A DNA stretch of 43,621 bases. It comes from an uncultured Nitrososphaeria archaeon (lineage in GTDB: Archaea; Thermoproteota; Nitrososphaeria_A; Caldarchaeales; Wolframiiraptoraceae). The number at the start of each line of letters is the position of its first letter. Within the stretch, counting starts at the first letter, position 1. Shown here one piece after another: positions 1 to 43,621 of this stretch. The DNA lies in NCBI GenBank assembly GCA_964540045.1, contig CAZILE010000001.1, positions 1-43,621 of the forward strand. The letters run 5' to 3'. The notes below the pieces were generated by a model, which saw only the letters and a list, made by a program, of their open reading frames with translations, did no database searches and was not told the origin of the DNA. Made by a program: the position numbers and the translations under genes.

Positions 1-1
1 T

Positions 2-160
2 GCGAAGCTTGTGGATAGCCCTGAACTGATAAACGAAGATCCATACGATAAAGGTTGGATAGCTAAGATAGAGCTGGCCGAGGAGGAAGAGGGTTTCGAG
101 GACCTGATGGAGGCGGACGAATACTCTAAATACATCGAGGATCTTGAAGAAGCAGTTTAA
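2..160 (+). CDS. gcvH: Glycine cleavage system H protein, C-terminal fragment (5' end outside window)
   Basis: Frame 2 reads AKLVDSPELINEDPYDKGWIAKIEL...EDLEEAV with TAA at 158-160. The SPELxNxDPYxxGW block is the conserved C-terminal signature of GcvH. Confidence 0.75.
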   Translation, partial: AKLVDSPELINEDPYDKGWIAKIELAEEEEGFEDLMEADEYSKYIEDLEEAV

Positions 161-172
161 GATCCTGGAAGA

Positions 173-511
173 ATGGTGCTTGTTAGAGTTCACAGGGTCT
201 CCAGCGTAAGGGACCCAGAGACTGGAAGATACGGGAAGATGATAGAGTTAGTTGAAGAGAGGAAAATCCAAGCCGCGCCGAGAATCTCGGGGGTTCCTTC
301 AGAGTCGTTTGTAATACAGTCCATGTTACAGGACCTGACAAGCTATCTTCAATCGATGGGATTCATGCCGGGATCGACGCTCAAGCCTAAGATGACTCTT
401 TTCCTTACTGAAGAAGAATATGAAATGCTAGGGGTCAGGCTCGATGTTAACGAAGTTTATGAGCTTGAATTCAAAGACGGAGTCATAAGGTTTAAGAGGG
501 CTTATGATTAG
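173..511 (+). CDS. Hypothetical small protein (112 aa), probably co-transcribed with gcvH
   Basis: Uninterrupted ORF 12 nt after the gcvH stop, with normal codon usage. I recognise no motif. Confidence 0.5.
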   Translation: MVLVRVHRVSSVRDPETGRYGKMIELVEERKIQAAPRISGVPSESFVIQSMLQDLTSYLQSMGFMPGSTLKPKMTLFLTEEEYEMLGVRLDVNEVYELEFKDGVIRFKRAYD

Positions 512-515
512 AGAT

Positions 516-1121
516 CTACTTCTTTAAAGCTTGAACTATGTATAGAATCCTCCATATGACGGTTATCAGAGTGAAGATGGAGATTAAGATTATCGCGATC
601 TCGAGAGAGGATTTGATGAAGGGAGTCAGTAGAGATGCTACGATGAGGAAGATCATGCGCTCAGCTCTTTCCATAAACCCGACGCCCTTTAACGAGACCT
701 TGAAGGGTTCCGCCCTATGCCTGACATAGCTGACCATGAGGGAGAAGGCAAGAGCAAAAGAACCCCAAAACACGTTGACCGCCCCCGAGGCAGTTATAGC
801 TATGTAGATCGCCGACTCACCAAGCTTATCGAAGACTGAGTCGAGAAATGCTCCCAGCTCGCTCGTTACTCCAAGCCTTCGAGCAACCGCTCCATCGATA
901 GCATCAAGAAATCCTGATATGGCAAGAAGAAACGCCGCAGAGATATAGTGAATGTTGGCCTTTGCCGCGAGGTAATAGAAGGATGCGGAGGCTAGAGCGG
1001 CCGCAAATGCTAATGAAGTTATTGTGATAGGCTTCACCCTCCGCTTAGCTAACCTATCTATGAAGCCTGTTGAAAGCCTCTCGAAGAACTCTTCCTCCAG
1101 CTTACGCCTCCTAGCCCCCAT
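516..1121 (-). CDS. CDP-alcohol phosphatidyltransferase family membrane protein (archaetidylserine/inositol-phosphate synthase-like)
   Basis: Exact family motif DGxxARx8Gx3Dx3D in DAIDGAVARRLGVTSELGAFLDSVFDKL. Multiple hydrophobic segments. Confidence 0.85.
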   Translation of the reverse strand: MGARRRKLEEEFFERLSTGFIDRLAKRRVKPITITSLAFAAALASASFYYLAAKANIHYISAAFLLAISGFLDAIDGAVARRLGVTSELGAFLDSVFDKLGESAIYIAITASGAVNVFWGSFALAFSLMVSYVRHRAEPFKVSLKGVGFMERAERMIFLIVASLLTPFIKSSLEIAIILISIFTLITVIWRILYIVQALKK

Positions 1122-1208
1122 GCTTCTTCAACCACCAAAGTAGAGGAGTAAATTAATGTTCCCATCTCCGGCGAACCTTATATAGAGGCATGCCGCTATA
1201 ACAGGGTA

Positions 1209-1571
1209 ATGAACTCAAGAGATCAACTTAGGCAGAAGATAGTCGAGGTTCTCAAGGAGACCTATGATCCTGAGATTCCGGTGAATATCTATGATTTAGG
1301 TCTAATTCATGGAATTAATGTAGATGATGAGGGGAACGTGGAGATCCGCATGACCCTAACCACGGCCGGATGCCCTCTTGCCGGATTACTCATCTACCGA
1401 GTGCAGGAGGAGGTTAAGAGCAAGATTCCGGAAATAAAAAAGGTTGATGTCAAGATAATCTGGGATCCGCCCTGGAGTCCCGAGAGGATTACTCCCGAGG
1501 GAAGGGAGACTCTGAAGAAGATCTACGGCTATGATGTAGTGGAAGAGTGGGTCAAGAAATATCGCTCCTGA
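1209..1571 (+). CDS. DUF59/SufT (MIP18) family Fe-S cluster assembly protein
   Basis: DPEIPVNIYDLGLI and TLTTAGCPLAG motifs typical of DUF59. A TATA-like TTATATAG lies about 30 nt upstream. Confidence 0.8.
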   Translation: MNSRDQLRQKIVEVLKETYDPEIPVNIYDLGLIHGINVDDEGNVEIRMTLTTAGCPLAGLLIYRVQEEVKSKIPEIKKVDVKIIWDPPWSPERITPEGRETLKKIYGYDVVEEWVKKYRS

Positions 1572-1652
1572 TAAAAGATTCGATAAAGTATAACCGGTCG
1601 CCTTCTTATGAGAGCATCTAAAATATCAGTTGAAGAAGTTTAATCATGTTCA

Positions 1653-4600
1653 ATGATAGACAGAGGGTACGCTGAGCTAATCGAGAAGGAGTTTCAAAAA
1701 GCCTATCGCGTCGCCACGGAAGCTCGCAGAAGAATAGGCTCGCCGACGACAGAGGTTGAGGTTCTTTTCGCCAAGGATCTAGCTGAGAGGGTTGAGCTTC
1801 TCGTTGGACCTAAAGGGGTCGCGGAGAAGATTAGAAGATATTTTGGGAAAATGTCGCAGGAGAAGCTTGCCTTCAAGCTCGCGGAAGAACTGGTCTCCGA
1901 TCTCCGTGGAAAGCTAGGCGACGAGAAGTTAATACTTCAAGTTATCAGAGCATGTTTAGCGGTCTTAACGCCTCCATGCATAACCGCTGCCCCAACCGAG
2001 GGGATTGTTGACGTGAAGATCAAGCGTAACCAGGACGGATCTAAGTATCTCGCAATATATTTCGCCGGCCCCATTAGATCGGCTGGAGGCACAGAGCTCG
2101 CATCAACCGTTCTGCTCGCGGATCATATCAGAAAATTTCTGAAACTCGATAGGTATAAACCCACGGATGAAGAAGTTCTGAGATTCATAGAAGAGCTTAG
2201 AACTTATCAAAGAAAGGTCTCAAGATTTCAATATAACGTTCCCGAAGACCTTATAGAGTTCATTCTCAGGAGACTACCAGTCGAGGTCACCGGAATAGCG
2301 ACGGACAAAATCCCAGCCTCATCTTTCAGGGATCTCCCTAGAGTTGAGACAAACTACCTTCGAGGCGGAGCTCTAAGAGTCGTGAACGATGGGATAGCAG
2401 GTAGGGCGAAGAAGGTTTGGAAGCTCGTCAAGGAACTTAAGATTGAGGGATGGGATTGGATAAGGCATGTCGTGGAGCGGATGAGCGACTTAGTTAATGA
2501 TGATGAACGAAGTTACTTGGATGAGCTCGTGGGCGGAAGACCCTTTATCTCATCTTCAAGCAGGTTCGGCGGGCTGAGGATTAGGTACGGAAGATCCTTC
2601 TCGACCGGGATCCAGGCGGTCGGCCTTCACCCACTAACCCTAAGAATCTTAGGGGGCTACCTCACGACCGGAACCCAGCTGAAACTCGACTATCCCGGGA
2701 AAGGTGGGATAGTTTCTCCCGTTGACACGATCGAGCCACCCGTGGTGATGCTCGATGACGGAAGCGTTCTCAAGCTAAGATCAGAAGATGATCTTAAACG
2801 TGTTGAGAGAAAGATCTCGAAGATATTATTCCTCGGAGATATCCTGATATCGGTGGGCGACCTAATCGAGAATAACGTGGAAGTTAAAAAGCCGGGATAC
2901 TGCGAAGAATGGTGGGCGGAAGAGCTTAGGAAAAAATTATCCGAGAATCGCTATCTGCCAAGTGATCTCCTAATACTTGCGAGATCGATTATCGAGGATC
3001 CCCTCCGCCGAAAGCCTAGTGTCGAGGAAGCAATAAGGCTAAGCGTCTTGCTCGAACTTCCACTCCATCCAGAATATCTCCCATTCTGGTGTAATGCTTC
3101 AGTCGATGAACTGGAGATCGTGAGAAGCTGGATTCAGCAGAACATTAAAGCGCTTAAGATTCTGAAGGATCACGTAATTCTTCCCTACGACGAAGCTGCT
3201 AAGAACGTGCTGACAAAGATTCTGATAGAACATAGGGTCTCTGATGATGAGATGATTCTACCCTTGACTTGGTTTAAGGTCGTTTTAGCCTGTCTTAAAC
3301 CGTTTAGCCGCCAGAGACTAGAAGGAGATAGTCCCTTCACGGCGATTGAGAGGCTTTCAGGAATACCTCAGAGGGATAAAGCTGGGTCATTCATCGGAGC
3401 TAGAATGGGGAGACCTGAGAAGGCCGCGCAGAGAAAGATGAGCCCGCCCGTCAACATCCTCTTCCCAATAGCTGATGCCGGTGGAAGCACTAGAGATCTG
3501 ATGGCCGCGGCGAAGGAGGGAAGAAGGATTGCGGTCGAGCTAGCTGCTAAAAGATGCGAGAGATGCGGTGAGATTACCTGGAGGGATAGGTGCCCAACCT
3601 GCGATCAACCCACGAAGCTTGTAGGACGATGTGAGGAATGCGGGTTTGAAACCGGTTATCTTGAGGATGCTGTATGTCCTAGATGCGGTGGCAGGGTTAG
3701 CTTCTCGAGAAAGTTTGTCGTGAATATTGGCGAGGAGCTCTACAGGGTCTTAAAGAAAATTTCCGAGCAAGCTCCGCCGAGATTAAAGGGGGTTAAGGGG
3801 CTTAACAGCGTCGCCAAGGTTCCGGAGCTTCTGGAAAAAGGGATACTTAGAGCAAAATATGACCTATATATTTACAAAGATGGGACGATAAGGTTTGATG
3901 CGACTAACGCCCCTCTAACTCACTTCACCCCAAGACAGATAGGAGTCTCCGTTGAGAAGCTGAGGGATCTCGGATACACCCACGACATACATGGAAGAGA
4001 GCTAGAGTCTCCAGATCAAGTGCTGGAGCTTAAGCTTCAAGATATAGTAATCCCGAAGAGAGCGGCCGAACATTTATTTAAGGTCTCGAAATTCATCGAT
4101 GATCTCTTGACCAAGCTCGCAGGTATGGAGCCCTTCTATGGGATGAAGTCCGCTGAAGACATGATCGGAAAGCTTGTTGTTGCATTATCCCCTCACACAT
4201 ATGCCGGCGTAATCGGAAGAGTTATAGGGTTTACGGATTCGCTTGTCTGCTTCGCTCACCCAATATTCCACGCAGCAAAGAGAAGGGATTGCGACGGAGA
4301 TGAAGATGGACTAATGCTACTCTTGGATACGCTGATAAACTTCTCGAGGCTTTACCTTCCGGGGAGAGTTGGAGGGAAGATGGACACACCCCTACTGCTA
4401 ACGGTTATAGTTGACCCGAAGGAAGTCGATGAACAAGCCCATAATCTAGATATATTTGATAGGATTCCGCTAGAATTCTATAAACTTGCGGAAAGAGGCG
4501 GGCACATCTCGGAGCTAGCGGAGAAAATTCCAACAATAAGGACTCTACTCCGGGAGAGAAAAGAGCTCAGGATGGGATATACGCATCCGCAGACAGACCT

Positions 4601-5060
4601 CGTAGCCCACCCCGTTGAATCGTCCTATAAGAGATATGAGAGCATGCTCGATAAGATCCTGGGGCAGCTTGACCTCGCTGATAAGATCGTAGCAGTTGAC
4701 GAGAGCTTCGTAGCCGAGAAGATGGTTGAAACTCATATGCTCTCGGACATCCTTGGAAACATGAGAGCATTTCTACTTCAAGGATTTAGATGCAAACGAT
4801 GCGGAGCGAGGTATAGGAGACCGCCTCTCACCAACAGCTGCCTAAACTGCGGAGGGGAGATCAGCCAAACCGTGTTCAGGGGCGCTGTAGAAAAATATGT
4901 GGAGCTCGTTGAGAGAGTTCTTCTAAAGAAGATAAAAAGTAGATATTTGATTGAAAGAATAAGCCTCGCATTAGATAACATAAAGACCACTTTCGGGGAG
5001 GAGAAGAAGGAACAAGCCTCCCTAGAAGAGTTCTTGACCGGGAAAACTACTTCGAGTTAG
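1653..5060 (+). CDS. polC: DNA polymerase II (PolD) large catalytic subunit DP2
   Basis: 1135 aa. Catalytic CDGDEDG motif (AAKRRDCDGDEDGLMLLLD). Internal Cys4 zinc modules (CERCGE..CPTCD, CEECG..CPRCG) and a C-terminal CKRCG..CLNCGG. No intein-like insertion. Confidence 0.95.
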   Translation: MIDRGYAELIEKEFQKAYRVATEARRRIGSPTTEVEVLFAKDLAERVELLVGPKGVAEKIRRYFGKMSQEKLAFKLAEELVSDLRGKLGDEKLILQVIRACLAVLTPPCITAAPTEGIVDVKIKRNQDGSKYLAIYFAGPIRSAGGTELASTVLLADHIRKFLKLDRYKPTDEEVLRFIEELRTYQRKVSRFQYNVPEDLIEFILRRLPVEVTGIATDKIPASSFRDLPRVETNYLRGGALRVVNDGIAGRAKKVWKLVKELKIEGWDWIRHVVERMSDLVNDDERSYLDELVGGRPFISSSSRFGGLRIRYGRSFSTGIQAVGLHPLTLRILGGYLTTGTQLKLDYPGKGGIVSPVDTIEPPVVMLDDGSVLKLRSEDDLKRVERKISKILFLGDILISVGDLIENNVEVKKPGYCEEWWAEELRKKLSENRYLPSDLLILARSIIEDPLRRKPSVEEAIRLSVLLELPLHPEYLPFWCNASVDELEIVRSWIQQNIKALKILKDHVILPYDEAAKNVLTKILIEHRVSDDEMILPLTWFKVVLACLKPFSRQRLEGDSPFTAIERLSGIPQRDKAGSFIGARMGRPEKAAQRKMSPPVNILFPIADAGGSTRDLMAAAKEGRRIAVELAAKRCERCGEITWRDRCPTCDQPTKLVGRCEECGFETGYLEDAVCPRCGGRVSFSRKFVVNIGEELYRVLKKISEQAPPRLKGVKGLNSVAKVPELLEKGILRAKYDLYIYKDGTIRFDATNAPLTHFTPRQIGVSVEKLRDLGYTHDIHGRELESPDQVLELKLQDIVIPKRAAEHLFKVSKFIDDLLTKLAGMEPFYGMKSAEDMIGKLVVALSPHTYAGVIGRVIGFTDSLVCFAHPIFHAAKRRDCDGDEDGLMLLLDTLINFSRLYLPGRVGGKMDTPLLLTVIVDPKEVDEQAHNLDIFDRIPLEFYKLAERGGHISELAEKIPTIRTLLRERKELRMGYTHPQTDLVAHPVESSYKRYESMLDKILGQLDLADKIVAVDESFVAEKMVETHMLSDILGNMRAFLLQGFRCKRCGARYRRPPLTNSCLNCGGEISQTVFRGAVEKYVELVERVLLKKIKSRYLIERISLALDNIKTTFGEEKKEQASLEEFLTGKTTSS

Positions 5061-6574
5061 GATGGACGAACTCCAAGCCTCACCCCTCTAAGCCTGACGT
5101 GAGGACCACCCATCCAAACCGGAACACCTTGCATAGGGTCGCCTTTTCCGCAGTAGCCTGCGAAGAATCTCACCTTCTTCCCGATCGCGTCGATCGAGGA
5201 GTAGAACTCTCTTGTCGTTAGCTCTAGGATTGGAGCCTTCACCGGGTCCCGAATCTCCCCATCAATTATTCTGTATGCCTCAACTCCCACGTATCTCTGA
5301 TTCCATCGTTTGTCATCGATGTTCCACTCCTGATAGCTTTTTATGTAGACCCCGTCTTTGATGTCTTCGAGGAGCTCCTCGAATGAATAATCTCCGGGCT
5401 TCATATATGTAGTGGACATCCTTATTATTGGCTCGTAGTCAAAGCCCGCCGACCTCGCAGCCCCGTTACTCTTCACTCCGAACTCCGCGGCTGTCTCTCG
5501 ATTATGAAGAAGTTCTTTCAGGGTTCCATTCTCGATAAGCTTCCGCTCCCTCCCCTTCACCCCTTCATCATCGTAAGGCGAATAGCCGAAGGATCTCGGG
5601 ATTGATGGATCGTCAACGATTGTTACGAGATCGGATCCTATTTTAGACCCGAGGAGCTCGGGTTTTATGTAGCTCTCGCCCCCCTGAGCTGCCTCTCTTC
5701 CTAAAACCCTATCAGCCTCTCCAGGATGACCAGCGGACTCATGACAAGCTATTCCAACAACTTCCGGGCCTAAAACAACGTCGACGATTTTCTGCGAGGG
5801 AGATTCTCCGTGAACTAAAATTGATGAGATGCGCTCGACTTCTTCGGGTAGCTTCTCGAGGAGGTTCCAAGCCTCAATAGCCTCCCATCCCCTTGACTCT
5901 CCTAGATGCTGAAATCTCTGAAGGCTTCCATGCTGTGGAGAGTATAATGTCAGGAAGTATTCAAAGAAGGATCGGGGCACACTCATGTAGATGTCCGCGC
6001 CGTCGCTGTTCACTACACGTTTCTCCGTATCCATCCTCCCAATCTCAAAAAGTCTTGAAGAAACCTTGACCCCGAACCTCTCTCCAGCCTCTAAGACCAC
6101 CTTGTCTACCTCTTTCAGAAAATCTACCTTCGCATCTAGATCAACCGCCTCGAATCTTATCCTAGTCTTCAGCTCGACCGCGGCCTTCGAGAGATCCTCC
6201 TCGCTCAACCTAATCTTGCTCTTCCTCATTCGAGATGAGGTCTTAGCCATCGAGTAAGCTGCTCGTGCTATCTTTCTAAGAGAACCCTTGTTTAGAGAGA
6301 CTGTTGAGGCGAAACCCAGTGTGCCATCTACCAGAACTCTTACACAGATTCCCTCATCTATGGATTTAGCGGAGACCTGTGGAACGCCATTCTTCAAGAT
6401 AACAGTCTCGGTTAGATCTTTTTGATATCTGGCCTCAGCATACTCGGCGCCGAGCCTCAAAGATACATCAATCACGAACTCTAGGAGGTCTTCAACCATC
6501 CGGATCAAAGGAAAATTCGGGGAGGAGAAATTAAAAGATGTCTCGAGGAAGTCAGGCGGTTGTTCCATCATCAC
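5057..6574 (-). CDS. tldD: TldD/PmbA family metalloprotease
   Basis: HESAGHPGEADR (HExxxH) motif and TldD-like length and C-terminal GxC..GG region. The annotated start is GTG at 6574, immediately followed by two ATG codons. Confidence 0.85.
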   Translation of the reverse strand: MMMEQPPDFLETSFNFSSPNFPLIRMVEDLLEFVIDVSLRLGAEYAEARYQKDLTETVILKNGVPQVSAKSIDEGICVRVLVDGTLGFASTVSLNKGSLRKIARAAYSMAKTSSRMRKSKIRLSEEDLSKAAVELKTRIRFEAVDLDAKVDFLKEVDKVVLEAGERFGVKVSSRLFEIGRMDTEKRVVNSDGADIYMSVPRSFFEYFLTLYSPQHGSLQRFQHLGESRGWEAIEAWNLLEKLPEEVERISSILVHGESPSQKIVDVVLGPEVVGIACHESAGHPGEADRVLGREAAQGGESYIKPELLGSKIGSDLVTIVDDPSIPRSFGYSPYDDEGVKGRERKLIENGTLKELLHNRETAAEFGVKSNGAARSAGFDYEPIIRMSTTYMKPGDYSFEELLEDIKDGVYIKSYQEWNIDDKRWNQRYVGVEAYRIIDGEIRDPVKAPILELTTREFYSSIDAIGKKVRFFAGYCGKGDPMQGVPVWMGGPHVRLRGVRLGVRPS

Positions 6575-6661
6575 CCTCTTCTTCAGCCGATGCGGGCTAT
6601 CATCACGTCAATCATCAGGTTTTAGGTCTTTCAATTTAAGACTTTCCCAGGGTGAGGGTGC

Positions 6662-7636
6662 TTATCGCTGAGTAACGCTTCTGAAAACATCGTCCCAGAC
6701 CCTGAAATTTTTAAGCTTACCGAGCGTGGATATGAATGCGCCCACCGGCCCATAGAGCTCACTAAGCCTCTCAAGGACCTCGAGATAACTTTCGGCGAGA
6801 CCCCTTAAATTATCTGAGACCTCAGCGATCGGTATGCTTATGGCCTTAGAGAACTTGTATATCTGTTCCTTATCGGCTAGGAGAAAGCCAACAAAGATGG
6901 GCATGTTTACATCAGCCTTCCTTAGAGCTTCTAAGAGCTTTTCTACTGGCTCCGGCTCGAAGATGAGCTGGGTTATGAAGAACTCCGCGCCGGCTTCAGC
7001 CTTCCTCAAGGCTCGGGAGAGCTCTATTCTAAGGGGGATGTATGGATTTAACCCCGCTCCGACTTGGAGCTTGAGCTTGTATGAAAGAGGGTTTCCCCGC
7101 TCGTCTACTCCGTAGTCGGATAACAGCCTCGTCAGGTATATCAATCTGATCGAGTCCAAGTCGAAGACCGGTGTGGAGCCCTCTTCGGATCCGAGGCGTG
7201 GGTGATCTCCGGTTAGGGCTAAAACATGTTCTACGTTATTGAAGTAGAGGCCTAGAAGTCTGGATTTTATTGCTAGGCGGTTAAGATCGCGGCAGGTGAG
7301 ATGAGCAATTGCCTCGCATCCCAGAACTTTCTTTGCATAGGCAGCGAAAGTCGATGACTCCATGTGAAGGCTTGCGAGCGGATTGTCCGGAATGCTTATA
7401 GCCGCCATCGACAGACCTTTAAGGAATCGAAGCTTCTCTGCTGATCCAAGGCTGGGAGGAATCTCCGCGATCCACACCAATTCTTTCCCAGCTCTCGAAA
7501 GGAGCTTGGTGAAATATCTCCTCTTGCCGAGCTTTGGTCTGAAGGTAAACCCGGAGTCTAGAATCATCCTGGAGGGATATTTCTCGAAGAAAACGCATCT
7601 CGAGCCCCCGAGCTCGCACATTCCATTCGCTCTCAT
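6662..7636 (-). CDS. metF: Methylenetetrahydrofolate reductase-like protein
   Basis: AHLTCRD motif, LALTGDHP and the TIM-barrel MTHFR layout. About 50-aa N-terminal extension containing MCELGGSRC. The true start may be internal. Confidence 0.7.
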   Translation of the reverse strand: MRANGMCELGGSRCVFFEKYPSRMILDSGFTFRPKLGKRRYFTKLLSRAGKELVWIAEIPPSLGSAEKLRFLKGLSMAAISIPDNPLASLHMESSTFAAYAKKVLGCEAIAHLTCRDLNRLAIKSRLLGLYFNNVEHVLALTGDHPRLGSEEGSTPVFDLDSIRLIYLTRLLSDYGVDERGNPLSYKLKLQVGAGLNPYIPLRIELSRALRKAEAGAEFFITQLIFEPEPVEKLLEALRKADVNMPIFVGFLLADKEQIYKFSKAISIPIAEVSDNLRGLAESYLEVLERLSELYGPVGAFISTLGKLKNFRVWDDVFRSVTQR

Positions 7637-7693
7637 CCCCCCGCACGGCCCATTCAGAACATGTTTAGGACAACCCTTCAGCTTTCAGCCCCC

Positions 7694-8482
7694 CTAAACC
7701 ACTCTCACTCTCAAGTATCTGGATTTCCTCAGGGCGAGATAGAGGTTAAATGCTATGATCGATGAGAATAAAATCATAAAGCCTCTTTCAGCAAGAGCCA
7801 CCGGAATCGCGGCCAAGTATACTCCAGCAAGCGCGCTCGGTTCAAATGAATGGAGCATATATCTAAAGACTATTATCGCGGCCAGACTCCCGTAAAGGTG
7901 GTCTGCGAAGATCCCAGCAGCGCACCCAGCTAAAACTCGGAGAACTATGAGGAGCATGGCCCGGCCTCCGCTCAGCTTAAGCATTAGGCTGCTGAAAACC
8001 ACCAGCAACATCGTTGCGAAGTAAGGCGCTGTGAAGAGCGCCGCAATCCTACCGACATCCGTCGCAAACCAGCATACCAGCAGAGCTGTATACATCGCCA
8101 TCGAGTAGAGCCATTTGGGAACTCTTAGGAGGCTTCCCCGATCAAATACGAGTGAAGAGGCTAATGAGCCTAGAGGCGCAGCGAATACTGTTACATAGCT
8201 GAAGATGCTGTATTTTCCAGGGAGGAGGAGCATGGCCATGATGGTTCCGAGGAATATTGATGAAGGCGCAAGAGCGTGGCCGAGAACGAGCCCATAAACC
8301 GGTGATAGGGCGGTGGCGATCTCGATCTTGACCCCGGGAAACCCAAAGGCCGGAATTCCTGGAAGCATCTTCAATATGACCATGTAGAGGGAGCTAAAGC
8401 TCGCCAGCAAAGCCGCATTCAAGCTAATCCGCCTAGCCATCGGCTTAGACATCGTCAGAATCAGGCATCTCTCAGGCCACAA
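7694..8482 (-). CDS. Polytopic membrane protein of unknown function (possible vitamin/C1-cofactor transporter component)
   Basis: About 6-7 hydrophobic helices and no catalytic motif recognised. Located between metF and glyA. Confidence 0.5.
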   Translation of the reverse strand: MWPERCLILTMSKPMARRISLNAALLASFSSLYMVILKMLPGIPAFGFPGVKIEIATALSPVYGLVLGHALAPSSIFLGTIMAMLLLPGKYSIFSYVTVFAAPLGSLASSLVFDRGSLLRVPKWLYSMAMYTALLVCWFATDVGRIAALFTAPYFATMLLVVFSSLMLKLSGGRAMLLIVLRVLAGCAAGIFADHLYGSLAAIIVFRYMLHSFEPSALAGVYLAAIPVALAERGFMILFSSIIAFNLYLALRKSRYLRVRVV

Positions 8483-8514
8483 GCTTATAAGTTATTTTCT
8501 GGGAGCAAGCTGAG

Positions 8515-9822
8515 GTGAAGGATATGAGCGGAGAAGATGAGCTGAAGAATCTATTAAACTTGATTAGACTTCACAACGTTTGGAGGAGGAACGAGTGCAT
8601 AAATCTGATAGCATCTGAGAACGTTACATCCCCCTTAGTCGACGCAGTTTATCTCTCGGACGCCATGCACCGATACGCGGAGGGTCTTCCGTTCAAGCGC
8701 TTCTATCAAGGTACGAAATATGTTGATGAGATTGAGGAGAAAGTCTCAAAGATCTTCACTAAGCTCTTTGAAGCTAGGTACGCTGATGTCAGACCGATCT
8801 CTGGGACGATCGCGAACGCCACGGTCTTCACGGCCTTGGCCAAGAGCGGGGACGAGGCCGCAGTAATCCCTCTTCCGGGAGGAGCTCATGTAAGCCATTC
8901 GAAGTACGGAGTTCTCGGAAGGCTTGGGATAAAGCCCATTGAGCTGCCGATAGTCCCGGAGGAGCTGATCATCGACGTGGATAAAGCGATAAAGCTGATC
9001 AGAGAAAGATCGCCTAGAATGGTGGTTCTCGGAGCAAGCGTCATAATGTTCCCACATCCGGTAAAAGAGATCTCGGAAGTCGTCAAGGAGATTGGGGCAC
9101 GGCTGATCTTCGACGCCGCACATGTCTTAGGTCTAATAGCGGGGAGGACTTATCCCAATCCATTGGCAGATGGAGCTGATGTCGTATCAACATCAACGCA
9201 CAAGACTTTTCCCGGGCCTCAGGGAGGAGCAGTAATTACGGATGAAAGCGAGATCTATGAGAGAGTCTCTAAGATAGTCTTCCCGGTCTTCGTCTCAAAT
9301 CATCACCTCCACAGACTGGCGGCCCTCGGGGTCGCGGCGCTCGAGATGGAGAAGTTCGGAGAGGCTTATGCGGGCCAGATTCTCAGAAACTCTAGAAGGC
9401 TTGCGGAAGAGCTTCACTCTAGAGGATTTAAGGTTCTCGGCGAGGATAAAGGTTTCACTAGGACACATCAGGTTCTTCTAGATGTTAAGAAGAATGGTGG
9501 AGGAGCCAGATGTGCCAAGGCTCTTGAAGAAGCGAACATAATCGTGAATAAGAACATCTTACCTTGGGATAAGCCGAGCGATATTAAGAACCCCTCTGGG
9601 ATGAGGATCGGAGTCCAGGAAGTTACTAGGATGGGGATGAGGGAGGGGGAGATGGAGGAGATCGCGGAGTTTATTCACCGAGTGATAAAGAAGGAAGATG
9701 ACCCGAGCGGGGTTCGCAAAGACGTGATCGAGTTTAAGAGTAAATTCAATAAGATACATTACACATTTGATGTGGATGCTGAGAAGATTGCCAAGGAGAT
9801 ATGCTCCCTCATCTCATGCTAG
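8515..9822 (+). CDS. glyA: Serine hydroxymethyltransferase
   Basis: LIASENVTSP and the PLP-lysine motif STSTHKTFPGPQGG. Length 435 aa. Confidence 0.95.
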   Translation: MKDMSGEDELKNLLNLIRLHNVWRRNECINLIASENVTSPLVDAVYLSDAMHRYAEGLPFKRFYQGTKYVDEIEEKVSKIFTKLFEARYADVRPISGTIANATVFTALAKSGDEAAVIPLPGGAHVSHSKYGVLGRLGIKPIELPIVPEELIIDVDKAIKLIRERSPRMVVLGASVIMFPHPVKEISEVVKEIGARLIFDAAHVLGLIAGRTYPNPLADGADVVSTSTHKTFPGPQGGAVITDESEIYERVSKIVFPVFVSNHHLHRLAALGVAALEMEKFGEAYAGQILRNSRRLAEELHSRGFKVLGEDKGFTRTHQVLLDVKKNGGGARCAKALEEANIIVNKNILPWDKPSDIKNPSGMRIGVQEVTRMGMREGEMEEIAEFIHRVIKKEDDPSGVRKDVIEFKSKFNKIHYTFDVDAEKIAKEICSLISC

Positions 9823-10800
9823 CTCCTCTCTAGCCCTCTTAGCGGCTTCCACCATGTTTCTAAGCTTGGCTAGAGCTATATCCCTCTTCAATCTCTTAAG
9901 CCCGCAGTCTGGCTTCACGTAAAGCCTCTCCGGAGGCACGACCTCCAATCCCCTCCAAATCCCTTCAACTATCTCCTCAACAGGCTCCACCCTCGAGCTA
10001 TGCACATCAATTACTCCCAGCGCTAGCTCCTTGTCAAAAGAGTATTCTTTCAGCAAGTCAAGTAGCTTGTAATTGCTGTTCTTCGTCTCGAAATCCAGCT
10101 GATCTAGAGGGAAGTCCAAGATCTCAGGAAAGAGCCGCTCAAGCTTTCCATAGCAGATATGAGTTATTCTCTTCACGCTCAAGCCTCCAAGCATTATCTC
10201 AAATGCTTCTCCAGCAATCTCAACATCATGCTTCTCTGCTCGAGTCGAGAGGGCTGGTTCATCAATCTGAATATGGGTTGCACCCGCTCTGACTAAGGCT
10301 TCTATCTCTTTTTTCAAGGCTTCGGCCAAGTCGAGTATCGCCCTCCTCATGTCTCCGTAAAATCTGTCAAAGCTCCAGGAATACAGGGTATATGGGCCGG
10401 TTAAGGTTATTTTCATGGGTCTCCCTCTAGCAAGGCTTGAGGCATACTTCCAGTCATCAACCACTATCTCATGCCTCCACTCAACTTTCCCAGCTATCAC
10501 GGGTTTTCTGAAATAGACATTATCGAATATCCTGACAGGATCGCTTATTTCGAATCCGCCGAGCTCTTCCGCGAAGAAAACGGCCATATCTTCTCTCCTT
10601 TGCTCTCCATCCGCGAGTATATCTAGTCCTACGCTAAGATAGTCCTCAATGGCCTTACGTACCGCCTCCCTTACCAGCGACTCGTATTCGGTTTCTCTGA
10701 CGCCCTTCTTTCTCAGCTGAAAAGCTTTCAACGCTTCTGGAAAGTATGGGTAACTTCCGACGACCGTAGTTCTGAGCTTATCTGGAAGCTTGTAGTTCAC
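9814..10800 (-). CDS. metE: Cobalamin-independent methionine synthase, catalytic (MetE C-terminal-like) subunit
   Basis: UROD/MetE-like fold signatures, with zinc ligand contexts ITHICYG and VKPDCGLKRL. Confidence 0.85.
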   Translation of the reverse strand: MNYKLPDKLRTTVVGSYPYFPEALKAFQLRKKGVRETEYESLVREAVRKAIEDYLSVGLDILADGEQRREDMAVFFAEELGGFEISDPVRIFDNVYFRKPVIAGKVEWRHEIVVDDWKYASSLARGRPMKITLTGPYTLYSWSFDRFYGDMRRAILDLAEALKKEIEALVRAGATHIQIDEPALSTRAEKHDVEIAGEAFEIMLGGLSVKRITHICYGKLERLFPEILDFPLDQLDFETKNSNYKLLDLLKEYSFDKELALGVIDVHSSRVEPVEEIVEGIWRGLEVVPPERLYVKPDCGLKRLKRDIALAKLRNMVEAAKRAREELA

Positions 10801-11786
10801 CCAAACCTCACCTCCGCCTCCGCCAGAACCCTTCCCAAGGTGTCAAGCTTCTTAACCGCCTCATTAAACGGGAGGTAATCGAGCCAAGAGCTGGTTGAGA
10901 AGATTAGAGTTTCAGGAGAAATCGAGTCAAACATGGAGCTAACCCAATAGACTATCTCCCTAGGGTCCTCTGGGAATATACTCCGAGAGTCAATCACCCC
11001 GAGGCTGAGAAGCCTTCGATCAAATCCATGTTCCAGTAAAGCTTCCTTCGCTGCTTCCACCGTTGATCTCAAGTCTAAGTGGAGACCGGCTTTCACCTCG
11101 AGCAGTAGCGAGTATTTCTCCGGATCTAGGTTAAAGTAGGTTGCTACAATGATATTATCGCTTGAAAATCTCACCCTTGATAGAAGCTCGTTCACCATCT
11201 CGATCCCCCTAAGCCTATCCGCGCGGCCAAGCTCGGGATCAACAAGCGAAGGTTCATCAACTTGGATGAAGTCAGCGACCTCTCCTAAAGCGTCGATCTC
11301 AGATTTCAGAGCCTCGATCAAATCGCTTATCAGCAGATCCTCGGAGCTATAGAACAAGTTTTCAGAGAGCTTTAGGAAAGTGTAGGGGCCTGGAACCACC
11401 GCCTTTACGAGACTCGAAGTATATCGCCTTACTGCTCGCACCTCATCCACCGTTACCGGCCCGCTCCACCTAATTTGACCGACTATCGCTGGACATCGAT
11501 AATAGAAATTATTATCAAAGAATCTTAGAAGCCTTCTCGGCTCAAGTCCGGAAAACCTCGTGGCAAAGGGTCTCAAGAGATCATGCCAGGTCAACAGCCC
11601 GCTCGTTATGAGAGTCAGTCCGGTATTCTCTTGCAATTTCACGATCTCCAGAGTGGAGCTCTCTAAGACTTTCTCGAACTCCTTTTCTCCAATCTTCCCG
11701 GCGTTAAGATCATCTAACGCCCTCCTGAGAGCTGGAGGTCTTGGGAAGCTTCCGCAAATTCCAGCGAGAATCCTCATACTGGTCAA
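10797..11786 (-). CDS. MetE N-terminal-domain-like protein (non-catalytic paralogue, split MetE)
   Basis: Paralogous to the downstream metE ORF with a 4-bp start/stop overlap. It lacks the HxC and DCGL zinc ligands (STSSWLDYLP at the equivalent site). Confidence 0.7.
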   Translation of the reverse strand: MTSMRILAGICGSFPRPPALRRALDDLNAGKIGEKEFEKVLESSTLEIVKLQENTGLTLITSGLLTWHDLLRPFATRFSGLEPRRLLRFFDNNFYYRCPAIVGQIRWSGPVTVDEVRAVRRYTSSLVKAVVPGPYTFLKLSENLFYSSEDLLISDLIEALKSEIDALGEVADFIQVDEPSLVDPELGRADRLRGIEMVNELLSRVRFSSDNIIVATYFNLDPEKYSLLLEVKAGLHLDLRSTVEAAKEALLEHGFDRRLLSLGVIDSRSIFPEDPREIVYWVSSMFDSISPETLIFSTSSWLDYLPFNEAVKKLDTLGRVLAEAEVRFG

Positions 11787-11829
11787 TGATATGGTAAATG
11801 TCTAGAAGATAAATTCTATCCTTCTCCTC

Positions 11830-12936
11830 TTAGAATAAGGTTCTACGCTGAAGAGACTCAGGAGCCGGCTTTCCATAGATCGCTATGGGGTATCCACAGA
11901 ACTTGCATCGATTCTTCTCATCCAAATTCCATGAGAGGATGTTGAAGCCGTATCGTTCGATTACTGTTTGACCGCATTCGGGGCATATCGTGTTCTCGTG
12001 AGGGTGGCCTGGGACGTTACCGAGATAAACGTATCTTAATCCCTCCTCCTTGGCTACCTCATAATGCTTCTCAAGAGTCTTTACTGGGGTCGACGGTATA
12101 TCTAACATCAGGTAGTCGGGGTGGAATCTCAGAAAATGTATCGGAATATCTGGGCCGAGGTTATCGTAGATCCACCTCACGAGCCTCCTGGCTTGTTGCA
12201 GGTCATCGCCTACCCCAGGAACCACTAGGTCGGTTATCTCGATGTGCACCCTCGTCTTATCACGTAGCTCCAGAAGGGTCTCGAAGATGGGATCCGGGCT
12301 CGGAACGCTGCTGAACTTTCTGAGGAAATCCGGGTCTCCGTTGCCCTTGAAGTCCACAGTCGCCGCGTCGAGAAAATCCTTCGCTTCGTTCACGGACTCA
12401 GGGGTCCAGTAGCCATTAGTTACGAACACGTTAAACAAACCCTCTCTCCTGGCGATCACCCCGACATCATGAGCGAACTCCATGAAGATCGTCGGCTCAT
12501 TATAGGTATAGGCTATTCCATCGCTCCTATACCGCTTCGCCATCTTTACTACAAGCTCGGGTGAAACGTCGGCACCCTCAACCTTTCTCCTCTGACTAAT
12601 ATCGTAGTTCTGGCAGTATCTGCACGCCCAATTACATCCGGTGGTGGCGATTGAGAAGACCCTCGATCCCGGTGCGAAGTGCATCACCGGCTTCTTCTCA
12701 ATCGGATCGACGTGAGCAGCTATTATCTTCCCATAAACAAACAAGTATAGGGTTCCATCAACATTTCCTCTAATACCACAGAAGCCCGTCTGCCCCGGCT
12801 TGAGTCTACAATATCTAGGACAGGCTTTACAGACCACGACTTTCTCGTCAAGCCTTTCGTAAAGCCTCGCAGGCTTTCCAGAAACCATTTTAGAATCTCC
12901 ACTAACATAGGTTAGAGCCGATTCCATTATAAGCAT
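11830..12936 (-). CDS. amrS: AmmeMemoRadiSam-system radical SAM enzyme (PflA-like activase family)
   Basis: CNWACRYCQNYDIS (CxxxCxxC) cluster motif. N-terminal CKACPRYC and C-terminal CPECG..CKFCG zinc-ribbon features typical of this family. Confidence 0.8.
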   Translation of the reverse strand: MLIMESALTYVSGDSKMVSGKPARLYERLDEKVVVCKACPRYCRLKPGQTGFCGIRGNVDGTLYLFVYGKIIAAHVDPIEKKPVMHFAPGSRVFSIATTGCNWACRYCQNYDISQRRKVEGADVSPELVVKMAKRYRSDGIAYTYNEPTIFMEFAHDVGVIARREGLFNVFVTNGYWTPESVNEAKDFLDAATVDFKGNGDPDFLRKFSSVPSPDPIFETLLELRDKTRVHIEITDLVVPGVGDDLQQARRLVRWIYDNLGPDIPIHFLRFHPDYLMLDIPSTPVKTLEKHYEVAKEEGLRYVYLGNVPGHPHENTICPECGQTVIERYGFNILSWNLDEKNRCKFCGYPIAIYGKPAPESLQRRTLF

Positions 12937-12978
12937 GTACCCTAGTGGAATATTTCTTATTCGGGGAAGAGCTGGTTC

Positions 12979-13398
12979 ATGAGAGGAGTCTACCTCCTTT
13001 TCCTGAGGGTTGTAAAGGACTTTGATGTAAGGGTCGGCGGACTTGGATCAATAAACTTCGAGAGAGGATTGTATGTTTACGTCGGCTCTGCTCAAAACAA
13101 TCTCGAGAAGCGAGTTCTGAGGCATAGGACTAGAGAGAAGAAGCTCAGGTGGCATATCGACTACCTGACCGCGAGCGAAAATGTGAAGGTTATCGCGGCA
13201 TATGCCTATCCTCTGCCTAAGAAGTATGAGTGCATTATAGCAAGGAAACTTTCTGAAATTTGCCTGAGAAGCATTAAGGGCTTCGGAACGTCTGACTGCA
13301 GATGTGTAAGTCACCTCTTCCGAACCGCAGGAGACTTGGAAAACGTGTGCAAGAGGATCTCTGAGAGCATTAGAGGAGAGCCGCGTAGAGTGTTCTAG
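12979..13398 (+). CDS. DUF123 (GIY-YIG/Uri-like) domain protein
   Basis: GVYLLFL...GLYVYVGSAQNNLEKRVLRH...LRWHIDYL matches the DUF123 signature. Confidence 0.75.
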   Translation: MRGVYLLFLRVVKDFDVRVGGLGSINFERGLYVYVGSAQNNLEKRVLRHRTREKKLRWHIDYLTASENVKVIAAYAYPLPKKYECIIARKLSEICLRSIKGFGTSDCRCVSHLFRTAGDLENVCKRISESIRGEPRRVF

Positions 13399-13682
13399 CC
13401 TCTTCTTCGCCGGGACTTTCTCTCGCTCCCATTTCCGATTTTCTGGACTATTATCCTCGAGGAGCTGACATCAACTGAGATCATCAGCTCATCTCCTTCC
13501 CTAAATGGAAACTGGCTGTCATGAGCGACCTTCGATGGAATGTGTATATAGTAATATTCATTTCCGCTCACGTGAACCTTCTTCCTCAGATGGCTCTTCG
13601 CTTTCAGCACAGTCTCGCCCCCCGCACTTACTTTGGGGATAAGTTTCTGATATAAGAATTGTGGGTAAAAAGCCTTATCCAA
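13395..13682 (-). CDS. Possible AbrB/SpoVT-like small DNA-binding protein
   Basis: IHIPSKVAHDSQFPFREGDELMISVDVSSSRIIVQKI resembles a swapped-hairpin AbrB module, with a basic tail. The only available start is non-ATG (TTG), so this is weakly supported. Confidence 0.35.
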   Translation of the reverse strand: MDKAFYPQFLYQKLIPKVSAGGETVLKAKSHLRKKVHVSGNEYYYIHIPSKVAHDSQFPFREGDELMISVDVSSSRIIVQKIGNGSERKSRRRRG

Positions 13683-13761
13683 ACGTCAACAAGGAGCATT
13701 AAAGCTTTCTGATTAAGCTTTTTATTCTCGAGAAAGACATAGTAAATTTAAGCTTGAGATC

Positions 13762-13980
13762 ATGGGACGCGTAAAGACCCGGAAGGTTAAGGTGCTAGCG
13801 AAAGAAGTCATGGAGAAGTTTCCTGAGAGGATTTCGGCGGACTTCGAGCTTAATAAGCGGCTAGTAGGCGAGGTTCTCTCAGGTCAGGTCTCTAAGAAGC
13901 TGAGGAATCAGGTCGCTGGCTATATAACTAGGGTCGTTAGGAAGGAACTGGAGGAGGCTGAAGAGGCCGAGGCGACTTAA
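13762..13980 (+). CDS. rps17e: 30S ribosomal protein S17e (eS17)
   Basis: MGRVKTRKVKVLAKEVMEKFPERISADFELNK is the canonical eS17 N-terminus. Length 72 aa. Confidence 0.9.
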   Translation: MGRVKTRKVKVLAKEVMEKFPERISADFELNKRLVGEVLSGQVSKKLRNQVAGYITRVVRKELEEAEEAEAT

Positions 13981-14027
13981 AAAGAGGGGCGGTTAAGATA
14001 AATATCTCGATAAGACAGGTTTATTAG

Positions 14028-14086
14028 CCCGATGATGAGGATTGACCTGCTCGGAGTTTGATGAGGAACATGCACCTCCCTGAGGG
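14028..14086 (+). ncRNA. Candidate C/D-box sRNA (unverified)
   Basis: CCC-G-AUGAUGA (14032-14038), 12 nt, degenerate D' UCGG, 4 nt, UGAUGA (14059-14064), 15 nt, CUGA (14080-14083), then GGG. About 59 nt with a CCC/GGG terminal stem. It overlaps the possible 5' end of the next ORF. The D' box is poor and the second spacer is long. Confidence 0.25.
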
Positions 14087-14372
14087 AATTATTGAGCAAC
14101 ATAAGATCTCAATCAAGATTTTAGGTCCTTTGAAAGAAATTTCCGAGAGCAGTGTCTTCGAGGTGACCGCTCGTAAGGGCGAGAACATCTTGGACATCTT
14201 GAAGAAGCTTCCGGCGGAGCTTAGAGGGAGGATAATTAAGGATGATGAAATTTCTCCTGATCTTCTCGTGCTCGTTGATGGGGTTGAAGCATCTTGTTTA
14301 GGGCGCCTCGAGGAGGTATCCGTCAACGATGTTAAGGAAATTATTCTAATCCCAGTTATTCATGGAGGATAG
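14058..14372 (+). CDS. Urm1/SAMP-type ubiquitin-like beta-grasp protein ending in Gly-Gly
   Basis: C-terminus PDLLVLVDGVEASCLGRLEEVSVNDVKEIILIPVIHGG-stop parallels eukaryotic Urm1 (..GILVLINDADWELLG...FISTLHGG). Start uncertain (TTG 14058, ATG 14061 or ATG 14070). Confidence 0.75.
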   Translation: MMRNMHLPEGIIEQHKISIKILGPLKEISESSVFEVTARKGENILDILKKLPAELRGRIIKDDEISPDLLVLVDGVEASCLGRLEEVSVNDVKEIILIPVIHGG

Positions 14373-14378
14373 GGGTTC

Positions 14379-14945
14379 TTGAGCCTCATCAACTTCAGTG
14401 ATAAATGGGTTGCCGCCTCAGTTCGCAAAAACCCTAGGAAAGAGTTTCTCGAGAATCCGGTTGCTTTCCTCGATAAGCTGAGAGAAGCAAATAAGCAGGC
14501 GGTTATCCAAGTTTTTGATGCTAGATGCGTGATCTCGGTTAGGCAGATTCATGCAACAGCAGTCGCAACCTACTTGGCGTTCAAGGCCGGCACGAATGTC
14601 TCCAAAAAGTTTGAGATAGAGCTTCTAGTTAGGTTGGCTGCGGATACTCAGATAGGGAGAACCCTTGATAGGCTTGGGGTGGACCCTGAAACTAGGGAGA
14701 TTGGATGCTGTGTGATGGTCGATGGCAAAGACTTAGCCCTCAAAATATCTAGAGACCTCTTTCAGTTAGTTGGAGGAGATGATATGAGCGAGAGCGAGCT
14801 GAAGGAGGAGCGTAGGTTAAGGGAGGCCATGAAGTTTTATGGAATAACTGAGAAGGAGGTCGAATCTGTTCAAGCGCAAACCAGAGCCGAGGCCGTTCTC
14901 CTCCTGATCCTAGAGCGGATTGCGACACTAGACCTAAAGAGGTAA
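14379..14945 (+). CDS. cgi121: KEOPS complex subunit Cgi121
   Basis: IQVFDARCVISVRQIHATAVATYLAFKAGTNVSKKFEIELLVRLAADTQIGRTLDRLGV matches the Cgi121/TPRKB core pattern. TTG start. Confidence 0.6.
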   Translation: MSLINFSDKWVAASVRKNPRKEFLENPVAFLDKLREANKQAVIQVFDARCVISVRQIHATAVATYLAFKAGTNVSKKFEIELLVRLAADTQIGRTLDRLGVDPETREIGCCVMVDGKDLALKISRDLFQLVGGDDMSESELKEERRLREAMKFYGITEKEVESVQAQTRAEAVLLLILERIATLDLKR

Positions 14946-14948
14946 AGA

Positions 14949-15356
14949 TCATGCTCTAGACCTACTAATAGTAAGCTTTGCGAGCCTGTCGGCTTCCTGG
15001 TTCGCCTCTCTCTTAACGTGTTTGACCTCGAACTTCCTGAACGATTGAGAGAGTTTGATTAGCTTCCTGTAGAGCGGTTTAAGCCTGTTGCTTCGCACGG
15101 TATACTCGCCGTTAAGCTGTTTCACGAGAAGCTCGCTGTCAGAGAATAGTTCTACCTCAACTGCTCCGAGCTTTGAGACCTCCTTAAGCGCCTCAATTGC
15201 AGCGATATACTCCGCTTCGTTGTTCGTCTTTATGCCTATCGGCTTGGATGCCTTAAAGACCAGATGACCATGCTCGTCGAATATCAGATATCCTATACCG
15301 GCTTGTCCCGGGTTCCCTTTAGAGCATCCATCCGAGAAAACCTTTAGCTTCTTCAA
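14949..15356 (-). CDS. rnhA: Ribonuclease HI (type 1 RNase H)
   Basis: DEDD catalytic contexts FSDGCSKGNPG, NNEAEYIAAIEAL, FSDSELLV, NQEADRLAK. 4-bp overlap with rpl10e. Confidence 0.85.
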   Translation of the reverse strand: MKKLKVFSDGCSKGNPGQAGIGYLIFDEHGHLVFKASKPIGIKTNNEAEYIAAIEALKEVSKLGAVEVELFSDSELLVKQLNGEYTVRSNRLKPLYRKLIKLSQSFRKFEVKHVKREANQEADRLAKLTISRSRA

Positions 15357-15859
15357 GCCGCCTTCTTCTCAAGTTTTCTTATAACAATTTGATAGCTTTT
15401 CGGAAGCTTCTTGGATGCGAGGTCAAGAGCTCTTTTAGCGGCTTGAAGACCATTCTCGTTAACCAGAACCCTGAAGACCGGCGACCCTCTTAAAACCCTA
15501 GCGGCCCTTCCAACGGGCTTTCCGAAGGCTCTTCGCATACCTTCTTGAAGTCTGTCGGCATGAGCGCCGAATATCATCTTATTTTCCCTTAAGACATGAT
15601 GTGGATGAGCTTTAAGTTCGGCGTAGAATCCCTCATTTCCGAGAGCCGAGGATAAAGATTTGCTTAAAGCGATCCTCGCGGACTCAAGGGAGACATCTCT
15701 TATCTGCATATTCTCCTTTGCGATGAGAAGAAGCTCATATTGATAGTCATCCGAATACTTGCCCATGTTATATTTCGCTATCCGTGGCTGAGGAGCACCC
15801 GCGATATAGTCGGCTCGCGTATATGGCCTTTCAGGTACTCGCCAATTCTTCGCTTTCAT
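15353..15859 (-). CDS. rpl10e: 50S ribosomal protein L10e (uL16)
   Basis: N-terminus WRVPERPYTRADYIAGAPQPRIAKYNMG is canonical for L10e. Confidence 0.9.
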   Translation of the reverse strand: MKAKNWRVPERPYTRADYIAGAPQPRIAKYNMGKYSDDYQYELLLIAKENMQIRDVSLESARIALSKSLSSALGNEGFYAELKAHPHHVLRENKMIFGAHADRLQEGMRRAFGKPVGRAARVLRGSPVFRVLVNENGLQAAKRALDLASKKLPKSYQIVIRKLEKKAA

Positions 15860-15883
15860 TCTGAAGCTGAGATGAGGAGCTAC

Positions 15884-16663
15884 TTAATTAGGCTTCCCAT
15901 TAGGATCAAGGATTTCGGCGAGCGAAAGGAGTTCGCTGGGGGTAAGCTGGAAAATCCTCCTAGGTAATAGCCGCTCTGGAATAGACCTAAAAGTATTCTC
16001 ATCGATCACGTCTTCCCTGAGCATATCGCTTAAAACCCTTCTGAGAACCTGCCTCCTCCTGGTGAAAAGAGCCCTCCAAAGCTTTTTCCAAGATGCTTTC
16101 AGCTCCGGAGCATCGGCCCTTCGCTTCATCGAGACTATCACGGAGTCAACTTTCGGCGGAGGGTTAAAGAACCTTCTGGGAACGATTTCAAGTATCTTCG
16201 AGTCATAGAGCAGGCTTGATATCACCGAGATGTAAAGATATTTCGAGGAGCCTGGGCAGGCTACGAGTTTCGACGCGAATTCCTTCTGAAGAGTGAGAAC
16301 CATGAGCTCAGGCTTCGAGTCCATCAGCCACTCGATAAGCCTTGAAGAGATACTATAAGGTGGGTTCGAGACGACTTTATTAAATCCGGCCGGTTTTACC
16401 CTAAGCACGTCTCCGATAATCAGCTCTATGTTAGAATAAGCTTCAGCCAAGGCTTTGAGAGCTTCAGCGAGATCTTGATCTATTTCGACAGCTATAATCC
16501 TTCCAGCCTTTTCCGCGAGCCTCCTGGTAAGCTCCCCCCTTCCCGCGCCGACCTCAAGAACTACATCAGATTTGGAGAGCTGGGCATATTCTACAATTCT
16601 ATCCAGTACCTTATGATTTGAGAGGAAGTGTTGGCCGAGAGCCCTTCTCTTAGATCTCCTCAT
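15884..16663 (-). CDS. rsmA: 16S rRNA (adenine-N6,N6)-dimethyltransferase KsgA/Dim1
   Basis: LGQHFL, VLEVGAGRGELT (SAM motif I), VSNPPYSIS (motif IV). Confidence 0.9.
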   Translation of the reverse strand: MRRSKRRALGQHFLSNHKVLDRIVEYAQLSKSDVVLEVGAGRGELTRRLAEKAGRIIAVEIDQDLAEALKALAEAYSNIELIIGDVLRVKPAGFNKVVSNPPYSISSRLIEWLMDSKPELMVLTLQKEFASKLVACPGSSKYLYISVISSLLYDSKILEIVPRRFFNPPPKVDSVIVSMKRRADAPELKASWKKLWRALFTRRRQVLRRVLSDMLREDVIDENTFRSIPERLLPRRIFQLTPSELLSLAEILDPNGKPN

Positions 16664-17256
16664 ACCGCAGAAGCTCGGAAGATCGGGGTCCTGACAAAAA
16701 GCCTGTACTTTTCCTCAGGGTTGCTAAGCTCTTCGAGAATCCTTTGAGCGAGAGCTTTCACCGGATCTTGTATCCCTCCACGCTTCTTTAAGTCTTCATA
16801 ACTCTCAAAGGGCTTCACATTTCTTTCTTGGATTATCTTCATAGCGATCTTCTTCCCAACGCCCGGAATCAGTTCTAGGGAGTGCATTCTGGGGGTTACT
16901 GGCCTAGCGGAGTTGAAAAAGTCAACGAAGCGCTTCTCGTTCTCCTTAAGGATTTTCCTGACAGCAGCCTCTAAGTTCATCTTCGCATTAGGAGTTAGAT
17001 TTTGGTGGTTTATTCTCCTTAAAATTCTTAGGATGCTTCTCGGCACATCTTTTCCGATGTATATTCTGCTCCCGACAACGGGTTTATGATCCTTTGGAGC
17101 GGCTGCCTCTAGGAGCGTGAAAAACTCTTCTCCGAGTAGCTGAGCGACAAACTCATTTCTGTGAACAACTATGTTCGGTATCTGAGCTCTAATCTCAGAT
17201 GCTGGAAAAACGTCTAAGACGTATGCGAAGTCTTCATATTTTTTCTGTCTGACCAA
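16660..17256 (-). CDS. DUF655 family nucleic-acid-binding protein (OB + helix-hairpin-helix)
   Basis: YEDFAYVLDVFP N-terminus and LIPGVGKKIAMKII HhH. Conserved archaeal position between rpoF and ksgA. Confidence 0.75.
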   Translation of the reverse strand: MVRQKKYEDFAYVLDVFPASEIRAQIPNIVVHRNEFVAQLLGEEFFTLLEAAAPKDHKPVVGSRIYIGKDVPRSILRILRRINHQNLTPNAKMNLEAAVRKILKENEKRFVDFFNSARPVTPRMHSLELIPGVGKKIAMKIIQERNVKPFESYEDLKKRGGIQDPVKALAQRILEELSNPEEKYRLFVRTPIFRASAV

Positions 17257-17287
17257 TACCTATCACGTCCTAAATTTCATAGGAACA

Positions 17288-17635
17288 TTATTCTTCTCGA
17301 TATTTTTTGATGAGGTTGATGATGGCCTGGAGCTTCTCCTCCGAGAAAAGCAAGAATGGAACGAGCCTCTTGTAGCCGCCTAAAACCGCTCTGAGCTCCT
17401 CCACATGGGTTGGGCAGATATCCACTATCTGGGCGGCTTCCTCTCTGGTTAGCTCAAACTTCTCCATGAGCTCCTTAATCAAGGTCTCAGCTTTGTCAGC
17501 CGGAAGCTTGGAGTATTTTCTGACATAGTTTAAAACCCTTTGCTGTAAGGTGCTCAACTCAGCATCATTGTTACTAAAGATCCTTTCGACCTCAGGAAGC
17601 GATAACGGCGTGCGAGAGACTATTCTCCTTACCAT
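17288..17635 (-). CDS. rpoF: DNA-directed RNA polymerase subunit F (Rpo4)
   Basis: About 115 aa helical protein in the conserved rpl21e-rpoF-DUF655-ksgA gene order. Rpo4-like LSTLQQRVLNYVRKYSKL..AEKLIKEL pattern. Confidence 0.65.
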   Translation of the reverse strand: MVRRIVSRTPLSLPEVERIFSNNDAELSTLQQRVLNYVRKYSKLPADKAETLIKELMEKFELTREEAAQIVDICPTHVEELRAVLGGYKRLVPFLLFSEEKLQAIINLIKKYREE

Positions 17636-17641
17636 GGTTGA

Positions 17642-17935
17642 TCACGCACTCCACCTAGCTAGGTGGTCTGGACGTATTGTCAGCACCTTAAACTTCTCGC
17701 CGAGCTTAACTCTAACGAGATAGGCTCTCCCACGTCTCTCCAATATCTCGCCGATCTTACCCTGATACCTTCTATGAGGTGCGCCCTTATGTACCGAGGG
17801 ATTTATCTTTATAGCCACCTTATCACCGGGTTGAAACTCTTGAAGATAGATCTCGGGGTTAGGGCCCTGCCTACCTCCAGTAGGCCTTGTTAGCAGCCTC
17901 CTAGACTTATATCTAAATCCCTTAGAATCAGGCAT
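17642..17935 (-). CDS. rpl21e: 50S ribosomal protein L21e
   Basis: MPDSKGFRYKSRRLLTRP...GDKVAIKINPSVHKGAPHRRYQGKIG is canonical L21e. Confidence 0.9.
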   Translation of the reverse strand: MPDSKGFRYKSRRLLTRPTGGRQGPNPEIYLQEFQPGDKVAIKINPSVHKGAPHRRYQGKIGEILERRGRAYLVRVKLGEKFKVLTIRPDHLARWSA

Positions 17936-17985
17936 TTCTCCGGTTTTTCCTTAAACCTCCCAGCTTAAAACTTTTATTTCTGCTG

Positions 17986-18639
17986 TCAGGGTTGGAGGCC
18001 GACCTTATCCTTAACTCTTTTCAGAAAAGAACTCAAGGACCCAGTTATTTTATCTCCCCAATATTCTGGCTCCGTTAAGATCTCTTCGGAGGGCTCCGGC
18101 CGCCGCACCCTTCTGCTGATGTACTTGAGCTCCATTGTTTCAACACCTCTTAGGGTGCTTTCCAAAAGCTTCTGCCTCTGAATCCCGATCGAGACCGCTA
18201 CTTGGACAACTTGACCTTTAGAATTCACCCTGAAGACGCTGAACTTGAGGTCTTGAAGCTTCCTAGTCCGAGCATATTTCAGCGGATCTATGACGAGGGC
18301 GACAGCCTTTGGAAACATCTTCTGATACATCTTCTGAGTCTCCACATCTATCGCTGAGAGGAATATGCTGAAACCTGGATGAGAGTGATACCACCCAACT
18401 ATATACAATCCTGGCCTATTTCGGAGAACCCATTCAGCCGCAGCTGCGATCGTATCCTCTTCTAGGTAAACAAATCCCGGGGTCGATTTTTGATCTCCTG
18501 TAATCGCATCCCAGATCTCTAGAATATCACTTTTCTTCAAGTATTTTCCTATTAGAAGGCCTGCGACCTCCCTCTCTAGATCGTTTAACGTGTGCTTGAT
18601 TATCTTGCCTAAAGCCAACGGATATACTCTAGCTCTCAT
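17986..18639 (-). CDS. JAB1/MPN/Mov34 (JAMM) metalloisopeptidase, Rpn11-like
   Basis: Complete JAMM motif: E in LEREVAGLLIG, then GWYHSHPGFSIFLSAID (HxHx7Sx2D). Divergently transcribed from the ubiquitin-like gene. Confidence 0.9.
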   Translation of the reverse strand: MRARVYPLALGKIIKHTLNDLEREVAGLLIGKYLKKSDILEIWDAITGDQKSTPGFVYLEEDTIAAAAEWVLRNRPGLYIVGWYHSHPGFSIFLSAIDVETQKMYQKMFPKAVALVIDPLKYARTRKLQDLKFSVFRVNSKGQVVQVAVSIGIQRQKLLESTLRGVETMELKYISRRVRRPEPSEEILTEPEYWGDKITGSLSSFLKRVKDKVGLQP

Positions 18640-18793
18640 TCTTGAAGTAACTAGAACTTAAGGGGAATTTAACGCTTAACAGCCTATGAGTTAGATAGAT
18701 ATACGTGCTCTGCTGGCCAATATCTGTTAAAGCCTTCGTAGCTTGGTCTACAAAGTCCAGAAAATTCGTGTATGAGCAGGCTCTTCCGACACA

Positions 18794-18801
18794 TTTATAT
18801 A
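18794..18801 (+). promoter_or_regulatory. TATA-box candidate for the ubiquitin-like operon, with downstream Shine-Dalgarno
   Basis: TTTATATA lies 42 nt upstream of ATG 18843. GGAGGT at 18829-18834 is 8 nt before the ATG. Confidence 0.5.
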
Positions 18802-18842
18802 GCGTATCTTGTGGATAGATTTCAGATAGGAGGTTTGAGTTT

Positions 18843-19079
18843 ATGAAAATCAGGATTGTTCCAGCCATTGGCGGGGGCAGCCCCATAGAGCTTGAGGTTT
18901 CGCCTGCTACAACGATAGGGGCCATTAGAGCGAAAGTTTGCGCTATGAAGAAGCTTCCACCTGATACCACGAGACTTACCTTCAGAGGTAGGGCGCTTAA
19001 GGATACTGAGACTTTGGAATCTATTGGAGCTCAGGATGGCGATAAGCTCATATTGATAACTAGAACGGTCGGCGGATAA
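18843..19079 (+). CDS. Ubiquitin-like protein (true ubiquitin family), mature-form C-terminus RTVGG-stop
   Basis: 78 aa. It aligns by eye along its full length with ubiquitin (LEV.P..TI..(I/V)(R/K)AK(V/I)......PPD..RL.F.G..L.D..TL......(I/L).L(I/V)......GG) and ends directly in GG. Confidence 0.9.
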   Translation: MKIRIVPAIGGGSPIELEVSPATTIGAIRAKVCAMKKLPPDTTRLTFRGRALKDTETLESIGAQDGDKLILITRTVGG

Positions 19080-19155
19080 AACTCTCAAAATTTTCTCGAA
19101 AGCCCTCGCTCCGCTCAAAATTAATTACATGGCTGTCTAAATTAAGGATATAGTC

Positions 19156-19635
19156 TTGAGGACTGAGCTTCCTGAGGCTTTATGGAATAGAAGGCTGGCT
19201 CTAGAATATAAGCTAATGCGGGAAAACGAGCCGACCTTCGATATCGTAAATGACCAACTAACCCGTTACAGAGGGGTCATAATAGGCGAGGGGCTGTATG
19301 AAGGAGGATTCTTTAAGATCGAGATAACTGTTCCTAGAGAATTTCCCTATGTGCCACCTGATGTGATTTGGTGGACAAGAATCTGGCATCCAAACTTCAC
19401 CGATGAAGTTCCAGCGAGAATCTGCGAATCCATATTCAAGAATGACTGGAGCCCTTCGCTTCACATATTCTCCATAATTGAGGCTTTGAGAAACCTTCTA
19501 AATAACCCCAATCCAGACGATCCCTTAAACACCTTCGCCGCCGCCGAGATGAAATATAGACCTGACATATTTGAGGCAAGAGTCAGGAGGTATATTGAGC
19601 TGTATGCCAGGCCGGAGTTAGCGTTCCAAGAGTGA
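19156..19635 (+). CDS. Ubiquitin-conjugating enzyme (E2, UBC fold)
   Basis: RIWHPNF (HPN motif) followed by ARICESIFKNDWSPSL, with the catalytic Cys codon at 19423-19425. N-terminal RRLALEYKLM helix. TTG start. Confidence 0.85.
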   Translation: MRTELPEALWNRRLALEYKLMRENEPTFDIVNDQLTRYRGVIIGEGLYEGGFFKIEITVPREFPYVPPDVIWWTRIWHPNFTDEVPARICESIFKNDWSPSLHIFSIIEALRNLLNNPNPDDPLNTFAAAEMKYRPDIFEARVRRYIELYARPELAFQE

Positions 19636-19681
19636 AGATAATACTCATATAAGCCGTGCGAGCTCGGTTTATCTTGTAGGG

Positions 19682-20863
19682 ATGGAAGAGGAGGAGAGGA
19701 AGCTGCTAGAGAGATATGATCGCCAGCTAAGGGTTGAGGGATGGGATCAAGAGAGGCTCACTAAGTCATCCGTGATTATCGTGGGCGTTGGCGCTACTGG
19801 ATGTGAGGTATCTAAAAACTTGGCTCTTATGGGAGTAGGCAAGTTAATCCTGATAGACAACGACGTTATCGAACTCTCAAACCTCAGCAGGCAGATGCTC
19901 TTCTTAGAGGAAGATATAGGTAAGTCAAAGGCGCTTGTTGCCGCGGAGAGGTTGAGAAAGATGAATCCCTTCGTGGAAATCGAGGCTTACTTTGAAGACG
20001 TTAGGAATATTGACGAAGGCTTATTCGATAAAGCGAACGTGATAGCATCATGTCTCGACAACTGGCCCGTGAGGAGATGGCTCAACTCCCTAGCAATCGA
20101 GCTTAACAAGCCCTTAGTGGATATCGCGATGGAAGGCTTTTATGCTAACCTTCAGGTGATCATTCCGGGAAAGACGGCATGTTTAGAATGTCATGGAGAA
20201 GACTTGATACCTAAAGAGGTTCAGCTCGCTGAATGTACTCTGAAGAGAAGAAGACCAGAAGACTTAGTTCAAGATCTTAAATCGGCTGGAGTAAACGTGA
20301 GCTTGAAGCTGGCCAAGAAGCTATTTGATCACAACATTAAAACAATCTATGACTTAAAATACGCTCAGGAAGGCGCCTTGATGAAATTGGATGAAAAGAC
20401 TCAAAAGATCGTGAGGGATATCAGAGAGAAGCTTAAGCCGAAGATGCCAGCCCTTCAGAGCGTCGCCGCGCTGATCTCCGGAATAGCCTCAACCGAAATA
20501 ATTAAGATCCTTCACGGGGATAGGCTGGGAGAGCCCATTAAGGACCTCCTTGTTTATGATGGCTTGGCAGGGCAGTTCACCAGGGTGAAGCTTGACCGCA
20601 ACCCGGAATGCTTCGTCTGCGGGGATCTGGTTGAGGAGGAGATAAAATTTCCCGTTAAGCCAACCGAGACTATTCTGGATCTGAAAAAGAGAATAGCTGA
20701 AACCTTCAGTATCCCCGACCCAGAGATTCTTTACGGTAGCTGGAGGCTCGCTGATGACAAGAGAGTTTCCGAGATAGGGCTTAGGGAGAACGACACGATA
20801 TACATTAGCACCAGCAGAAGATTTATGCCACTACAACTGAGAGTTCAGATAGTGGAGGAGTGA
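19682..20863 (+). CDS. Ubiquitin-activating enzyme-like protein (E1; ThiF/MoeB adenylation domain + C-terminal ubiquitin-fold domain)
   Basis: RYDRQLRVEGW..VIIVGVGATGCEVSKNLALMGVGKLILIDNDVIELSNLSRQ adenylation signature. CxxC pairs CLEC and CFVC. Candidate catalytic Cys in AECTLK. C-terminal roughly 75-aa beta-grasp-like tail. Confidence 0.9.
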   Translation: MEEEERKLLERYDRQLRVEGWDQERLTKSSVIIVGVGATGCEVSKNLALMGVGKLILIDNDVIELSNLSRQMLFLEEDIGKSKALVAAERLRKMNPFVEIEAYFEDVRNIDEGLFDKANVIASCLDNWPVRRWLNSLAIELNKPLVDIAMEGFYANLQVIIPGKTACLECHGEDLIPKEVQLAECTLKRRRPEDLVQDLKSAGVNVSLKLAKKLFDHNIKTIYDLKYAQEGALMKLDEKTQKIVRDIREKLKPKMPALQSVAALISGIASTEIIKILHGDRLGEPIKDLLVYDGLAGQFTRVKLDRNPECFVCGDLVEEEIKFPVKPTETILDLKKRIAETFSIPDPEILYGSWRLADDKRVSEIGLRENDTIYISTSRRFMPLQLRVQIVEE

Positions 20864-21111
20864 CCTACATGGGAAGAATTCTCATAGAAAAGGAGAAAAA
20901 GGTCGGAGACTGGGATCTAAGATTCGAGGAGGAAAACAAAGAGGCTAGAGCGAATATCTGTCCCGTCTGCTCCCTCGAGATCGAGGAGGGCGCGCCGGTC
21001 TTCGAGTGTCCCTTCTGCGGAAATGTCATGCATATGAGATGCGTTCAACCATGGATTGAGAGCCGAGGGACTTGCCCAATTTGCCGAAGACCTTTATCTG
21101 AGAGCTCCTAG
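20860..21111 (+). CDS. Small RING-like zinc-finger protein (candidate E3)
   Basis: CPVC-x12-CPFC-x4-H-x2-C-x10-CPIC with the RING-H2-like tail HMRCVQPWI..GTCPICRR. Start is either GTG 20860 (overlapping the E1 stop) or ATG 20869, which is preceded by GGAGGAG. Confidence 0.85.
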   Translation: MTYMGRILIEKEKKVGDWDLRFEEENKEARANICPVCSLEIEEGAPVFECPFCGNVMHMRCVQPWIESRGTCPICRRPLSESS

Positions 21112-21161
21112 AATACTCTGGGAGGTGAGCGTACCTGAGTGAGCGGGATGAGAGCATAGTT

Positions 21162-21485
21162 GTGGAGCCGAAGTACCTTAGCACCCCTAAGGGTAAGATC
21201 CCGACCTACGACTTCGCTCTAGGGGTTCTGAAGGCAGTTAAGGTTTTAGATGACGTTACAGCAGAACTTGAGGAGAGATTGAACAAGCTTGAGAAAGCTG
21301 GCACCCCAGGACTGGATGAGCTGAGAGAGAGGCTGGAAAGAGTTGAGAGAACTTTAGAAGATCTAGGGAAAAAGTTGGACCTGGATCTTGAGGAAATTAA
21401 TGATAAGCTGTCCACGCTGGCGGATGCGTTCAACGAGCTCTTAGAGAGAGTTCAAAGGCTTGAAGAAACTTTGTCTAAGGGCTGA
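21162..21485 (+). CDS. Coiled-coil protein, unknown function
   Basis: 107-aa ORF with heptad-rich E/L/K sequence (ELEERLNKLEK..LRERLERVERTLEDL). GTG start and no internal Met. Confidence 0.45.
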   Translation: MEPKYLSTPKGKIPTYDFALGVLKAVKVLDDVTAELEERLNKLEKAGTPGLDELRERLERVERTLEDLGKKLDLDLEEINDKLSTLADAFNELLERVQRLEETLSKG

Positions 21486-22338
21486 CGACAGCGCGCCTCA
21501 TATCTGCTATGAGCTTCTCAAGGTTGGAGCGCTTCGCCTCAAGCTCCTTTACTTCGGCTTCCAGCCTCCGCTTACGTTCATTTAACGTGTTTAGCTCGCT
21601 TCTCAGCTGGAGGACTTTTCTTTCAAGCTCCTCCGCCTCTTCCTCCTTCTCCCTCAATTTCGATAAAGATCGTCTGAGCTCGGCTTCCTTTCTGATAAGC
21701 CTTTCCATCCTTATTTCCCTGAGCTTGAAGTCCCTGAGAAGCTCCTTAAGCATGTCTCCAAGCTTGCTTCTAGCTTCTTCAAGCTCTTTCAAATAACGAT
21801 TCTCCAGCTCAGAAACCTTGCGCTCAAGGTCGAGCTTCTTATCCTCAAGCTGCTTGAGCTCGGCCTCCCTTAACGCTAAATTTCTTTCCTTCGCGTCCAA
21901 CTCATCTCTCCACTTTCTAAGCTCTTCCCGGATTACTGCTAATTCGCTCTTCTCCTTTAAGACCATCTCCGCGTCCTGTTTAACCGCTTCACGCTCCTTG
22001 CTCAAAGTCTCAATTACATCCTTCAGGCCATCTTGAATTGAGAGAAGAGTGTTTTCGTAAAACTTAACTTGCTCGAGCCCCTCAGCAATCTTCTCAGCTC
22101 TCTCAACAAACTGAGATAAACTTAGTTTCATTGCATCCGGCTGAGAGGACAGATCGCTGAGAAGCGATGAGGCCTCTGCCAACCTAGCCTCAATCCTTCT
22201 AAGAGATTCTTGAAGAGAATCCAGTCTCATAGAGAATTCTTGTTCAAAGCTTCTCAATTTCTCTTCAAGCTTGCTCTCAACCTCTTCAATCTTTTTTCCT
22301 CCAAATGGCGTCATTCCGAAATCATTGAGCAGAAGCAT
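21475..22338 (-). CDS. Long coiled-coil protein, unknown function
   Basis: 287 aa, almost entirely heptad-repeat E/K/L/R sequence. Its 3' end overlaps the convergent coiled-coil ORF by 11 bp. Confidence 0.6.
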   Translation of the reverse strand: MLLLNDFGMTPFGGKKIEEVESKLEEKLRSFEQEFSMRLDSLQESLRRIEARLAEASSLLSDLSSQPDAMKLSLSQFVERAEKIAEGLEQVKFYENTLLSIQDGLKDVIETLSKEREAVKQDAEMVLKEKSELAVIREELRKWRDELDAKERNLALREAELKQLEDKKLDLERKVSELENRYLKELEEARSKLGDMLKELLRDFKLREIRMERLIRKEAELRRSLSKLREKEEEAEELERKVLQLRSELNTLNERKRRLEAEVKELEAKRSNLEKLIADMRRAVVSP

Positions 22339-22423
22339 TATAAAAAGTTGTTCTTTGTTATGGCCAGTTGATAGTTAGGCTAAAGTTTTTACGCGCCGTT
22401 TATAAGGTGGCAAGTACAGATGT

Positions 22424-23152
22424 GTGAGGGGGAGTTGCGCGAAGTTGTTCACCACTAGAGAAGAAGTCTTATCAAGATTGTATAAGATAGGGTCAGGCGC
22501 AGCGGCCATAGGAGCAATCCATATACTCACCCTTCTCATGAGCTGGTATGTTCAAGTAATCGATGGATCTGAGATACCGATCGAGGGGTGGATAATACCG
22601 GAAGCGAGAATTATGTCGCTCGTCGGAGGTCTTATGGCCGGCATAGGAATAATCGTGATACACTTTATCAAGAGACTTAAGTCCATGAAAATTCTCTTGG
22701 GCTCTCTAATAGTTGTAGGGGGGGCATTAGCAACGCTCTCGCCCGTCTACTCTTACATGTTCTGGTTATCAAATATTGTAACTTACCCGAGATTCGATTT
22801 GGGATTCTTCGCGTCAGCCTTCACCGGCGTCATTCAGCTAGGTATCGGAGCACTCGCATTACTCACCCCTGTTAAGGAAGAAGTAATTCCATCAGCAGTC
22901 GTACCTTCCCCGATCACTTTACCGGAAACCGGCGTAGTTACCCGAGGCCCCAGCAGATCCACAACTGCCAGGCTAGTCCCCGTCTCGGACGTCGAAGAAG
23001 CAATCTGCAGCCTATGTTTTGAGCCGATAGCTCAAGGGGATGCAGTGAGGTGCAGTAATTGCGATGCGATATTCCATAAAGGATGCGTTGATGCTTGGGT
23101 GAGCGTTAACGGAACATGTCCGAGCTGTAAGGCCATAATAACTGGAAGCTAA
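22424..23152 (+). CDS. Membrane protein (about 4 TM helices) with C-terminal RING-like zinc finger (candidate membrane-anchored E3)
   Basis: Four hydrophobic segments, a P/S/T-rich linker, then CSLC-x11-CSNC-x4-H-x2-C-x10-CPSC (codons 23006-23128). The spacing is essentially that of the operon finger at 20860-21111. GTG start. Confidence 0.7.
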   Translation: MRGSCAKLFTTREEVLSRLYKIGSGAAAIGAIHILTLLMSWYVQVIDGSEIPIEGWIIPEARIMSLVGGLMAGIGIIVIHFIKRLKSMKILLGSLIVVGGALATLSPVYSYMFWLSNIVTYPRFDLGFFASAFTGVIQLGIGALALLTPVKEEVIPSAVVPSPITLPETGVVTRGPSRSTTARLVPVSDVEEAICSLCFEPIAQGDAVRCSNCDAIFHKGCVDAWVSVNGTCPSCKAIITGS

Positions 23153-23170
23153 AGCCTAAATAACTGCGGC

Positions 23171-24682
23171 TTGGGGAAAATTCGGGACCCTTCCATGCCA
23201 TCTAGAACTAGAGAAGAGATAGGTAGGAAGTTCGAGGAAGTTATTAGACTGGCGCTTGAGAGAGGCTTCTTCACATCTTCTTCAGAGATATACGGAGATG
23301 CACCTGCCGGCTTCTGGGACTACGGCCCTCTTGGAGTTGCCATGAAAAGGAAATTCGTAGAACTTTGGAGGAGGGAGCTCGTAAGGAGAGATGGAATGAT
23401 CGAGATCGACGGCTCACAAATCTTATCTAAAAGCGTCTTCAAGGCCTCTGGACATCTCGAAAGTTTCGCCGACCCGATAGCTAGATGCGATCGATGTAAT
23501 GCTATTTACCGAATTGACAAGCTCGTGGAAGAGAAGGCTGGAATACATGTTCCTGAGAGACTTGATCTAAATGAGATTAGGAGAATCGTCAGCGACCATG
23601 GCGTAAAATGCCCTAAGTGTGGAGGAGAACTCTCAGGGTACTCCTACTTCAACATGATGTTCAGGGTCGGGGTAGGGGTCGCGGAGGCCGATGCTTATCT
23701 CAGACCTGAGACCTGTCAGAACATCTTCATAGACTTTATGCGCATCTATAAAACTATGAGGAGAAAGCTTCCCCTTGCTATAGCCCAATACGGGAAGAGC
23801 TTTAGGAACGAGATCTCCCCGAGGCAAAGCCTCCTCAGAATGAGGGAGTTTTATCAAGCTGAGATAGAGGTCTTCTTCAATCCCGATAGAGCGAATGATT
23901 TCTCGAAGGCCGATATTTTCATGGACTATAAGCTTAGGCTTCAGCCCGCGAAAATGAAGGAGCCTGCCGAGATAACTTGCAGGGATGCTTTAGCCCAGGG
24001 ACTGATATCTAGCAAGCTCGTAGCGTATTATCTCGCATTAATCCAGCAATTTTACGAGAAAGCGGGCCTCCCCAAGGAGAAGATCAGGCTTAGACAGCTC
24101 GACGAGGATGAAAAGGCGTTTTACGCGGTCGAGGCCTGGGATCTAGAGGTCGAGACGAGCCTGGGATGGATTGAGCTTGTAGCCTGCAACAACCGGGGAA
24201 GCCATGATCTCGGAGGACATCAGAAGATGAGCGGCCAGGAGATGGAAGTACTTGATGGAGATCAGAAAGTTTTACCGCATGTGTTCGAGCTCTCAATGGG
24301 AGTCGATAGAAGTCTTTACTGCATTCTTGAGAACGCGTTGACCATTGAGAATGGAAGGACCATTCTGAGACTGCCGCCCTACCTCGCTCCGATAGATGCA
24401 GTTGTTTTACCGCTTCTCTCCAGGGAGCCGCTGACCACTAAAGCTCTCGAGGTCTATGAAGGGTTGAAAGAGGATTTCGACGTCGAGTACGATGACTCCG
24501 GAAGCATTGGAAGAAGATATGCGAGATACGATGAGATCGGAGTCCCCATTTGCATCACCGTTGATCATCAAACGCTCGAAGACGATAGCGTTACCGTCAG
24601 GTTTAGAGATCTAGCCCATCAGATAAGGGTTGATCTAAGCAGTTTGGGATCACTCCTTGAGGAGTGGCTGAAGTATCCCTAG
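23171..24682 (+). CDS. glyS: Glycine--tRNA ligase (archaeal/eukaryotic alpha2 type)
   Basis: RGFFTSSSEIYGDAPAGFWDYGPLGVAMKRKFVELWRRELV signature plus class II motifs. The more likely start is ATG at 23195 (MPSRTREE). Confidence 0.9.
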   Translation: MGKIRDPSMPSRTREEIGRKFEEVIRLALERGFFTSSSEIYGDAPAGFWDYGPLGVAMKRKFVELWRRELVRRDGMIEIDGSQILSKSVFKASGHLESFADPIARCDRCNAIYRIDKLVEEKAGIHVPERLDLNEIRRIVSDHGVKCPKCGGELSGYSYFNMMFRVGVGVAEADAYLRPETCQNIFIDFMRIYKTMRRKLPLAIAQYGKSFRNEISPRQSLLRMREFYQAEIEVFFNPDRANDFSKADIFMDYKLRLQPAKMKEPAEITCRDALAQGLISSKLVAYYLALIQQFYEKAGLPKEKIRLRQLDEDEKAFYAVEAWDLEVETSLGWIELVACNNRGSHDLGGHQKMSGQEMEVLDGDQKVLPHVFELSMGVDRSLYCILENALTIENGRTILRLPPYLAPIDAVVLPLLSREPLTTKALEVYEGLKEDFDVEYDDSGSIGRRYARYDEIGVPICITVDHQTLEDDSVTVRFRDLAHQIRVDLSSLGSLLEEWLKYP

Positions 24683-24731
24683 CTTGTGAAAGGCTTTATA
24701 GCAGCAGCGCAATAATTGATATGATTAAAGG

Positions 24732-25397
24732 ATGAGCCTTCCACGAGATAGAGAAGAAGATTTCAGGATAACCATACTTAACCTCCTCCAAGACCAGGTT
24801 CGAGTGGTTCTGGACGGATATAGAACGCTCTTAGATATGCTGGAACAGTTCTTGCGGGGTGAGAAATCGAAGACCATTGAGGAGCTTTATGAGAAGATCT
24901 TGAGGAATGACGAGAAGGCGAAGGAGATGAATAGGCTTGTCGAGAAGGAGATTTCAAATGTCGGAGCACTCCTGAGCTCAAGAGAGAACTTCGTTAGACT
25001 CACCCTAGAAATAGATCGCATAGCCGATATCACTGAAGGAGCGGCCTTTAGGCTCGTTAATCTCAGCAGAATGAAGACAAAACTTCATAAAGACACTTGC
25101 AATCTCTTTCTGGAACTTGGTCAAGCGGTTCTGGAGACTTTGATATCTATGCGGCAAGCTCTCTTAGCAACTACCCTAAATTCGTCGAGCCTTAATGAGA
25201 AAATTAAGGAGACGGAGATTAACGAGAAGAGAACAGATGACATATATAGAGATCTCGATTTAGAACTTTTGAAAAGCAACTTACATATTTCCCAGCTTCT
25301 ATTGTGCAGAGAGGTTGCTGAGATGGTCGAAGACATATCAGATCACGCAGAGAGGGTTACGGATATTCTCAGAGCACTTACTGTCGCTCCGATTTAG
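24732..25397 (+). CDS. DUF47/PhoU-like helical protein
   Basis: 221-aa all-helical protein with two PhoU-like repeats and a C-terminal D.SDHAE..TD pattern (EDISDHAERVTD). Confidence 0.5.
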   Translation: MSLPRDREEDFRITILNLLQDQVRVVLDGYRTLLDMLEQFLRGEKSKTIEELYEKILRNDEKAKEMNRLVEKEISNVGALLSSRENFVRLTLEIDRIADITEGAAFRLVNLSRMKTKLHKDTCNLFLELGQAVLETLISMRQALLATTLNSSSLNEKIKETEINEKRTDDIYRDLDLELLKSNLHISQLLLCREVAEMVEDISDHAERVTDILRALTVAPI

Positions 25398-25409
25398 AGG
25401 GTTTAGCCG

Positions 25410-25964
25410 ATGTCAGGGGAAGTTGTGAGAGCTGAACTCGTGCAAGGGAATATAATAGTCTGGGATGTAGAGAGGGGCAGAGACCTATATAGGTTTGGAT
25501 ACTATGGGAAACCGCTTGGAATATCGAAGCCGAAGTCTGCCGACTTCAATGCCCCGCTGGTGCTTGACATAATTGAGGCGATCTATCTCGCGGAGAAGGG
25601 GATTCTTGAGGTCTATGAGGATGGAAGGAAGCTTGAAATAGAAGAGATGATCAACTACGCGGAGAGTATCTACGAAAACTTTAGGGAAAGATACCAGGTC
25701 TATAAGGATCTTAGAGAAAGAGGTTTCATCGTAACCCCGGGCATAAAGTTCGGCAGCGACTTCGCAGTATACAGAGTTGGACCAGGTCTTGAGCACGCTC
25801 CCTTCATAGTTCAGGTTAAGTTGGCGGGAGAGATGCTTTCAGCCCTTGAGCTCGTTCGATCCGGGAGGCTCGCAACGACCGTGAGAAAGTATTTCACCAT
25901 AGCTGTCCCAGATATAGCTGGGGAGAAAATCGCTTACATTTTATTTGAGTGGTGGAGAGCCTAG
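25410..25964 (+). CDS. endA: tRNA-splicing endonuclease subunit
   Basis: RERGFIVTPGIKFGSDFAVYRVGPGLEHAPFIVQV and C-terminal RLATTVRK match the EndA catalytic domain. Confidence 0.85.
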   Translation: MSGEVVRAELVQGNIIVWDVERGRDLYRFGYYGKPLGISKPKSADFNAPLVLDIIEAIYLAEKGILEVYEDGRKLEIEEMINYAESIYENFRERYQVYKDLRERGFIVTPGIKFGSDFAVYRVGPGLEHAPFIVQVKLAGEMLSALELVRSGRLATTVRKYFTIAVPDIAGEKIAYILFEWWRA

Positions 25965-25969
25965 CCAGA

Positions 25970-26779
25970 TCAAAATCTGGTGGGGCTGTTTAGCTTTTCA
26001 GCGATCTCCTTCGCTCTTCTCGTCGCCGCCTCAACAGCCTTCATTACAGCCGTTCTCACCCCACCCTCCTCTAAGTAGAAAATTCCCTCTATCGTCGTTC
26101 CTCCAGGAGTTAACACCATCTCCTTAATCGTTGATGGATGGAGCTTGGCATCCAGTAAAAGCTTAGCAGTTCCATATACCGTGTAGGCAGAGGACTTGTA
26201 TGCTAGATCTCTCGGAAGTCCCACTTTAAGCCCAGCATAAGCCATGGCCTCTATCAGAAGCGCCACATAGGCTGGTCCGCTTCCGCTTAACGCTGTTATC
26301 GCATCCATCAGATCTTCATCAACTTCCATGACTGCTCCAAGTTCTCCAAGGATCTCACGAGCTACTTTCAGGTCCGAATCGGTTACGTTCGGCCCCCTCG
26401 TATAGGCGGTGAAGCTCGCCTTTACTATAAGCCCCACGTTAGGCATCGCTCTAATTATCTTAGCCTTTGGTACTAGCGAGGCTATCTTTGAGATCGGGGT
26501 AGCTGCCGCCACCGAGATTAGAAGCTTTCCATTAAGTAAATCGGATATCTCTCTTAATACCTCGGTGATTTTATACGGCTTGACTGCGATGAACACCACA
26601 TCAGATTCTTCCGCCACAAGCCCATTATCTTTCGTGAGATTTATGCCCAGTTCCTCGAGATTTTTTATCCTCTCTATTCTCCTTCTCGAGGCTATGATTT
26701 CATACTTGCCCGACTCCGCGAGCGCTTTCGCAATCGCCGATCCTATCTGTCCGGCTCCGATTATCCCGATCTTCAGCAT
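25970..26779 (-). CDS. proC: Pyrroline-5-carboxylate reductase
   Basis: MLKIGIIGAGQIGSAIAKAL Rossmann N-terminus, LSGSGPAYVALLIEAM and TPGGTTIEG motifs. Confidence 0.9.
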   Translation of the reverse strand: MLKIGIIGAGQIGSAIAKALAESGKYEIIASRRRIERIKNLEELGINLTKDNGLVAEESDVVFIAVKPYKITEVLREISDLLNGKLLISVAAATPISKIASLVPKAKIIRAMPNVGLIVKASFTAYTRGPNVTDSDLKVAREILGELGAVMEVDEDLMDAITALSGSGPAYVALLIEAMAYAGLKVGLPRDLAYKSSAYTVYGTAKLLLDAKLHPSTIKEMVLTPGGTTIEGIFYLEEGGVRTAVMKAVEAATRRAKEIAEKLNSPTRF

Positions 26780-26813
26780 CTTGGGAAGAGAGGATGTCGA
26801 CCGGTATTAAGGG

Positions 26814-27923
26814 TTATGCGAGGCCGGAGATCTTTAGAAGCATTGAGGCCTCTTCTCTATTTGGCTTAAACTTGTGGAGAATAGTGTATCGGTTAGGTCG
26901 TATCTTCCATGACTCGGTTATTGCGCGCAGCATGATTTCACTAGGTACCCCAGCCTCCTCAATAGTCGTCGGAGCCCCAATCTTGCGTAAGTAGCCCTGA
27001 AGGGAGTTTAGTCGATATTTCTCATCCCTCCACCACCTTGGGTTCCGTAACTCATGATATGCTGCCATAAGGAGAGAGCCTAGAGCGCATTGAATTCCGT
27101 GGGGGAGCCTATACTTTAAGTTCATGTCTAAGTAGTGGCTGATAAGATGCTCACTACCGGAAGCTGGCCTCGAAGAGCCGACAAGCATCATCGCGACTCC
27201 AGAGTTTATCAACGCTTTTACCAATACTTCGAGAGATTTCTCCGGAGAAGCTGGGCTAGCCAGCGAGCGAACGAGCTCCTCTAGTGAGCTATATATCAAG
27301 GATTCAGCGGTTTCGCAGTATGGTTCTCCAACCTCATCTCTTCCAAGCTGCCAATCTTTTAAAGAAACTGTTTTGGCCAGAATGTCTCCATAACCTGAGA
27401 TCAACAGGTGCTTCGGAGCAGATCTGAAAAGGGATAGGTCTATTATCGCCATTCTCGGAGATCTTGTGAGAATAGATTTTCTTCTACCCCCCTCAAAAAG
27501 CGAAGCTATCGGCGACACCATTCCATCATGAGACGGAGCCGTTGGGACCGAGATGAAATTCGCGTTCAGCTTGTATGCAGCATACTTAGCCACATCAATG
27601 ACCGTTCCACCACCAACCCCCACTATCGTCTTAACGTTCCCCACCTCGGCGATCCCCCTCTCAGCTTCCCGAAAAGTCGGAGAACTCACCAGAAAGCCCT
27701 TAGCGCTCAGCTTCTCCTGAACAAGACCTCCTGCCACTTCATAGGTGACCACATCATAAAAGACTGCGTAAGGCGGGTCGAACTCCAAATTTTCAAGCAT
27801 ATCAAGAGCCTTGTCGAGGGGGCTGAGGAGAACTCTTTTAAGAGTCCTATCGTGCTTGAAGCCGCATCCGCATTCCTCCCTTGACCTCAAGTTTTCTCCG
27901 AACTCTAGGACCTTCAAGCTCAT
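26814..27923 (-). CDS. egsA: sn-Glycerol-1-phosphate dehydrogenase
   Basis: GVGGGTVIDVAKYAAYKLNANFISVPTAPSHDGMVSPIASL is the G1PDH signature. SGSEHLISH metal ligands. Confidence 0.85.
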   Translation of the reverse strand: MSLKVLEFGENLRSREECGCGFKHDRTLKRVLLSPLDKALDMLENLEFDPPYAVFYDVVTYEVAGGLVQEKLSAKGFLVSSPTFREAERGIAEVGNVKTIVGVGGGTVIDVAKYAAYKLNANFISVPTAPSHDGMVSPIASLFEGGRRKSILTRSPRMAIIDLSLFRSAPKHLLISGYGDILAKTVSLKDWQLGRDEVGEPYCETAESLIYSSLEELVRSLASPASPEKSLEVLVKALINSGVAMMLVGSSRPASGSEHLISHYLDMNLKYRLPHGIQCALGSLLMAAYHELRNPRWWRDEKYRLNSLQGYLRKIGAPTTIEEAGVPSEIMLRAITESWKIRPNRYTILHKFKPNREEASMLLKISGLA

Positions 27924-28015
27924 CAGCTCTCACGAGAAGACCCTCGCGATACTTAAAACCAAAACTCTTAACAAGCAAATAAACTTAAAAGCCATCAATT
28001 GTAGGATGACTTGAG

Positions 28016-28798
28016 ATGCCCAAGCGCGTTGTAATTAAAGACTCTGATCTCGAGGAGGCTGAACCGGTAATAGAGCCCGTCGAGGAAGTTGAGGCATCTG
28101 AAGCTCCTGTGAAAGCTGAGGTGCCAAAGGTTTCAAAAGAGGAGGCAGAACTTGAGAAGGCTACAGCTGACGCCGATGCAGCCTATGAGCTTGTGACGGG
28201 TAAGGCTGAGGAGATAAGAGTTAGGGAGGAAGTTACTCAGAAAAAGTTTCTTGAAGATGAGGGAATGAGCCTAGGGATCTTGAAGAAGCTTCTCCAGCGT
28301 TGGGATTCACTCAGAGATGAGCTTATAGGTTATATTAATGATGCGATTGACAAGCATAAAAGGCTTAGAGACGTTCTCGAGCAGAAGTTCTCAGGGATCG
28401 AGGAAGAGCTTTACTTTAACCAAGTTGAACTCGACACTCTTATGCAGCTGGAGGCGCAGGGAAGACCTATATCAGTCTCGAAGAAAGAGGAGCTTGAGAA
28501 GACTGTTCCAAGGCTCAGGGAGGAACTCGTCGAGCTTGATAAGAGGATTAAGGAGGTAGATGCTAGGATTGAGCAGCTTAGGAGAATGAGTGAAAGCATC
28601 TATGAGCAGACTTCTTACAAGAACTTGTCAGAGTCCATCTTCAACCAATTGATCGAGAGTCTTCAGAGCAGGTATGAGAATCCAGAGGAAGCTATTGTTA
28701 AGATTAGGTCGCAGATAGAGGTGATCGCTCAGCGGGAGGGTATTCCCAGAGAATATGCTACGATTTATCTCTGGAAAAGGTTGAGGAGAGCGGGTTAG
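28016..28798 (+). CDS. Acidic N-terminus / coiled-coil protein, unknown function
   Basis: 260-aa ORF. E/V/P-rich acidic first 60 aa, then heptad-rich helical sequence. No recognised motif. Confidence 0.5.
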   Translation: MPKRVVIKDSDLEEAEPVIEPVEEVEASEAPVKAEVPKVSKEEAELEKATADADAAYELVTGKAEEIRVREEVTQKKFLEDEGMSLGILKKLLQRWDSLRDELIGYINDAIDKHKRLRDVLEQKFSGIEEELYFNQVELDTLMQLEAQGRPISVSKKEELEKTVPRLREELVELDKRIKEVDARIEQLRRMSESIYEQTSYKNLSESIFNQLIESLQSRYENPEEAIVKIRSQIEVIAQREGIPREYATIYLWKRLRRAG

Positions 28799-29199
28799 AG
28801 CCTCTTCGTCGCGGGTCTAAATTTGTAGCCATATTCTATCACTCCCTGCTCACCATTCAGTCTAACTTTTCTGAATACCGCTTCAACCCTGAGTCCCTCC
28901 TTAAGCTCACCCTCCTGAAAGTCTGTTAGCTGAGATAATATCCTCGTCCCATCGTCAAGCTCTATTAATCCTATTGCATAGGGAGAGAATTCGTTAAACT
29001 CCCTTGGCGGATATCTCACGACCGTGTATGCGATCAGTTTACCGTTTTTCGGGAGTTCGGCTTCGCTGAAGTCTCTCGATCTACACCTCTTACAGGTGAG
29101 AGACCTACTTTGGTGAAAGGCTCCGCAGTGATTACATCTCCATCCCGACAGCCTATATAGGAATGGAAAACTTCTCCAATAACCTGGAACCCTCATCAT
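28795..29199 (-). CDS. DUF35 OB-fold/zinc-ribbon protein of the thiolase-HMG-CoA synthase complex
   Basis: Rubredoxin-like CNHCGAFH..CKRC followed by an OB-fold region. Conserved position downstream of the thiolase. Confidence 0.85.
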   Translation of the reverse strand: MMRVPGYWRSFPFLYRLSGWRCNHCGAFHQSRSLTCKRCRSRDFSEAELPKNGKLIAYTVVRYPPREFNEFSPYAIGLIELDDGTRILSQLTDFQEGELKEGLRVEAVFRKVRLNGEQGVIEYGYKFRPATKRL

Positions 29200-29207
29200 A
29201 ACACCTC

Positions 29208-30353
29208 CTAAGCCTGCTTCAGCAAGTTCGCGAAGGCCGTTGTCCCAACGCCTCCTAAGGCTATCGCCAAGCCGGCTTTCGGAGAGTCAAGCTGGTTTCT
29301 GCCAGCCTGCCCGGTTAGCTGAAGATAAAGCTCGGCTACTTGATAGATTGCTGTTGCTCCGAGAGGGTGACCTCGAGCTTTCAGCCCTCCAAAGGTATTA
29401 CATGGAAGACGCCCATTTAGCTTGAACTCCCCTTTCATAGCTAAGTTTCCAGCGGCTCCAGGAGCGGAGAAGCCGCTTGACTCGAGGCATAAAGCGGCCA
29501 TTATCGAGGTCGCGTCATGAAGCTCGAGGAAGTTCACTTCGTTCTTATCAACTCCAGCGTAGTCTAGGACTCGGCTTACCGCAGACATAACCGATTGAAA
29601 TCTAAGCGGGTCTTCCCTCTCAAAGGGGTTTAGATAGTCGGTCGCCGAGGCGATGAATAGCTGGGCTTTAGGAGATTTCAGCTTGCTGGCTAGACTTTCG
29701 CTGATGAGGACTATGGCCGCCGCTCCGTCCCCGATCCCGCTCACCTCAAGCCTTCTAAGCGGTTCTGCCACGAAGGGGGATGACAGAACTTTCTCTAAGC
29801 TAATCTTGAAGGGATATTGAGCGTGCGAGACGCCCTCAGCATGCTCATGGCTTATCACAGGGAACATTGCAACTCCGTCTCCTCCATATCTTTTAGCATA
29901 AAGCTTGTAAAGAAGGGCGTTAAGTGAGTAGAATTCCGCTCCGATGAAACCCTCGTACCATGACCTACCGCTCATCATCAAGCCTGATGAAACCTCCTCC
30001 GCAAGGCCATCCGAGAGCTTCTCCCCGCCGACGACTAGAACGGCATCGGATCTGCCAGAAGCCACCTCACAGAACCCGGCGTAGAGAGCGGCGGCTCCAG
30101 ATGCTTCAGCTGCTTCAACCCTTATGGCTGGAATCCCGATCAAACCGGACTCCTCAGCAACTAATGCCCCTAAATTCGACTGATCTTGAAGAAGCTCGCC
30201 CAAGGCATTTCCAACGTAAATCGAGTTAACTGAGGATACTCCAGCATCGTCAAGGGCCTTTAGAGCGGCTTCGGCCATGAGCTGCTCTAAGCTTTTATCC
30301 CAGTGCTCGGCGATCTTGGTGAGCCCCACCCCGGCGACGAAAACCTCTCCCAT
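29208..30353 (-). CDS. Thiolase-fold protein (SCP-x/archaeal acetoacetyl-CoA thiolase family) with atypical active-site residues
   Basis: Family signatures VGGEKLSD, GDGAAAIVL, GHPLGATA. At the expected RVEaaCASG nucleophile site it reads RVEAAEASG (GAA codon at 30105-30107), and HDCF reads HDAT. Confidence 0.75.
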   Translation of the reverse strand: MGEVFVAGVGLTKIAEHWDKSLEQLMAEAALKALDDAGVSSVNSIYVGNALGELLQDQSNLGALVAEESGLIGIPAIRVEAAEASGAAALYAGFCEVASGRSDAVLVVGGEKLSDGLAEEVSSGLMMSGRSWYEGFIGAEFYSLNALLYKLYAKRYGGDGVAMFPVISHEHAEGVSHAQYPFKISLEKVLSSPFVAEPLRRLEVSGIGDGAAAIVLISESLASKLKSPKAQLFIASATDYLNPFEREDPLRFQSVMSAVSRVLDYAGVDKNEVNFLELHDATSIMAALCLESSGFSAPGAAGNLAMKGEFKLNGRLPCNTFGGLKARGHPLGATAIYQVAELYLQLTGQAGRNQLDSPKAGLAIALGGVGTTAFANLLKQA

Positions 30354-30357
30354 CTCA

Positions 30358-31407
30358 TCACCCCTTTAAGATCTCCCTCCTGAACTTTAGATAGGTTGGA
30401 TAGTCGATGTAGATCTTATGCTCGATAAAGTCCTTCAGCTTCGGAGCCAAATCCCTCTTCTCCAGAATCCCGTCAAGAACTCTTATGATTAGCGCGTCGC
30501 TCCCAGCACCAGATCCATAGGATGCAAGTAGTATTCTTTGGCCGGGCTGAGCAGAGTCTAATACGTTCACAAGGCCTAGGAGCGAGCAAGCGCTATACGT
30601 GTTACCAATTCGATCTGACAGGAGCCCCGGAGCAAGCTTTTCATATCCTATTCTAAGTGATTTCGCAACCGCCAAGGGGAACTTGACATTAGGCTGGTGG
30701 AAGACAAAGTAATCGATTTCGTCAAGTGAGTATCCATCGCCCTCTAGAAGCGATTTCACCGCCCCAAGCACATGTTTAAAGTATGCCGGCGCGCCGGTAA
30801 ATCTCGCCGTATGCATCGGATATCTGTCAAATGGCCTCCTCCAGAAGTCGGGAGTATCCGTTACATAGGCGCTCCAAGCTTCTATAGCTCCGACTGCATC
30901 ATCGCTTATTTTACCTAAGAGGAAGGCGGCAGCCCCGCTTGCGGCAGTATACTCTAGAGCGTCGCCCGGCCTCCCTTGCGCCGTATCGGCTCCAATTGCC
31001 AGCCCATACTCTATCTGACCTCCTTGGATTAAGCCTATGATTGAGAGAATTGCTTCAGTTCCGGCCTTACATGCGAATTCCAGATCTGCCGCGAGTTTAT
31101 TCGGCGCCGCACCAATTGCTTCTGCCACGATCGTTCCTGTGGGCTTCACGGCATAGGGCTTAGACTCGCTTCCGACATGTATAGCCCCTATTCTCTTAGG
31201 ATCTATTCCAGCTCTTCTCAAGGCTATTCTAGCGGCCTCCACGGCCATCGTGGCCGCATCCTCGTCGATCCCGGCCACCGCCTTTTCCTTTATTGGAAGC
31301 TCAGAGGGGGTAACCCCCCACATCCTCCCTATCTCCTCAGTCTTTATTCTGTATCTCGGAATGTAGCCTCCATAGCCCTTGATCGCAACTCCGTTTATCT
31401 TGACCAT
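30358..31407 (-). CDS. Hydroxymethylglutaryl-CoA synthase (archaeal type)
   Basis: Catalytic Cys context EFACKAGTEA, FVFHQPNVKFP histidine motif, SYGSGAGSD. Confidence 0.9.
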   Translation of the reverse strand: MVKINGVAIKGYGGYIPRYRIKTEEIGRMWGVTPSELPIKEKAVAGIDEDAATMAVEAARIALRRAGIDPKRIGAIHVGSESKPYAVKPTGTIVAEAIGAAPNKLAADLEFACKAGTEAILSIIGLIQGGQIEYGLAIGADTAQGRPGDALEYTAASGAAAFLLGKISDDAVGAIEAWSAYVTDTPDFWRRPFDRYPMHTARFTGAPAYFKHVLGAVKSLLEGDGYSLDEIDYFVFHQPNVKFPLAVAKSLRIGYEKLAPGLLSDRIGNTYSACSLLGLVNVLDSAQPGQRILLASYGSGAGSDALIIRVLDGILEKRDLAPKLKDFIEHKIYIDYPTYLKFRREILKG

Positions 31408-31516
31408 AGCGTTCCCTCCCTCGTTTTCTCCCTTCCCTTTTAAATGTTGCCGAATATTCCATCGACGATCAACGTAGAAAAGAACCCTTATACCCGCTTA
31501 GCCGTAAGCGAGTCAG

Positions 31517-31984
31517 ATGAAGAAGACTAGAAAGCGGGAAAAGTTAGACGAGAAAGATCTGCTCATCCTGAGGGAGCTCGAGCTGGATTCTTCTAGGAAC
31601 TTGAGGGAGCTCGCGGAGACTCTTGGAATGCCGAGAACGACTGTTCAGGATAGGATCAATAGGCTTAGGAGAATGGGAGTGATAAAGAAGTTCACGGTGA
31701 AGCTGAATAAGGCGAAACTCGGGAAGAACGTTACAGCCTTTATCCTAGTCTCCTTCATGCCCGGATCCGAGATCTCCCAGAAGGCGTTAGCTCATGAGAT
31801 CTCCATGCTTGAGAATGTTGAGGAAGCTCACCTGATTTCAGGAGAGTGGGATATTTTACTCAAGGTTAGGGGGTCGTCCATGAAAGAGATCGGAGATTTA
31901 GTCATCGACAAGATTAGAGGGATGCACGGAGTCGCCAAAACTTTGACCTGCACAGTTTTCTATACTGCTAAGGAAGACCCATAA
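31517..31984 (+). CDS. lrp: Lrp/AsnC family transcriptional regulator
   Basis: N-terminal HTH (DEKDLLILRELELDSSRNLRELAETLGMPRTTVQDRINRLRRMGVI) plus a C-terminal RAM domain. Confidence 0.9.
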   Translation: MKKTRKREKLDEKDLLILRELELDSSRNLRELAETLGMPRTTVQDRINRLRRMGVIKKFTVKLNKAKLGKNVTAFILVSFMPGSEISQKALAHEISMLENVEEAHLISGEWDILLKVRGSSMKEIGDLVIDKIRGMHGVAKTLTCTVFYTAKEDP

Positions 31985-32204
31985 ACCTAGGAATAATCAA
32001 GCATCAACTTTCCCCTCCCTTAGAAAGCGGGAAGTTACTATATCATGATTTAAGCACATGGATGACCTCATAAAATAGAAAGAGAGGATGTGAAGAGAAG
32101 AATATGCTCATTGTATTTCTCCGCAATATGGTGAGGTATTTCATTCAGCCTTAACTTCAGGCATAGATTTTAGGCCGATTATTCCGAGACCGAGTTGCAG
32201 AATT

Positions 32205-33314
32205 ATGAGAGAGCTTGAGAGGCTTGCGGCTGAGAGAGCTCGCGTAGCCGTCAAATACGATAAGATTGGGATGAAGAACGAGGCAGCGAAGCAGTATCGC
32301 GAGGCGATAGCACTTCTAGAGAAGCTTATAGAGCTTACGGAGGATCCTGTGATGAAGAAGATCTACGAGGAGAAGCAGCAGCAGTATAGAAGGAGAGTGG
32401 AAGCGCTGAGCGAAACGCTCTATGTGGGGGATGGAGAGAAGGGTAAGGGTCTTACTGATGTTGAAGAAAGTTTCGTGATCCAAAATCCTCCGCCGATCAA
32501 ATGGGATGATGTCATAGGCTTGGAGAGAGCGAAGAAAGCGATACTTGAAAGCATAATCTATCCCATGAAGAGGCCGGACCTATTCCCTTTAGGGTGGCCC
32601 CGCGGAATACTTCTCTTCGGACCTCCGGGATGCGGTAAAACGATGATCGCAGCAGCAGTCGCTAACGAAATAGACGCGATCTTTATGCATGTTGATGCCT
32701 CAGTCATAATGTCTAAATGGCTTGGAGAATCTGAAAGGAATATCTCGATGATCTTTAATGCTGCTAGGAAGTATGAGGCTTCGGGGAAGCCCGTCATAAT
32801 ATTCATTGATGAGGTTGACTCGCTTACAGCTATAAGGGTGAACGAAGTCGGAGGAGAGGCCAGAGCGAGAAACCAATTGATTAAGGAGATGGATGGGTTG
32901 CTTGATAAGGGGAGGCAGAGCATGATTTACGTCTTGGCGGCCACGAACAAGCCTTGGCTCCTCGACGAGCCTTTCATCCGAAGATTCCAGAAAAGAATAT
33001 TCATTGATTTACCAGATTATGAGGCTAGACTCAAGCTGTTTCAACACTATGCGGGGAAACTGAATCTTGACGGCGATGTAGAGTTATCTGAACTCGCTAG
33101 GATAACTAATGGATATTCTCCAGCCGATATTCATGCGATATGTGTAGAAGTTCAAACCAGGATCGTTAGCGAATTCTTTGAGAGAGGTGGGGAAGAGCCT
33201 AGAAAGATCAAGATGGAAGACTTCTTAGAAGTTATTAGAAGTAGGAAGCCCAGCCTAGATCTCAGAGGCGTTGAGAAAATGCTTAAATGGAATGAAAGGT
33301 TCGGGACGAGCTAG
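32205..33314 (+). CDS. cdvC: Vps4-like AAA+ ATPase CdvC (MIT domain + AAA domain)
   Basis: N-terminal three-helix MIT-like region (AAKQYREAIALLEKLIELTEDP..YRRRVEAL), Walker A GPPGCGKT, Walker B IIFIDEVDS. Confidence 0.9.
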   Translation: MRELERLAAERARVAVKYDKIGMKNEAAKQYREAIALLEKLIELTEDPVMKKIYEEKQQQYRRRVEALSETLYVGDGEKGKGLTDVEESFVIQNPPPIKWDDVIGLERAKKAILESIIYPMKRPDLFPLGWPRGILLFGPPGCGKTMIAAAVANEIDAIFMHVDASVIMSKWLGESERNISMIFNAARKYEASGKPVIIFIDEVDSLTAIRVNEVGGEARARNQLIKEMDGLLDKGRQSMIYVLAATNKPWLLDEPFIRRFQKRIFIDLPDYEARLKLFQHYAGKLNLDGDVELSELARITNGYSPADIHAICVEVQTRIVSEFFERGGEEPRKIKMEDFLEVIRSRKPSLDLRGVEKMLKWNERFGTS

Positions 33315-34048
33315 CCTACGAGCTCTATTAACCCCTTCTCCTCTAACTTTTCGAGTATTTGCTTCACCTGCTTGACATCTATCCCAAGCTCCTTAGCACA
33401 TCTCCTCAGGTCGATCTCTGATCCCGATTTTGAGAGATAAGAATAAACAAGCTGTTCCTTTTCGGAAAGCTTTGGGACGTCAGGGAAAGATTGCCTGACC
33501 TTCTCAGCAGCCACCTTCTGAGCCTCTTCCAGAACCCTTCTCACATCCTCACTTACATCCTCAGACACGCTTAGATCGAAATCACTGACCGTCGTAACTC
33601 CAGCGAAGTCTTCGATATAACATGCGAGCTCGTGAAGGTTCTTAGCCGCTTCCGGAGCTACTCCAGCAACTTCATCCTGAACCTCGGTTATCAGAGAGAG
33701 CAAGGGTATCACGAGTCCCATCAGCTCGCTTACCTCGAGAACGGTCTCAAGCCTAAGCTTAACCTGCTCAAGCAGCAGCTGAGTCCTTCTAACAACTTTG
33801 ACCAGCTTTCTGATCTCGGCGATTTCCTCCGCGTAAATCGACGCCCTCTCTTCATCCCCGGAAGCCATGGCATCCACAACTTGCTCAAAGTACTCCTTAC
33901 TCTTCGAAGTCATCTCCTGATACTTCGAGCCAAGTTTCATGATTTGGGCATTCAACTGATTCAATGATTGCTCAAGCTTCAGCCTTATCTCCTCTCGAGC
34001 CTCTTCATCCACGAATGGATCTTTTCTAAGACCATCTGCGTCAAACAT
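33311..34048 (-). CDS. cdvB: ESCRT-III-like protein CdvB (Snf7 core + MIM2-like motif + C-terminal winged helix)
   Basis: Helical Snf7-like core, proline motif SFPDVPKL (33467-33487), then a wH (LVYSYLSKSGSEIDLRRCAKELGIDVKQVKQILEKLEEKGLIE). Confidence 0.8.
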   Translation of the reverse strand: MFDADGLRKDPFVDEEAREEIRLKLEQSLNQLNAQIMKLGSKYQEMTSKSKEYFEQVVDAMASGDEERASIYAEEIAEIRKLVKVVRRTQLLLEQVKLRLETVLEVSELMGLVIPLLSLITEVQDEVAGVAPEAAKNLHELACYIEDFAGVTTVSDFDLSVSEDVSEDVRRVLEEAQKVAAEKVRQSFPDVPKLSEKEQLVYSYLSKSGSEIDLRRCAKELGIDVKQVKQILEKLEEKGLIELVG

Positions 34049-34165
34049 CTGGCGAGGCGTCCTCGTAATCCGCGTTCTTTTAATCTTTTGGAATTACGAA
34101 GCTGATGGAATTCTCTTAAGATTCTCTAAGAAATACCATTCACATACTCCGGCTTTGGCCAAGAT

Positions 34166-35620
34166 CTAAGCTAATCTAGACTTGAAAAGTAACCTTGTCT
34201 CGCCCATGGTTTTCAGCTCGATCTCCCTCACCCTGACCACAACCGGTAGATCGTTCACAACTTTTCCTATCACGAGACAATGTCTAGGTGGAAGCATCTT
34301 AGCTATGCGCCTCACGGTATCGGCATCCACCCTAGAAGCTCTCGAAATGTAGTTTAGGTCCAACTCGTTGGTGAAGTTAAATAGGAATATGTTGTCGGCC
34401 TGCCTGTAGACCGTCTCAGGTATGCTATCTGGCTGATTCGTTACGAAGATCGGGAAGATCCCTATATGCCTCATCCTAGTTATCAGGTCATCCCAATAAG
34501 TCTCTCTGAGATATAGATGAGCTTCCTCCGCCACAAGGAAAAATGGGTCTATTATACCATCCTTCAAGAGGCTTGAAAGCTTACTCAGAAGATACTCAAC
34601 TATCATCTTCCTCGTTTGGAGAAGAGCTTTAGAGAGGTCCACGACGAATATTCCACCACCGCTTTTCGAGTTCAATACCTTTTCGAGCTTCGTAGAATTC
34701 TCGTCATCGAAGAAGCCGGTCTCACTGAGGCTGAGAAGTCTGCTCATCAAAGCCTCCCGGACCGACTCGTGCATCTGAGCCCTGCTGACGACTTCTATCA
34801 GTTTTCTCAGGGTAACCTTACCCTCATATTTCTTCACGAGACCCCATATTCTTATGAACTCCCTTATGCTGGTGGCTGGGGTTAAGAGGATATGTTGAAG
34901 GATGTCGGTCATGGTTTTCAGCCCGGCGTCCTCCACCGAGACCCTGAAGTTTTCCCCAGGGGTGAGAATCACATGTTTGTCCGCGATCTTGCTAGATGAT
35001 CCTTTTATGGTTTGAGATAAGCCAAGGTACTCGCCGTTTATATCTAGAATGATCGCCTTGGCGCCGTGTTCCGCTAGAGCCGTGATTAAGATCTTCGTTA
35101 GATATGATTTTCCGGTTTCCTTCTTTCCCGTGATTATCGTAAGCCTCCCATCCAGATCCTCCACATTTATCGTCATCGTGCCGTTCATGCATTTACCCAA
35201 GATAAGCTGCCTCCTACCGTAGGTGTGCGATAGCTCTGAGATTAGCTCGGGGGAGGCTTTCTCGATCCTCGAGTTGAACCTGGATGGAAGCCAGATCAGG
35301 TCATTTCTAAGAGTTCCATTAACTATTATCCCCCTGAACTTTGCTATTATCCTCCTAGAGTCCTTCACTCCTATGAGAATCGATCCGACATCGTATGGAT
35401 CAAAGTTTTTTATGGAGATCGATTCGGAGGCGAGCTCCCTCAGGGCGTCCTCGAGAATTCCAGGAACATCAGCATACTCAACATCTATAACCTGCGCTAG
35501 AAGAGTTTTACCTTCATCTATTATCAGGATATAGTCTCCCCGAGTCAGCGGATCTTCTCCAGGTAAGGCCAGAAGCTCAATCGTGTCTCCATTCTTGGCC
35601 AGAATCTTCATCTTCTCCAC
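34166..35620 (-). CDS. herA: HerA/FtsK-superfamily ATPase (DUF87-type, HerA-like)
   Basis: N-terminal HAS-barrel-like region (GDYILIIDEGKTLLAQVIDVEY), Walker A LTIITGKKETGKSY..AIILDINGEY, Walker B FFLVAEEAHLY, IFVTNQPDSIP arginine-finger region. Confidence 0.8.
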   Translation of the reverse strand: MEKMKILAKNGDTIELLALPGEDPLTRGDYILIIDEGKTLLAQVIDVEYADVPGILEDALRELASESISIKNFDPYDVGSILIGVKDSRRIIAKFRGIIVNGTLRNDLIWLPSRFNSRIEKASPELISELSHTYGRRQLILGKCMNGTMTINVEDLDGRLTIITGKKETGKSYLTKILITALAEHGAKAIILDINGEYLGLSQTIKGSSSKIADKHVILTPGENFRVSVEDAGLKTMTDILQHILLTPATSIREFIRIWGLVKKYEGKVTLRKLIEVVSRAQMHESVREALMSRLLSLSETGFFDDENSTKLEKVLNSKSGGGIFVVDLSKALLQTRKMIVEYLLSKLSSLLKDGIIDPFFLVAEEAHLYLRETYWDDLITRMRHIGIFPIFVTNQPDSIPETVYRQADNIFLFNFTNELDLNYISRASRVDADTVRRIAKMLPPRHCLVIGKVVNDLPVVVRVREIELKTMGETRLLFKSRLA

Positions 35621-36714
35621 TCTCCATCTAAGGGATTGAAGAGAATATCTCGTATTGAGGATGCCTTGAAGAACTCGGCTCCGAATCGCTTGAGGAGGGA
35701 TTGAATTGCTATCACGTCGCTCTTGGTGAAGGTGCAGTAATCATGAGCAAGTATAAGGAGCTCTGGATATCCGTAAATCAGTGGATCGCTCTTCAGCAGG
35801 CTCCCGAAAACCTCCTCGATCTTTCTATTGGTCGACGCATCTACTCTAAAGGCGTTGAGACCTGAGCTGAGCTTTGCGAGGAAGGTTTTGCCCAGAACCT
35901 TCACTTTCATCTCTATTTTCTTGATAAGCCAGGTCATGTCCACTAGGTAGGGGGGCTTAACCCCGACTCTATCCTCCGTGAACACCGCTGACCAGAACTG
36001 GAGGATGCTCGTCTTGGAGAATGCTAGAACATCGTTGCCTCCGGGCTTAGCCTTCTCGAGAATTCTTGAGACAAGCCAGAGAGGGTTGTCTAGAGGACCT
36101 GCTGAGAGCGAGCCATCCAGGAGGAGGATGTTGTCTCGGAAGCGCTCAACGACATATTCTTGGATTCTTTTCTCAAGAAGCCCTGCCAAGATCTTCTGAA
36201 CCGAACCGTCGAGCTGATAGTCCGAGAACTCGAGAGGCGTGAACTCCCCTAAGATCGATCCTAAGACCTCGGGCAGGTTATCATGGGTAAGATACGCTAT
36301 GAAGGGGCCTATTCGTTGAATCTCCAGTCCAAGCTCATTTCTAGTGACTATGCTCCCTCTTGCTCCGATCGCCAGCCCTCCTCTTCCAGCTGCAACGATT
36401 ATCGAGGAGGTATCTATGGCCACAACCTGCCTCTCAGCCGCATCTTCGAGAGGAATCTGGACCGTTGAGACATCTACTCTCTGAGCCTCCTCAAGAAGCC
36501 AGAGAGGCCAGTCATTTTGAGCAAGATCCTCTTCATGAAAATCTGTGGACTGAGCCCCGCCAGCTAGGCTGAGACTTCTTCTACCCGTCTCTAGGAAAGA
36601 TTTAAAGAGCTTCTCGAAGCCATTTAACTTGGGTTGAGTAAGTTGCCGCATGCCCCAGCTTTCCCCGATTTTATTGAGCTTACTGTGCTTATAAATGTTG
36701 CTCAATTTGAGCAA
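35608..36714 (-). CDS. nurA: NurA-like nuclease (RNase H-fold)
   Basis: NurA motifs VVAIDTSS, NILLLDGSL, GYPELLILAHD. 13-bp overlap with herA. The track start (36714) is TTG. ATG at 36651 (MRQLTQ) is more plausible and restores a 71-bp promoter region. Confidence 0.65.
   Translation of the reverse strand: MLKLSNIYKHSKLNKIGESWGMRQLTQPKLNGFEKLFKSFLETGRRSLSLAGGAQSTDFHEEDLAQNDWPLWLLEEAQRVDVSTVQIPLEDAAERQVVAIDTSSIIVAAGRGGLAIGARGSIVTRNELGLEIQRIGPFIAYLTHDNLPEVLGSILGEFTPLEFSDYQLDGSVQKILAGLLEKRIQEYVVERFRDNILLLDGSLSAGPLDNPLWLVSRILEKAKPGGNDVLAFSKTSILQFWSAVFTEDRVGVKPPYLVDMTWLIKKIEMKVKVLGKTFLAKLSSGLNAFRVDASTNRKIEEVFGSLLKSDPLIYGYPELLILAHDYCTFTKSDVIAIQSLLKRFGAEFFKASSIRDILFNPLDGEWRR
36689..36696. promoter_or_regulatory. 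Shared TATA-box candidate in the divergent nurA-herA / wH-paralogue-1 promoter
   Basis: TTATAAAT lies about 27-34 nt upstream of ATG 36723 (+) and about 38-45 nt upstream of ATG 36651 (-). Confidence 0.45.
36698..36714. promoter_or_regulatory. Perfect 17-bp palindrome (8-1-8), candidate operator
   Basis: TTGCTCAA-T-TTGAGCAA sits between the TATA candidate and ATG 36723. An extra half-site, TTGAGC, is at 36674-36679. Confidence 0.5.
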
Positions 36715-36722
36715 GATTCAAA

Positions 36723-37169
36723 ATGAGCAAAGAAGAGAAAATCAGGGTAGAGATCGTCATAGGGCCCGCTACGGTTAGGGTGGAGGCTCCACCCGACAAG
36801 CTTGAAGAAGCCGTAAAAAACGCCATCACGGCTTTAAAGTCAGCTCTACCTCAGCTTGGAGCGGAGATAGAGCAGGAGAAAGCGGCTGTGGCCAAGCCCG
36901 AGAAGCCCAAGCGCAGACCAACTCCAACATGCTCCGAGCTTATTAGAGGCTTGATCGAAGAGGGGTGGTTTGATGAGGCGAGAACCCTCTCAGAGGTTGT
37001 TCAAGAGCTTGCGAAGAGGGGTTATCATTATGATTCCACGGCGGTATCGCACAGTCTTCTTGATCTAGTTAGAGAACGCGCGCTCATAAGGGAAGGCGTT
37101 CCAAGGCGGTATACCTATCGTAAAGCCTCATTCGATCAGAGGGATCTTAAGCCGTCCACAGAGCTCTAA
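36723..37169 (+). CDS. Small winged-helix protein, paralogue 1 of 4 (unknown family)
   Basis: N-terminal KIRVEIVIGPATVRVEAPPDKLEEAV module, a K/P/E-rich linker, and a C-terminal wH (TLSEVVQELAKRGYHYDSTAVSHSLLDLVRERALIREGVPRRYTYR). Confidence 0.65.
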   Translation: MSKEEKIRVEIVIGPATVRVEAPPDKLEEAVKNAITALKSALPQLGAEIEQEKAAVAKPEKPKRRPTPTCSELIRGLIEEGWFDEARTLSEVVQELAKRGYHYDSTAVSHSLLDLVRERALIREGVPRRYTYRKASFDQRDLKPSTEL

Positions 37170-37202
37170 AGCATTGAGGCTAAGCAAGAGCACTTAACTA
37201 GT

Positions 37203-37718
37203 TTAACCTTCGCAACGTTCTCCGGATTCGGGCTTTGAATATTTATCTGCTAGATACTTTATGCCTAAAGTCGTTATCGTATAGTCTCCACGGTCAAGCC
37301 TTCTGAGAAGCTCAGCCTGAACCAGCTTGGTTAAGTTATTTAAGATTGTCTTCTTTTTCGCAGAGAGGCTTGATTCAAGCTCCATGGAGCTGATGTTCGC
37401 GCTCCCGATTCTCCCTAGCTTATACTCAAGATACTTCCTCAAGGCTAAAAATAGGATAGCGTCCGAAACTGATTTCAACTTGTTAAGACTCAGCTTGAAG
37501 AATATCCCTTCCTGCTCGTTGTAGGCGAGTATATTGCTGAAAGTCTCAAAGAGATCGCTCAGATCCATGCTGAATGAAATTTTTCTCGCCAGAGAGTAAG
37601 CTGGAAGAGCCTTCTCTATGAAGGAAACCACCTGCCGGTAGACCACCTCAGGAGGACCCGTGAACTCTGCCCCGAGATCACCATACCTTATGATTACCTT
37701 AAGTTCCTCGGAGCTCAT
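37203..37718 (-). CDS. Small winged-helix protein, paralogue 2 of 4
   Basis: N-terminal LKVIIRYGDLGAEFTGPPEVVYRQV module. C-terminal wH (ISSMELESSLSAKKKTILNNLTKLVQAELLRRLDRGDYTITTLG). 4-bp overlap with the upstream paralogue. Confidence 0.65.
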   Translation of the reverse strand: MSSEELKVIIRYGDLGAEFTGPPEVVYRQVVSFIEKALPAYSLARKISFSMDLSDLFETFSNILAYNEQEGIFFKLSLNKLKSVSDAILFLALRKYLEYKLGRIGSANISSMELESSLSAKKKTILNNLTKLVQAELLRRLDRGDYTITTLGIKYLADKYSKPESGERCEG

Positions 37719-38185
37719 CTCCTCTCACCAAACACCTCCTCTAACGAGCTAGATGTGAAGCCATATAATCCTTCGCCGGACTTGATCACGAGACCCGCCC
37801 TCCTAAGCTCGCTTAACCTAGCTCTTGTAACCCGCTCGTCCAGCCCCGTATATGCAGCGATCTCCTTCGGCGCAAGCTTATCCTTTTCGAAGAGACCGAG
37901 GGCTTTCCCGACATGAGCTGCTGCTAAGCATAGGAGGATCTTCCGCTTCGCATCCATCTCCTTGAGGATAATTATCCTCCCTTCCCTAAACTCAACGAGA
38001 CCCTCGAGCCTCTTAGCTAAGTCTGCGACATCGATAGCTCCGGTCAGCTTCTTGACTATCTCCAAGGCTGGATATGTTTCTGAAAAGAACTTGTTCACGC
38101 TTCTCCAGACGCTTTCATAATCTCCTTCAAACTCCACCTCGGTCTCATCATGTCTTATCATGACCTTAAGCTTCTCAGAGTTCAC
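37715..38185 (-). CDS. Small winged-helix protein, paralogue 3 of 4
   Basis: N-terminal LKVMIRHDETEVEFEGDYESVWRSV module. C-terminal wH (LAPKEIAAYTGLDERVTRARLSELRRAGLVIKSGEGLYGFT). 4-bp overlaps on both sides. Confidence 0.7.
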   Translation of the reverse strand: MNSEKLKVMIRHDETEVEFEGDYESVWRSVNKFFSETYPALEIVKKLTGAIDVADLAKRLEGLVEFREGRIIILKEMDAKRKILLCLAAAHVGKALGLFEKDKLAPKEIAAYTGLDERVTRARLSELRRAGLVIKSGEGLYGFTSSSLEEVFGERR

Positions 38186-38655
38186 CTAGCCTCACCACCC
38201 CTAAAGGCGCGCTCGACATACTCAATACCCTTTCTCAGGATTCGGAAAGCCTTTCGATCGTTCTGCTTTCCAGCTTCCTCCATGTATCCTTCTCGAATCA
38301 AGTTTGACATAACGTCCCGCGCATTGCCGGGCATCGGCCACCTCGCCTGCCGATAATAGTTCTCGACATCTTCGTAAGTTAGATCTCTGTCCTCCCGCTT
38401 ATAGAGATAATAAGCTATGGTGAGAAATTTCTCCCAATTCTTCTTAGGATTCAGGAGACTGGCGAACTCGACGAATGAAAGTTGCTCATCCACGAGAGGA
38501 GACCGCCTGCCTCGAAAGAGATGGCCCGATTCTTTGAGCTTTCCGAGAATAGCGTCGATCCAGCTTAGATTGGAGAGCCTTGATTCGAGAAAATCTTTAT
38601 CGCCCTCAAGCTCGAGCTCCAATTCCCCAAACTTCAATCTAACTTTGTATGACAT
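38182..38655 (-). CDS. Small winged-helix protein, paralogue 4 of 4 (first gene of the three-gene operon)
   Basis: N-terminal YKVRLKFGELELELEGDKDFLESRL module. C-terminal wH-like region (LTYEDVENYYRQARWPMPGNARDVMSNLIREGYMEEAG..AFRILRKG). Confidence 0.65.
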   Translation of the reverse strand: MSYKVRLKFGELELELEGDKDFLESRLSNLSWIDAILGKLKESGHLFRGRRSPLVDEQLSFVEFASLLNPKKNWEKFLTIAYYLYKREDRDLTYEDVENYYRQARWPMPGNARDVMSNLIREGYMEEAGKQNDRKAFRILRKGIEYVERAFRGGEAR

Positions 38656-38678
38656 CTGTGCTTCTCAGAAAGTTAAAC

Positions 38679-38689
38679 AGCTAATAGCT
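38679..38689. promoter_or_regulatory. 11-bp palindrome in the promoter region of the wH-paralogue operon
   Basis: AGCTA-A-TAGCT lies 24-34 nt upstream of the minus-strand ATG at 38655, next to a TATA-like CTATAAG (reverse strand, 38696-38703). Confidence 0.3.
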
Positions 38690-38776
38690 ATTAAGGCTTA
38701 TAGACCTAGCTGAAAATGCTTACTTGCGGGCAGTCAAGGCACTAGCTAAGCACGGCAAAGAAACTTGGAGAAAGGA

Positions 38777-40687
38777 TCATGCACGGCCGCTTTGGCCACG
38801 AACCGCCTTAGAGACCAGTTGATATAGTCTTGCTCCATCAACTCTTCCCCGATAAACCTTCATGATATCTCCCATAATTGTTGAGATCGCCTTTCTTGGA
38901 TTGGCTTTAACGAGGTTTTCATACTTTTCCAGAAGCTCTCTAACCCTGGCCTCCACTTCCTCCAAGCTGACAGGCTTCAGCCCAAGAGCGCTTATAGCGT
39001 CTTCAAGCCCCTTGTCAGGGTTCTCGGCAAGCCACTTTATGATCTCGGGGGCGGCCTCCTTTGCGACCACACCCTTTGAGACGAGCTTGAAGAACTTTAG
39101 CAAGTCTTCTTCCTTGACCAGCTCGACCTTAAATCCCTCTCGTTTCAAGCTTTTCATGTGCTCTACCAGTGTTGCTGCTATTACACTTGGCTGAACTCTC
39201 GTCTCCTCTACTATCCTCTCGAATAGCTCAACCTTCTCAGAGTCTATGAGCTCGTTCGCCGCCTGCCTACTTAGTCCGTACTTCTTCGAGAGCATCTCCG
39301 CGACCTCATCCAAGGTTGGTGGAAGCCTTCTTCTAACCTCCTCAATATACTCCTTCGGGAGCGGAAGAGGTGGGATATCTGTTTCCGGATACATTCTAGC
39401 CGCGCCCGGCCTCGGCCTCAGGTAGATCGTTGTCCCATCTGGTTTTGCCCCCCGAGTCTCTGAGGGAACGCCATACAGCGCCTCGATAGCCCTCTCTCTA
39501 ACCCTCTCAAGAGCATCTTCGGCGCGCTTCCGCTCGGCGGCCACCAAGACCACAGCGTCAAGGTCGCCCGCGTCAAACTCTGCTTTCAGTAGCTTCACTT
39601 CCTCCTCCGAGATTCCATAGCCCGGAAGCTCATCGGTGTGAAAGATTCCCTCAACCTCGGACCAAGCTCTAGCCCTTCCCGCTAGCTCCGCTCCAAGCCT
39701 TATTCCTGGAGCTGCCTCGAGTTTTAGTAGACCGCTGAACTTGGGAAGCTTTAAGGCCAGGACGACGGCCCCGCGATCGATCTTCCTCCTCAAGATCTTT
39801 GACCTTGTCTTGGAGAAGATGCTTGTAACATCTTTTATCGGCTCCCGTTTAAGGTCATCCTCTGAGACACCCCTCCTGCTAAGCTCGTCCCGTATTTTGA
39901 GGAGATGTAGCTGCCTCATCACCTCAAGTTCAACGACCTTTGGAAGAAGATCCAGCTCTTGGACACCCTTTATTTCTATTAAGGCGCCATCCTTTATCGA
40001 GATGTTCAAGTCCTGCCTGACCGTTCCTATCCCTCTTTTCACCTTCTTGGTCGCTCGTAGGACTCTGCCGATCGCGTAAGCCACCTTATATGCCTCCTCC
40101 GGCGAGGTTATCACCGGGGCGGTGGAGACCTCTATCAAGGGTATTCCGAGCCTAGAGAGGTCGTAGTGGACTTCATGTGGCTTCTGCTCGAGTATCCTCG
40201 CGGCATCCTCCTCAAGGGTTATTGTTTGAATCGGTACGATCTTCCCATTAACTCTCAGTTCTCCGCCTAAGGCTATGACGCAGGTTCTCTGGAAGCCCGT
40301 AGTGTTTGATCCATCAATAACGATCTTTCTCATGACGTGTATCTCGTTAACGGGATTGGCATTCATCAGGAGGGCGACCATTAGCGCGACTTCAACCGCC
40401 TCCCTGTTGAGGTTATGCGGAGGCTCTTCGTCCATCTCAACTAGGCAGGTATTCATGGTGTCCGCATGATAGACTATTTTCCTCCGTTTCCGGGACTCGA
40501 AGATTGCGGCTGGATCTACTTCGCCGAGCTCGCTCTGAGCTTCTCTAAGCCATCTGACGAAGATTATTTCTTTTCCACCCTCTCTGTGAGTTGTCGGACA
40601 ATCACAGAAGAGCTTATGCTGGGTATCGAGCTGCCTATGAATCTCAAGCCCAACTTTTAGACCGAGCTTCTCATAGTCTATCTCCAT
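38777..40687 (-). CDS. gatE: Glutamyl-tRNA(Gln) amidotransferase subunit E
   Basis: N-terminus YEKLGLKVGLEIHRQLDTQHKLFCDCPT is canonical GatE. 636 aa, with a GatB/YqeY-like C-terminal domain. Confidence 0.95.
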   Translation of the reverse strand: MEIDYEKLGLKVGLEIHRQLDTQHKLFCDCPTTHREGGKEIIFVRWLREAQSELGEVDPAAIFESRKRRKIVYHADTMNTCLVEMDEEPPHNLNREAVEVALMVALLMNANPVNEIHVMRKIVIDGSNTTGFQRTCVIALGGELRVNGKIVPIQTITLEEDAARILEQKPHEVHYDLSRLGIPLIEVSTAPVITSPEEAYKVAYAIGRVLRATKKVKRGIGTVRQDLNISIKDGALIEIKGVQELDLLPKVVELEVMRQLHLLKIRDELSRRGVSEDDLKREPIKDVTSIFSKTRSKILRRKIDRGAVVLALKLPKFSGLLKLEAAPGIRLGAELAGRARAWSEVEGIFHTDELPGYGISEEEVKLLKAEFDAGDLDAVVLVAAERKRAEDALERVRERAIEALYGVPSETRGAKPDGTTIYLRPRPGAARMYPETDIPPLPLPKEYIEEVRRRLPPTLDEVAEMLSKKYGLSRQAANELIDSEKVELFERIVEETRVQPSVIAATLVEHMKSLKREGFKVELVKEEDLLKFFKLVSKGVVAKEAAPEIIKWLAENPDKGLEDAISALGLKPVSLEEVEARVRELLEKYENLVKANPRKAISTIMGDIMKVYRGRVDGARLYQLVSKAVRGQSGRA

Positions 40688-42033
40688 CAGCTCACCTCCA
40701 TTTCCGATGGGAGGCTTCTCTCACCGAGCTCGCCCGCGATCGGGGTTAGCATAAGCCTTCTTATCTCGTCTAAGTCTCTAGCCCTTCCAAGGCACCATGA
40801 TAGCTTGATGTATGCCGTCTCAGGGAGCATGTCGTCTAGCGGAACGACCCCCGCTCTCAAAAGGTATCTCCCAGTGTCATAAACCCTCATGTTCACCCTG
40901 CCGAAGATGCATTGGGAGGTCATTCCGACGAATACTCCCCGCTCGATGAGCCCCCTGATTGTTGGGATGAGCCTGTTACTTACATGCCCTAATCCGCTTC
41001 CCTCCAAAATAATCCCCCTACAACCCCTCTCGTAAAGGAGATCGAGAAACTCTGGAGGCATACCTGGATAGAACTTGACTAGAGCCGCGTCTGGAGAGAA
41101 ACCTGGTTCAAAACGGTACTCTGTTGAGCCCCTCGGATTGAGGTTGCTTGAGTTAAGCTTGATCTCGCCCTCAACGACATAGGCTATAGGCTCACAGTTC
41201 ACGGATCTGAAGGCATTCCTGCTGCTTGTGTGAAGCTTTCTAACTCTGGTCCCCCTATGGATCGCGATGACCGTGTCTGAATGCCAGGCGTGCATGGAGA
41301 CGCATACCTCTCCAAATGGCGCATGTCCAGCCACTTTTACCGCTGCTATCAAGTTGGTCGCAGCATCGCTGGACGGTCTATCAGATGATCTTTGAGCTCC
41401 GACGAAAACTATGGGGATTGGAGGCTTCTGAAGAGCGAAGCTCAGAGCGGCGGCCGAGTAGCCCATAGTATCTGTTCCATGAGCAATCACGACTCCCTCG
41501 ACCCCATCTCGTATTAGTTTATCCGCTTCCGAAGCCATCTTGTTCCAGTGATCCACGGTCATGTCCTCACTGTAGATCGAGAAGAGTATCTTTGCATCAA
41601 GATCGGCTAAATCTGCTAGCTCGGGGACGATCGAGAGGAGATCATCGGCCGTTAACGCAGCTCTAACGCCTCCCGTTCTATAATCTATTCGACTGGCGAT
41701 AGTCCCGCCCGTGCTAATCACGACTACTTTTGGTAAACCTGGCTCGGCTGGAGGTCTCGGAGGCGGGACAAAGCTGGGTCTTTTCGCCGCTGCAACCTTC
41801 TTCACAAGCATCTTCTCCGAGACTTTTATCCCAATATTGTATCCGTTTGGGAGCTTAATCACGATATATCCGGGCTCAGCGAGCTCGTATCTCGCCATGA
41901 GCGTTCCTCGATAGATCTCTCCATCCACCCTAACCTCGATCTCATCTCCCACCGCAACCCCAGCGTTCTCTAGAAGCCTTCGAACTTCACCGGAATATCC
42001 TTGAAGCGTATCTTGATCGCTCACGATAGACAA
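40687..42033 (-). CDS. gatD: Glutamyl-tRNA(Gln) amidotransferase subunit D (asparaginase-like)
   Basis: Asparaginase motifs ISTGGTIASR and AHGTDTM. Its stop overlaps the gatE start by 1 bp. TTG start. Confidence 0.9.
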   Translation of the reverse strand: MSIVSDQDTLQGYSGEVRRLLENAGVAVGDEIEVRVDGEIYRGTLMARYELAEPGYIVIKLPNGYNIGIKVSEKMLVKKVAAAKRPSFVPPPRPPAEPGLPKVVVISTGGTIASRIDYRTGGVRAALTADDLLSIVPELADLADLDAKILFSIYSEDMTVDHWNKMASEADKLIRDGVEGVVIAHGTDTMGYSAAALSFALQKPPIPIVFVGAQRSSDRPSSDAATNLIAAVKVAGHAPFGEVCVSMHAWHSDTVIAIHRGTRVRKLHTSSRNAFRSVNCEPIAYVVEGEIKLNSSNLNPRGSTEYRFEPGFSPDAALVKFYPGMPPEFLDLLYERGCRGIILEGSGLGHVSNRLIPTIRGLIERGVFVGMTSQCIFGRVNMRVYDTGRYLLRAGVVPLDDMLPETAYIKLSWCLGRARDLDEIRRLMLTPIAGELGERSLPSEMEVS

Positions 42034-42148
42034 GCCTGAGGACGAGATATTAAGCCTTAAGCTCTAGGGAAATGAATAATTACTTAGTCATAAGAATGGC
42101 TTAAGCGCCATTAAAATTTTTAAGCCATTACTTTCTGAATCATCCTAA

Positions 42149-43348
42149 ATGGTGAGGTACAGCGTTCCAAGAAGAATAAGAGATGTTGAGCCTGAAGCTG
42201 CTTTTGCCGTCTTGAATATAGCTAAGAAAGTTGAAGCAACCGGTAGAAAGGTTGCGCACTTAGAGATAGGCGATGCGGGCTTCGATACTCCAGAACACAT
42301 CAAGCAAGCCGCGGTCGAGGCTCTTAGGCGAGGGGAGACACATTATACGCCCACGGTCGGGATCCCAGAGCTCAGGCAGGAGATAGCTGAGAGCGTGAGA
42401 AAGGATTATGGTGTCGAGATAGACTGGGAGAAGAACGTCGCCGTAACAAGCGGATGCAAGCAAGCGATTCTCGCATCAACACTCTCAATACTCGAGGAGG
42501 AGGATGAAGCATTATACCCAAATCCTGGCTATCCCGAGTTTGAGGCTGCTGCAAGGCTCGCCGGAGCGAAACCTGTTCCCTACAGGCTCAGCATAGAAGA
42601 TGAGTTCAGGGTTGATCCGGATAAGCTCGCGGAGCTTATAACCCCGAGGACGAAGCTCGTTGTGATAAACAGCCCTCACAATCCCTGCGGATCAGTTATG
42701 CAACGGGAGGAAGTTAAAGCGCTGGTAGACCTCTCCGAGGACCACGGCTTCTACATACTCTCGGACGAGGTTTATCGGCCCTTCCTCTTCGACGGCGAGC
42801 AACATTATTCACCCTTATCTGTGAAAGGGTCTCTCGATCGCATCATCATAGCTGATGGATTCTCGAAGCGCTACGCGATGACGGGGTGGAGAATAGGCTA
42901 CGCGCTGATCCCGGAGGAGCTTATGCCTCAAGTCTTTAAGCTATTGAATGTGATGACCTCATGCCCGAACTCGATCTCTCAGCGAGCCGCCTTAGCAGCC
43001 TTGAAGGGCCCTCAGGATCCGGTGTATGAAATGAAGAAGGGCTACGAGCTGAGGAGGAATCTGGCTGTGGAGAAGCTGTCAAAAGTTGAAAGCGTGAGAT
43101 TCGTTAAGGCTAAGGGTGCGTTTTACATGATGATAGATGTCCGTAAGCTTCTCGAAAAATTGAAGATGAATTCCGAAGAGTTCGTGAGAATGCTGATAGA
43201 GAAATACGGGGTAGCATTCCTCCACGGCACAGCCTTAGGTTCCTATGGGGAGGGATACATTAGACTAAGCTTCTCGGTCACAGAGGACAATATATCAGAG
43301 GGGCTAGAGAAGTTCAGGCAGGCTGTCAGCGAGATACTCAGACCCTAG
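42149..43348 (+). CDS. Class I pyridoxal-phosphate-dependent (aspartate-type) aminotransferase
   Basis: NSPHNPCG, SDEVY, and the PLP-lysine context GFSKRYAMTGWRIGY. Confidence 0.9.
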   Translation: MVRYSVPRRIRDVEPEAAFAVLNIAKKVEATGRKVAHLEIGDAGFDTPEHIKQAAVEALRRGETHYTPTVGIPELRQEIAESVRKDYGVEIDWEKNVAVTSGCKQAILASTLSILEEEDEALYPNPGYPEFEAAARLAGAKPVPYRLSIEDEFRVDPDKLAELITPRTKLVVINSPHNPCGSVMQREEVKALVDLSEDHGFYILSDEVYRPFLFDGEQHYSPLSVKGSLDRIIIADGFSKRYAMTGWRIGYALIPEELMPQVFKLLNVMTSCPNSISQRAALAALKGPQDPVYEMKKGYELRRNLAVEKLSKVESVRFVKAKGAFYMMIDVRKLLEKLKMNSEEFVRMLIEKYGVAFLHGTALGSYGEGYIRLSFSVTEDNISEGLEKFRQAVSEILRP

Positions 43349-43621
43349 CCGCCTCAAAGACTATCAATCTCCAGCAGGGCCTTCCAAGCCTATCGTAAAC
43401 GTACTCCGCATCTGAAAGACTTGATATATAGTCCATTAAGTTTATGAGATTTCTGCCGAAGGGATAGGTGCAGTAATCGACCACGCGTGGACTCAATCCC
43501 ACATCACGCATGAGTTTATACGCTCTCCCTATCCCGACCAGAGAAATTACCGGAGCCAGCAGCCGCCCGCCTTTCTCCAGATGCTCGGGAGCTTTCATGA
43601 TAACCTTATTCAATATCATCC
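43338..43621 (-). CDS. C-terminal part of a probable class I SAM-dependent methyltransferase (5' end outside window)
   Basis: The open frame runs to the window edge. LEKGGRLLAPVISLVG..LMRDVGL resembles the post-motif region of Rossmann methyltransferases. Weak assignment. Confidence 0.35.
   Translation of the reverse strand, partial: MILNKVIMKAPEHLEKGGRLLAPVISLVGIGRAYKLMRDVGLSPRVVDYCTYPFGRNLINLMDYISSLSDAEYVYDRLGRPCWRLIVFEAARV

Follow-up and report, generated by a model that had tools for sequence, protein, structure and literature searches.

The window analysed here, a 43,621-nucleotide stretch of a publicly available MAG contig that belongs to a Wolframiiraptor-like lineage of the Caldarchaeales (Aigarchaeota), very probably encodes a working eukaryote-like ubiquitylation system orthologous to that of Caldiarchaeum, and we propose that the unit comprises eight genes. 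The core gene set is a further member of an already known and biochemically characterised system; novelty is confined to the apparent membership of a membrane-anchored ligase gene and two coiled-coil genes, all three unstudied, in the cassette. An earlier note on this DNA had placed five cassette genes here, and the ORF list confirmed them at the same coordinates (Table 1). In Pfam searches of their products JAB, ubiquitin, UQ_con, ThiF with a C-terminal ubiquitin fold, and zf-RING_2 were all found above gathering scores; judged from these profiles, matches of such strength in a row of five neighbouring ORFs cannot have arisen by chance. Motif reading of the five ORFs showed all catalytic and ligand residues of the cassette to be intact. 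The extent given previously, 17986-21111, was right for the five core genes, but its end was too short: two coiled-coil genes, both conserved, and another RING E3 lie further on, and the proposed unit reaches position 23152.

Table 1. Genes and putative expression signals of the cassette, in window coordinates
Feature	Position	Strand	Length	Evidence or remark
Rpn11-like JAMM/MPN+ metalloisopeptidase	17986..18639	-	217 aa	Pfam JAB 1.5e-17
TTATATA box, probable archaeal TATA element of the ubiquitin operon	18795..18801	+		Predicted function
GGAGG Shine-Dalgarno-like element	18829..18833	+		9 nt upstream of ubiquitin ATG; predicted function
Ubiquitin	18843..19079	+	78 aa	Pfam ubiquitin 7.8e-13
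UBC-fold E2 ubiquitin-conjugating enzyme	19156..19635	+	159 aa	TTG start; Pfam UQ_con 2.9e-29
Canonical-type E1	19682..20863	+	393 aa	Pfam ThiF 4.2e-62; ubiquitin fold, residues 319-378, 3.8e-7
srfp, small RING finger E3	20860..21111	+		Pfam zf-RING_2 1.4e-10
cc107, coiled-coil protein	21162..21485	+	107 aa	Co-directional, 50 nt past srfp
cc287, coiled-coil protein	21475..22338	-	287 aa	Convergent with cc107, 11-nt overlap
TM-RING, membrane-anchored second RING E3	22424..23152	+	242 aa	Pfam zf-RING_2 1.7e-9, residues 195-236

Components of the Ubiquitylation Cascade

The modifier is ubiquitin rather than a ThiS/MoaD protein, as previously suggested: in addition to the Pfam ubiquitin match, the solved ubiquitin of C. 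subterraneum (CsUb; PDB 6fj7, 2mqj and 5zew) was matched at E~1e-39 and human ubiquitin at about 7e-9, and the protein gave no Pfam match to ThiS. The ORF terminates in TRTVGG (Gly77-Gly78) and is followed directly by a TAA stop codon; ubiquitin is thus encoded in its mature form, so that the JAMM protein should be needed for deconjugation only. The ubiquitin ORFs of loci L002-L005 and L012-L015 likewise end in GG-stop, and those of L006, L007 and L009-L011 carry tails of 7-15 residues past the GG; the 91- and 99-residue forms found in databases result only from upstream start-codon calls. Sequence comparison with CsUb showed that T46, K53, K68, K31 and K36 are kept and that K4 and K48 are replaced by Arg. 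Upstream of the gene, the TTATATA box is invariant when the stretch between JAMM and ubiquitin is aligned for the window and four related loci.

The JAMM gene is transcribed divergently from the ubiquitin operon. Its product proved to be Rpn11-like with an intact active site (E24...H85-x-H87-x7-S95-x2-D98, the catalytic E24 being read from the sequence), as had been claimed, and in the PDB it matched CsRpn11 (6fju) with an E-value of 4.9e-61, at 54% identity over 175 aligned positions, and eukaryotic Rpn11 at about 7e-18. The E2 assignment was equally well founded: the protein spans positions 2-139 of the 140-position UQ_con profile, contains H78-P-N and C90, its sole cysteine, and has eukaryotic enzymes as its best solved relatives, namely UBE2K (1.6e-23) and also UBE2T, UBE2N and UBE2D (PDB). 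Its loop 4 reads P64-Y-V-P-P and its loop 7 W98-S-P-S.

The E1 comprises an adenylation Rossmann domain, a helical insertion bearing Cys185, a Zn site and a C-terminal ubiquitin-fold domain, with the motifs G35xG37AxG40, C167xxC170, C185 and C310xxC313. The glycine motif, all five of these cysteines, N67, R70, K83 and D126 are invariant across 19 E1 homologs. Foldseek comparison of the AlphaFold (AF2) model (pLDDT 85.1) gave human UBA3 (3gzn_B) as the best match over the full length (E=1.3e-28, TMq 0.70), whereas ThiF was superposed on the adenylation core only (TMq 0.55), in agreement with the three-part architecture of adenylation domain, Cys crossover and C-terminal ubiquitin fold proposed from the sequence.

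The start of srfp had been described as overlapping or abutting the E1 stop, and both descriptions fit: GTG at 20860 yields 83 residues and a 4-nt overlap, and ATG at 20869, used in public gene calls, yields 80 residues beginning 5 nt past the stop. In the PDB srfp resembles RING-H2 ligases, with EL5 at 4.6e-9 as well as RNF38, RNF126, RLIM, RNF4, HRD1 and Praja-1. Its eight Cys/His ligands are C34, C37, C50, C53, H58, C61, C72 and C75; W65 and R76 are present too, and a G-x-W ahead of the RING is invariant among homologs. Asn55 occupies the canonical position of the fourth zinc ligand of RING-H2 domains, together with an extra Cys50, a peculiarity also found in the active srfp of C. subterraneum. 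The first RING loop has 12 residues in the window and 11 in C. subterraneum.

Comparison with the Caldiarchaeum subterraneum System

The ubiquitin operon of Candidatus Caldiarchaeum subterraneum, CSUB_C1473-C1477, was first described in 2011 (Nunoura et al., PMC3082918), and the system was reconstituted in 2017 (Hennell James et al., PMC5654768) and solved structurally in 2018 (Fuchs et al., PMC6043591). Its proteins run an ATP-dependent E1/E2/srfp cascade, and Rpn11 deconjugates (PMC5654768, PMC6043591). As the earlier note had stated, the gene order in the window is identical, with the Rpn11-like JAMM divergent from ubiquitin-E2-E1-srfp; a "second E3" is mentioned as adjoining the C. subterraneum operon too (PMC6043591). 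The two systems share a 78-residue mature ubiquitin ending in TVGG, the E2 loop motifs PYxPP and WSPS and the unusual RING ligand pattern, and among solved structures those of C. subterraneum lie nearest to the ubiquitin and JAMM of the window. In contrast, the window represents another family-level lineage, its JAMM differing to the extent given above and its E1 being 57% identical to that of a MAG labelled C. subterraneum. CsUb carries a 9-residue propeptide which Rpn11 must remove, whereas the ubiquitin of the window has none, and K4 of CsUb, a chain-acceptor site in vitro, is the first of the two lysines replaced by Arg. The cascade of the window is known from its genes alone, and its enzymology is transferred from the ortholog at 54-57% identity.

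Conservation and Extent of the Cassette

Dozens of relatives, represented by MAGs, carry the same cassette, which is conserved in Aigarchaeota loci at 51-83% E1 identity. Between loci, ubiquitin is 88-97% and E2 74-91% identical where E1 is 63-76% identical, indicating strong purifying selection. The idea of a stable chromosomal context held with one qualification: the cassette is conserved across relatives and the expected left neighbours (L21e, RpoF/Rpb4, DUF655 and KsgA) are present in the window, but the L21e flank is not universal, locus L089 having a different left neighbour.

Downstream of srfp, cc107 is probably the final gene of the operon. It lies directly 3' of srfp in every related locus reaching that far, and its N-terminal TP-x-G motif is invariant even in the most divergent loci; profile collections returned no specific family for it, only coiled-coil noise. 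The cc287 family is small and specific: a search of 1.84 billion representatives gave 16 matches at E<=1e-3, the majority covering nearly the whole protein. It contains the conserved motifs YEN-LLS-Q-G-KD, FKLREIR-ERL and MRRA-LSP; wherever the contig is long enough, cc287 adjoins srfp/cc107 and/or TM-RING. TM-RING (235 residues from 22445 in the public call) consists of four TM helices, read from hydrophobic segments, a disordered linker and, at the C-terminus, a RING with the ligands C195x2C198x11C210x2C213x4H218x2C221x10C232x2C235. Its AF2 model (pLDDT 84.6) shows a four-helix bundle, a beta-hairpin, the linker and the RING. Within the clade TM-RING forms 39 clusters, and all named ones are called "hypothetical protein".

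The eight-gene order matches that of the window in L002, L003, L005, L006, L010, L082 and L089, and partly in others. From this gene neighbourhood alone we propose that srfp, cc107, cc287 and TM-RING form a conserved "ligase module", for which we found no description in the searchable literature. It is possible, although we consider it rather doubtful, that the synteny with cc107, cc287 and TM-RING is instead passive, the region being slow to rearrange, and that the functional system consists of five genes. Clearly unrelated housekeeping genes are conserved in the same loci (L21e, RpoF and KsgA to the left and GlyRS to the right, the latter often adjoining the extended module although surely unrelated to it), profile searches recognised no informative domain in cc107 or cc287, and the Calditenuaceae loci L012-L015 have ubiquitin-E2-E1 with neither cc107, cc287 and TM-RING nor any RING gene nearby. 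However, in L089 the left flank has been replaced while JAMM through TM-RING, together with GlyRS, is unchanged. In L083 and L088 the module is contiguous at 29-33% cc287 identity despite changed flanks (GlyRS is inverted in L088) and with no ubiquitin, E2, E1 or JAMM gene within about 6 kb; L085 retains srfp-cc107-cc287, likewise with none of these genes within about 6 kb, on a contig that stops before the TM-RING position. Moreover, srfp, a proven E3 in the ortholog, lies within the block, and TM-RING shares its unusual C4HC3 ligand spacing. The eight-gene reading thus suggests candidate partners or substrates for the archaeal ubiquitin system.

Proposed Mechanism

In the proposed mechanism, ubiquitin is translated mature, with Gly78 free, as its sequence shows. 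Based on the invariant residues and the UBA3-like model, the E1 may bind MgATP via its glycine loop, adenylate Gly78 and form a ubiquitin thioester on Cys185; the experiments on this step are those on the C. subterraneum ortholog. The C-terminal ubiquitin-fold domain would recruit the E2 and ubiquitin would pass to Cys90 beside the HPN loop. A RING protein is then expected to bind E2~Ub and drive transfer onto substrate lysines. Mapping of residues mutated in C. subterraneum suggests contacts of V36 and W65 of srfp with E2 loop 4 (P64/Y65) and loop 7 (P100/S101), with Arg76 as the linchpin. The JAMM would strip ubiquitin from conjugates, the modifier requiring no maturation, unlike in C. subterraneum. 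The ligase module may supply one soluble and one membrane-anchored E3 and, as the least certain step, it is tempting to speculate that cc107 and cc287 act as adaptors, scaffolds or substrates.

Relation to Other Conjugation Systems

The cassette shares folds, catalytic residues and E1-E2-E3-DUB logic with eukaryotic ubiquitin/NEDD8 cascades: eukaryotic E1s, E2s (such as UBE2K) and RING-H2 ligases (such as EL5) are the nearest solved relatives of its E1, E2 and srfp, the E1 model superposes on UBA3, and its JAMM matches Rpn11, the DUB of the proteasome lid. It differs in its operon organisation, in an E1 that is one short chain and lacks a separate regulatory subunit, in its one E2 and two RING E3s, in a JAMM that stands alone, no gene for an Rpn8 partner being adjacent, and in the Asn at the fourth RING ligand position with a compensating Cys. 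Related sets in Asgard archaea, to which the earlier note had pointed, do cluster a ubiquitin ending in GG, a UBC E2, an E1 with a ubiquitin-fold domain and a small RING. Their E1 is only 31-36% identical to that of the window, however, the gene order is srfp-Ub-...-E2-E1, and the Asgard loci examined showed no adjacent JAMM and no detectable homolog of cc107, cc287 or TM-RING.

A SAMP/Urm1/ThiS-MoaD sulfur-carrier or E1-only conjugation system misread as ubiquitin is highly improbable. In the archaeal SAMP/Urm1-UbaA-JAMM1 system, too, a JAMM protease accompanies an adenylating E1 of the ThiF type and a beta-grasp modifier whose C-terminus is GG; ThiF, MoeB and UbaA models match the E1 adenylation domain, relatives are auto-annotated as "ThiF family adenylyltransferase", and 4.5 kb from the cassette, at 14058-14372, lies a gene that is probably Urm1/SAMP-like and likewise ends in GG. 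Yet the NCBIfam ThiF/MoeB/UbaA scores are all far below cut-offs. E2 and E3 are missing from the SAMP system, whose E1 has neither the Cys insertion nor the ubiquitin-fold domain and whose modifier is of the ThiS/MoaD/Urm1 type, whereas the window holds a ubiquitin, a genuine UBC E2, two RING proteins and an E1 matching UBA3 better than ThiF. These profile and structure comparisons refute the SAMP/Urm1 reading and uphold the earlier note on this point.

It is equally hard to credit that the cassette serves anti-virus defence by Ubl conjugation, as do the prokaryotic Bil, CBASS Cap2/Cap3 and 6A-MBL systems. Bacterial Bil and CBASS clusters do unite E1, E2 and JAB activities, PADLOC "E1-E2" (Cap2-type) models match the E1 adenylation region at 1.5e-22, PADLOC JAB models match the JAMM at 2e-9, and there are weak NCBIfam matches to 6A-MBL cap2_3. 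However, in the bacterial systems E1 and E2 are frequently fused or strongly diverged, a RING E3 is lacking and the genes stand in a defence-island context, whereas here E1 and E2 are separate eukaryotic-type genes, the ubiquitin, the E2 (also against the defence-E2 models) and the RING proteins have no PADLOC match, and the cassette contains no effector or sensor gene. It occupies a fixed chromosomal site amid ribosomal and tRNA-synthetase genes, with order-wide conservation and uniform GC content.

That the genes are a decayed or silent relic, a eukaryotic contaminant or a recent transfer is very unlikely even for an uncultured MAG, given intact ORFs that keep every catalytic residue, the purifying selection on ubiquitin and E2, the conserved TATA box and SD-like element ahead of ubiquitin, the absence of any compositional anomaly in the window, and the archaeal genes (PolD, L21e, RpoF and GatDE) that flank the cassette.

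A complete ubiquitin cascade of known type

Five adjacent genes on this contig had been described in the earlier note as a eukaryote-like ubiquitin cascade, and their positions and strands are borne out by the six-frame ORF list, Pfam and motif checks (see table). Profile searches of the kind proposed there matched the ubiquitin, UQ_con, ThiF, zf-RING and JAB families, all five Pfam assignments exceeding the curated cut-offs. The divergent genes for the JAMM protease and ubiquitin are separated by a spacer of 203 bp (six-frame ORF list). The last of the five, srfp (small RING finger protein, E3), is given an ATG start at 20869 in public gene calls.

The operon layout, the mature ubiquitin C-terminus and the intact catalytic and ligand residues are directly apparent. 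The JAMM protease carries H85-x-H87-x7-S95-x2-D98, which is the MPN+ pattern, with its catalytic Glu, read from the sequence as E24, in E24-V-A-G-L-L. The E2 contains H78-P-N, a sole cysteine (C90) and the loops P64-Y-V-P-P and W98-S-P-S, the E1 contains G35xG37xxG40, C167xxC170, C185 and C310xxC313, with key residues invariant among homologs, and all eight Cys/His ligands of the RING are present in srfp.

Positions of the ubiquitin cassette and the neighbouring ligase genes in the window, and of the ligase blocks in three related loci
Feature	Position	Strand	Description
JAMM	17986-18639	-	217 aa; Pfam JAB 1.5e-17
TTATATA box	18795-18801		5' of ubiquitin start; invariant in cross-locus intergenic alignment
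GGAGG	18829-18833		5' of ubiquitin start
Ubiquitin	18843-19079	+	78 aa; Pfam ubiquitin (PF00240) 7.8e-13; C-terminus ...TVGG
E2	19156-19635	+	159 aa, TTG start; Pfam UQ_con (PF00179) 2.9e-29, near full length
E1	19682-20863	+	393 aa; ThiF 4.2e-62; ubiquitin fold at residues 319-378, 3.8e-7
srfp	20860-21111	+	83 aa, GTG start; 4-nt overlap with E1 stop; zf-RING_2 1.4e-10
cc107	21162-21485	+	107-aa coiled-coil protein; begins 50 nt past srfp
cc287	21475-22338	-	287-aa coiled-coil protein; convergent with cc107, 11-nt overlap
TM-RING	22424-23152	+	four hydrophobic segments; C-terminal zf-RING_2 1.7e-9
Ligase block, locus L083	5128-7416		all four genes
Ligase block, locus L085	225-1676		srfp-cc107-cc287; contig stops before TM-RING visible
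Ligase block, locus L088	5074-7384		all four genes

The nearest solved structures of the ubiquitin are those of CsUb, the ubiquitin of Candidatus Caldiarchaeum subterraneum (Cs; 6fj7, 2mqj and 5zew, E~1e-39, PDB), and the nearest to the JAMM protease is CsRpn11 (6fju, E=4.9e-61, 54% identity over 175 aligned positions), with yeast and human Rpn11 matched at ~1e-17 (PDB). The best PDB relatives of the E2 are eukaryotic (UBE2K, UBE2T, UBE2N and UBE2D, about 1e-19 to 1e-23), and those of srfp are the RING-H2 ligases EL5, RNF38, RNF126, RLIM, RNF4, HRD1 and Praja-1. For the E1, the active adenylation domain of UBA1 and UBA3 (1e-35 to 1e-40) is a better match than ThiF or MoeB (1e-26 to 1e-28). Structure comparison, also suggested in the note, gave the same picture: the AlphaFold model of the E1 (pLDDT 85, pTM 0.78) superposes best in Foldseek on human UBA3 along its whole length (3gzn_B, E=1.3e-28, TMq 0.70) and next on SAE2, whereas ThiF overlaps the adenylation core only (TMq 0.55). 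UBA3 has likewise been reported as the structural relative of the Cs E1 (PMC5654768). These relatives, together with the published gene order, uphold the interpretation as a ubiquitin cascade. The class of system is indeed already known, as had been stated: in Cs, an Rpn11-like gene on the reverse strand is followed by ubl-e2l-e1l-srfp (CSUB_C1473-C1477; PMC3082918, PMC5654768).

The Cs cascade has been rebuilt in vitro, with its dependence on srfp and its deconjugation by Rpn11 (PMC5654768), and by analogy with this ortholog the window proteins would perform ATP-dependent activation, E2 loading, srfp-dependent transfer and JAMM cleavage. The thioesters would form at E1 C185 and E2 C90, the ubiquitin-fold domain of the E1 presumably recruiting the E2, and the putative TATA box (TTATATA) may give rise to one polycistronic transcript running from ubiquitin to cc107. 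In the eukaryotic proteasome lid, Rpn11 is an obligate heterodimer with its inactive MPN partner Rpn8, whereas CsRpn11 is monomeric and active alone; in the window, the ORF list and Pfam revealed no second MPN gene next to the cassette.

It is unlikely that the cassette is decayed or a contaminant. Every catalytic residue is intact, ubiquitin and E2 are far more strongly conserved than E1 across loci, and an invariant TTATATA box and a GGAGG lie 5' of the ubiquitin start. The intergenic region was assessed by cross-locus alignment in place of a scan for sigma-70 promoters and intrinsic terminators, which was dropped because it found fewer sites than in shuffled sequence and is unsuited to archaea. 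The reading of the cassette as an E1-only system of the SAMP/Urm1/ThiS type fails, in agreement with the earlier note. In SAMP/Urm1-UbaA systems the E1 lacks the Cys and ubiquitin-fold domains and there is neither an E2 nor an E3, whereas the window cassette has all of these, with a genuine E2 and RING proteins; the 78-aa modifier has no ThiS, MoaD or Urm1 match in Pfam, and NCBIfam ThiF/MoeB/UbaA scores lie far under their cut-offs (UbaA 99.6 bits versus 450). The reading as an antiviral Ubl system of bacterial kind (Bil, CBASS Cap2-Cap3 or 6A-MBL) fails as well: in PADLOC the generic cores for adenylation and JAB are all that is matched, with nothing for ubiquitin, E2 or RING, and throughout the order the locus keeps a fixed place between housekeeping genes, against a defence island.

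The cassette is real, was correctly interpreted and belongs to a known, well-studied kind; as a further, already deposited example of a system that matters for tracing the origin of eukaryotic ubiquitin signalling, it leaves that picture unchanged. Its modest interest lies mainly in a processing-independent ubiquitin and a conserved, undescribed ligase module.

The ubiquitin is encoded in its mature form

The window ubiquitin ends in Gly77-Gly78 followed directly by TAA and has no C-terminal propeptide. CsUb, in contrast, is an 87-residue precursor whose nine-residue tail prevents E1 activation until Rpn11 cuts (PMC6043591, PMC5654768). Besides the window, eight of 13 Aigarchaeota loci encode a ubiquitin in which GG is followed by a stop (L002-L005, L012-L015), and tails of 7-15 residues occur in the other five (L006, L007, L009-L011), therefore we treat the propeptide as a lineage variable and not as a defining feature of the Caldiarchaeum-type operon. 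The 91- and 99-aa ubiquitin variants of the clade in databases reflect upstream start calls only. Since the reading frame ends at GG, the window JAMM protease would be needed only for removing ubiquitin from conjugates and not for ubiquitin maturation. A processing-independent ubiquitin makes for simpler reconstitution, in which the deconjugation role of the JAMM protease is separable from precursor maturation. Most of the CsUb residues of importance in the Cs studies are kept in the window ubiquitin (T46, K53, K68, K31 and K36), whereas K4, which together with two others served for chain formation in vitro in Cs, and K48 are both replaced by Arg.

RING chemistry of the two probable ligases

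Both srfp and TM-RING, a second RING protein with four transmembrane segments, have the ligand order C-C-C-C-H-C-C-C and thus deviate from the strict C3H2C3 of RING-H2 proteins. In srfp, Asn55 aligns with the canonical fourth-ligand His of EL5, and an extra Cys50 is present. The active Cs srfp shows the same ligand deviation (PMC5654768). Both srfp and TM-RING are a ligand variant but probably function as RING-H2 ligases do. The E2-contact features of srfp comprise V36 (the hydrophobic residue after the first Cys), W65 (the central-helix Trp) and R76 (the linchpin), for which TM-RING has L197, W225 and K236 as read from its sequence. The Cys/His spacing of TM-RING is that of the published Cs srfp motif and lies one residue off window srfp in the first loop. 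Its C-terminal domain is predicted by AF2 to be beta-beta-alpha (pLDDT 78-91), the whole-chain Foldseek search being dominated by the membrane domain.

Residues tested by mutation in Cs correspond to P64/Y65 (Cs P67/Y68) and P100/S101 (Cs P103/S104) in the window E2, and to V36 (Cs I30), W65 (Cs W58) and R76 (Cs R69) in window srfp. In the related loci L083, L085 and L088, the RING-helix Trp of srfp (window W65) is Leu.

A conserved gene block beside the cassette: a proposed ligase module

The earlier note ended the unit at 21111; its five genes stand, but three further conserved genes, cc107, cc287 and TM-RING, lie 3' of srfp. The AlphaFold model of TM-RING (pLDDT 84.6) predicts a four-helix membrane bundle with a TM1-TM2 beta-hairpin (predicted extracytoplasmic), a disordered linker and the RING, consistent with a membrane anchor and a RING that would face the cytoplasm. 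Full-length Foldseek searches returned weak claudin/TARP tetraspan matches only (E>=1.5e-3, TM 0.34-0.55), a likeness of the predicted fold that we treat as topological resemblance and not as homology. Matches of cc107 and cc287 to SMC, Rad50, LmuB, JetC, arcadin-4 and Filament (NCBIfam, Pfam, PADLOC) were set aside as generic coiled coil. According to Fuchs et al., the Cs operon too has a 'second E3 protein' beside it (PMC6043591); in the searchable literature we found no description of the TM-RING membrane anchor or of the coiled-coil genes.

The order JAMM, Ub-E2-E1-srfp-cc107, cc287, TM-RING-GlyRS recurs in six loci (L002, L003, L005, L006, L010 and L089); the truncated locus L082 shows it from E2 on, and six more (L001, L004, L008, L009, L011 and L081) show it in part. 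TM-RING in L003 was found by tblastn. The E1 match P0106, considered as a possible E1 of the L083 genome, belongs instead to a different assembly, GCA_002898355.1, which carries a full eight-gene locus. Conserved order is by itself weak evidence, as housekeeping genes with no link to the system are conserved there too. In L089, however, the left flank is wholly different and JAMM through TM-RING is intact. An exhaustive search of 1.84 billion representatives gave 16 matches to cc287 at E<=1e-3, mostly near full length; the family is very small and specific and is therefore not a generic coiled coil.

The ligase genes also stay contiguous in the three most divergent loci (L083, L085 and L088; cc287 identity 29-33%), where the flanks differ and GlyRS is inverted in L088. 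No ubiquitin, E2, E1 or JAMM gene lies within about 6 kb of these ligase genes. Across divergent loci, the TP-x-G of cc107, the G-x-W of srfp, the RING ligands and the membrane segments of TM-RING are kept. Conversely, the Calditenuaceae loci L012-L015 have Ub-E2-E1 only, with JAMM in L012 alone, and no RING gene near Ub-E2-E1. In L013 (Ub-E2-E1 at 5237-7170) the next gene encodes a 187-aa protein that is unrelated and begins with a coiled coil, followed by exosome genes, and in L088 a ThiS-family gene lies two genes upstream of srfp.

Most simply, the system is read as modular, with an activation and conjugation module and a four-gene ligase module fused in the window. Extended to the Caldarchaeales as a whole, with Ub-E2-E1, with or without JAMM, set against a separable ligase module that combines a soluble RING protein, the four-TM RING protein and two coiled-coil proteins specific to the lineage, this modularity is a tentative and rather doubtful proposal. 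TM-RING is likely the second E3 of the ubiquitin system, and it is plausible that cc107 and cc287 are candidate specific partners or substrates. Heterologous Rad50 was modified on coiled-coil lysines in the published Cs assay (PMC5654768), which by analogy is suggestive, and nothing more, for the role of the coiled-coil proteins. If these were adaptors or substrates and TM-RING ubiquitylated at the membrane, the module would represent a forerunner, in prokaryotes, of pathways with membrane-anchored RING ligases (ERAD-like or trafficking-like). The authors of the Cs work state explicitly that they do not know its physiological substrates (PMC5654768), and the module, if correctly read, would offer a first handle on the targets of archaeal ubiquitin. 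In the srfp-cc107-cc287-TM-RING block there are concrete proteins that can be tested as partners or substrates of archaeal ubiquitylation, or for the place in the cell where it acts.

Source, spread and genome context

Relatives of the E1 at 51-83% identity come from Aigarchaeota/Caldarchaeales MAGs, Candidatus Wolframiiraptor being the nearest named genus, and Asgard E1s share 31-36% identity. In close relatives, automatic annotation already labels the components 'ubiquitin family protein', 'ubiquitin-conjugating enzyme E2' and 'ThiF family adenylyltransferase'. The Asgard loci L016, L020 and L021 have the order srfp-Ub-(gap)-E2-E1; about 1 kb upstream of their srfp, the other strand encodes a second, divergent E2-like gene. 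The ligand spacing of the Asgard srfp genes is another one, to which our RING regular expression did not respond, and the absence of Asgard RINGs in that scan is no evidence. A JAMM-motif match in L009 is antisense to E2/E1 and was discarded as chance.

The left neighbours of the cassette are L21e, RpoF/Rpb4, DUF655, KsgA, L10e and an RNase H, and the rest of the window encodes PolD large subunit, SHMT, MetE, Cgi121, GlyRS, tRNA-intron endonuclease and GatD/GatE. These ordinary archaeal surroundings and an even GC support the stable chromosomal location that had been proposed.

A 104-aa ORF at 14058-14372 (+), directly upstream of the Cgi121/KEOPS gene (14379-14945), ends in ...VIHGG and weakly matches Urm1 (Pfam E=0.0018) and mouse Urm1/MoaD (PDB E=0.011-0.03). 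It is probably, to judge by these matches, a SAMP/Urm1-type modifier, which would place both kinds of ubiquitin-like modifier within 5 kb. Genes of ESCRT-type division lie about 9-11 kb from the cassette: a Vps4/CdvC-like MIT plus AAA ATPase (32205-33314, +) is convergent with a 245-aa protein (33311-34048, -) of CdvB-like architecture, with a weak N-terminal Snf7 (ESCRT-III) match and a C-terminal winged helix. At 173-511 (+) we find an Arcadin-1 homolog (PF18653, 3.7e-26), a family associated with the archaeal actin crenactin. A HerA-like (DUF87) ATPase (34166-35620, -) and a weak NurA-domain protein (35608-36714, -) are probably, by their domains, a HerA-NurA DNA-end-resection pair, and downstream of them, at 36723-38655, are four small ORFs that belong to no family. 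Side by side at 9814-10800 and 10797-11786 (both -) are two half-size genes for cobalamin-independent methionine synthase (MetE-like), which adjoin SHMT and an MTHFR-like gene.

Follow-up and report, generated by a model that had tools for sequence, protein, structure and literature searches.

The protein TM-RING, encoded in the window (the whole stretch of 43,621 nucleotides of DNA analysed here), is probably a membrane-tethered ubiquitin ligase of a kind so far undescribed for archaea, judging from its sequence and predicted structure. The original prediction of a membrane-tethered protein of E3 type holds in sequence and model: the protein is real, conserved and embedded in the membrane, and it ends in a RING of E3 type. 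With moderate confidence we go further and take it for a ubiquitin ligase of RING-H2 type that is integrated in the membrane and belongs to the eukaryote-like ubiquitin system of the Caldarchaeales. The architecture of the protein, the class of its RING, its conservation and its gene linkage to a small soluble RING protein, srfp, are observations, set out below together with the ligase activity that they would imply.

The TM-RING gene and its locus

The host is heat-loving, and the TM-RING gene adjoins a eukaryote-like ubiquitin operon (Table 1), of which Ub, E2 and E1 (18843..20863) are the presumed partners of both RINGs; the encoded Ub already has GG as its last residues. The next gene, srfp, is the counterpart of the Caldiarchaeum subterraneum srfp (CSUB_C1477), which acts as an E3 in vitro (PMC5654768). 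Srfp and two further genes, both for coiled-coil proteins, separate TM-RING from E1.

Table 1. Features of the locus, with residues of TM-RING numbered from GTG 22424
Feature	Position	Strand	Basis or remark
Rpn11-like JAB/MPN deubiquitinase	17986..18639	-	Pfam JAB, 63.8 bits; divergent from the operon
Ub	18843-19079	+	Pfam ubiquitin
E2	19156-19635	+	Pfam UQ_con
E1 with C-terminal Ub-like domain	19682-20863	+	Pfam ThiF and ubiquitin
srfp, small soluble RING protein	20860..21111	+	Finger at 20959-21084; GTG start overlaps the E1 stop codon
Coiled-coil protein, 107 aa	21162..21485	+	Directly after srfp; generic coiled-coil matches only
Coiled-coil protein, ~279 aa	21475..22314	-	Divergent from TM-RING; longest ORF reaches 22338
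TATA-like box of the ~279-aa coiled-coil gene	22338-22347	-	Conserved in intergenic alignment
TATA-like box TTTATAAGG	22399..22407	+	~40 nt upstream of TTG 22445
GGGGGAG, Shine-Dalgarno-like	22428..22434	+	10 nt upstream of TTG 22445
TM-RING gene	22445..23152	+	Encodes 235 aa from TTG 22445; the coordinates include the stop codon
Tetraspan membrane domain (residues 12-149)	22457..22870	+	Short beta hairpin in loop 1
Disordered P/S/T/V-rich linker (~residues 150-187)	22871..22984	+	Predicted cytoplasmic
RING domain (residues 188-242)	22985..23149	+	Pfam zf-RING_2, invariant ligands, AF2 fold
Predicted zinc ligands C195, C198, C210, C213, H218, C221, C232, C235	23006-23128	+	

The open reading frame originally put forward is present in the list for the window and is the longest at this place, running on the forward strand from GTG 22424 to 23152 (242 aa; this version supplies the residue numbers throughout). 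Its GTG is probably not the start, which most likely lies 21 nt downstream at TTG 22445, because about 30 homologues begin at an aligned TTG, GTG or ATG in the same column and because a TATA box and a GGAG-like motif are conserved upstream of it in the alignment of intergenic DNA, where the start column itself is also conserved. The core TTATAA of the box is invariant in 8/8 aligned intergenic regions, from genomes whose TM-RING proteins are 51-67% identical, and the box is likely to be the gene's own promoter. Relatives carry GGAG-like motifs at the same place as the GGGGGAG of the window, which may thus have a Shine-Dalgarno-like role.

The smaller coiled-coil gene keeps its position in nearly all loci with srfp. 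The larger one likely starts at Met9 (22314), where the alignment of its family begins, and this family conserves the motifs M-x-x-x-G-G-K, KW, RYL and FKLREIRLERL; searched against the PDB, its profile finds generic coiled coils only. A relationship to ESCRT-III or PspA, considered for the N-terminal M-x-x-x-G-G-K, was rejected since there is no Pfam Snf7 match and the PDB returns coiled coils alone. Neither TM-RING nor its coiled-coil neighbours belong to a curated NCBIfam family, no hits came from scans of the window for Rfam families and tRNAs, and in the literature within reach the locus tags of the C. subterraneum genes immediately after srfp returned nothing.

The finger is of RING-H2 type with one displaced ligand

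The finger reads C-x2-C-x11-C-x2-C-x4-H-x2-C-x10-C-x2-C at residues 195-235 and that of srfp differs only by x12 in loop 1, so that the matching spacing claimed for the two is borne out; both also have the predicted tail H-x2-C-V-x2-W...GTCP-x-C. No other motif of this kind occurs in the six frames of the window, and the eight Cys/His ligands, whose spacing suits a cross-brace, are invariant throughout the TM-RING family. Pfam zf-RING_2 (PF13639, cut-off 27.3 bits) matches TM-RING with 38.2 bits and srfp with 41.7 bits, covering residues 195-236 of TM-RING and positions 3-44 of the 44 in the profile. The top matches of the finger profile in the PDB are RING-H2 E3s only, led by Arkadia (47-52 bits, and a gapless alignment), RNF165 (45) and RNF38 (43) and followed by RLIM (41), RNF13 (36), gp78 (35) and HRD1 (33). 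The AlphaFold2 model of the finger has a pLDDT of 84.5 and a strand-strand-helix layout; searched with Foldseek, it finds RING E3 domains as all 50 of its top 50 matches in the PDB, with TM-scores (query) of 0.54-0.76, and several of these are co-crystals with E2~Ub (rmsd 1.3-3 Å). Owing to the small size of the domain, the Foldseek E-values are weak (2.6e-3 at best).

The order C3H2C3, with His at ligands 4 and 5, is absent from the finger. At the canonical His4 position the family has Ala, Thr, Met, Phe or Glu (Ala in the window) and His in 0/55 fingers, and ligand 4 is instead a Cys three residues before the canonical Cys3. Sequence and model therefore indicate a RING-H2 with one migrated ligand rather than a PHD-like or MARCH-like C4HC3 finger. 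The original description, RING-H2-type with C4HC3 ligand order, stands as to RING-H2 by profile and fold, and its C4HC3 order reflects the relocated Cys at ligand 4 and no kinship with PHD or RING-CH. The comparison with RING, RING-CH and PHD profiles and structures that it proposed favours RING-H2 and goes against both others, with which TM-RING has only the nominal ligand order in common. As a PHD finger it scores 16.4 bits (cut-off 24) in a partial match, the best PHD in the PDB is likewise a partial match at 22 bits, no PHD is found among the top 50 structural matches, and the PHD signature Trp before Cys7 is missing. RING-CH fails in a similar way: RINGv is not among the 24 Pfam matches at E<=1, the spacing near the His is C-x2-C-x4-H, unlike C-x-C-x(n)-H, and no RING-CH occurs among the top structural matches. 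C1 and zinc-ribbon readings were rejected by profile scores, alignment and fold.

The closest known fingers, in sequence and in structure, are thus the RING-H2 domains of Arkadia/RNF165, RNF38 and RLIM (RNF12). TM-RING has in common with them the hydrophobic residue after Cys1, the helix Trp, C-P-x-C and the basic linchpin; it differs in being C4HC3 and not C3H2C3, with Ala at the canonical His4 and Cys at C3 minus 3, and there is no homology outside the finger.

A tetraspan membrane domain of its own kind

Hydropathy gives four hydrophobic segments (about residues 25-46, 61-82, 88-108 and 127-149) and AlphaFold2 four helices (12-38, 59-79, 85-118 and 126-147) with pLDDT above 90; together with the composition they agree with the predicted architecture of about four transmembrane helices, a P/S/T-rich linker and a C-terminal finger. 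The linker is the least conserved part of the protein, and its pLDDT falls below 50 at residues 154-177. Counts of K+R average 2.5 per sequence in the N-terminus, 1.75 (+1) in loop 2 and 0.31 in loop 1, a charge distribution which predicts that both termini are inside; a cytoplasmic finger is therefore the predicted answer to the question of topology raised originally.

R18, H33, W41, G55, S65, S106, Y109 and G127 are invariant in the membrane domain across the family, and the conserved residues sit in the outer halves of the helices, with H33, W41, S106-P107 and Y109 on the outer face. This clustering of invariant polar and aromatic residues suggests that the domain is more than a passive anchor and that it may recognise a partner, a substrate or a signal. 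A profile of the membrane domain by itself matched just 15 clusters among 1.84 billion representatives and revealed no other credible partner domain: the intact real matches all carry the RING, and the remainder consist of one copy with a frameshift or truncation and of two giants (P0170 and P0171), proteins in which the profile matched in six stretches and which were treated as probably spurious. A further protein (P0039), in which the first 93 residues of the family are fused to a histidine kinase, was rejected as a second architecture; it is most likely an assembly chimera, as it occupies the syntenic position with a contig end about 130 nt away.

Outside the finger TM-RING has no Pfam match. 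In a Foldseek search with the membrane part most of the top 50 matches are claudins, TARP gamma subunits or MP20, and these matches are weak (E 1.7e-3 or worse, TM-score (target) ~0.5, rmsd 5-6 Å, identity 12-17%). In the claudin/PMP22/TARP fold, loops 1 and 2 form an extracellular beta sheet on a bundle of four helices; the sheet of the TM-RING model has only three strands. Hrd1, gp78 and RNF13 were not among the matches of this search, and neither a PA domain nor retrotranslocon-like features were found. The PA-TM-RING proteins (RNF13, RMR1), Hrd1/synoviolin and gp78/AMFR follow the same logic as TM-RING, in which one or more transmembrane segments lead through a cytoplasmic linker to a C-terminal RING-H2, but the four helices and small outer beta hairpin of TM-RING form an unrelated membrane domain. 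The likeness to ERAD and MARCH ligases that had been suggested can be kept as one of logic and has to be dropped for the membrane domain, which shows no relation to those of Hrd1, gp78 and MARCH; the resemblance to eukaryotic membrane RING E3s would be one of analogy, or shared through the RING alone.

TM-RING and srfp are separate families

The original prediction regarded the spacing shared by the two fingers as idiosyncratic; it is not confined to this genome, for the same motif was printed in 2011 for the C. subterraneum srfp (PMC3082918). TM-RING conforms to the srfp ligand pattern C-x2-C-x11/12-C-x2-C-x4-H-x2-C-x10/11-C-x2-C, and both replace the fourth-ligand His of RING-H2 by a Cys three residues upstream, a deviation also present in the C. 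subterraneum srfp, which is active experimentally (PMC5654768). The E2-contact residues are the same, and the identity amounts to 36% over 50 residues. In other respects they differ: srfp proteins have 70-100 aa, are soluble and are translationally coupled to E1, whereas members of the TM-RING family have 230-280 aa, a tetraspan domain, a linker and a promoter of their own. With its 235 aa and four transmembrane helices, TM-RING is not a small, soluble protein encoded directly after E1 as srfp is. They represent two distinct families, between which there are no intermediates, and their cross-profile scores (28-59 bits) lie in the same range as those with eukaryotic RING-H2 domains (47-52 bits for Arkadia), so that overall similarity does not show paralogy. 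A common origin is argued for solely by the shared ligand swap, as seen in the sequences, and by the adjacency of the genes.

A gene block conserved across the Caldarchaeales

Full-length homologues of TM-RING with 25-80% identity are found in Wolframiiraptor, Terraquivivens, Caldarchaeum, Calditenuis and Pelearchaeum, and the family is restricted to the Caldarchaeales (formerly Aigarchaeota). Viewed in stretches of at most 20 kb around each gene, the block of srfp, coiled-coil gene, coiled-coil gene on the opposite strand and TM-RING is uninterrupted in all loci whose flanks are long enough, the two RING genes being about 1.3 kb apart throughout. It is kept despite differing upstream neighbours (L022/L025, L023 and L027), an insertion between E2 and E1 (L023), a gene inserted downstream (L019) and an inverted GlyRS (L024), and also where Ub, E2 and E1 are not adjacent (L024 and L028). 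The proposed co-occurrence with the ubiquitin operon is partly upheld: TM-RING co-occurs with the ubiquitin system in every locus examined, and the tightest partners are srfp and the two coiled-coil genes. The housekeeping gene GlyRS is likewise always adjacent and all carriers belong to one archaeal order, hence part of the synteny reflects common descent and not selection for linkage.

E2-contact residues and candidate ligase function

The E2-contact residues of TM-RING in the window are Leu197, Trp225, Pro233 and Lys236. Among 55 distinct fingers from 78 proteins of the family, the residue at C1+2 is hydrophobic and Pro follows Cys7 in all 55, the helix Trp is present in 53 and the linchpin Lys after Cys8 in 38; this Lys is conserved in 30/30 of the aligned close (Wolframiiraptor-like) homologues. 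Gly takes the linchpin position in the other 17 fingers, from Calditenuis-like and Caldarchaeum-like branches, and a few fingers are without the Trp; the lineages concerned may activate E2~Ub poorly. Mutation showed the equivalent residues I30, W58 and R69 of the C. subterraneum srfp to be needed for ubiquitylation (PMC5654768). The E2 of the window keeps PY64, HPN78 and WSPS98, and the PY/PS loops are the RING-contact loops named in the same study (PMC5654768). Profile, predicted fold and contact residues fit an active RING E3.

We propose that the tetraspan domain, with both termini inside, would hold the protein in the cytoplasmic membrane, from where the flexible linker of about 40 residues would present the finger to the cytoplasm. 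The finger would bind the E2~Ub of the operon by the canonical surface (Leu/Ile between Cys1 and Cys2, Trp225 and Pro233), and the linchpin Lys236 would activate it for transfer of ubiquitin onto proteins in or at the membrane, with the invariant residues of the outer helix halves recognising a partner, substrate or signal. As their genes are inherited as one block, srfp, the two coiled-coil proteins and TM-RING probably act together as an E3 layer.

A joint action of this kind might also take another form, which we regard as rather unlikely: TM-RING could be a non-catalytic or weakly catalytic partner that docks srfp or E2 at the membrane, perhaps via the coiled-coil proteins, so that srfp catalyses and the tetraspan protein gives location and specificity, comparable to the pairing of BARD1, Bmi1 and MdmX with an active RING. 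The two RING genes are indeed more tightly linked to each other than either is to Ub/E2/E1, coiled-coil genes lie between them in every locus, and several TM-RING lineages have lost the linchpin Lys/Arg while their srfp keeps Arg/Lys at C8+1 or C8+2 in 19/20. Yet the protein of the window and its whole clade retain all residues that E2 binding and activation are known to require, and no element for RING-RING dimerisation, such as flanking helices, is evident in the AlphaFold2 models.

We think it distinctly improbable that TM-RING is a zinc-finger membrane protein without a role in ubiquitylation, for instance a sensor or scaffold in which a RING-like treble clef holds some other ligand, and that it owes its position to inherited gene order only. 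The equally constant GlyRS demonstrates that conserved order within an order-level clade need not mean shared function, the conserved outer face of the membrane domain suggests sensing, and the C1, PHD and zinc-ribbon models do give weak, sub-threshold matches. Against this, the conserved surface residues of the finger are exactly the E2-contact set of RING E3s and not those of PHD or C1, the PHD scores given above are low, neither PHD nor C1 occurs in the top 50 structural matches, and the block that includes srfp is kept despite rearrangements to either side. That the open reading frame is no real gene, or its finger a chance pattern, has the unusual GTG/TTG start as its sole point and can be set aside as practically refuted already by the conservation data, given at least 78 homologues of the same architecture down to 25% identity, invariant ligands, conserved promoter elements and a finger motif that occurs in 0/300 shuffles of the window.

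Significance for archaeal ubiquitin signalling

The functional study of srfp named the small RING finger proteins as the only RINGs identified in archaea (PMC5654768, Supplementary Note 6). In agreement with the original prediction that a membrane-bound archaeal E3 had not been described functionally, our literature searches, to which most subscription-journal papers were out of reach so that absence is not proof, found no published membrane-integrated archaeal RING E3. The Caldiarchaeum-type operon serves as the reference model for an archaeal origin of ubiquitin signalling. Throughout the order, TM-RING contributes a conserved RING that is joined to a membrane domain of its own and encoded three genes beyond srfp. 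As a candidate E3 it would change the picture in three respects: the system of archaea would already have possessed several E3s, an added domain would already have lent a RING its specificity, as is the strategy in eukaryotes, and one arm of the system would have been aimed at the membrane. It also offers a clonable handle on the purpose of archaeal ubiquitylation, in the form of a cytoplasmic fragment some 60 residues long, whose cognate E1, E2 and Ub lie in the same contig.

More speculatively, and on balance we consider this unlikely, srfp, the two coiled-coil proteins and TM-RING might form a single membrane-associated multi-subunit E3 machine, in which an outward-facing conserved pocket links ubiquitylation in the cytoplasm to a damaged membrane protein or to a cue that arises in the membrane or outside the cytoplasm. 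If true, the membrane-protein quality control or the ubiquitin-dependent sorting of eukaryotes would have a forerunner among prokaryotes, and physiological targets of an archaeal ubiquitin system would be indicated for the first time.

The ubiquitin locus and the TM-RING gene

The eukaryote-like ubiquitin cluster was first described in Caldiarchaeum subterraneum, whose ubiquitin (Ub) carries a nine-residue propeptide that is cut off by Rpn11. The window belongs to a Wolframiiraptor-like archaeon of the order Caldarchaeales (formerly Aigarchaeota) and contains such a cluster, followed by two coiled-coil genes, the membrane RING gene under study (TM-RING) and the gene for glycyl-tRNA synthetase (GlyRS). 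Here Ub is encoded in its mature form, since the stop codon directly follows ...TVGG; several relatives (L003, L019, L027) encode a Ub of 86-87 aa. The GTG start of srfp, the small soluble RING finger protein of the operon, overlaps the E1 stop codon (20860-20863), suggesting translational coupling of the two genes; TM-RING, unlike srfp, has promoter-like elements of its own.

The two coiled-coil genes converge, with an 11-nt overlap of their 3' ends, and stand between srfp and TM-RING in every related locus. The 279-aa protein has conserved motifs, namely an N-terminal M-x-x-x-G-G-K, KW, RYL and FKLREIRLERL, and its matches are generic coiled coils only. It probably starts at Met9 (22314) instead of the first ATG (22338): this is where homologues begin, and the longest ORF shares its first eight codons with a conserved TATA-like box. 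The pair may be adaptors or substrates of both RINGs. Elsewhere, ten large ORFs were scanned, nine of them housekeeping genes (PolD large subunit, PmbA/TldD, MTHFR, SHMT, a MetE-like pair, radical SAM, DUF123 and CGI-121) and one without a Pfam match; neither tRNA genes nor Rfam matches at gathering thresholds were found in the whole window (1-43621).

Positions of the features discussed, in window coordinates
Feature	Position	Strand	Basis
Ten large ORFs scanned	1653-14945
ORF without Pfam match	7694-8479
Rpn11-like JAB protease	17986-18639	-	Pfam
Ub	18843-19079	+	Pfam
E2	19156-19635	+	Pfam
E1 with C-terminal Ub-like domain	19682-20863	+	Pfam
srfp	20860-21111	+
srfp finger	20959-21084	+
Coiled-coil gene, 107 aa	21162-21485	+
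Coiled-coil gene, about 279 aa	21475-22314/22338	-
TATA-like box	22338-22347
TTATAA element	22399-22407
TM-RING ORF	22424-23152	+
TM-RING membrane domain	22457-22870	+
TM-RING finger (residues 195-235)	23006-23128	+

The translation of TM-RING as a 242-aa protein, on which residues are numbered here, holds, but its start is more likely TTG 22445. The codon aligned with this TTG is the start in about 30 homologues. In eight relatives the intergenic DNA shows both the TTATAA element, which is invariant, and, about 10 nt 5' of that codon, a GGAG-like motif; together these points indicate a protein of most likely 235 aa. The expected four or so transmembrane helices are borne out by four hydrophobic stretches and by AlphaFold2 helices at residues 12-38, 59-79, 85-118 and 126-147 (pLDDT above 90), followed by a disordered segment (154-177) and a confident C-terminal domain.

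A RING-H2 finger with a moved zinc ligand

The C-terminal domain contains the finger C-x2-C-x11-C-x2-C-x4-H-x2-C-x10-C-x2-C, and the srfp finger has the same ligand spacing throughout except for a first loop of x12. Both pass the Pfam zf-RING_2 threshold of 27.3 bits (TM-RING 38.2, srfp 41.7), and no further motif of the finger pattern occurs in the six frames of the window, nor any in 300 shuffles.

The nominal ligand order, C4HC3, points to a PHD or RING-CH finger, a reading that profile matches, a gapless alignment with Arkadia and fold matches all contradict. A finger profile built from 18 family members and searched against the PDB matched RING-H2 ubiquitin ligases best: Arkadia (47-52 bits), ZNRF1 (48), RNF165/ARK2C (45), RNF38 (43), EL5 (42), RLIM (41), RNF13 (36), gp78 (35) and HRD1 (33); the best PHD match was partial, at 22 bits. 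In the alignment with Arkadia the archaeal fourth Cys falls on the canonical Cys3, Ala takes the place of the canonical His4, and the third archaeal Cys precedes the canonical Cys3 by three residues, so that the finger, as read from this alignment, is a RING-H2 with one displaced ligand at its second zinc site. When the finger was modelled separately in AlphaFold2 (pLDDT 84.5), the top 50 PDB matches in Foldseek were RING E3 domains without exception, with no PHD or C1 domain among these 50; many are E2~Ub co-crystals, such as RNF12 (6w9d_B, rmsd 1.9 A). For a domain this small, of only 57 residues, E-values stay modest (2.6e-3 or worse). The best PDB match to the profile, 7p2k, is an Arkadia RING with an Arg-to-Cys mutation, and its new Cys aligns exactly with the extra ligand Cys of the archaeal fingers.

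The same oddity is present in C. subterraneum srfp as an extra "C3B" cysteine (Hennell James et al., PMC5654768), and exactly this spacing was printed for srfp in 2011 (Nunoura et al., PMC3082918). The spacing, which the original prediction called idiosyncratic, therefore characterises the lineage of these archaeal RINGs and is not special to this genome.

Membrane domain and topology

Word-indexed searches yielded 38 full-length relatives (51-80% identity), and a profile search added further ones down to 25%, named "hypothetical", "RING finger protein" or "RING-H2 finger protein"; the named sources are Candidatus Wolframiiraptor and "Aigarchaeota"/"Nitrososphaeria" metagenome-assembled genomes. 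Neither Pfam nor NCBIfam has a model for the membrane domain, and when this domain alone was searched exhaustively with HMMER against 1.84 billion representative proteins, only 15 clusters came up. All intact real matches are 230-280 aa long with the same finger at the C-terminus, and the named members belong to Wolframiiraptor, Terraquivivens, Caldarchaeum, Calditenuis and Pelearchaeum; the domain is therefore confined to the Caldarchaeales and found fused to this RING alone. P0039 (L002 6001-6924), the first 93 residues of a TM-RING homologue joined to a histidine-kinase C-terminus, was rejected as a second architecture and is most likely an assembly chimera. The fusion lies about 130 nt from the contig end, at the syntenic position.

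The conserved residues (G30, H33, L35, L37, L38, W41, G55, S65, G69, S106, P107, Y109, G127) are almost all in the outer halves of the helices, which would not be expected of a passive anchor. In Foldseek the predicted domain, with four helices and a small sheet on the outer side, comes nearest to tetraspans of the claudin/TARP/PMP22 type, which have an outer beta sheet too. With E about 2e-3, a TM-score of about 0.5 and 12-17% identity the similarity is weak, and it is taken here as one of topology only. Among 16 diverse members, K+R averages 2.5 per sequence in the N-terminal tail, 1.75 in loop 2, with one more at the start of TM3, 0.31 in loop 1 (which has about two acidic residues) and 1.4 in loop 3. 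The positive-inside rule predicts a cytoplasmic location for the N-terminus, for loop 2 and for the linker and RING at the C-terminus, on the same side as E1, E2 and Ub.

Genomic linkage

In each of the 14 species-level genomes that the GTDB collection yielded, and in ten further loci, the order srfp, coiled-coil (+), coiled-coil (-), TM-RING is kept wherever the flank is long enough; the 24th locus, L022, ends within the second coiled-coil gene. In close relatives this linkage is weak evidence by itself, since the housekeeping flanks are also collinear. Upstream neighbours vary, being L21e/Rpb4 in the window, L11/L1/L10 in L022 and L025 and other genes in L023 and L027; an insertion parts Ub-E2 from E1-srfp in L023, an extra gene lies between TM-RING and GlyRS in L019, and GlyRS is inverted in L024. 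In L024 and L028 the four-gene block is intact with no Ub, E2 or E1 within 8-10 kb, and L021 has JAB-Ub-E2-E1 without an adjoining srfp block. The block survives rearrangement, which makes both RING genes together with the two coiled-coil genes the unit that is inherited. No TM-RING was seen without srfp alongside in the related loci, which speaks against a distribution independent of the ubiquitin operon. The adjacency of GlyRS in all loci cautions against reading every adjacency as functional.

In some Caldarchaeales the Ub/E2/E1 part and the E3 part, made up of srfp, the coiled-coil pair and TM-RING, lie at different places. The E1 P0147 and the TM-RING P0168 (L028-type) are both recorded with a longest contig of 733,637 bp, and are probably on one contig, but apart. 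The L023 insertion (Ca. Terraquivivens tikiterensis, 5989-8001) holds fragments of CitMHS transporter sequence, together with a small ORF whose product has a Cas12f1-like/TnpB zinc-ribbon domain, and was likely left behind by a mobile element. Directly upstream of srfp in L024 are genes for a PALP enzyme and a ThiS-like protein.

Proposed function

Mutations have shown that ubiquitylation with C. subterraneum srfp requires its residues I30 (between Cys1 and Cys2), W58 (in the helix) and R69 (after Cys8) (PMC5654768). The TM-RING equivalents are Leu197, Trp225 and Lys236, with Pro233 after Cys7. Across 55 distinct fingers out of 78 family members, the hydrophobic residue between Cys1 and Cys2 and the Pro after Cys7 are kept in all 55 and the helix Trp in 53; the linchpin Lys is kept in 38, the other 17 (Calditenuis-like and Caldarchaeum-like branches) having Gly. 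The window E2 keeps the RING-contacting loops PY64, HPN78 and WSPS98. These data fit a finger that would bind E2~Ub and, at least in this clade, activate it.

We lean towards TM-RING being a RING E3 tethered to the membrane. Working with the E2 of the operon, it would ubiquitylate membrane proteins or proteins located at the membrane, and the tetraspan domain would select the target or sense a cue. The main alternative, which we regard as unlikely, is a non-catalytic partner that localises srfp within a heteromeric E3 bridged by the coiled-coil proteins. The loss of the linchpin from the TM-RING finger in several lineages, while srfp keeps its own, would suit this alternative; the full set of functional residues in this clade fits a membrane-tethered E3. 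A role unrelated to ubiquitin is more doubtful still, as it is hard to reconcile with the conservation of precisely the E2-contact set.

Relation to srfp and to known systems

Membrane RING E3s are commonplace in eukaryotes, among them Hrd1, gp78, the PA-TM-RING proteins and the MARCH proteins. Of the suggested ERAD- or MARCH-type logic only the RING is common ground, for the membrane domain of TM-RING is unrelated to theirs and its finger is not the RING-CH of MARCH. As to the proposed paralogy with srfp, the two window proteins are 36% identical over 50 residues, and cross-profile scores (TM-RING profile against srfp fingers, 28-59 bits; the reverse, 45-51 bits) fall in the same range as those of eukaryotic RING-H2 domains, so that similarity as a whole does not mark srfp as the nearest relative. 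Both fingers nevertheless have the same relocated ligand and their genes are always adjacent, and it is plausible that the two arose from one ancestor within the archaeal lineage.

Multiple RINGs in a single genome are no novelty, as up to nine zf_RING_2 proteins were counted in an aigarchaeote (Grau-Bové et al., PMC4327156). The functional study of the operon states that only small RING finger proteins have been identified in archaea (PMC5654768), and our searches of the accessible literature found no publication on the TM-RING architecture or on the genes downstream of srfp, and no description of an archaeal membrane-bound E3, in line with the original prediction. TM-RING thus represents a family of RING proteins integrated in the membrane that spans the whole order, has not been discussed before and is linked to the best-studied ubiquitin system of the archaea.

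Follow-up and report, generated by a model that had tools for sequence, protein, structure and literature searches.

A HerA-like/NurA-like gene pair linked to an undescribed family of beta-hairpin and winged-helix paralogues in Caldarchaeales and Bathyarchaeia

The analysis of the window, i.e. the whole stretch of 43,621 nucleotides under study, supports a functional tie between a HerA-like/NurA-like gene pair and an uncharacterised family of paralogues that combine a beta-hairpin with a winged helix. The pair and four members of the family, here called A, B, C and D, correspond to six ORFs, all of which were found where the original prediction had placed them. The module recurs throughout Caldarchaeales (Aigarchaeota), the order of the host, and in Bathyarchaeia; no paper describing it was found in the literature. 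New here are an undescribed small-protein family and a deeply conserved control site beside HerA-NurA, in two large groups of uncultivated archaea.

Linkage was evaluated in 80 metagenome loci. Wherever the sequence suffices, A is divergent and adjacent to the NurA-like gene (55/55) and the HerA-like gene (44/44), and this A-nurA-herA adjacency persists where all other neighbours differ, across class-level divergence. B, C and D, which are variable in number, are mostly adjacent or a few kb off and in some loci separated from the rest: of 65 metagenome loci, 48 contain B/C genes and 28 have them adjacent, 6 loci whose flank reaches 4 kb or more have none, and elsewhere B/C/D genes remain within a few kb of A despite unrelated genes inserted between. 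The conservation of linkage from Caldarchaeales to Bathyarchaeia bears out the suspected co-occurrence of winged-helix paralogues with HerA-NurA. The order C-B-A-NurA-HerA is retained, with changing flanks, in 25 of 33 Caldarchaeales species loci; the other 8 are Geocrenenecus loci, retaining only gatDE-D-C. Two Caldarchaeales-like metagenome loci (L050 and L051), which we infer to belong to Geocrenenecus, contain A-NurA-HerA with no B/C gene within 8 kb, so that the halves of the module may reside at separate loci in this lineage.

The nuclease gene (35608..36651, minus strand) encodes 347 aa when read from the ATG at 36651. The ORF as first listed (35608-36714, minus strand) begins at a TTG at 36714, inside the palindrome of the A promoter, and its 21 extra N-terminal codons (MLKLSNIYKH...) result from translating the conserved TATA box and palindrome of that promoter on the reverse strand. 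The ATG at 36651 (protein P0092) is likely the true start, which leaves A and nurA about 71 bp of promoter DNA apart, not 8 bp. The NurA fold is supported by Pfam (NurA, 21.4 bits, cut-off 21) and by an AlphaFold2 model (pLDDT 79.6, pTM 0.82), for which Foldseek returned the defence nuclease TdpB (8wfd_G) as top match, along with the NurA proteins of T. kodakarensis (9x1m_G) and S. solfataricus (Sso; 2ygk), at 1.7-2.7e-8. An invariant D-E-D-H site is formed by residues D80, E160, D179 and H303 (numbered as in P0092), which are collinear with the motifs of Sso NurA. As for the motifs originally singled out, no variation is seen in DxS, DGSL or the His of AHD, while the Asp of AHD varies between lineages.

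The gene for the ATPase (34166..35620, minus strand) encodes a HerA-clade, hexameric-type P-loop ATPase of 484 aa if the GTG at 35620 is the start, or of 481 aa from the ATG at 35611 (public annotation P0140). The shorter form, whose start overlaps the nurA stop as ATGA, is more likely; the proposed coupling of the two genes is therefore retained, while the 13-bp overlap given for it depends on the GTG start. The assignment to the HerA/FtsK type holds: Pfam DUF87 was matched with 49.2 bits (cut-off 23.2, 9e-13), and the family profile matched Sulfolobus HerA (4d2i), the closest solved relative, with an E-value of 2.5e-18 over residues 119-470, i.e. the whole ATPase region. Walker A (TGxKxxGKS), Walker B (FLxEEAH), TRMRH and NQPD are invariant in 12 orthologues, with identity down to 45%. 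Bathyarchaeia orthologues are about 48% identical, and the 45-50% identity between classes suggests slow vertical evolution. With the canonical HerA equivalog model of NCBIfam the score is 35.7 bits, where the cut-off is 800, a distance which may indicate a paralogue with a different substrate.

Mre11 and Rad50 are absent from the window, as had been noted: no match was found in a scan of all ORFs of at least 300 aa and most of those of at least 180 aa, all but one of which matched some other family. In the window, cdvB lies directly after herA, followed by a convergent vps4, as in the Wolframiiraptor-like lineage; this CdvB-Vps4 adjacency is seen in 14 of 64 loci, every one of them belonging to the lineage of the window. 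The gene for the 8-oxoguanine glycosylase Ogg overlaps the herA stop in 17 of the 64 loci (Caldarchaeum, Terraquivivens and L038), with ogg-rsmB following herA in some lineages lacking the Cdv adjacency, and 13 Bathyarchaeia-type loci have a NUDIX/NUDIX_4 gene converging on herA. Both neighbours are lineage-specific and neither occurs in this window, but their presence in sister lineages points to a repair context. A housekeeping character is suggested by the adjacency of gatDE in several lineages of Caldarchaeales and Bathyarchaeia, by the unremarkable base composition of the module, and by the finding of no relative of it in plasmid, phage and IMG/VR collections.

Protein A (36723..37169, plus strand, 148 aa) is composed of an N-terminal beta-hairpin and helix, a basic variable linker, an invariant T-C and a highly conserved winged-helix-like domain (GWF...RRGxHYDxTAVAHxLLDLV...REGxPRRYxY), with 23 invariant positions in the family alignment; it has no match in Pfam, NCBIfam or PDB. 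In the divergent promoter region between nurA and A (36652..36722), a TATA box TTATAAAT (36689-36696) is directly followed by a perfect palindrome, TTGCTCAA-T-TTGAGCAA (36698-36714), which occurs once in the window and precedes the A start codon at 36723; a weaker AT-rich box (36668-36675) is oriented toward nurA. In 106 of 110 loci the A promoter contains a TATA box and, after it, a TTGNNCAA-type palindrome (scored as TATA plus TTG[CT]NCA), an element not mentioned in the original prediction. Elsewhere this combination gave just 46 matches in 2.7 Mb searched on both strands, and 5 under a stricter pattern. The operator has the form TTGCTCAA or TTGCGCAA in Caldarchaeales and TTGTGCAT-N8-ATGCACAA in Bathyarchaeia-type loci, and its type co-varies with the putative recognition helix of A, a correlation confounded by phylogeny. 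Linkage and promoter element suggest that A is probably an autoregulating transcription factor of the module. The palindrome could alternatively be bound by another factor or, in Bathyarchaeia-type loci, be partly a 5'-UTR element.

D (38182..38655, 157 aa), C (37715..38185, 156 aa) and B (37203..37718, 171 aa) form, in this order, an operon on the minus strand, where the predicted 4-bp overlaps D/C and C/B follow from the coordinates. The region upstream (38656..38776, minus strand) carries its own conserved elements, GTGCT-N6-GTGC, CACTTTCA and CTTAATA/CTTATAA, unlike the A operator, which was not found there. The four small proteins, described as clearly paralogous, belong to one superfamily, with an N-terminal beta-hairpin and helix and a predicted C-terminal winged helix. 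Paralogy is strong for B and C (blastp 1.7e-15, hhalign 99.5%), while A and D, a remote paralogue, join through profiles and intermediates (hhalign BC-D 6e-7 over 138 columns; A-D 1.8e-7, spanning the N-terminal module; BC against Bathyarchaeial A-like proteins 4e-9 by profile comparison). In Bathyarchaeia the gene at the D position is A-like; D orthologues are found in Wolframiiraptor-like and Geocrenenecus loci, and a Bathyarchaeia-type locus, L082, holds a D-family member (2e-21) and an expanded paralogue cluster.

An AlphaFold2 model of C (pLDDT 82) predicts an N-terminal alpha/beta region, made up of a hairpin (6-21), three helices and a second hairpin (64-73), and a C-terminal winged helix (79-152); the Foldseek matches listed are generic winged-helix ones to the C-terminal half. 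The winged helix, postulated for all four proteins, is thus predicted by a structure model for C, and by homology and sequence pattern for A, B and D. Pfam gave weak winged-helix matches for B (HVO_A0261_N, MarR) and none for D. The small proteins fit no described family, as first proposed: A to D match no curated family, and the N-terminal module common to A and B/C/D is absent from all those searched. A word-index search with C gave 91 matches; an exhaustive search with a B/C-family profile, built on the C homologues plus B of the window, gave 408 cluster representatives at E<=1e-3, of which 126 reach E<=1e-10, and most of the matches listed are full-length, about 160-175 aa. Fusions of B/C-family domains with a Ser/Thr kinase and with DUF488 also occur and suggest an adaptor function; B, C and D probably act as adaptors that bind DNA.

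With moderate confidence, we read the whole as a DNA-processing module that is chromosomal, is passed on vertically and most likely serves in repair, with A as regulator and B/C/D as adaptors. The nurA and herA genes would be co-transcribed and translationally coupled and, by analogy with solved HerA-NurA complexes, a HerA ring translocase would pass DNA to a NurA dimer, to be resected or degraded. A, as a dedicated winged-helix transcription factor, would bind the palindrome just after its own TATA box, and control its own promoter and probably also that of nurA-herA, about 50 bp away. B, C and D, paralogues of A with an extra small alpha/beta region, would probably use the common N-terminal hairpin module to oligomerise and their winged helices to bind DNA, either bringing the nuclease-motor complex to its substrate, as adaptors or sensors, or modulating A. 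Counted against this reading are the four paralogues, which exceed the regulatory needs of a two-gene operon, the loose linkage of B, C and D, whose operon lacks the A operator, the position of TdpB as top structural match of the nuclease, and the distance of the HerA family from canonical HerA.

The end-resection complex of archaea (HerA-NurA of Sulfolobus and Pyrococcus/Thermococcus; PDB 4d2i, 2ygk, 3tai, 9x1m) shares with the module a ring-type HerA-clade ATPase gene placed directly after a NurA-fold nuclease gene and coupled to it, the D-E-D-H residues and the full ATPase region. The sequences are very distant, as seen for HerA and for the NurA_Sulf model of NCBIfam (11 against a cut-off of 400); in addition, unlike canonical operons, the module lacks mre11/rad50 in its operon, both in the window and in some 100 related loci. 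It also has between one and four winged-helix paralogues as well as a conserved operator, neither of which was found described for canonical operons. Outside thermophilic Crenarchaeota and Euryarchaeota, it is common for a HerA-NurA pair to have no mre11-rad50 next to it. The genes could encode an ordinary double-strand-break resection pair with mre11-rad50 elsewhere, the small genes being ordinary transcription factors or inherited neighbours that form no complex with it. The closeness to Sso HerA, the variable placement or absence of B, C and D and their resemblance to MarR/ArsR-type winged-helix proteins would all fit, but the A-nurA-herA adjacency outlasts all other neighbours, B/C/D stay close to A, and A and B/C/D have a specific N-terminal module in common; we consider this explanation rather doubtful. 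In Deinococcus radiodurans, a stand-alone nurA-herA without adjacent mre11-rad50 is implicated in end resection (PMC9960219), and RecJ is reported as a HerA partner (PMC4663267); compared with this pair from another domain of life, the module differs in its winged-helix paralogue family.

HerA-based defence systems are patchy and mobile. In TdpAB, SIR2-HerA and DUF4297-HerA (PDB 8wfd, 8j4u, 9c1m), as in the module, a HerA-like hexamer is combined with a nuclease effector, and TdpB is the nuclease's best structural match; the module could act against viruses or plasmids, its winged-helix paralogues sensing foreign DNA. The best PADLOC matches of the ATPase are indeed mad8 and defence-type HerA models, its top NCBIfam match is HerA_antiphage (47 bits), kinase and DUF488 fusions are frequent in conflict systems, and paralogue number is variable, up to the expanded cluster of L082. 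Every defence-model score, however, is far below family level, the PADLOC matches of the small proteins are insignificant and the nuclease has none; no SIR2, DUF4297, Dnd-type or modification partner is found near the module, which is syntenic among housekeeping genes, apparently slowly evolving, normal in composition and without relatives in the plasmid, phage and IMG/VR collections. A defence function is thus disfavoured and appears unlikely. Less probable still is a segregation or resolution translocase coupled to Cdv/ESCRT-III division, with ESCRT-II-like or FtsK-gamma-like small proteins, although HerA belongs to the FtsK-HerA superfamily and both halves of the C model might be taken for winged-helix-like domains. 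The adjacency to cdvB and vps4 that had suggested it is confined to one lineage, other lineages having ogg-rsmB after herA or a facing NUDIX gene; a dedicated nuclease partner whose active site is intact is ill-suited to a segregation pump, and the Foldseek matches listed are generic winged-helix regulators, with ESCRT-II, Vps25 and ScpB absent among them.

The third role originally considered, regulation of the adjacent genes, finds genuine support for A in the conserved operator-like palindrome at its promoter, and leaves three further paralogues unexplained. The site between TATA box and start codon is the classic position of archaeal repressors, and A resembles autoregulators of the MarR/ArsR/TrmB type, being small, of winged-helix type and divergent from an operon. 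Unlike these, it matches no regulator family and has its N-terminal hairpin module in common with three paralogues; the conservation of its linkage and operator across classes is also uncommon among local regulators.

The module spans window positions 34166-38655. On the minus strand lie the HerA-like ATPase (34166-35620, 484 aa) and the NurA-like protein (35608-36714, 368 aa as an ORF), followed by protein A on the plus strand (36723-37169, 148 aa) and by protein B (37203-37718, 171 aa), protein C (37715-38185, 156 aa) and protein D (38182-38655, 157 aa), all three on the minus strand. According to ORF coordinates D and C, and likewise C and B, overlap by 4 bp, as originally noted. The public annotation starts herA at the ATG at 35611, where it is coupled to the nurA stop by an ATGA overlap. 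The herA side is flanked by cdvB (33311-34048), vps4 (32205-33314) and a Lrp-type regulator, and the opposite side, next to D, by gatE/gatD (38777-42033). By its homologues the window is assigned to Caldarchaeales (Aigarchaeota), nearest to Wolframiiraptor-like genomes.

The ATPase was assigned to the HerA clade of the FtsK-HerA P-loop ATPases by its motifs and by homology of its ATPase module. It matches Pfam DUF87 with 49.2 bits (cut-off 23.2), and the family profile aligns with S. solfataricus HerA (4d2i, E 2.5e-18) over the full ATPase module, from residue 119 to 470 of the query and from 106 to 470 of the chain; the N-terminal ~118 residues aligned to no structure by sequence. Walker A (TGxKxxGKS) and Walker B (FLxEEAHLY) are invariant in 12 orthologues; these two (EEAH in Walker B) and further motifs stay unchanged among orthologues with identities as low as 45%. 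The model for the canonical DSB-repair HerA equivalog (NCBIfam NF040937) gave 35.7 bits against a cut-off of 800, and the ATPase is about equally distant from defence-type HerA models and from CedD models.

The match of the nuclease to Pfam NurA is borderline (21.4 bits, cut-off 21.0), and NF041033 NurA_Sulf scored 11 against a cut-off of 400. The comparison of its profile with 2ygk gave E 0.028, yet is collinear in all three motifs. The AlphaFold2 model (pLDDT 79.6, pTM 0.82) was compared with known structures by using Foldseek, which retrieved 2ygk (2.7e-8, TM 0.49/0.53), 9x1m_G (2.2e-8) and 3tai; the top matches are TdpB and the NurA proteins of T. kodakarensis, S. solfataricus and P. furiosus, with Endonuclease V and Argonaute PIWI domains placed below the NurA-fold subunits. 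These matches support an RNase H-like NurA fold for the protein. Residues D80, E160, D179 and H303 are invariant both in 16 and in 23 NurA-like sequences, and are collinear with the motifs of Sso NurA; as judged from these alignments, the catalytic Asp (DxS/T), Glu, Asp (DG) and His are conserved. In the 'AHD' motif noted originally, the His (H303) is indeed invariant, while the Asp varies across lineages. In HerA-NurA complexes (PDB 9x1m, 4d2i, 2ygk) a NurA dimer receives DNA from a translocating HerA hexamer. The nurA-herA pair very probably encodes a nuclease-translocase.

The reported lack of Mre11 and Rad50 in the window was borne out: neither was matched among the ORFs scanned, which include most of those of at least 180 aa and all of those of at least 300 aa, and all but one of which matched some other family. 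Both genes are also absent from the called-gene tables of five related loci, the remaining loci having been scanned with module-specific and neighbour models only. The module is therefore not a herA-mre11-rad50-nurA operon of the kind found in thermophilic archaea, with mre11 and rad50 beside herA and nurA.

The four small proteins had been described as clearly paralogous. For B and C the relationship is clear (blastp 1.7e-15; hhalign 99.5%), but A and D are remote and are joined to them by family profiles. The B/C profile matches that of D over 138 columns (6e-7) and that of the A-like proteins found at the D position in Bathyarchaeia over 127 columns (4e-9); the latter also match A (3e-18). 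The A-D (2e-7) and A-BC (1e-6) similarities both cover the N-terminal ~35 residues, which correspond to a shared module, made up of a beta-hairpin and a subsequent helix that fit the pattern h+VxhxxGxxExxhEGxxxxV. The winged-helix domain proposed for all four proteins is found in the AlphaFold2 model of C (pLDDT 82), as three helices plus a wing at 79-143, but is assigned to A, B and D by homology. In this model a hairpin (6-21) precedes three helices, a second hairpin (64-73) and the winged helix (79-152). Foldseek searches of PDB and BFVD with it matched the generic winged-helix half only, retrieving MarR, IdeR, IclR and O-methyltransferase N-domains. Protein A comprises the hairpin-helix module, a basic variable linker and a highly conserved winged-helix-like domain, and has 23 invariant positions.

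Scanning A-D against Pfam, NCBIfam and PADLOC gave only generic HTH matches below threshold, and PDB profile searches with the A family and with the shared N-terminal module returned nothing significant. No curated family or solved structure is matched above threshold by any of the four, and scores below the Pfam and NCBIfam cut-offs place them outside the curated MarR/ArsR/TrmB-like regulator families. An exhaustive profile search with the B/C family collected 408 representatives of 50%-identity clusters at E<=1e-3, and 126 at E<=1e-10; most of the 150 matches listed are 160-175 aa long and align over nearly their full length. A few members are fused to other domains (metagenome proteins P0265, P0397 and P0295/P0301). 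One fusion joins a Ser/Thr protein kinase to two copies of the C-terminal, middle-plus-winged-helix half, another joins a full-length B/C protein to DUF488, and in P0295/P0301 a full-length B/C protein follows an N-terminal domain of ~200 aa. By eye the latter resembles a PD-(D/E)xK nuclease, an assignment that was discarded as Pfam gave it no support.

Gene order was compared in 33 GTDB species loci, all from Caldarchaeales. Wolframiiraptor-like genomes share the order gatD gatE D C B A(-) nurA herA cdvB vps4(-) lrp(-). Terraquivivens has gatDE C B A nurA herA ogg rsmB, Caldarchaeum has C B A nurA herA ogg rsmB without gatDE, and in Geocrenenecus only gatDE D C is found. Two Caldarchaeales-like metagenome loci (L050 and L051), which carry A-nurA-herA with no B/C within 8 kb, may be the other half of a split Geocrenenecus cluster. 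Orthologues of the HerA-like protein, ~48% identical, are also present in Bathyarchaeia, where the loci hold the same module beside gatE, and here too the small paralogues number four.

Metagenomes scanned with the A family as seed yielded at least 482 relatives, and 80 loci were kept. The linkage of the winged-helix genes to HerA-NurA, noted originally, is upheld for A, which, where the contig is long enough, divergently adjoins the NurA-like gene (55/55), followed by the HerA-like gene (44/44). For B/C-type genes it holds only in part: of 65 loci, 48 have such genes within reach and 28 have them adjacent. Many loci of the Bathyarchaeia type place 1-6 kb of unrelated housekeeping genes between them and A, among these a peptidase, a glyoxalase-like gene, a HAD hydrolase and a transporter as read from sequence. 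The invariable arrangement of A-nurA-herA, compared with the variable placement of B/C, defines A-nurA-herA as the strict core and D-C-B as a looser satellite, present in one to three copies and expanded in the Bathyarchaeia-type locus L082. These data delineate a distinct HerA-NurA branch in Bathyarchaeia and Caldarchaeales, from which the partner protein A is never separated. A functional tie between A and the nurA-herA pair is highly likely, while B, C and D are considered, with somewhat greater probability than not, to be part of the same system. In L082, four additional genes lie between A and the B/C cluster (6412-8644), encoding a D-family member, an A-like protein, a 325-aa protein with a C-terminal A-type winged helix and a 110-aa protein consisting of the A-type winged helix only; the small-protein family has thus grown locally and been put to use in other architectures.

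The region between nurA and A (36652-36722) contains a TATA box, TTATAAAT (36689-36696), directly followed by a perfect palindrome, TTGCTCAA-T-TTGAGCAA (36698-36714), which occurs once in the window; the start codon of A lies beyond it, at 36723. Of 110 loci, 106 carry a TATA box followed by TTG[CT]NCA (TATA plus TTGNNCAA element) at the A promoter. Three of the four exceptions have no upstream sequence, and in the fourth, L079, GTTGCGCAA follows a TATA-like box which falls outside the search pattern. When a stricter pattern was searched on both strands of 2.7 Mb, 60 out of 65 matches fell at A promoters. The half-site is TTGCTCAA in Wolframiiraptor-like genomes and TTGCGCAA in Terraquivivens and Caldarchaeum, and TTGTGCAT-N8-ATGCACAA is found in Bathyarchaeia-type loci.

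Conservation over class-level distances is rare in archaeal non-coding DNA. Its occurrence here, where proteins share only 30-48% identity, points to a DNA-binding partner that is likewise conserved, for which protein A, always adjacent, highly conserved and of putative winged-helix structure, is the obvious candidate. The half-site variants track substitutions in the putative recognition helix of A (AVSHS, AVAHV, R-TAVAHA), a co-variation which is confounded by phylogeny and is only suggestive of sequence-specific operator binding; binding of the operator by A is slightly favoured. An operator shared with the D-C-B operon was ruled out, as the elements upstream of D-C-B differ. In the window (38656-38776) and in the equivalent regions of L004-L024, these consist of GTGCT-N6-GTGC at ~-100, CACTTTCA at ~-55 and a CTTAATA/CTTATAA TATA box; a 12-bp palindrome, TAATAGCTATTA, is also located upstream of the D-C-B operon of the window.

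The same element bears on the start of nurA. The public call (P0092, 347 aa) starts 21 codons later than the 368-aa ORF, at the ATG at 36651, which is most likely the true start. The extra 21 codons ('MLKLSNIYKH') come from translating the conserved TATA box and palindrome of the A promoter in reverse. The public NurA-like calls P0093, P0100, P0109 and P0127 open with 'M(L)KLSNIYKH...' (compare window 36652-36714), and their starts are very likely over-extended; the 'extension' peptide looks conserved in several database entries because its codons read a conserved promoter element. This is a systematic annotation error, in which nurA starts run through the operator.

Three functions had been considered for the module: defence, a translocase or resolvase linked to Cdv-mediated division, and regulation of the adjacent genes. 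The genes cdvB-vps4-lrp are found downstream of herA in 14 of 64 loci, all of them Wolframiiraptor-like. Since the adjacency is confined to one lineage, the Cdv link is local and no property of the module; no ESCRT-II protein is present among the Foldseek matches listed, and the module is unlikely to be an ESCRT-II-like Cdv accessory. Other neighbours recur downstream of herA: ogg, overlapping the herA stop and followed by rsmB, in 17 of the 64 loci (two further loci have rsmB, with ogg undetected), and a convergent NUDIX/NUDIX_4 gene facing herA in 13 Bathyarchaeia-type loci of the 64. These recurrent 8-oxoguanine-related neighbours weakly indicate DNA repair.

A defence role could be suggested by the nearest structural match of the nuclease, TdpB, and by the fusion of B/C domains to kinase and DUF488 domains. 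However, the module occupies a syntenic position among housekeeping genes, its base composition is normal (G+C 0.47-0.49, the same as in the remaining window), the HerA-like protein diverges slowly, and no relatives were found in PLSDB plasmids, INPHARED phages or IMG/VR. PADLOC returned only partial, low-scoring HerA matches and no match to effectors (SIR2, DUF4297 etc.). These results speak against an anti-phage HerA system and a defence island; the defence reading is disfavoured but keeps some probability, and repair, rather than defence, is the probable function.

In the mechanism proposed for such a repair-related module, A would repress or tune its own promoter and that of nurA-herA through the palindrome, while B, C and D would oligomerise by the hairpin module, contact DNA via their winged helices and serve as adaptors or sensors. 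More speculatively, A-D could form a hetero-oligomer via the N-terminal hairpin, a DNA-recognition complex which loads or gates HerA-NurA and replaces or parallels Mre11-Rad50 in sensing DNA ends or lesions in Bathyarchaeia and Aigarchaeota, with A acting in addition as a transcriptional feedback sensor; this is regarded as unlikely.

Model thermophilic archaea rely on HerA-NurA as an essential engine of end resection. Its targeting and regulation are poorly understood, and knowledge of it comes almost entirely from Sulfolobales and Thermococcales. Bathyarchaeia and Caldarchaeales are very abundant, uncultivated lineages. The nuclease and the ATPase belong to known families; what is new is a widespread, distinct HerA-NurA branch with an obligate winged-helix partner, satellite paralogues and a deeply conserved operator. 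Full-text literature searches found no description of either the gene combination or the small-protein family, and the module is not described in the C. subterraneum genome paper either. A dedicated regulator-operator pair and new accessory factors of HerA-NurA can now be put forward as concrete candidates for cloning.

Some further features of the loci were recorded. The Ogg-type 8-oxoguanine glycosylase gene is located at 13909-14538 in L001, 13997-14620 in L003 and 9534-10127 in L038, among others; in Caldarchaeum, Terraquivivens and L038 it overlaps the end of herA, and rsmB and an unknown gene of ~138 aa come next. In the window, cdvB encodes an ESCRT-III protein with a C-terminal winged helix, and is convergent with vps4/cdvC, with a 4-bp overlap (33311-33314). 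No cdvA candidate was detected among the scanned window ORFs, in line with the report that C. subterraneum lacks CdvA (PMC3082918). Scans of the window for tRNAs and Rfam families gave no match. Beyond the module the window is made up of housekeeping genes (including 1653-5060 and 14379-16663), such as those for the PolD large subunit DP2, TldD, MTHFR, SHMT, a split MetE, the KEOPS subunit Cgi121, KsgA, DUF655, a class-II aminoacyl-tRNA synthetase, HMG-CoA synthase and thiolase. Positions 17986-23152 hold a ubiquitin system of the eukaryote-like kind that typifies Aigarchaeota. It includes a JAB/Rpn11-like protease (17986-18639, minus strand), a ThiF/E1-like protein with a C-terminal ubiquitin-family domain (19682-20863, plus strand) and a zf-RING_2 protein (22424-23152, plus strand); two small ORFs lying between these genes (18629-18970 and 19156-19635) may encode ubiquitin or E2.
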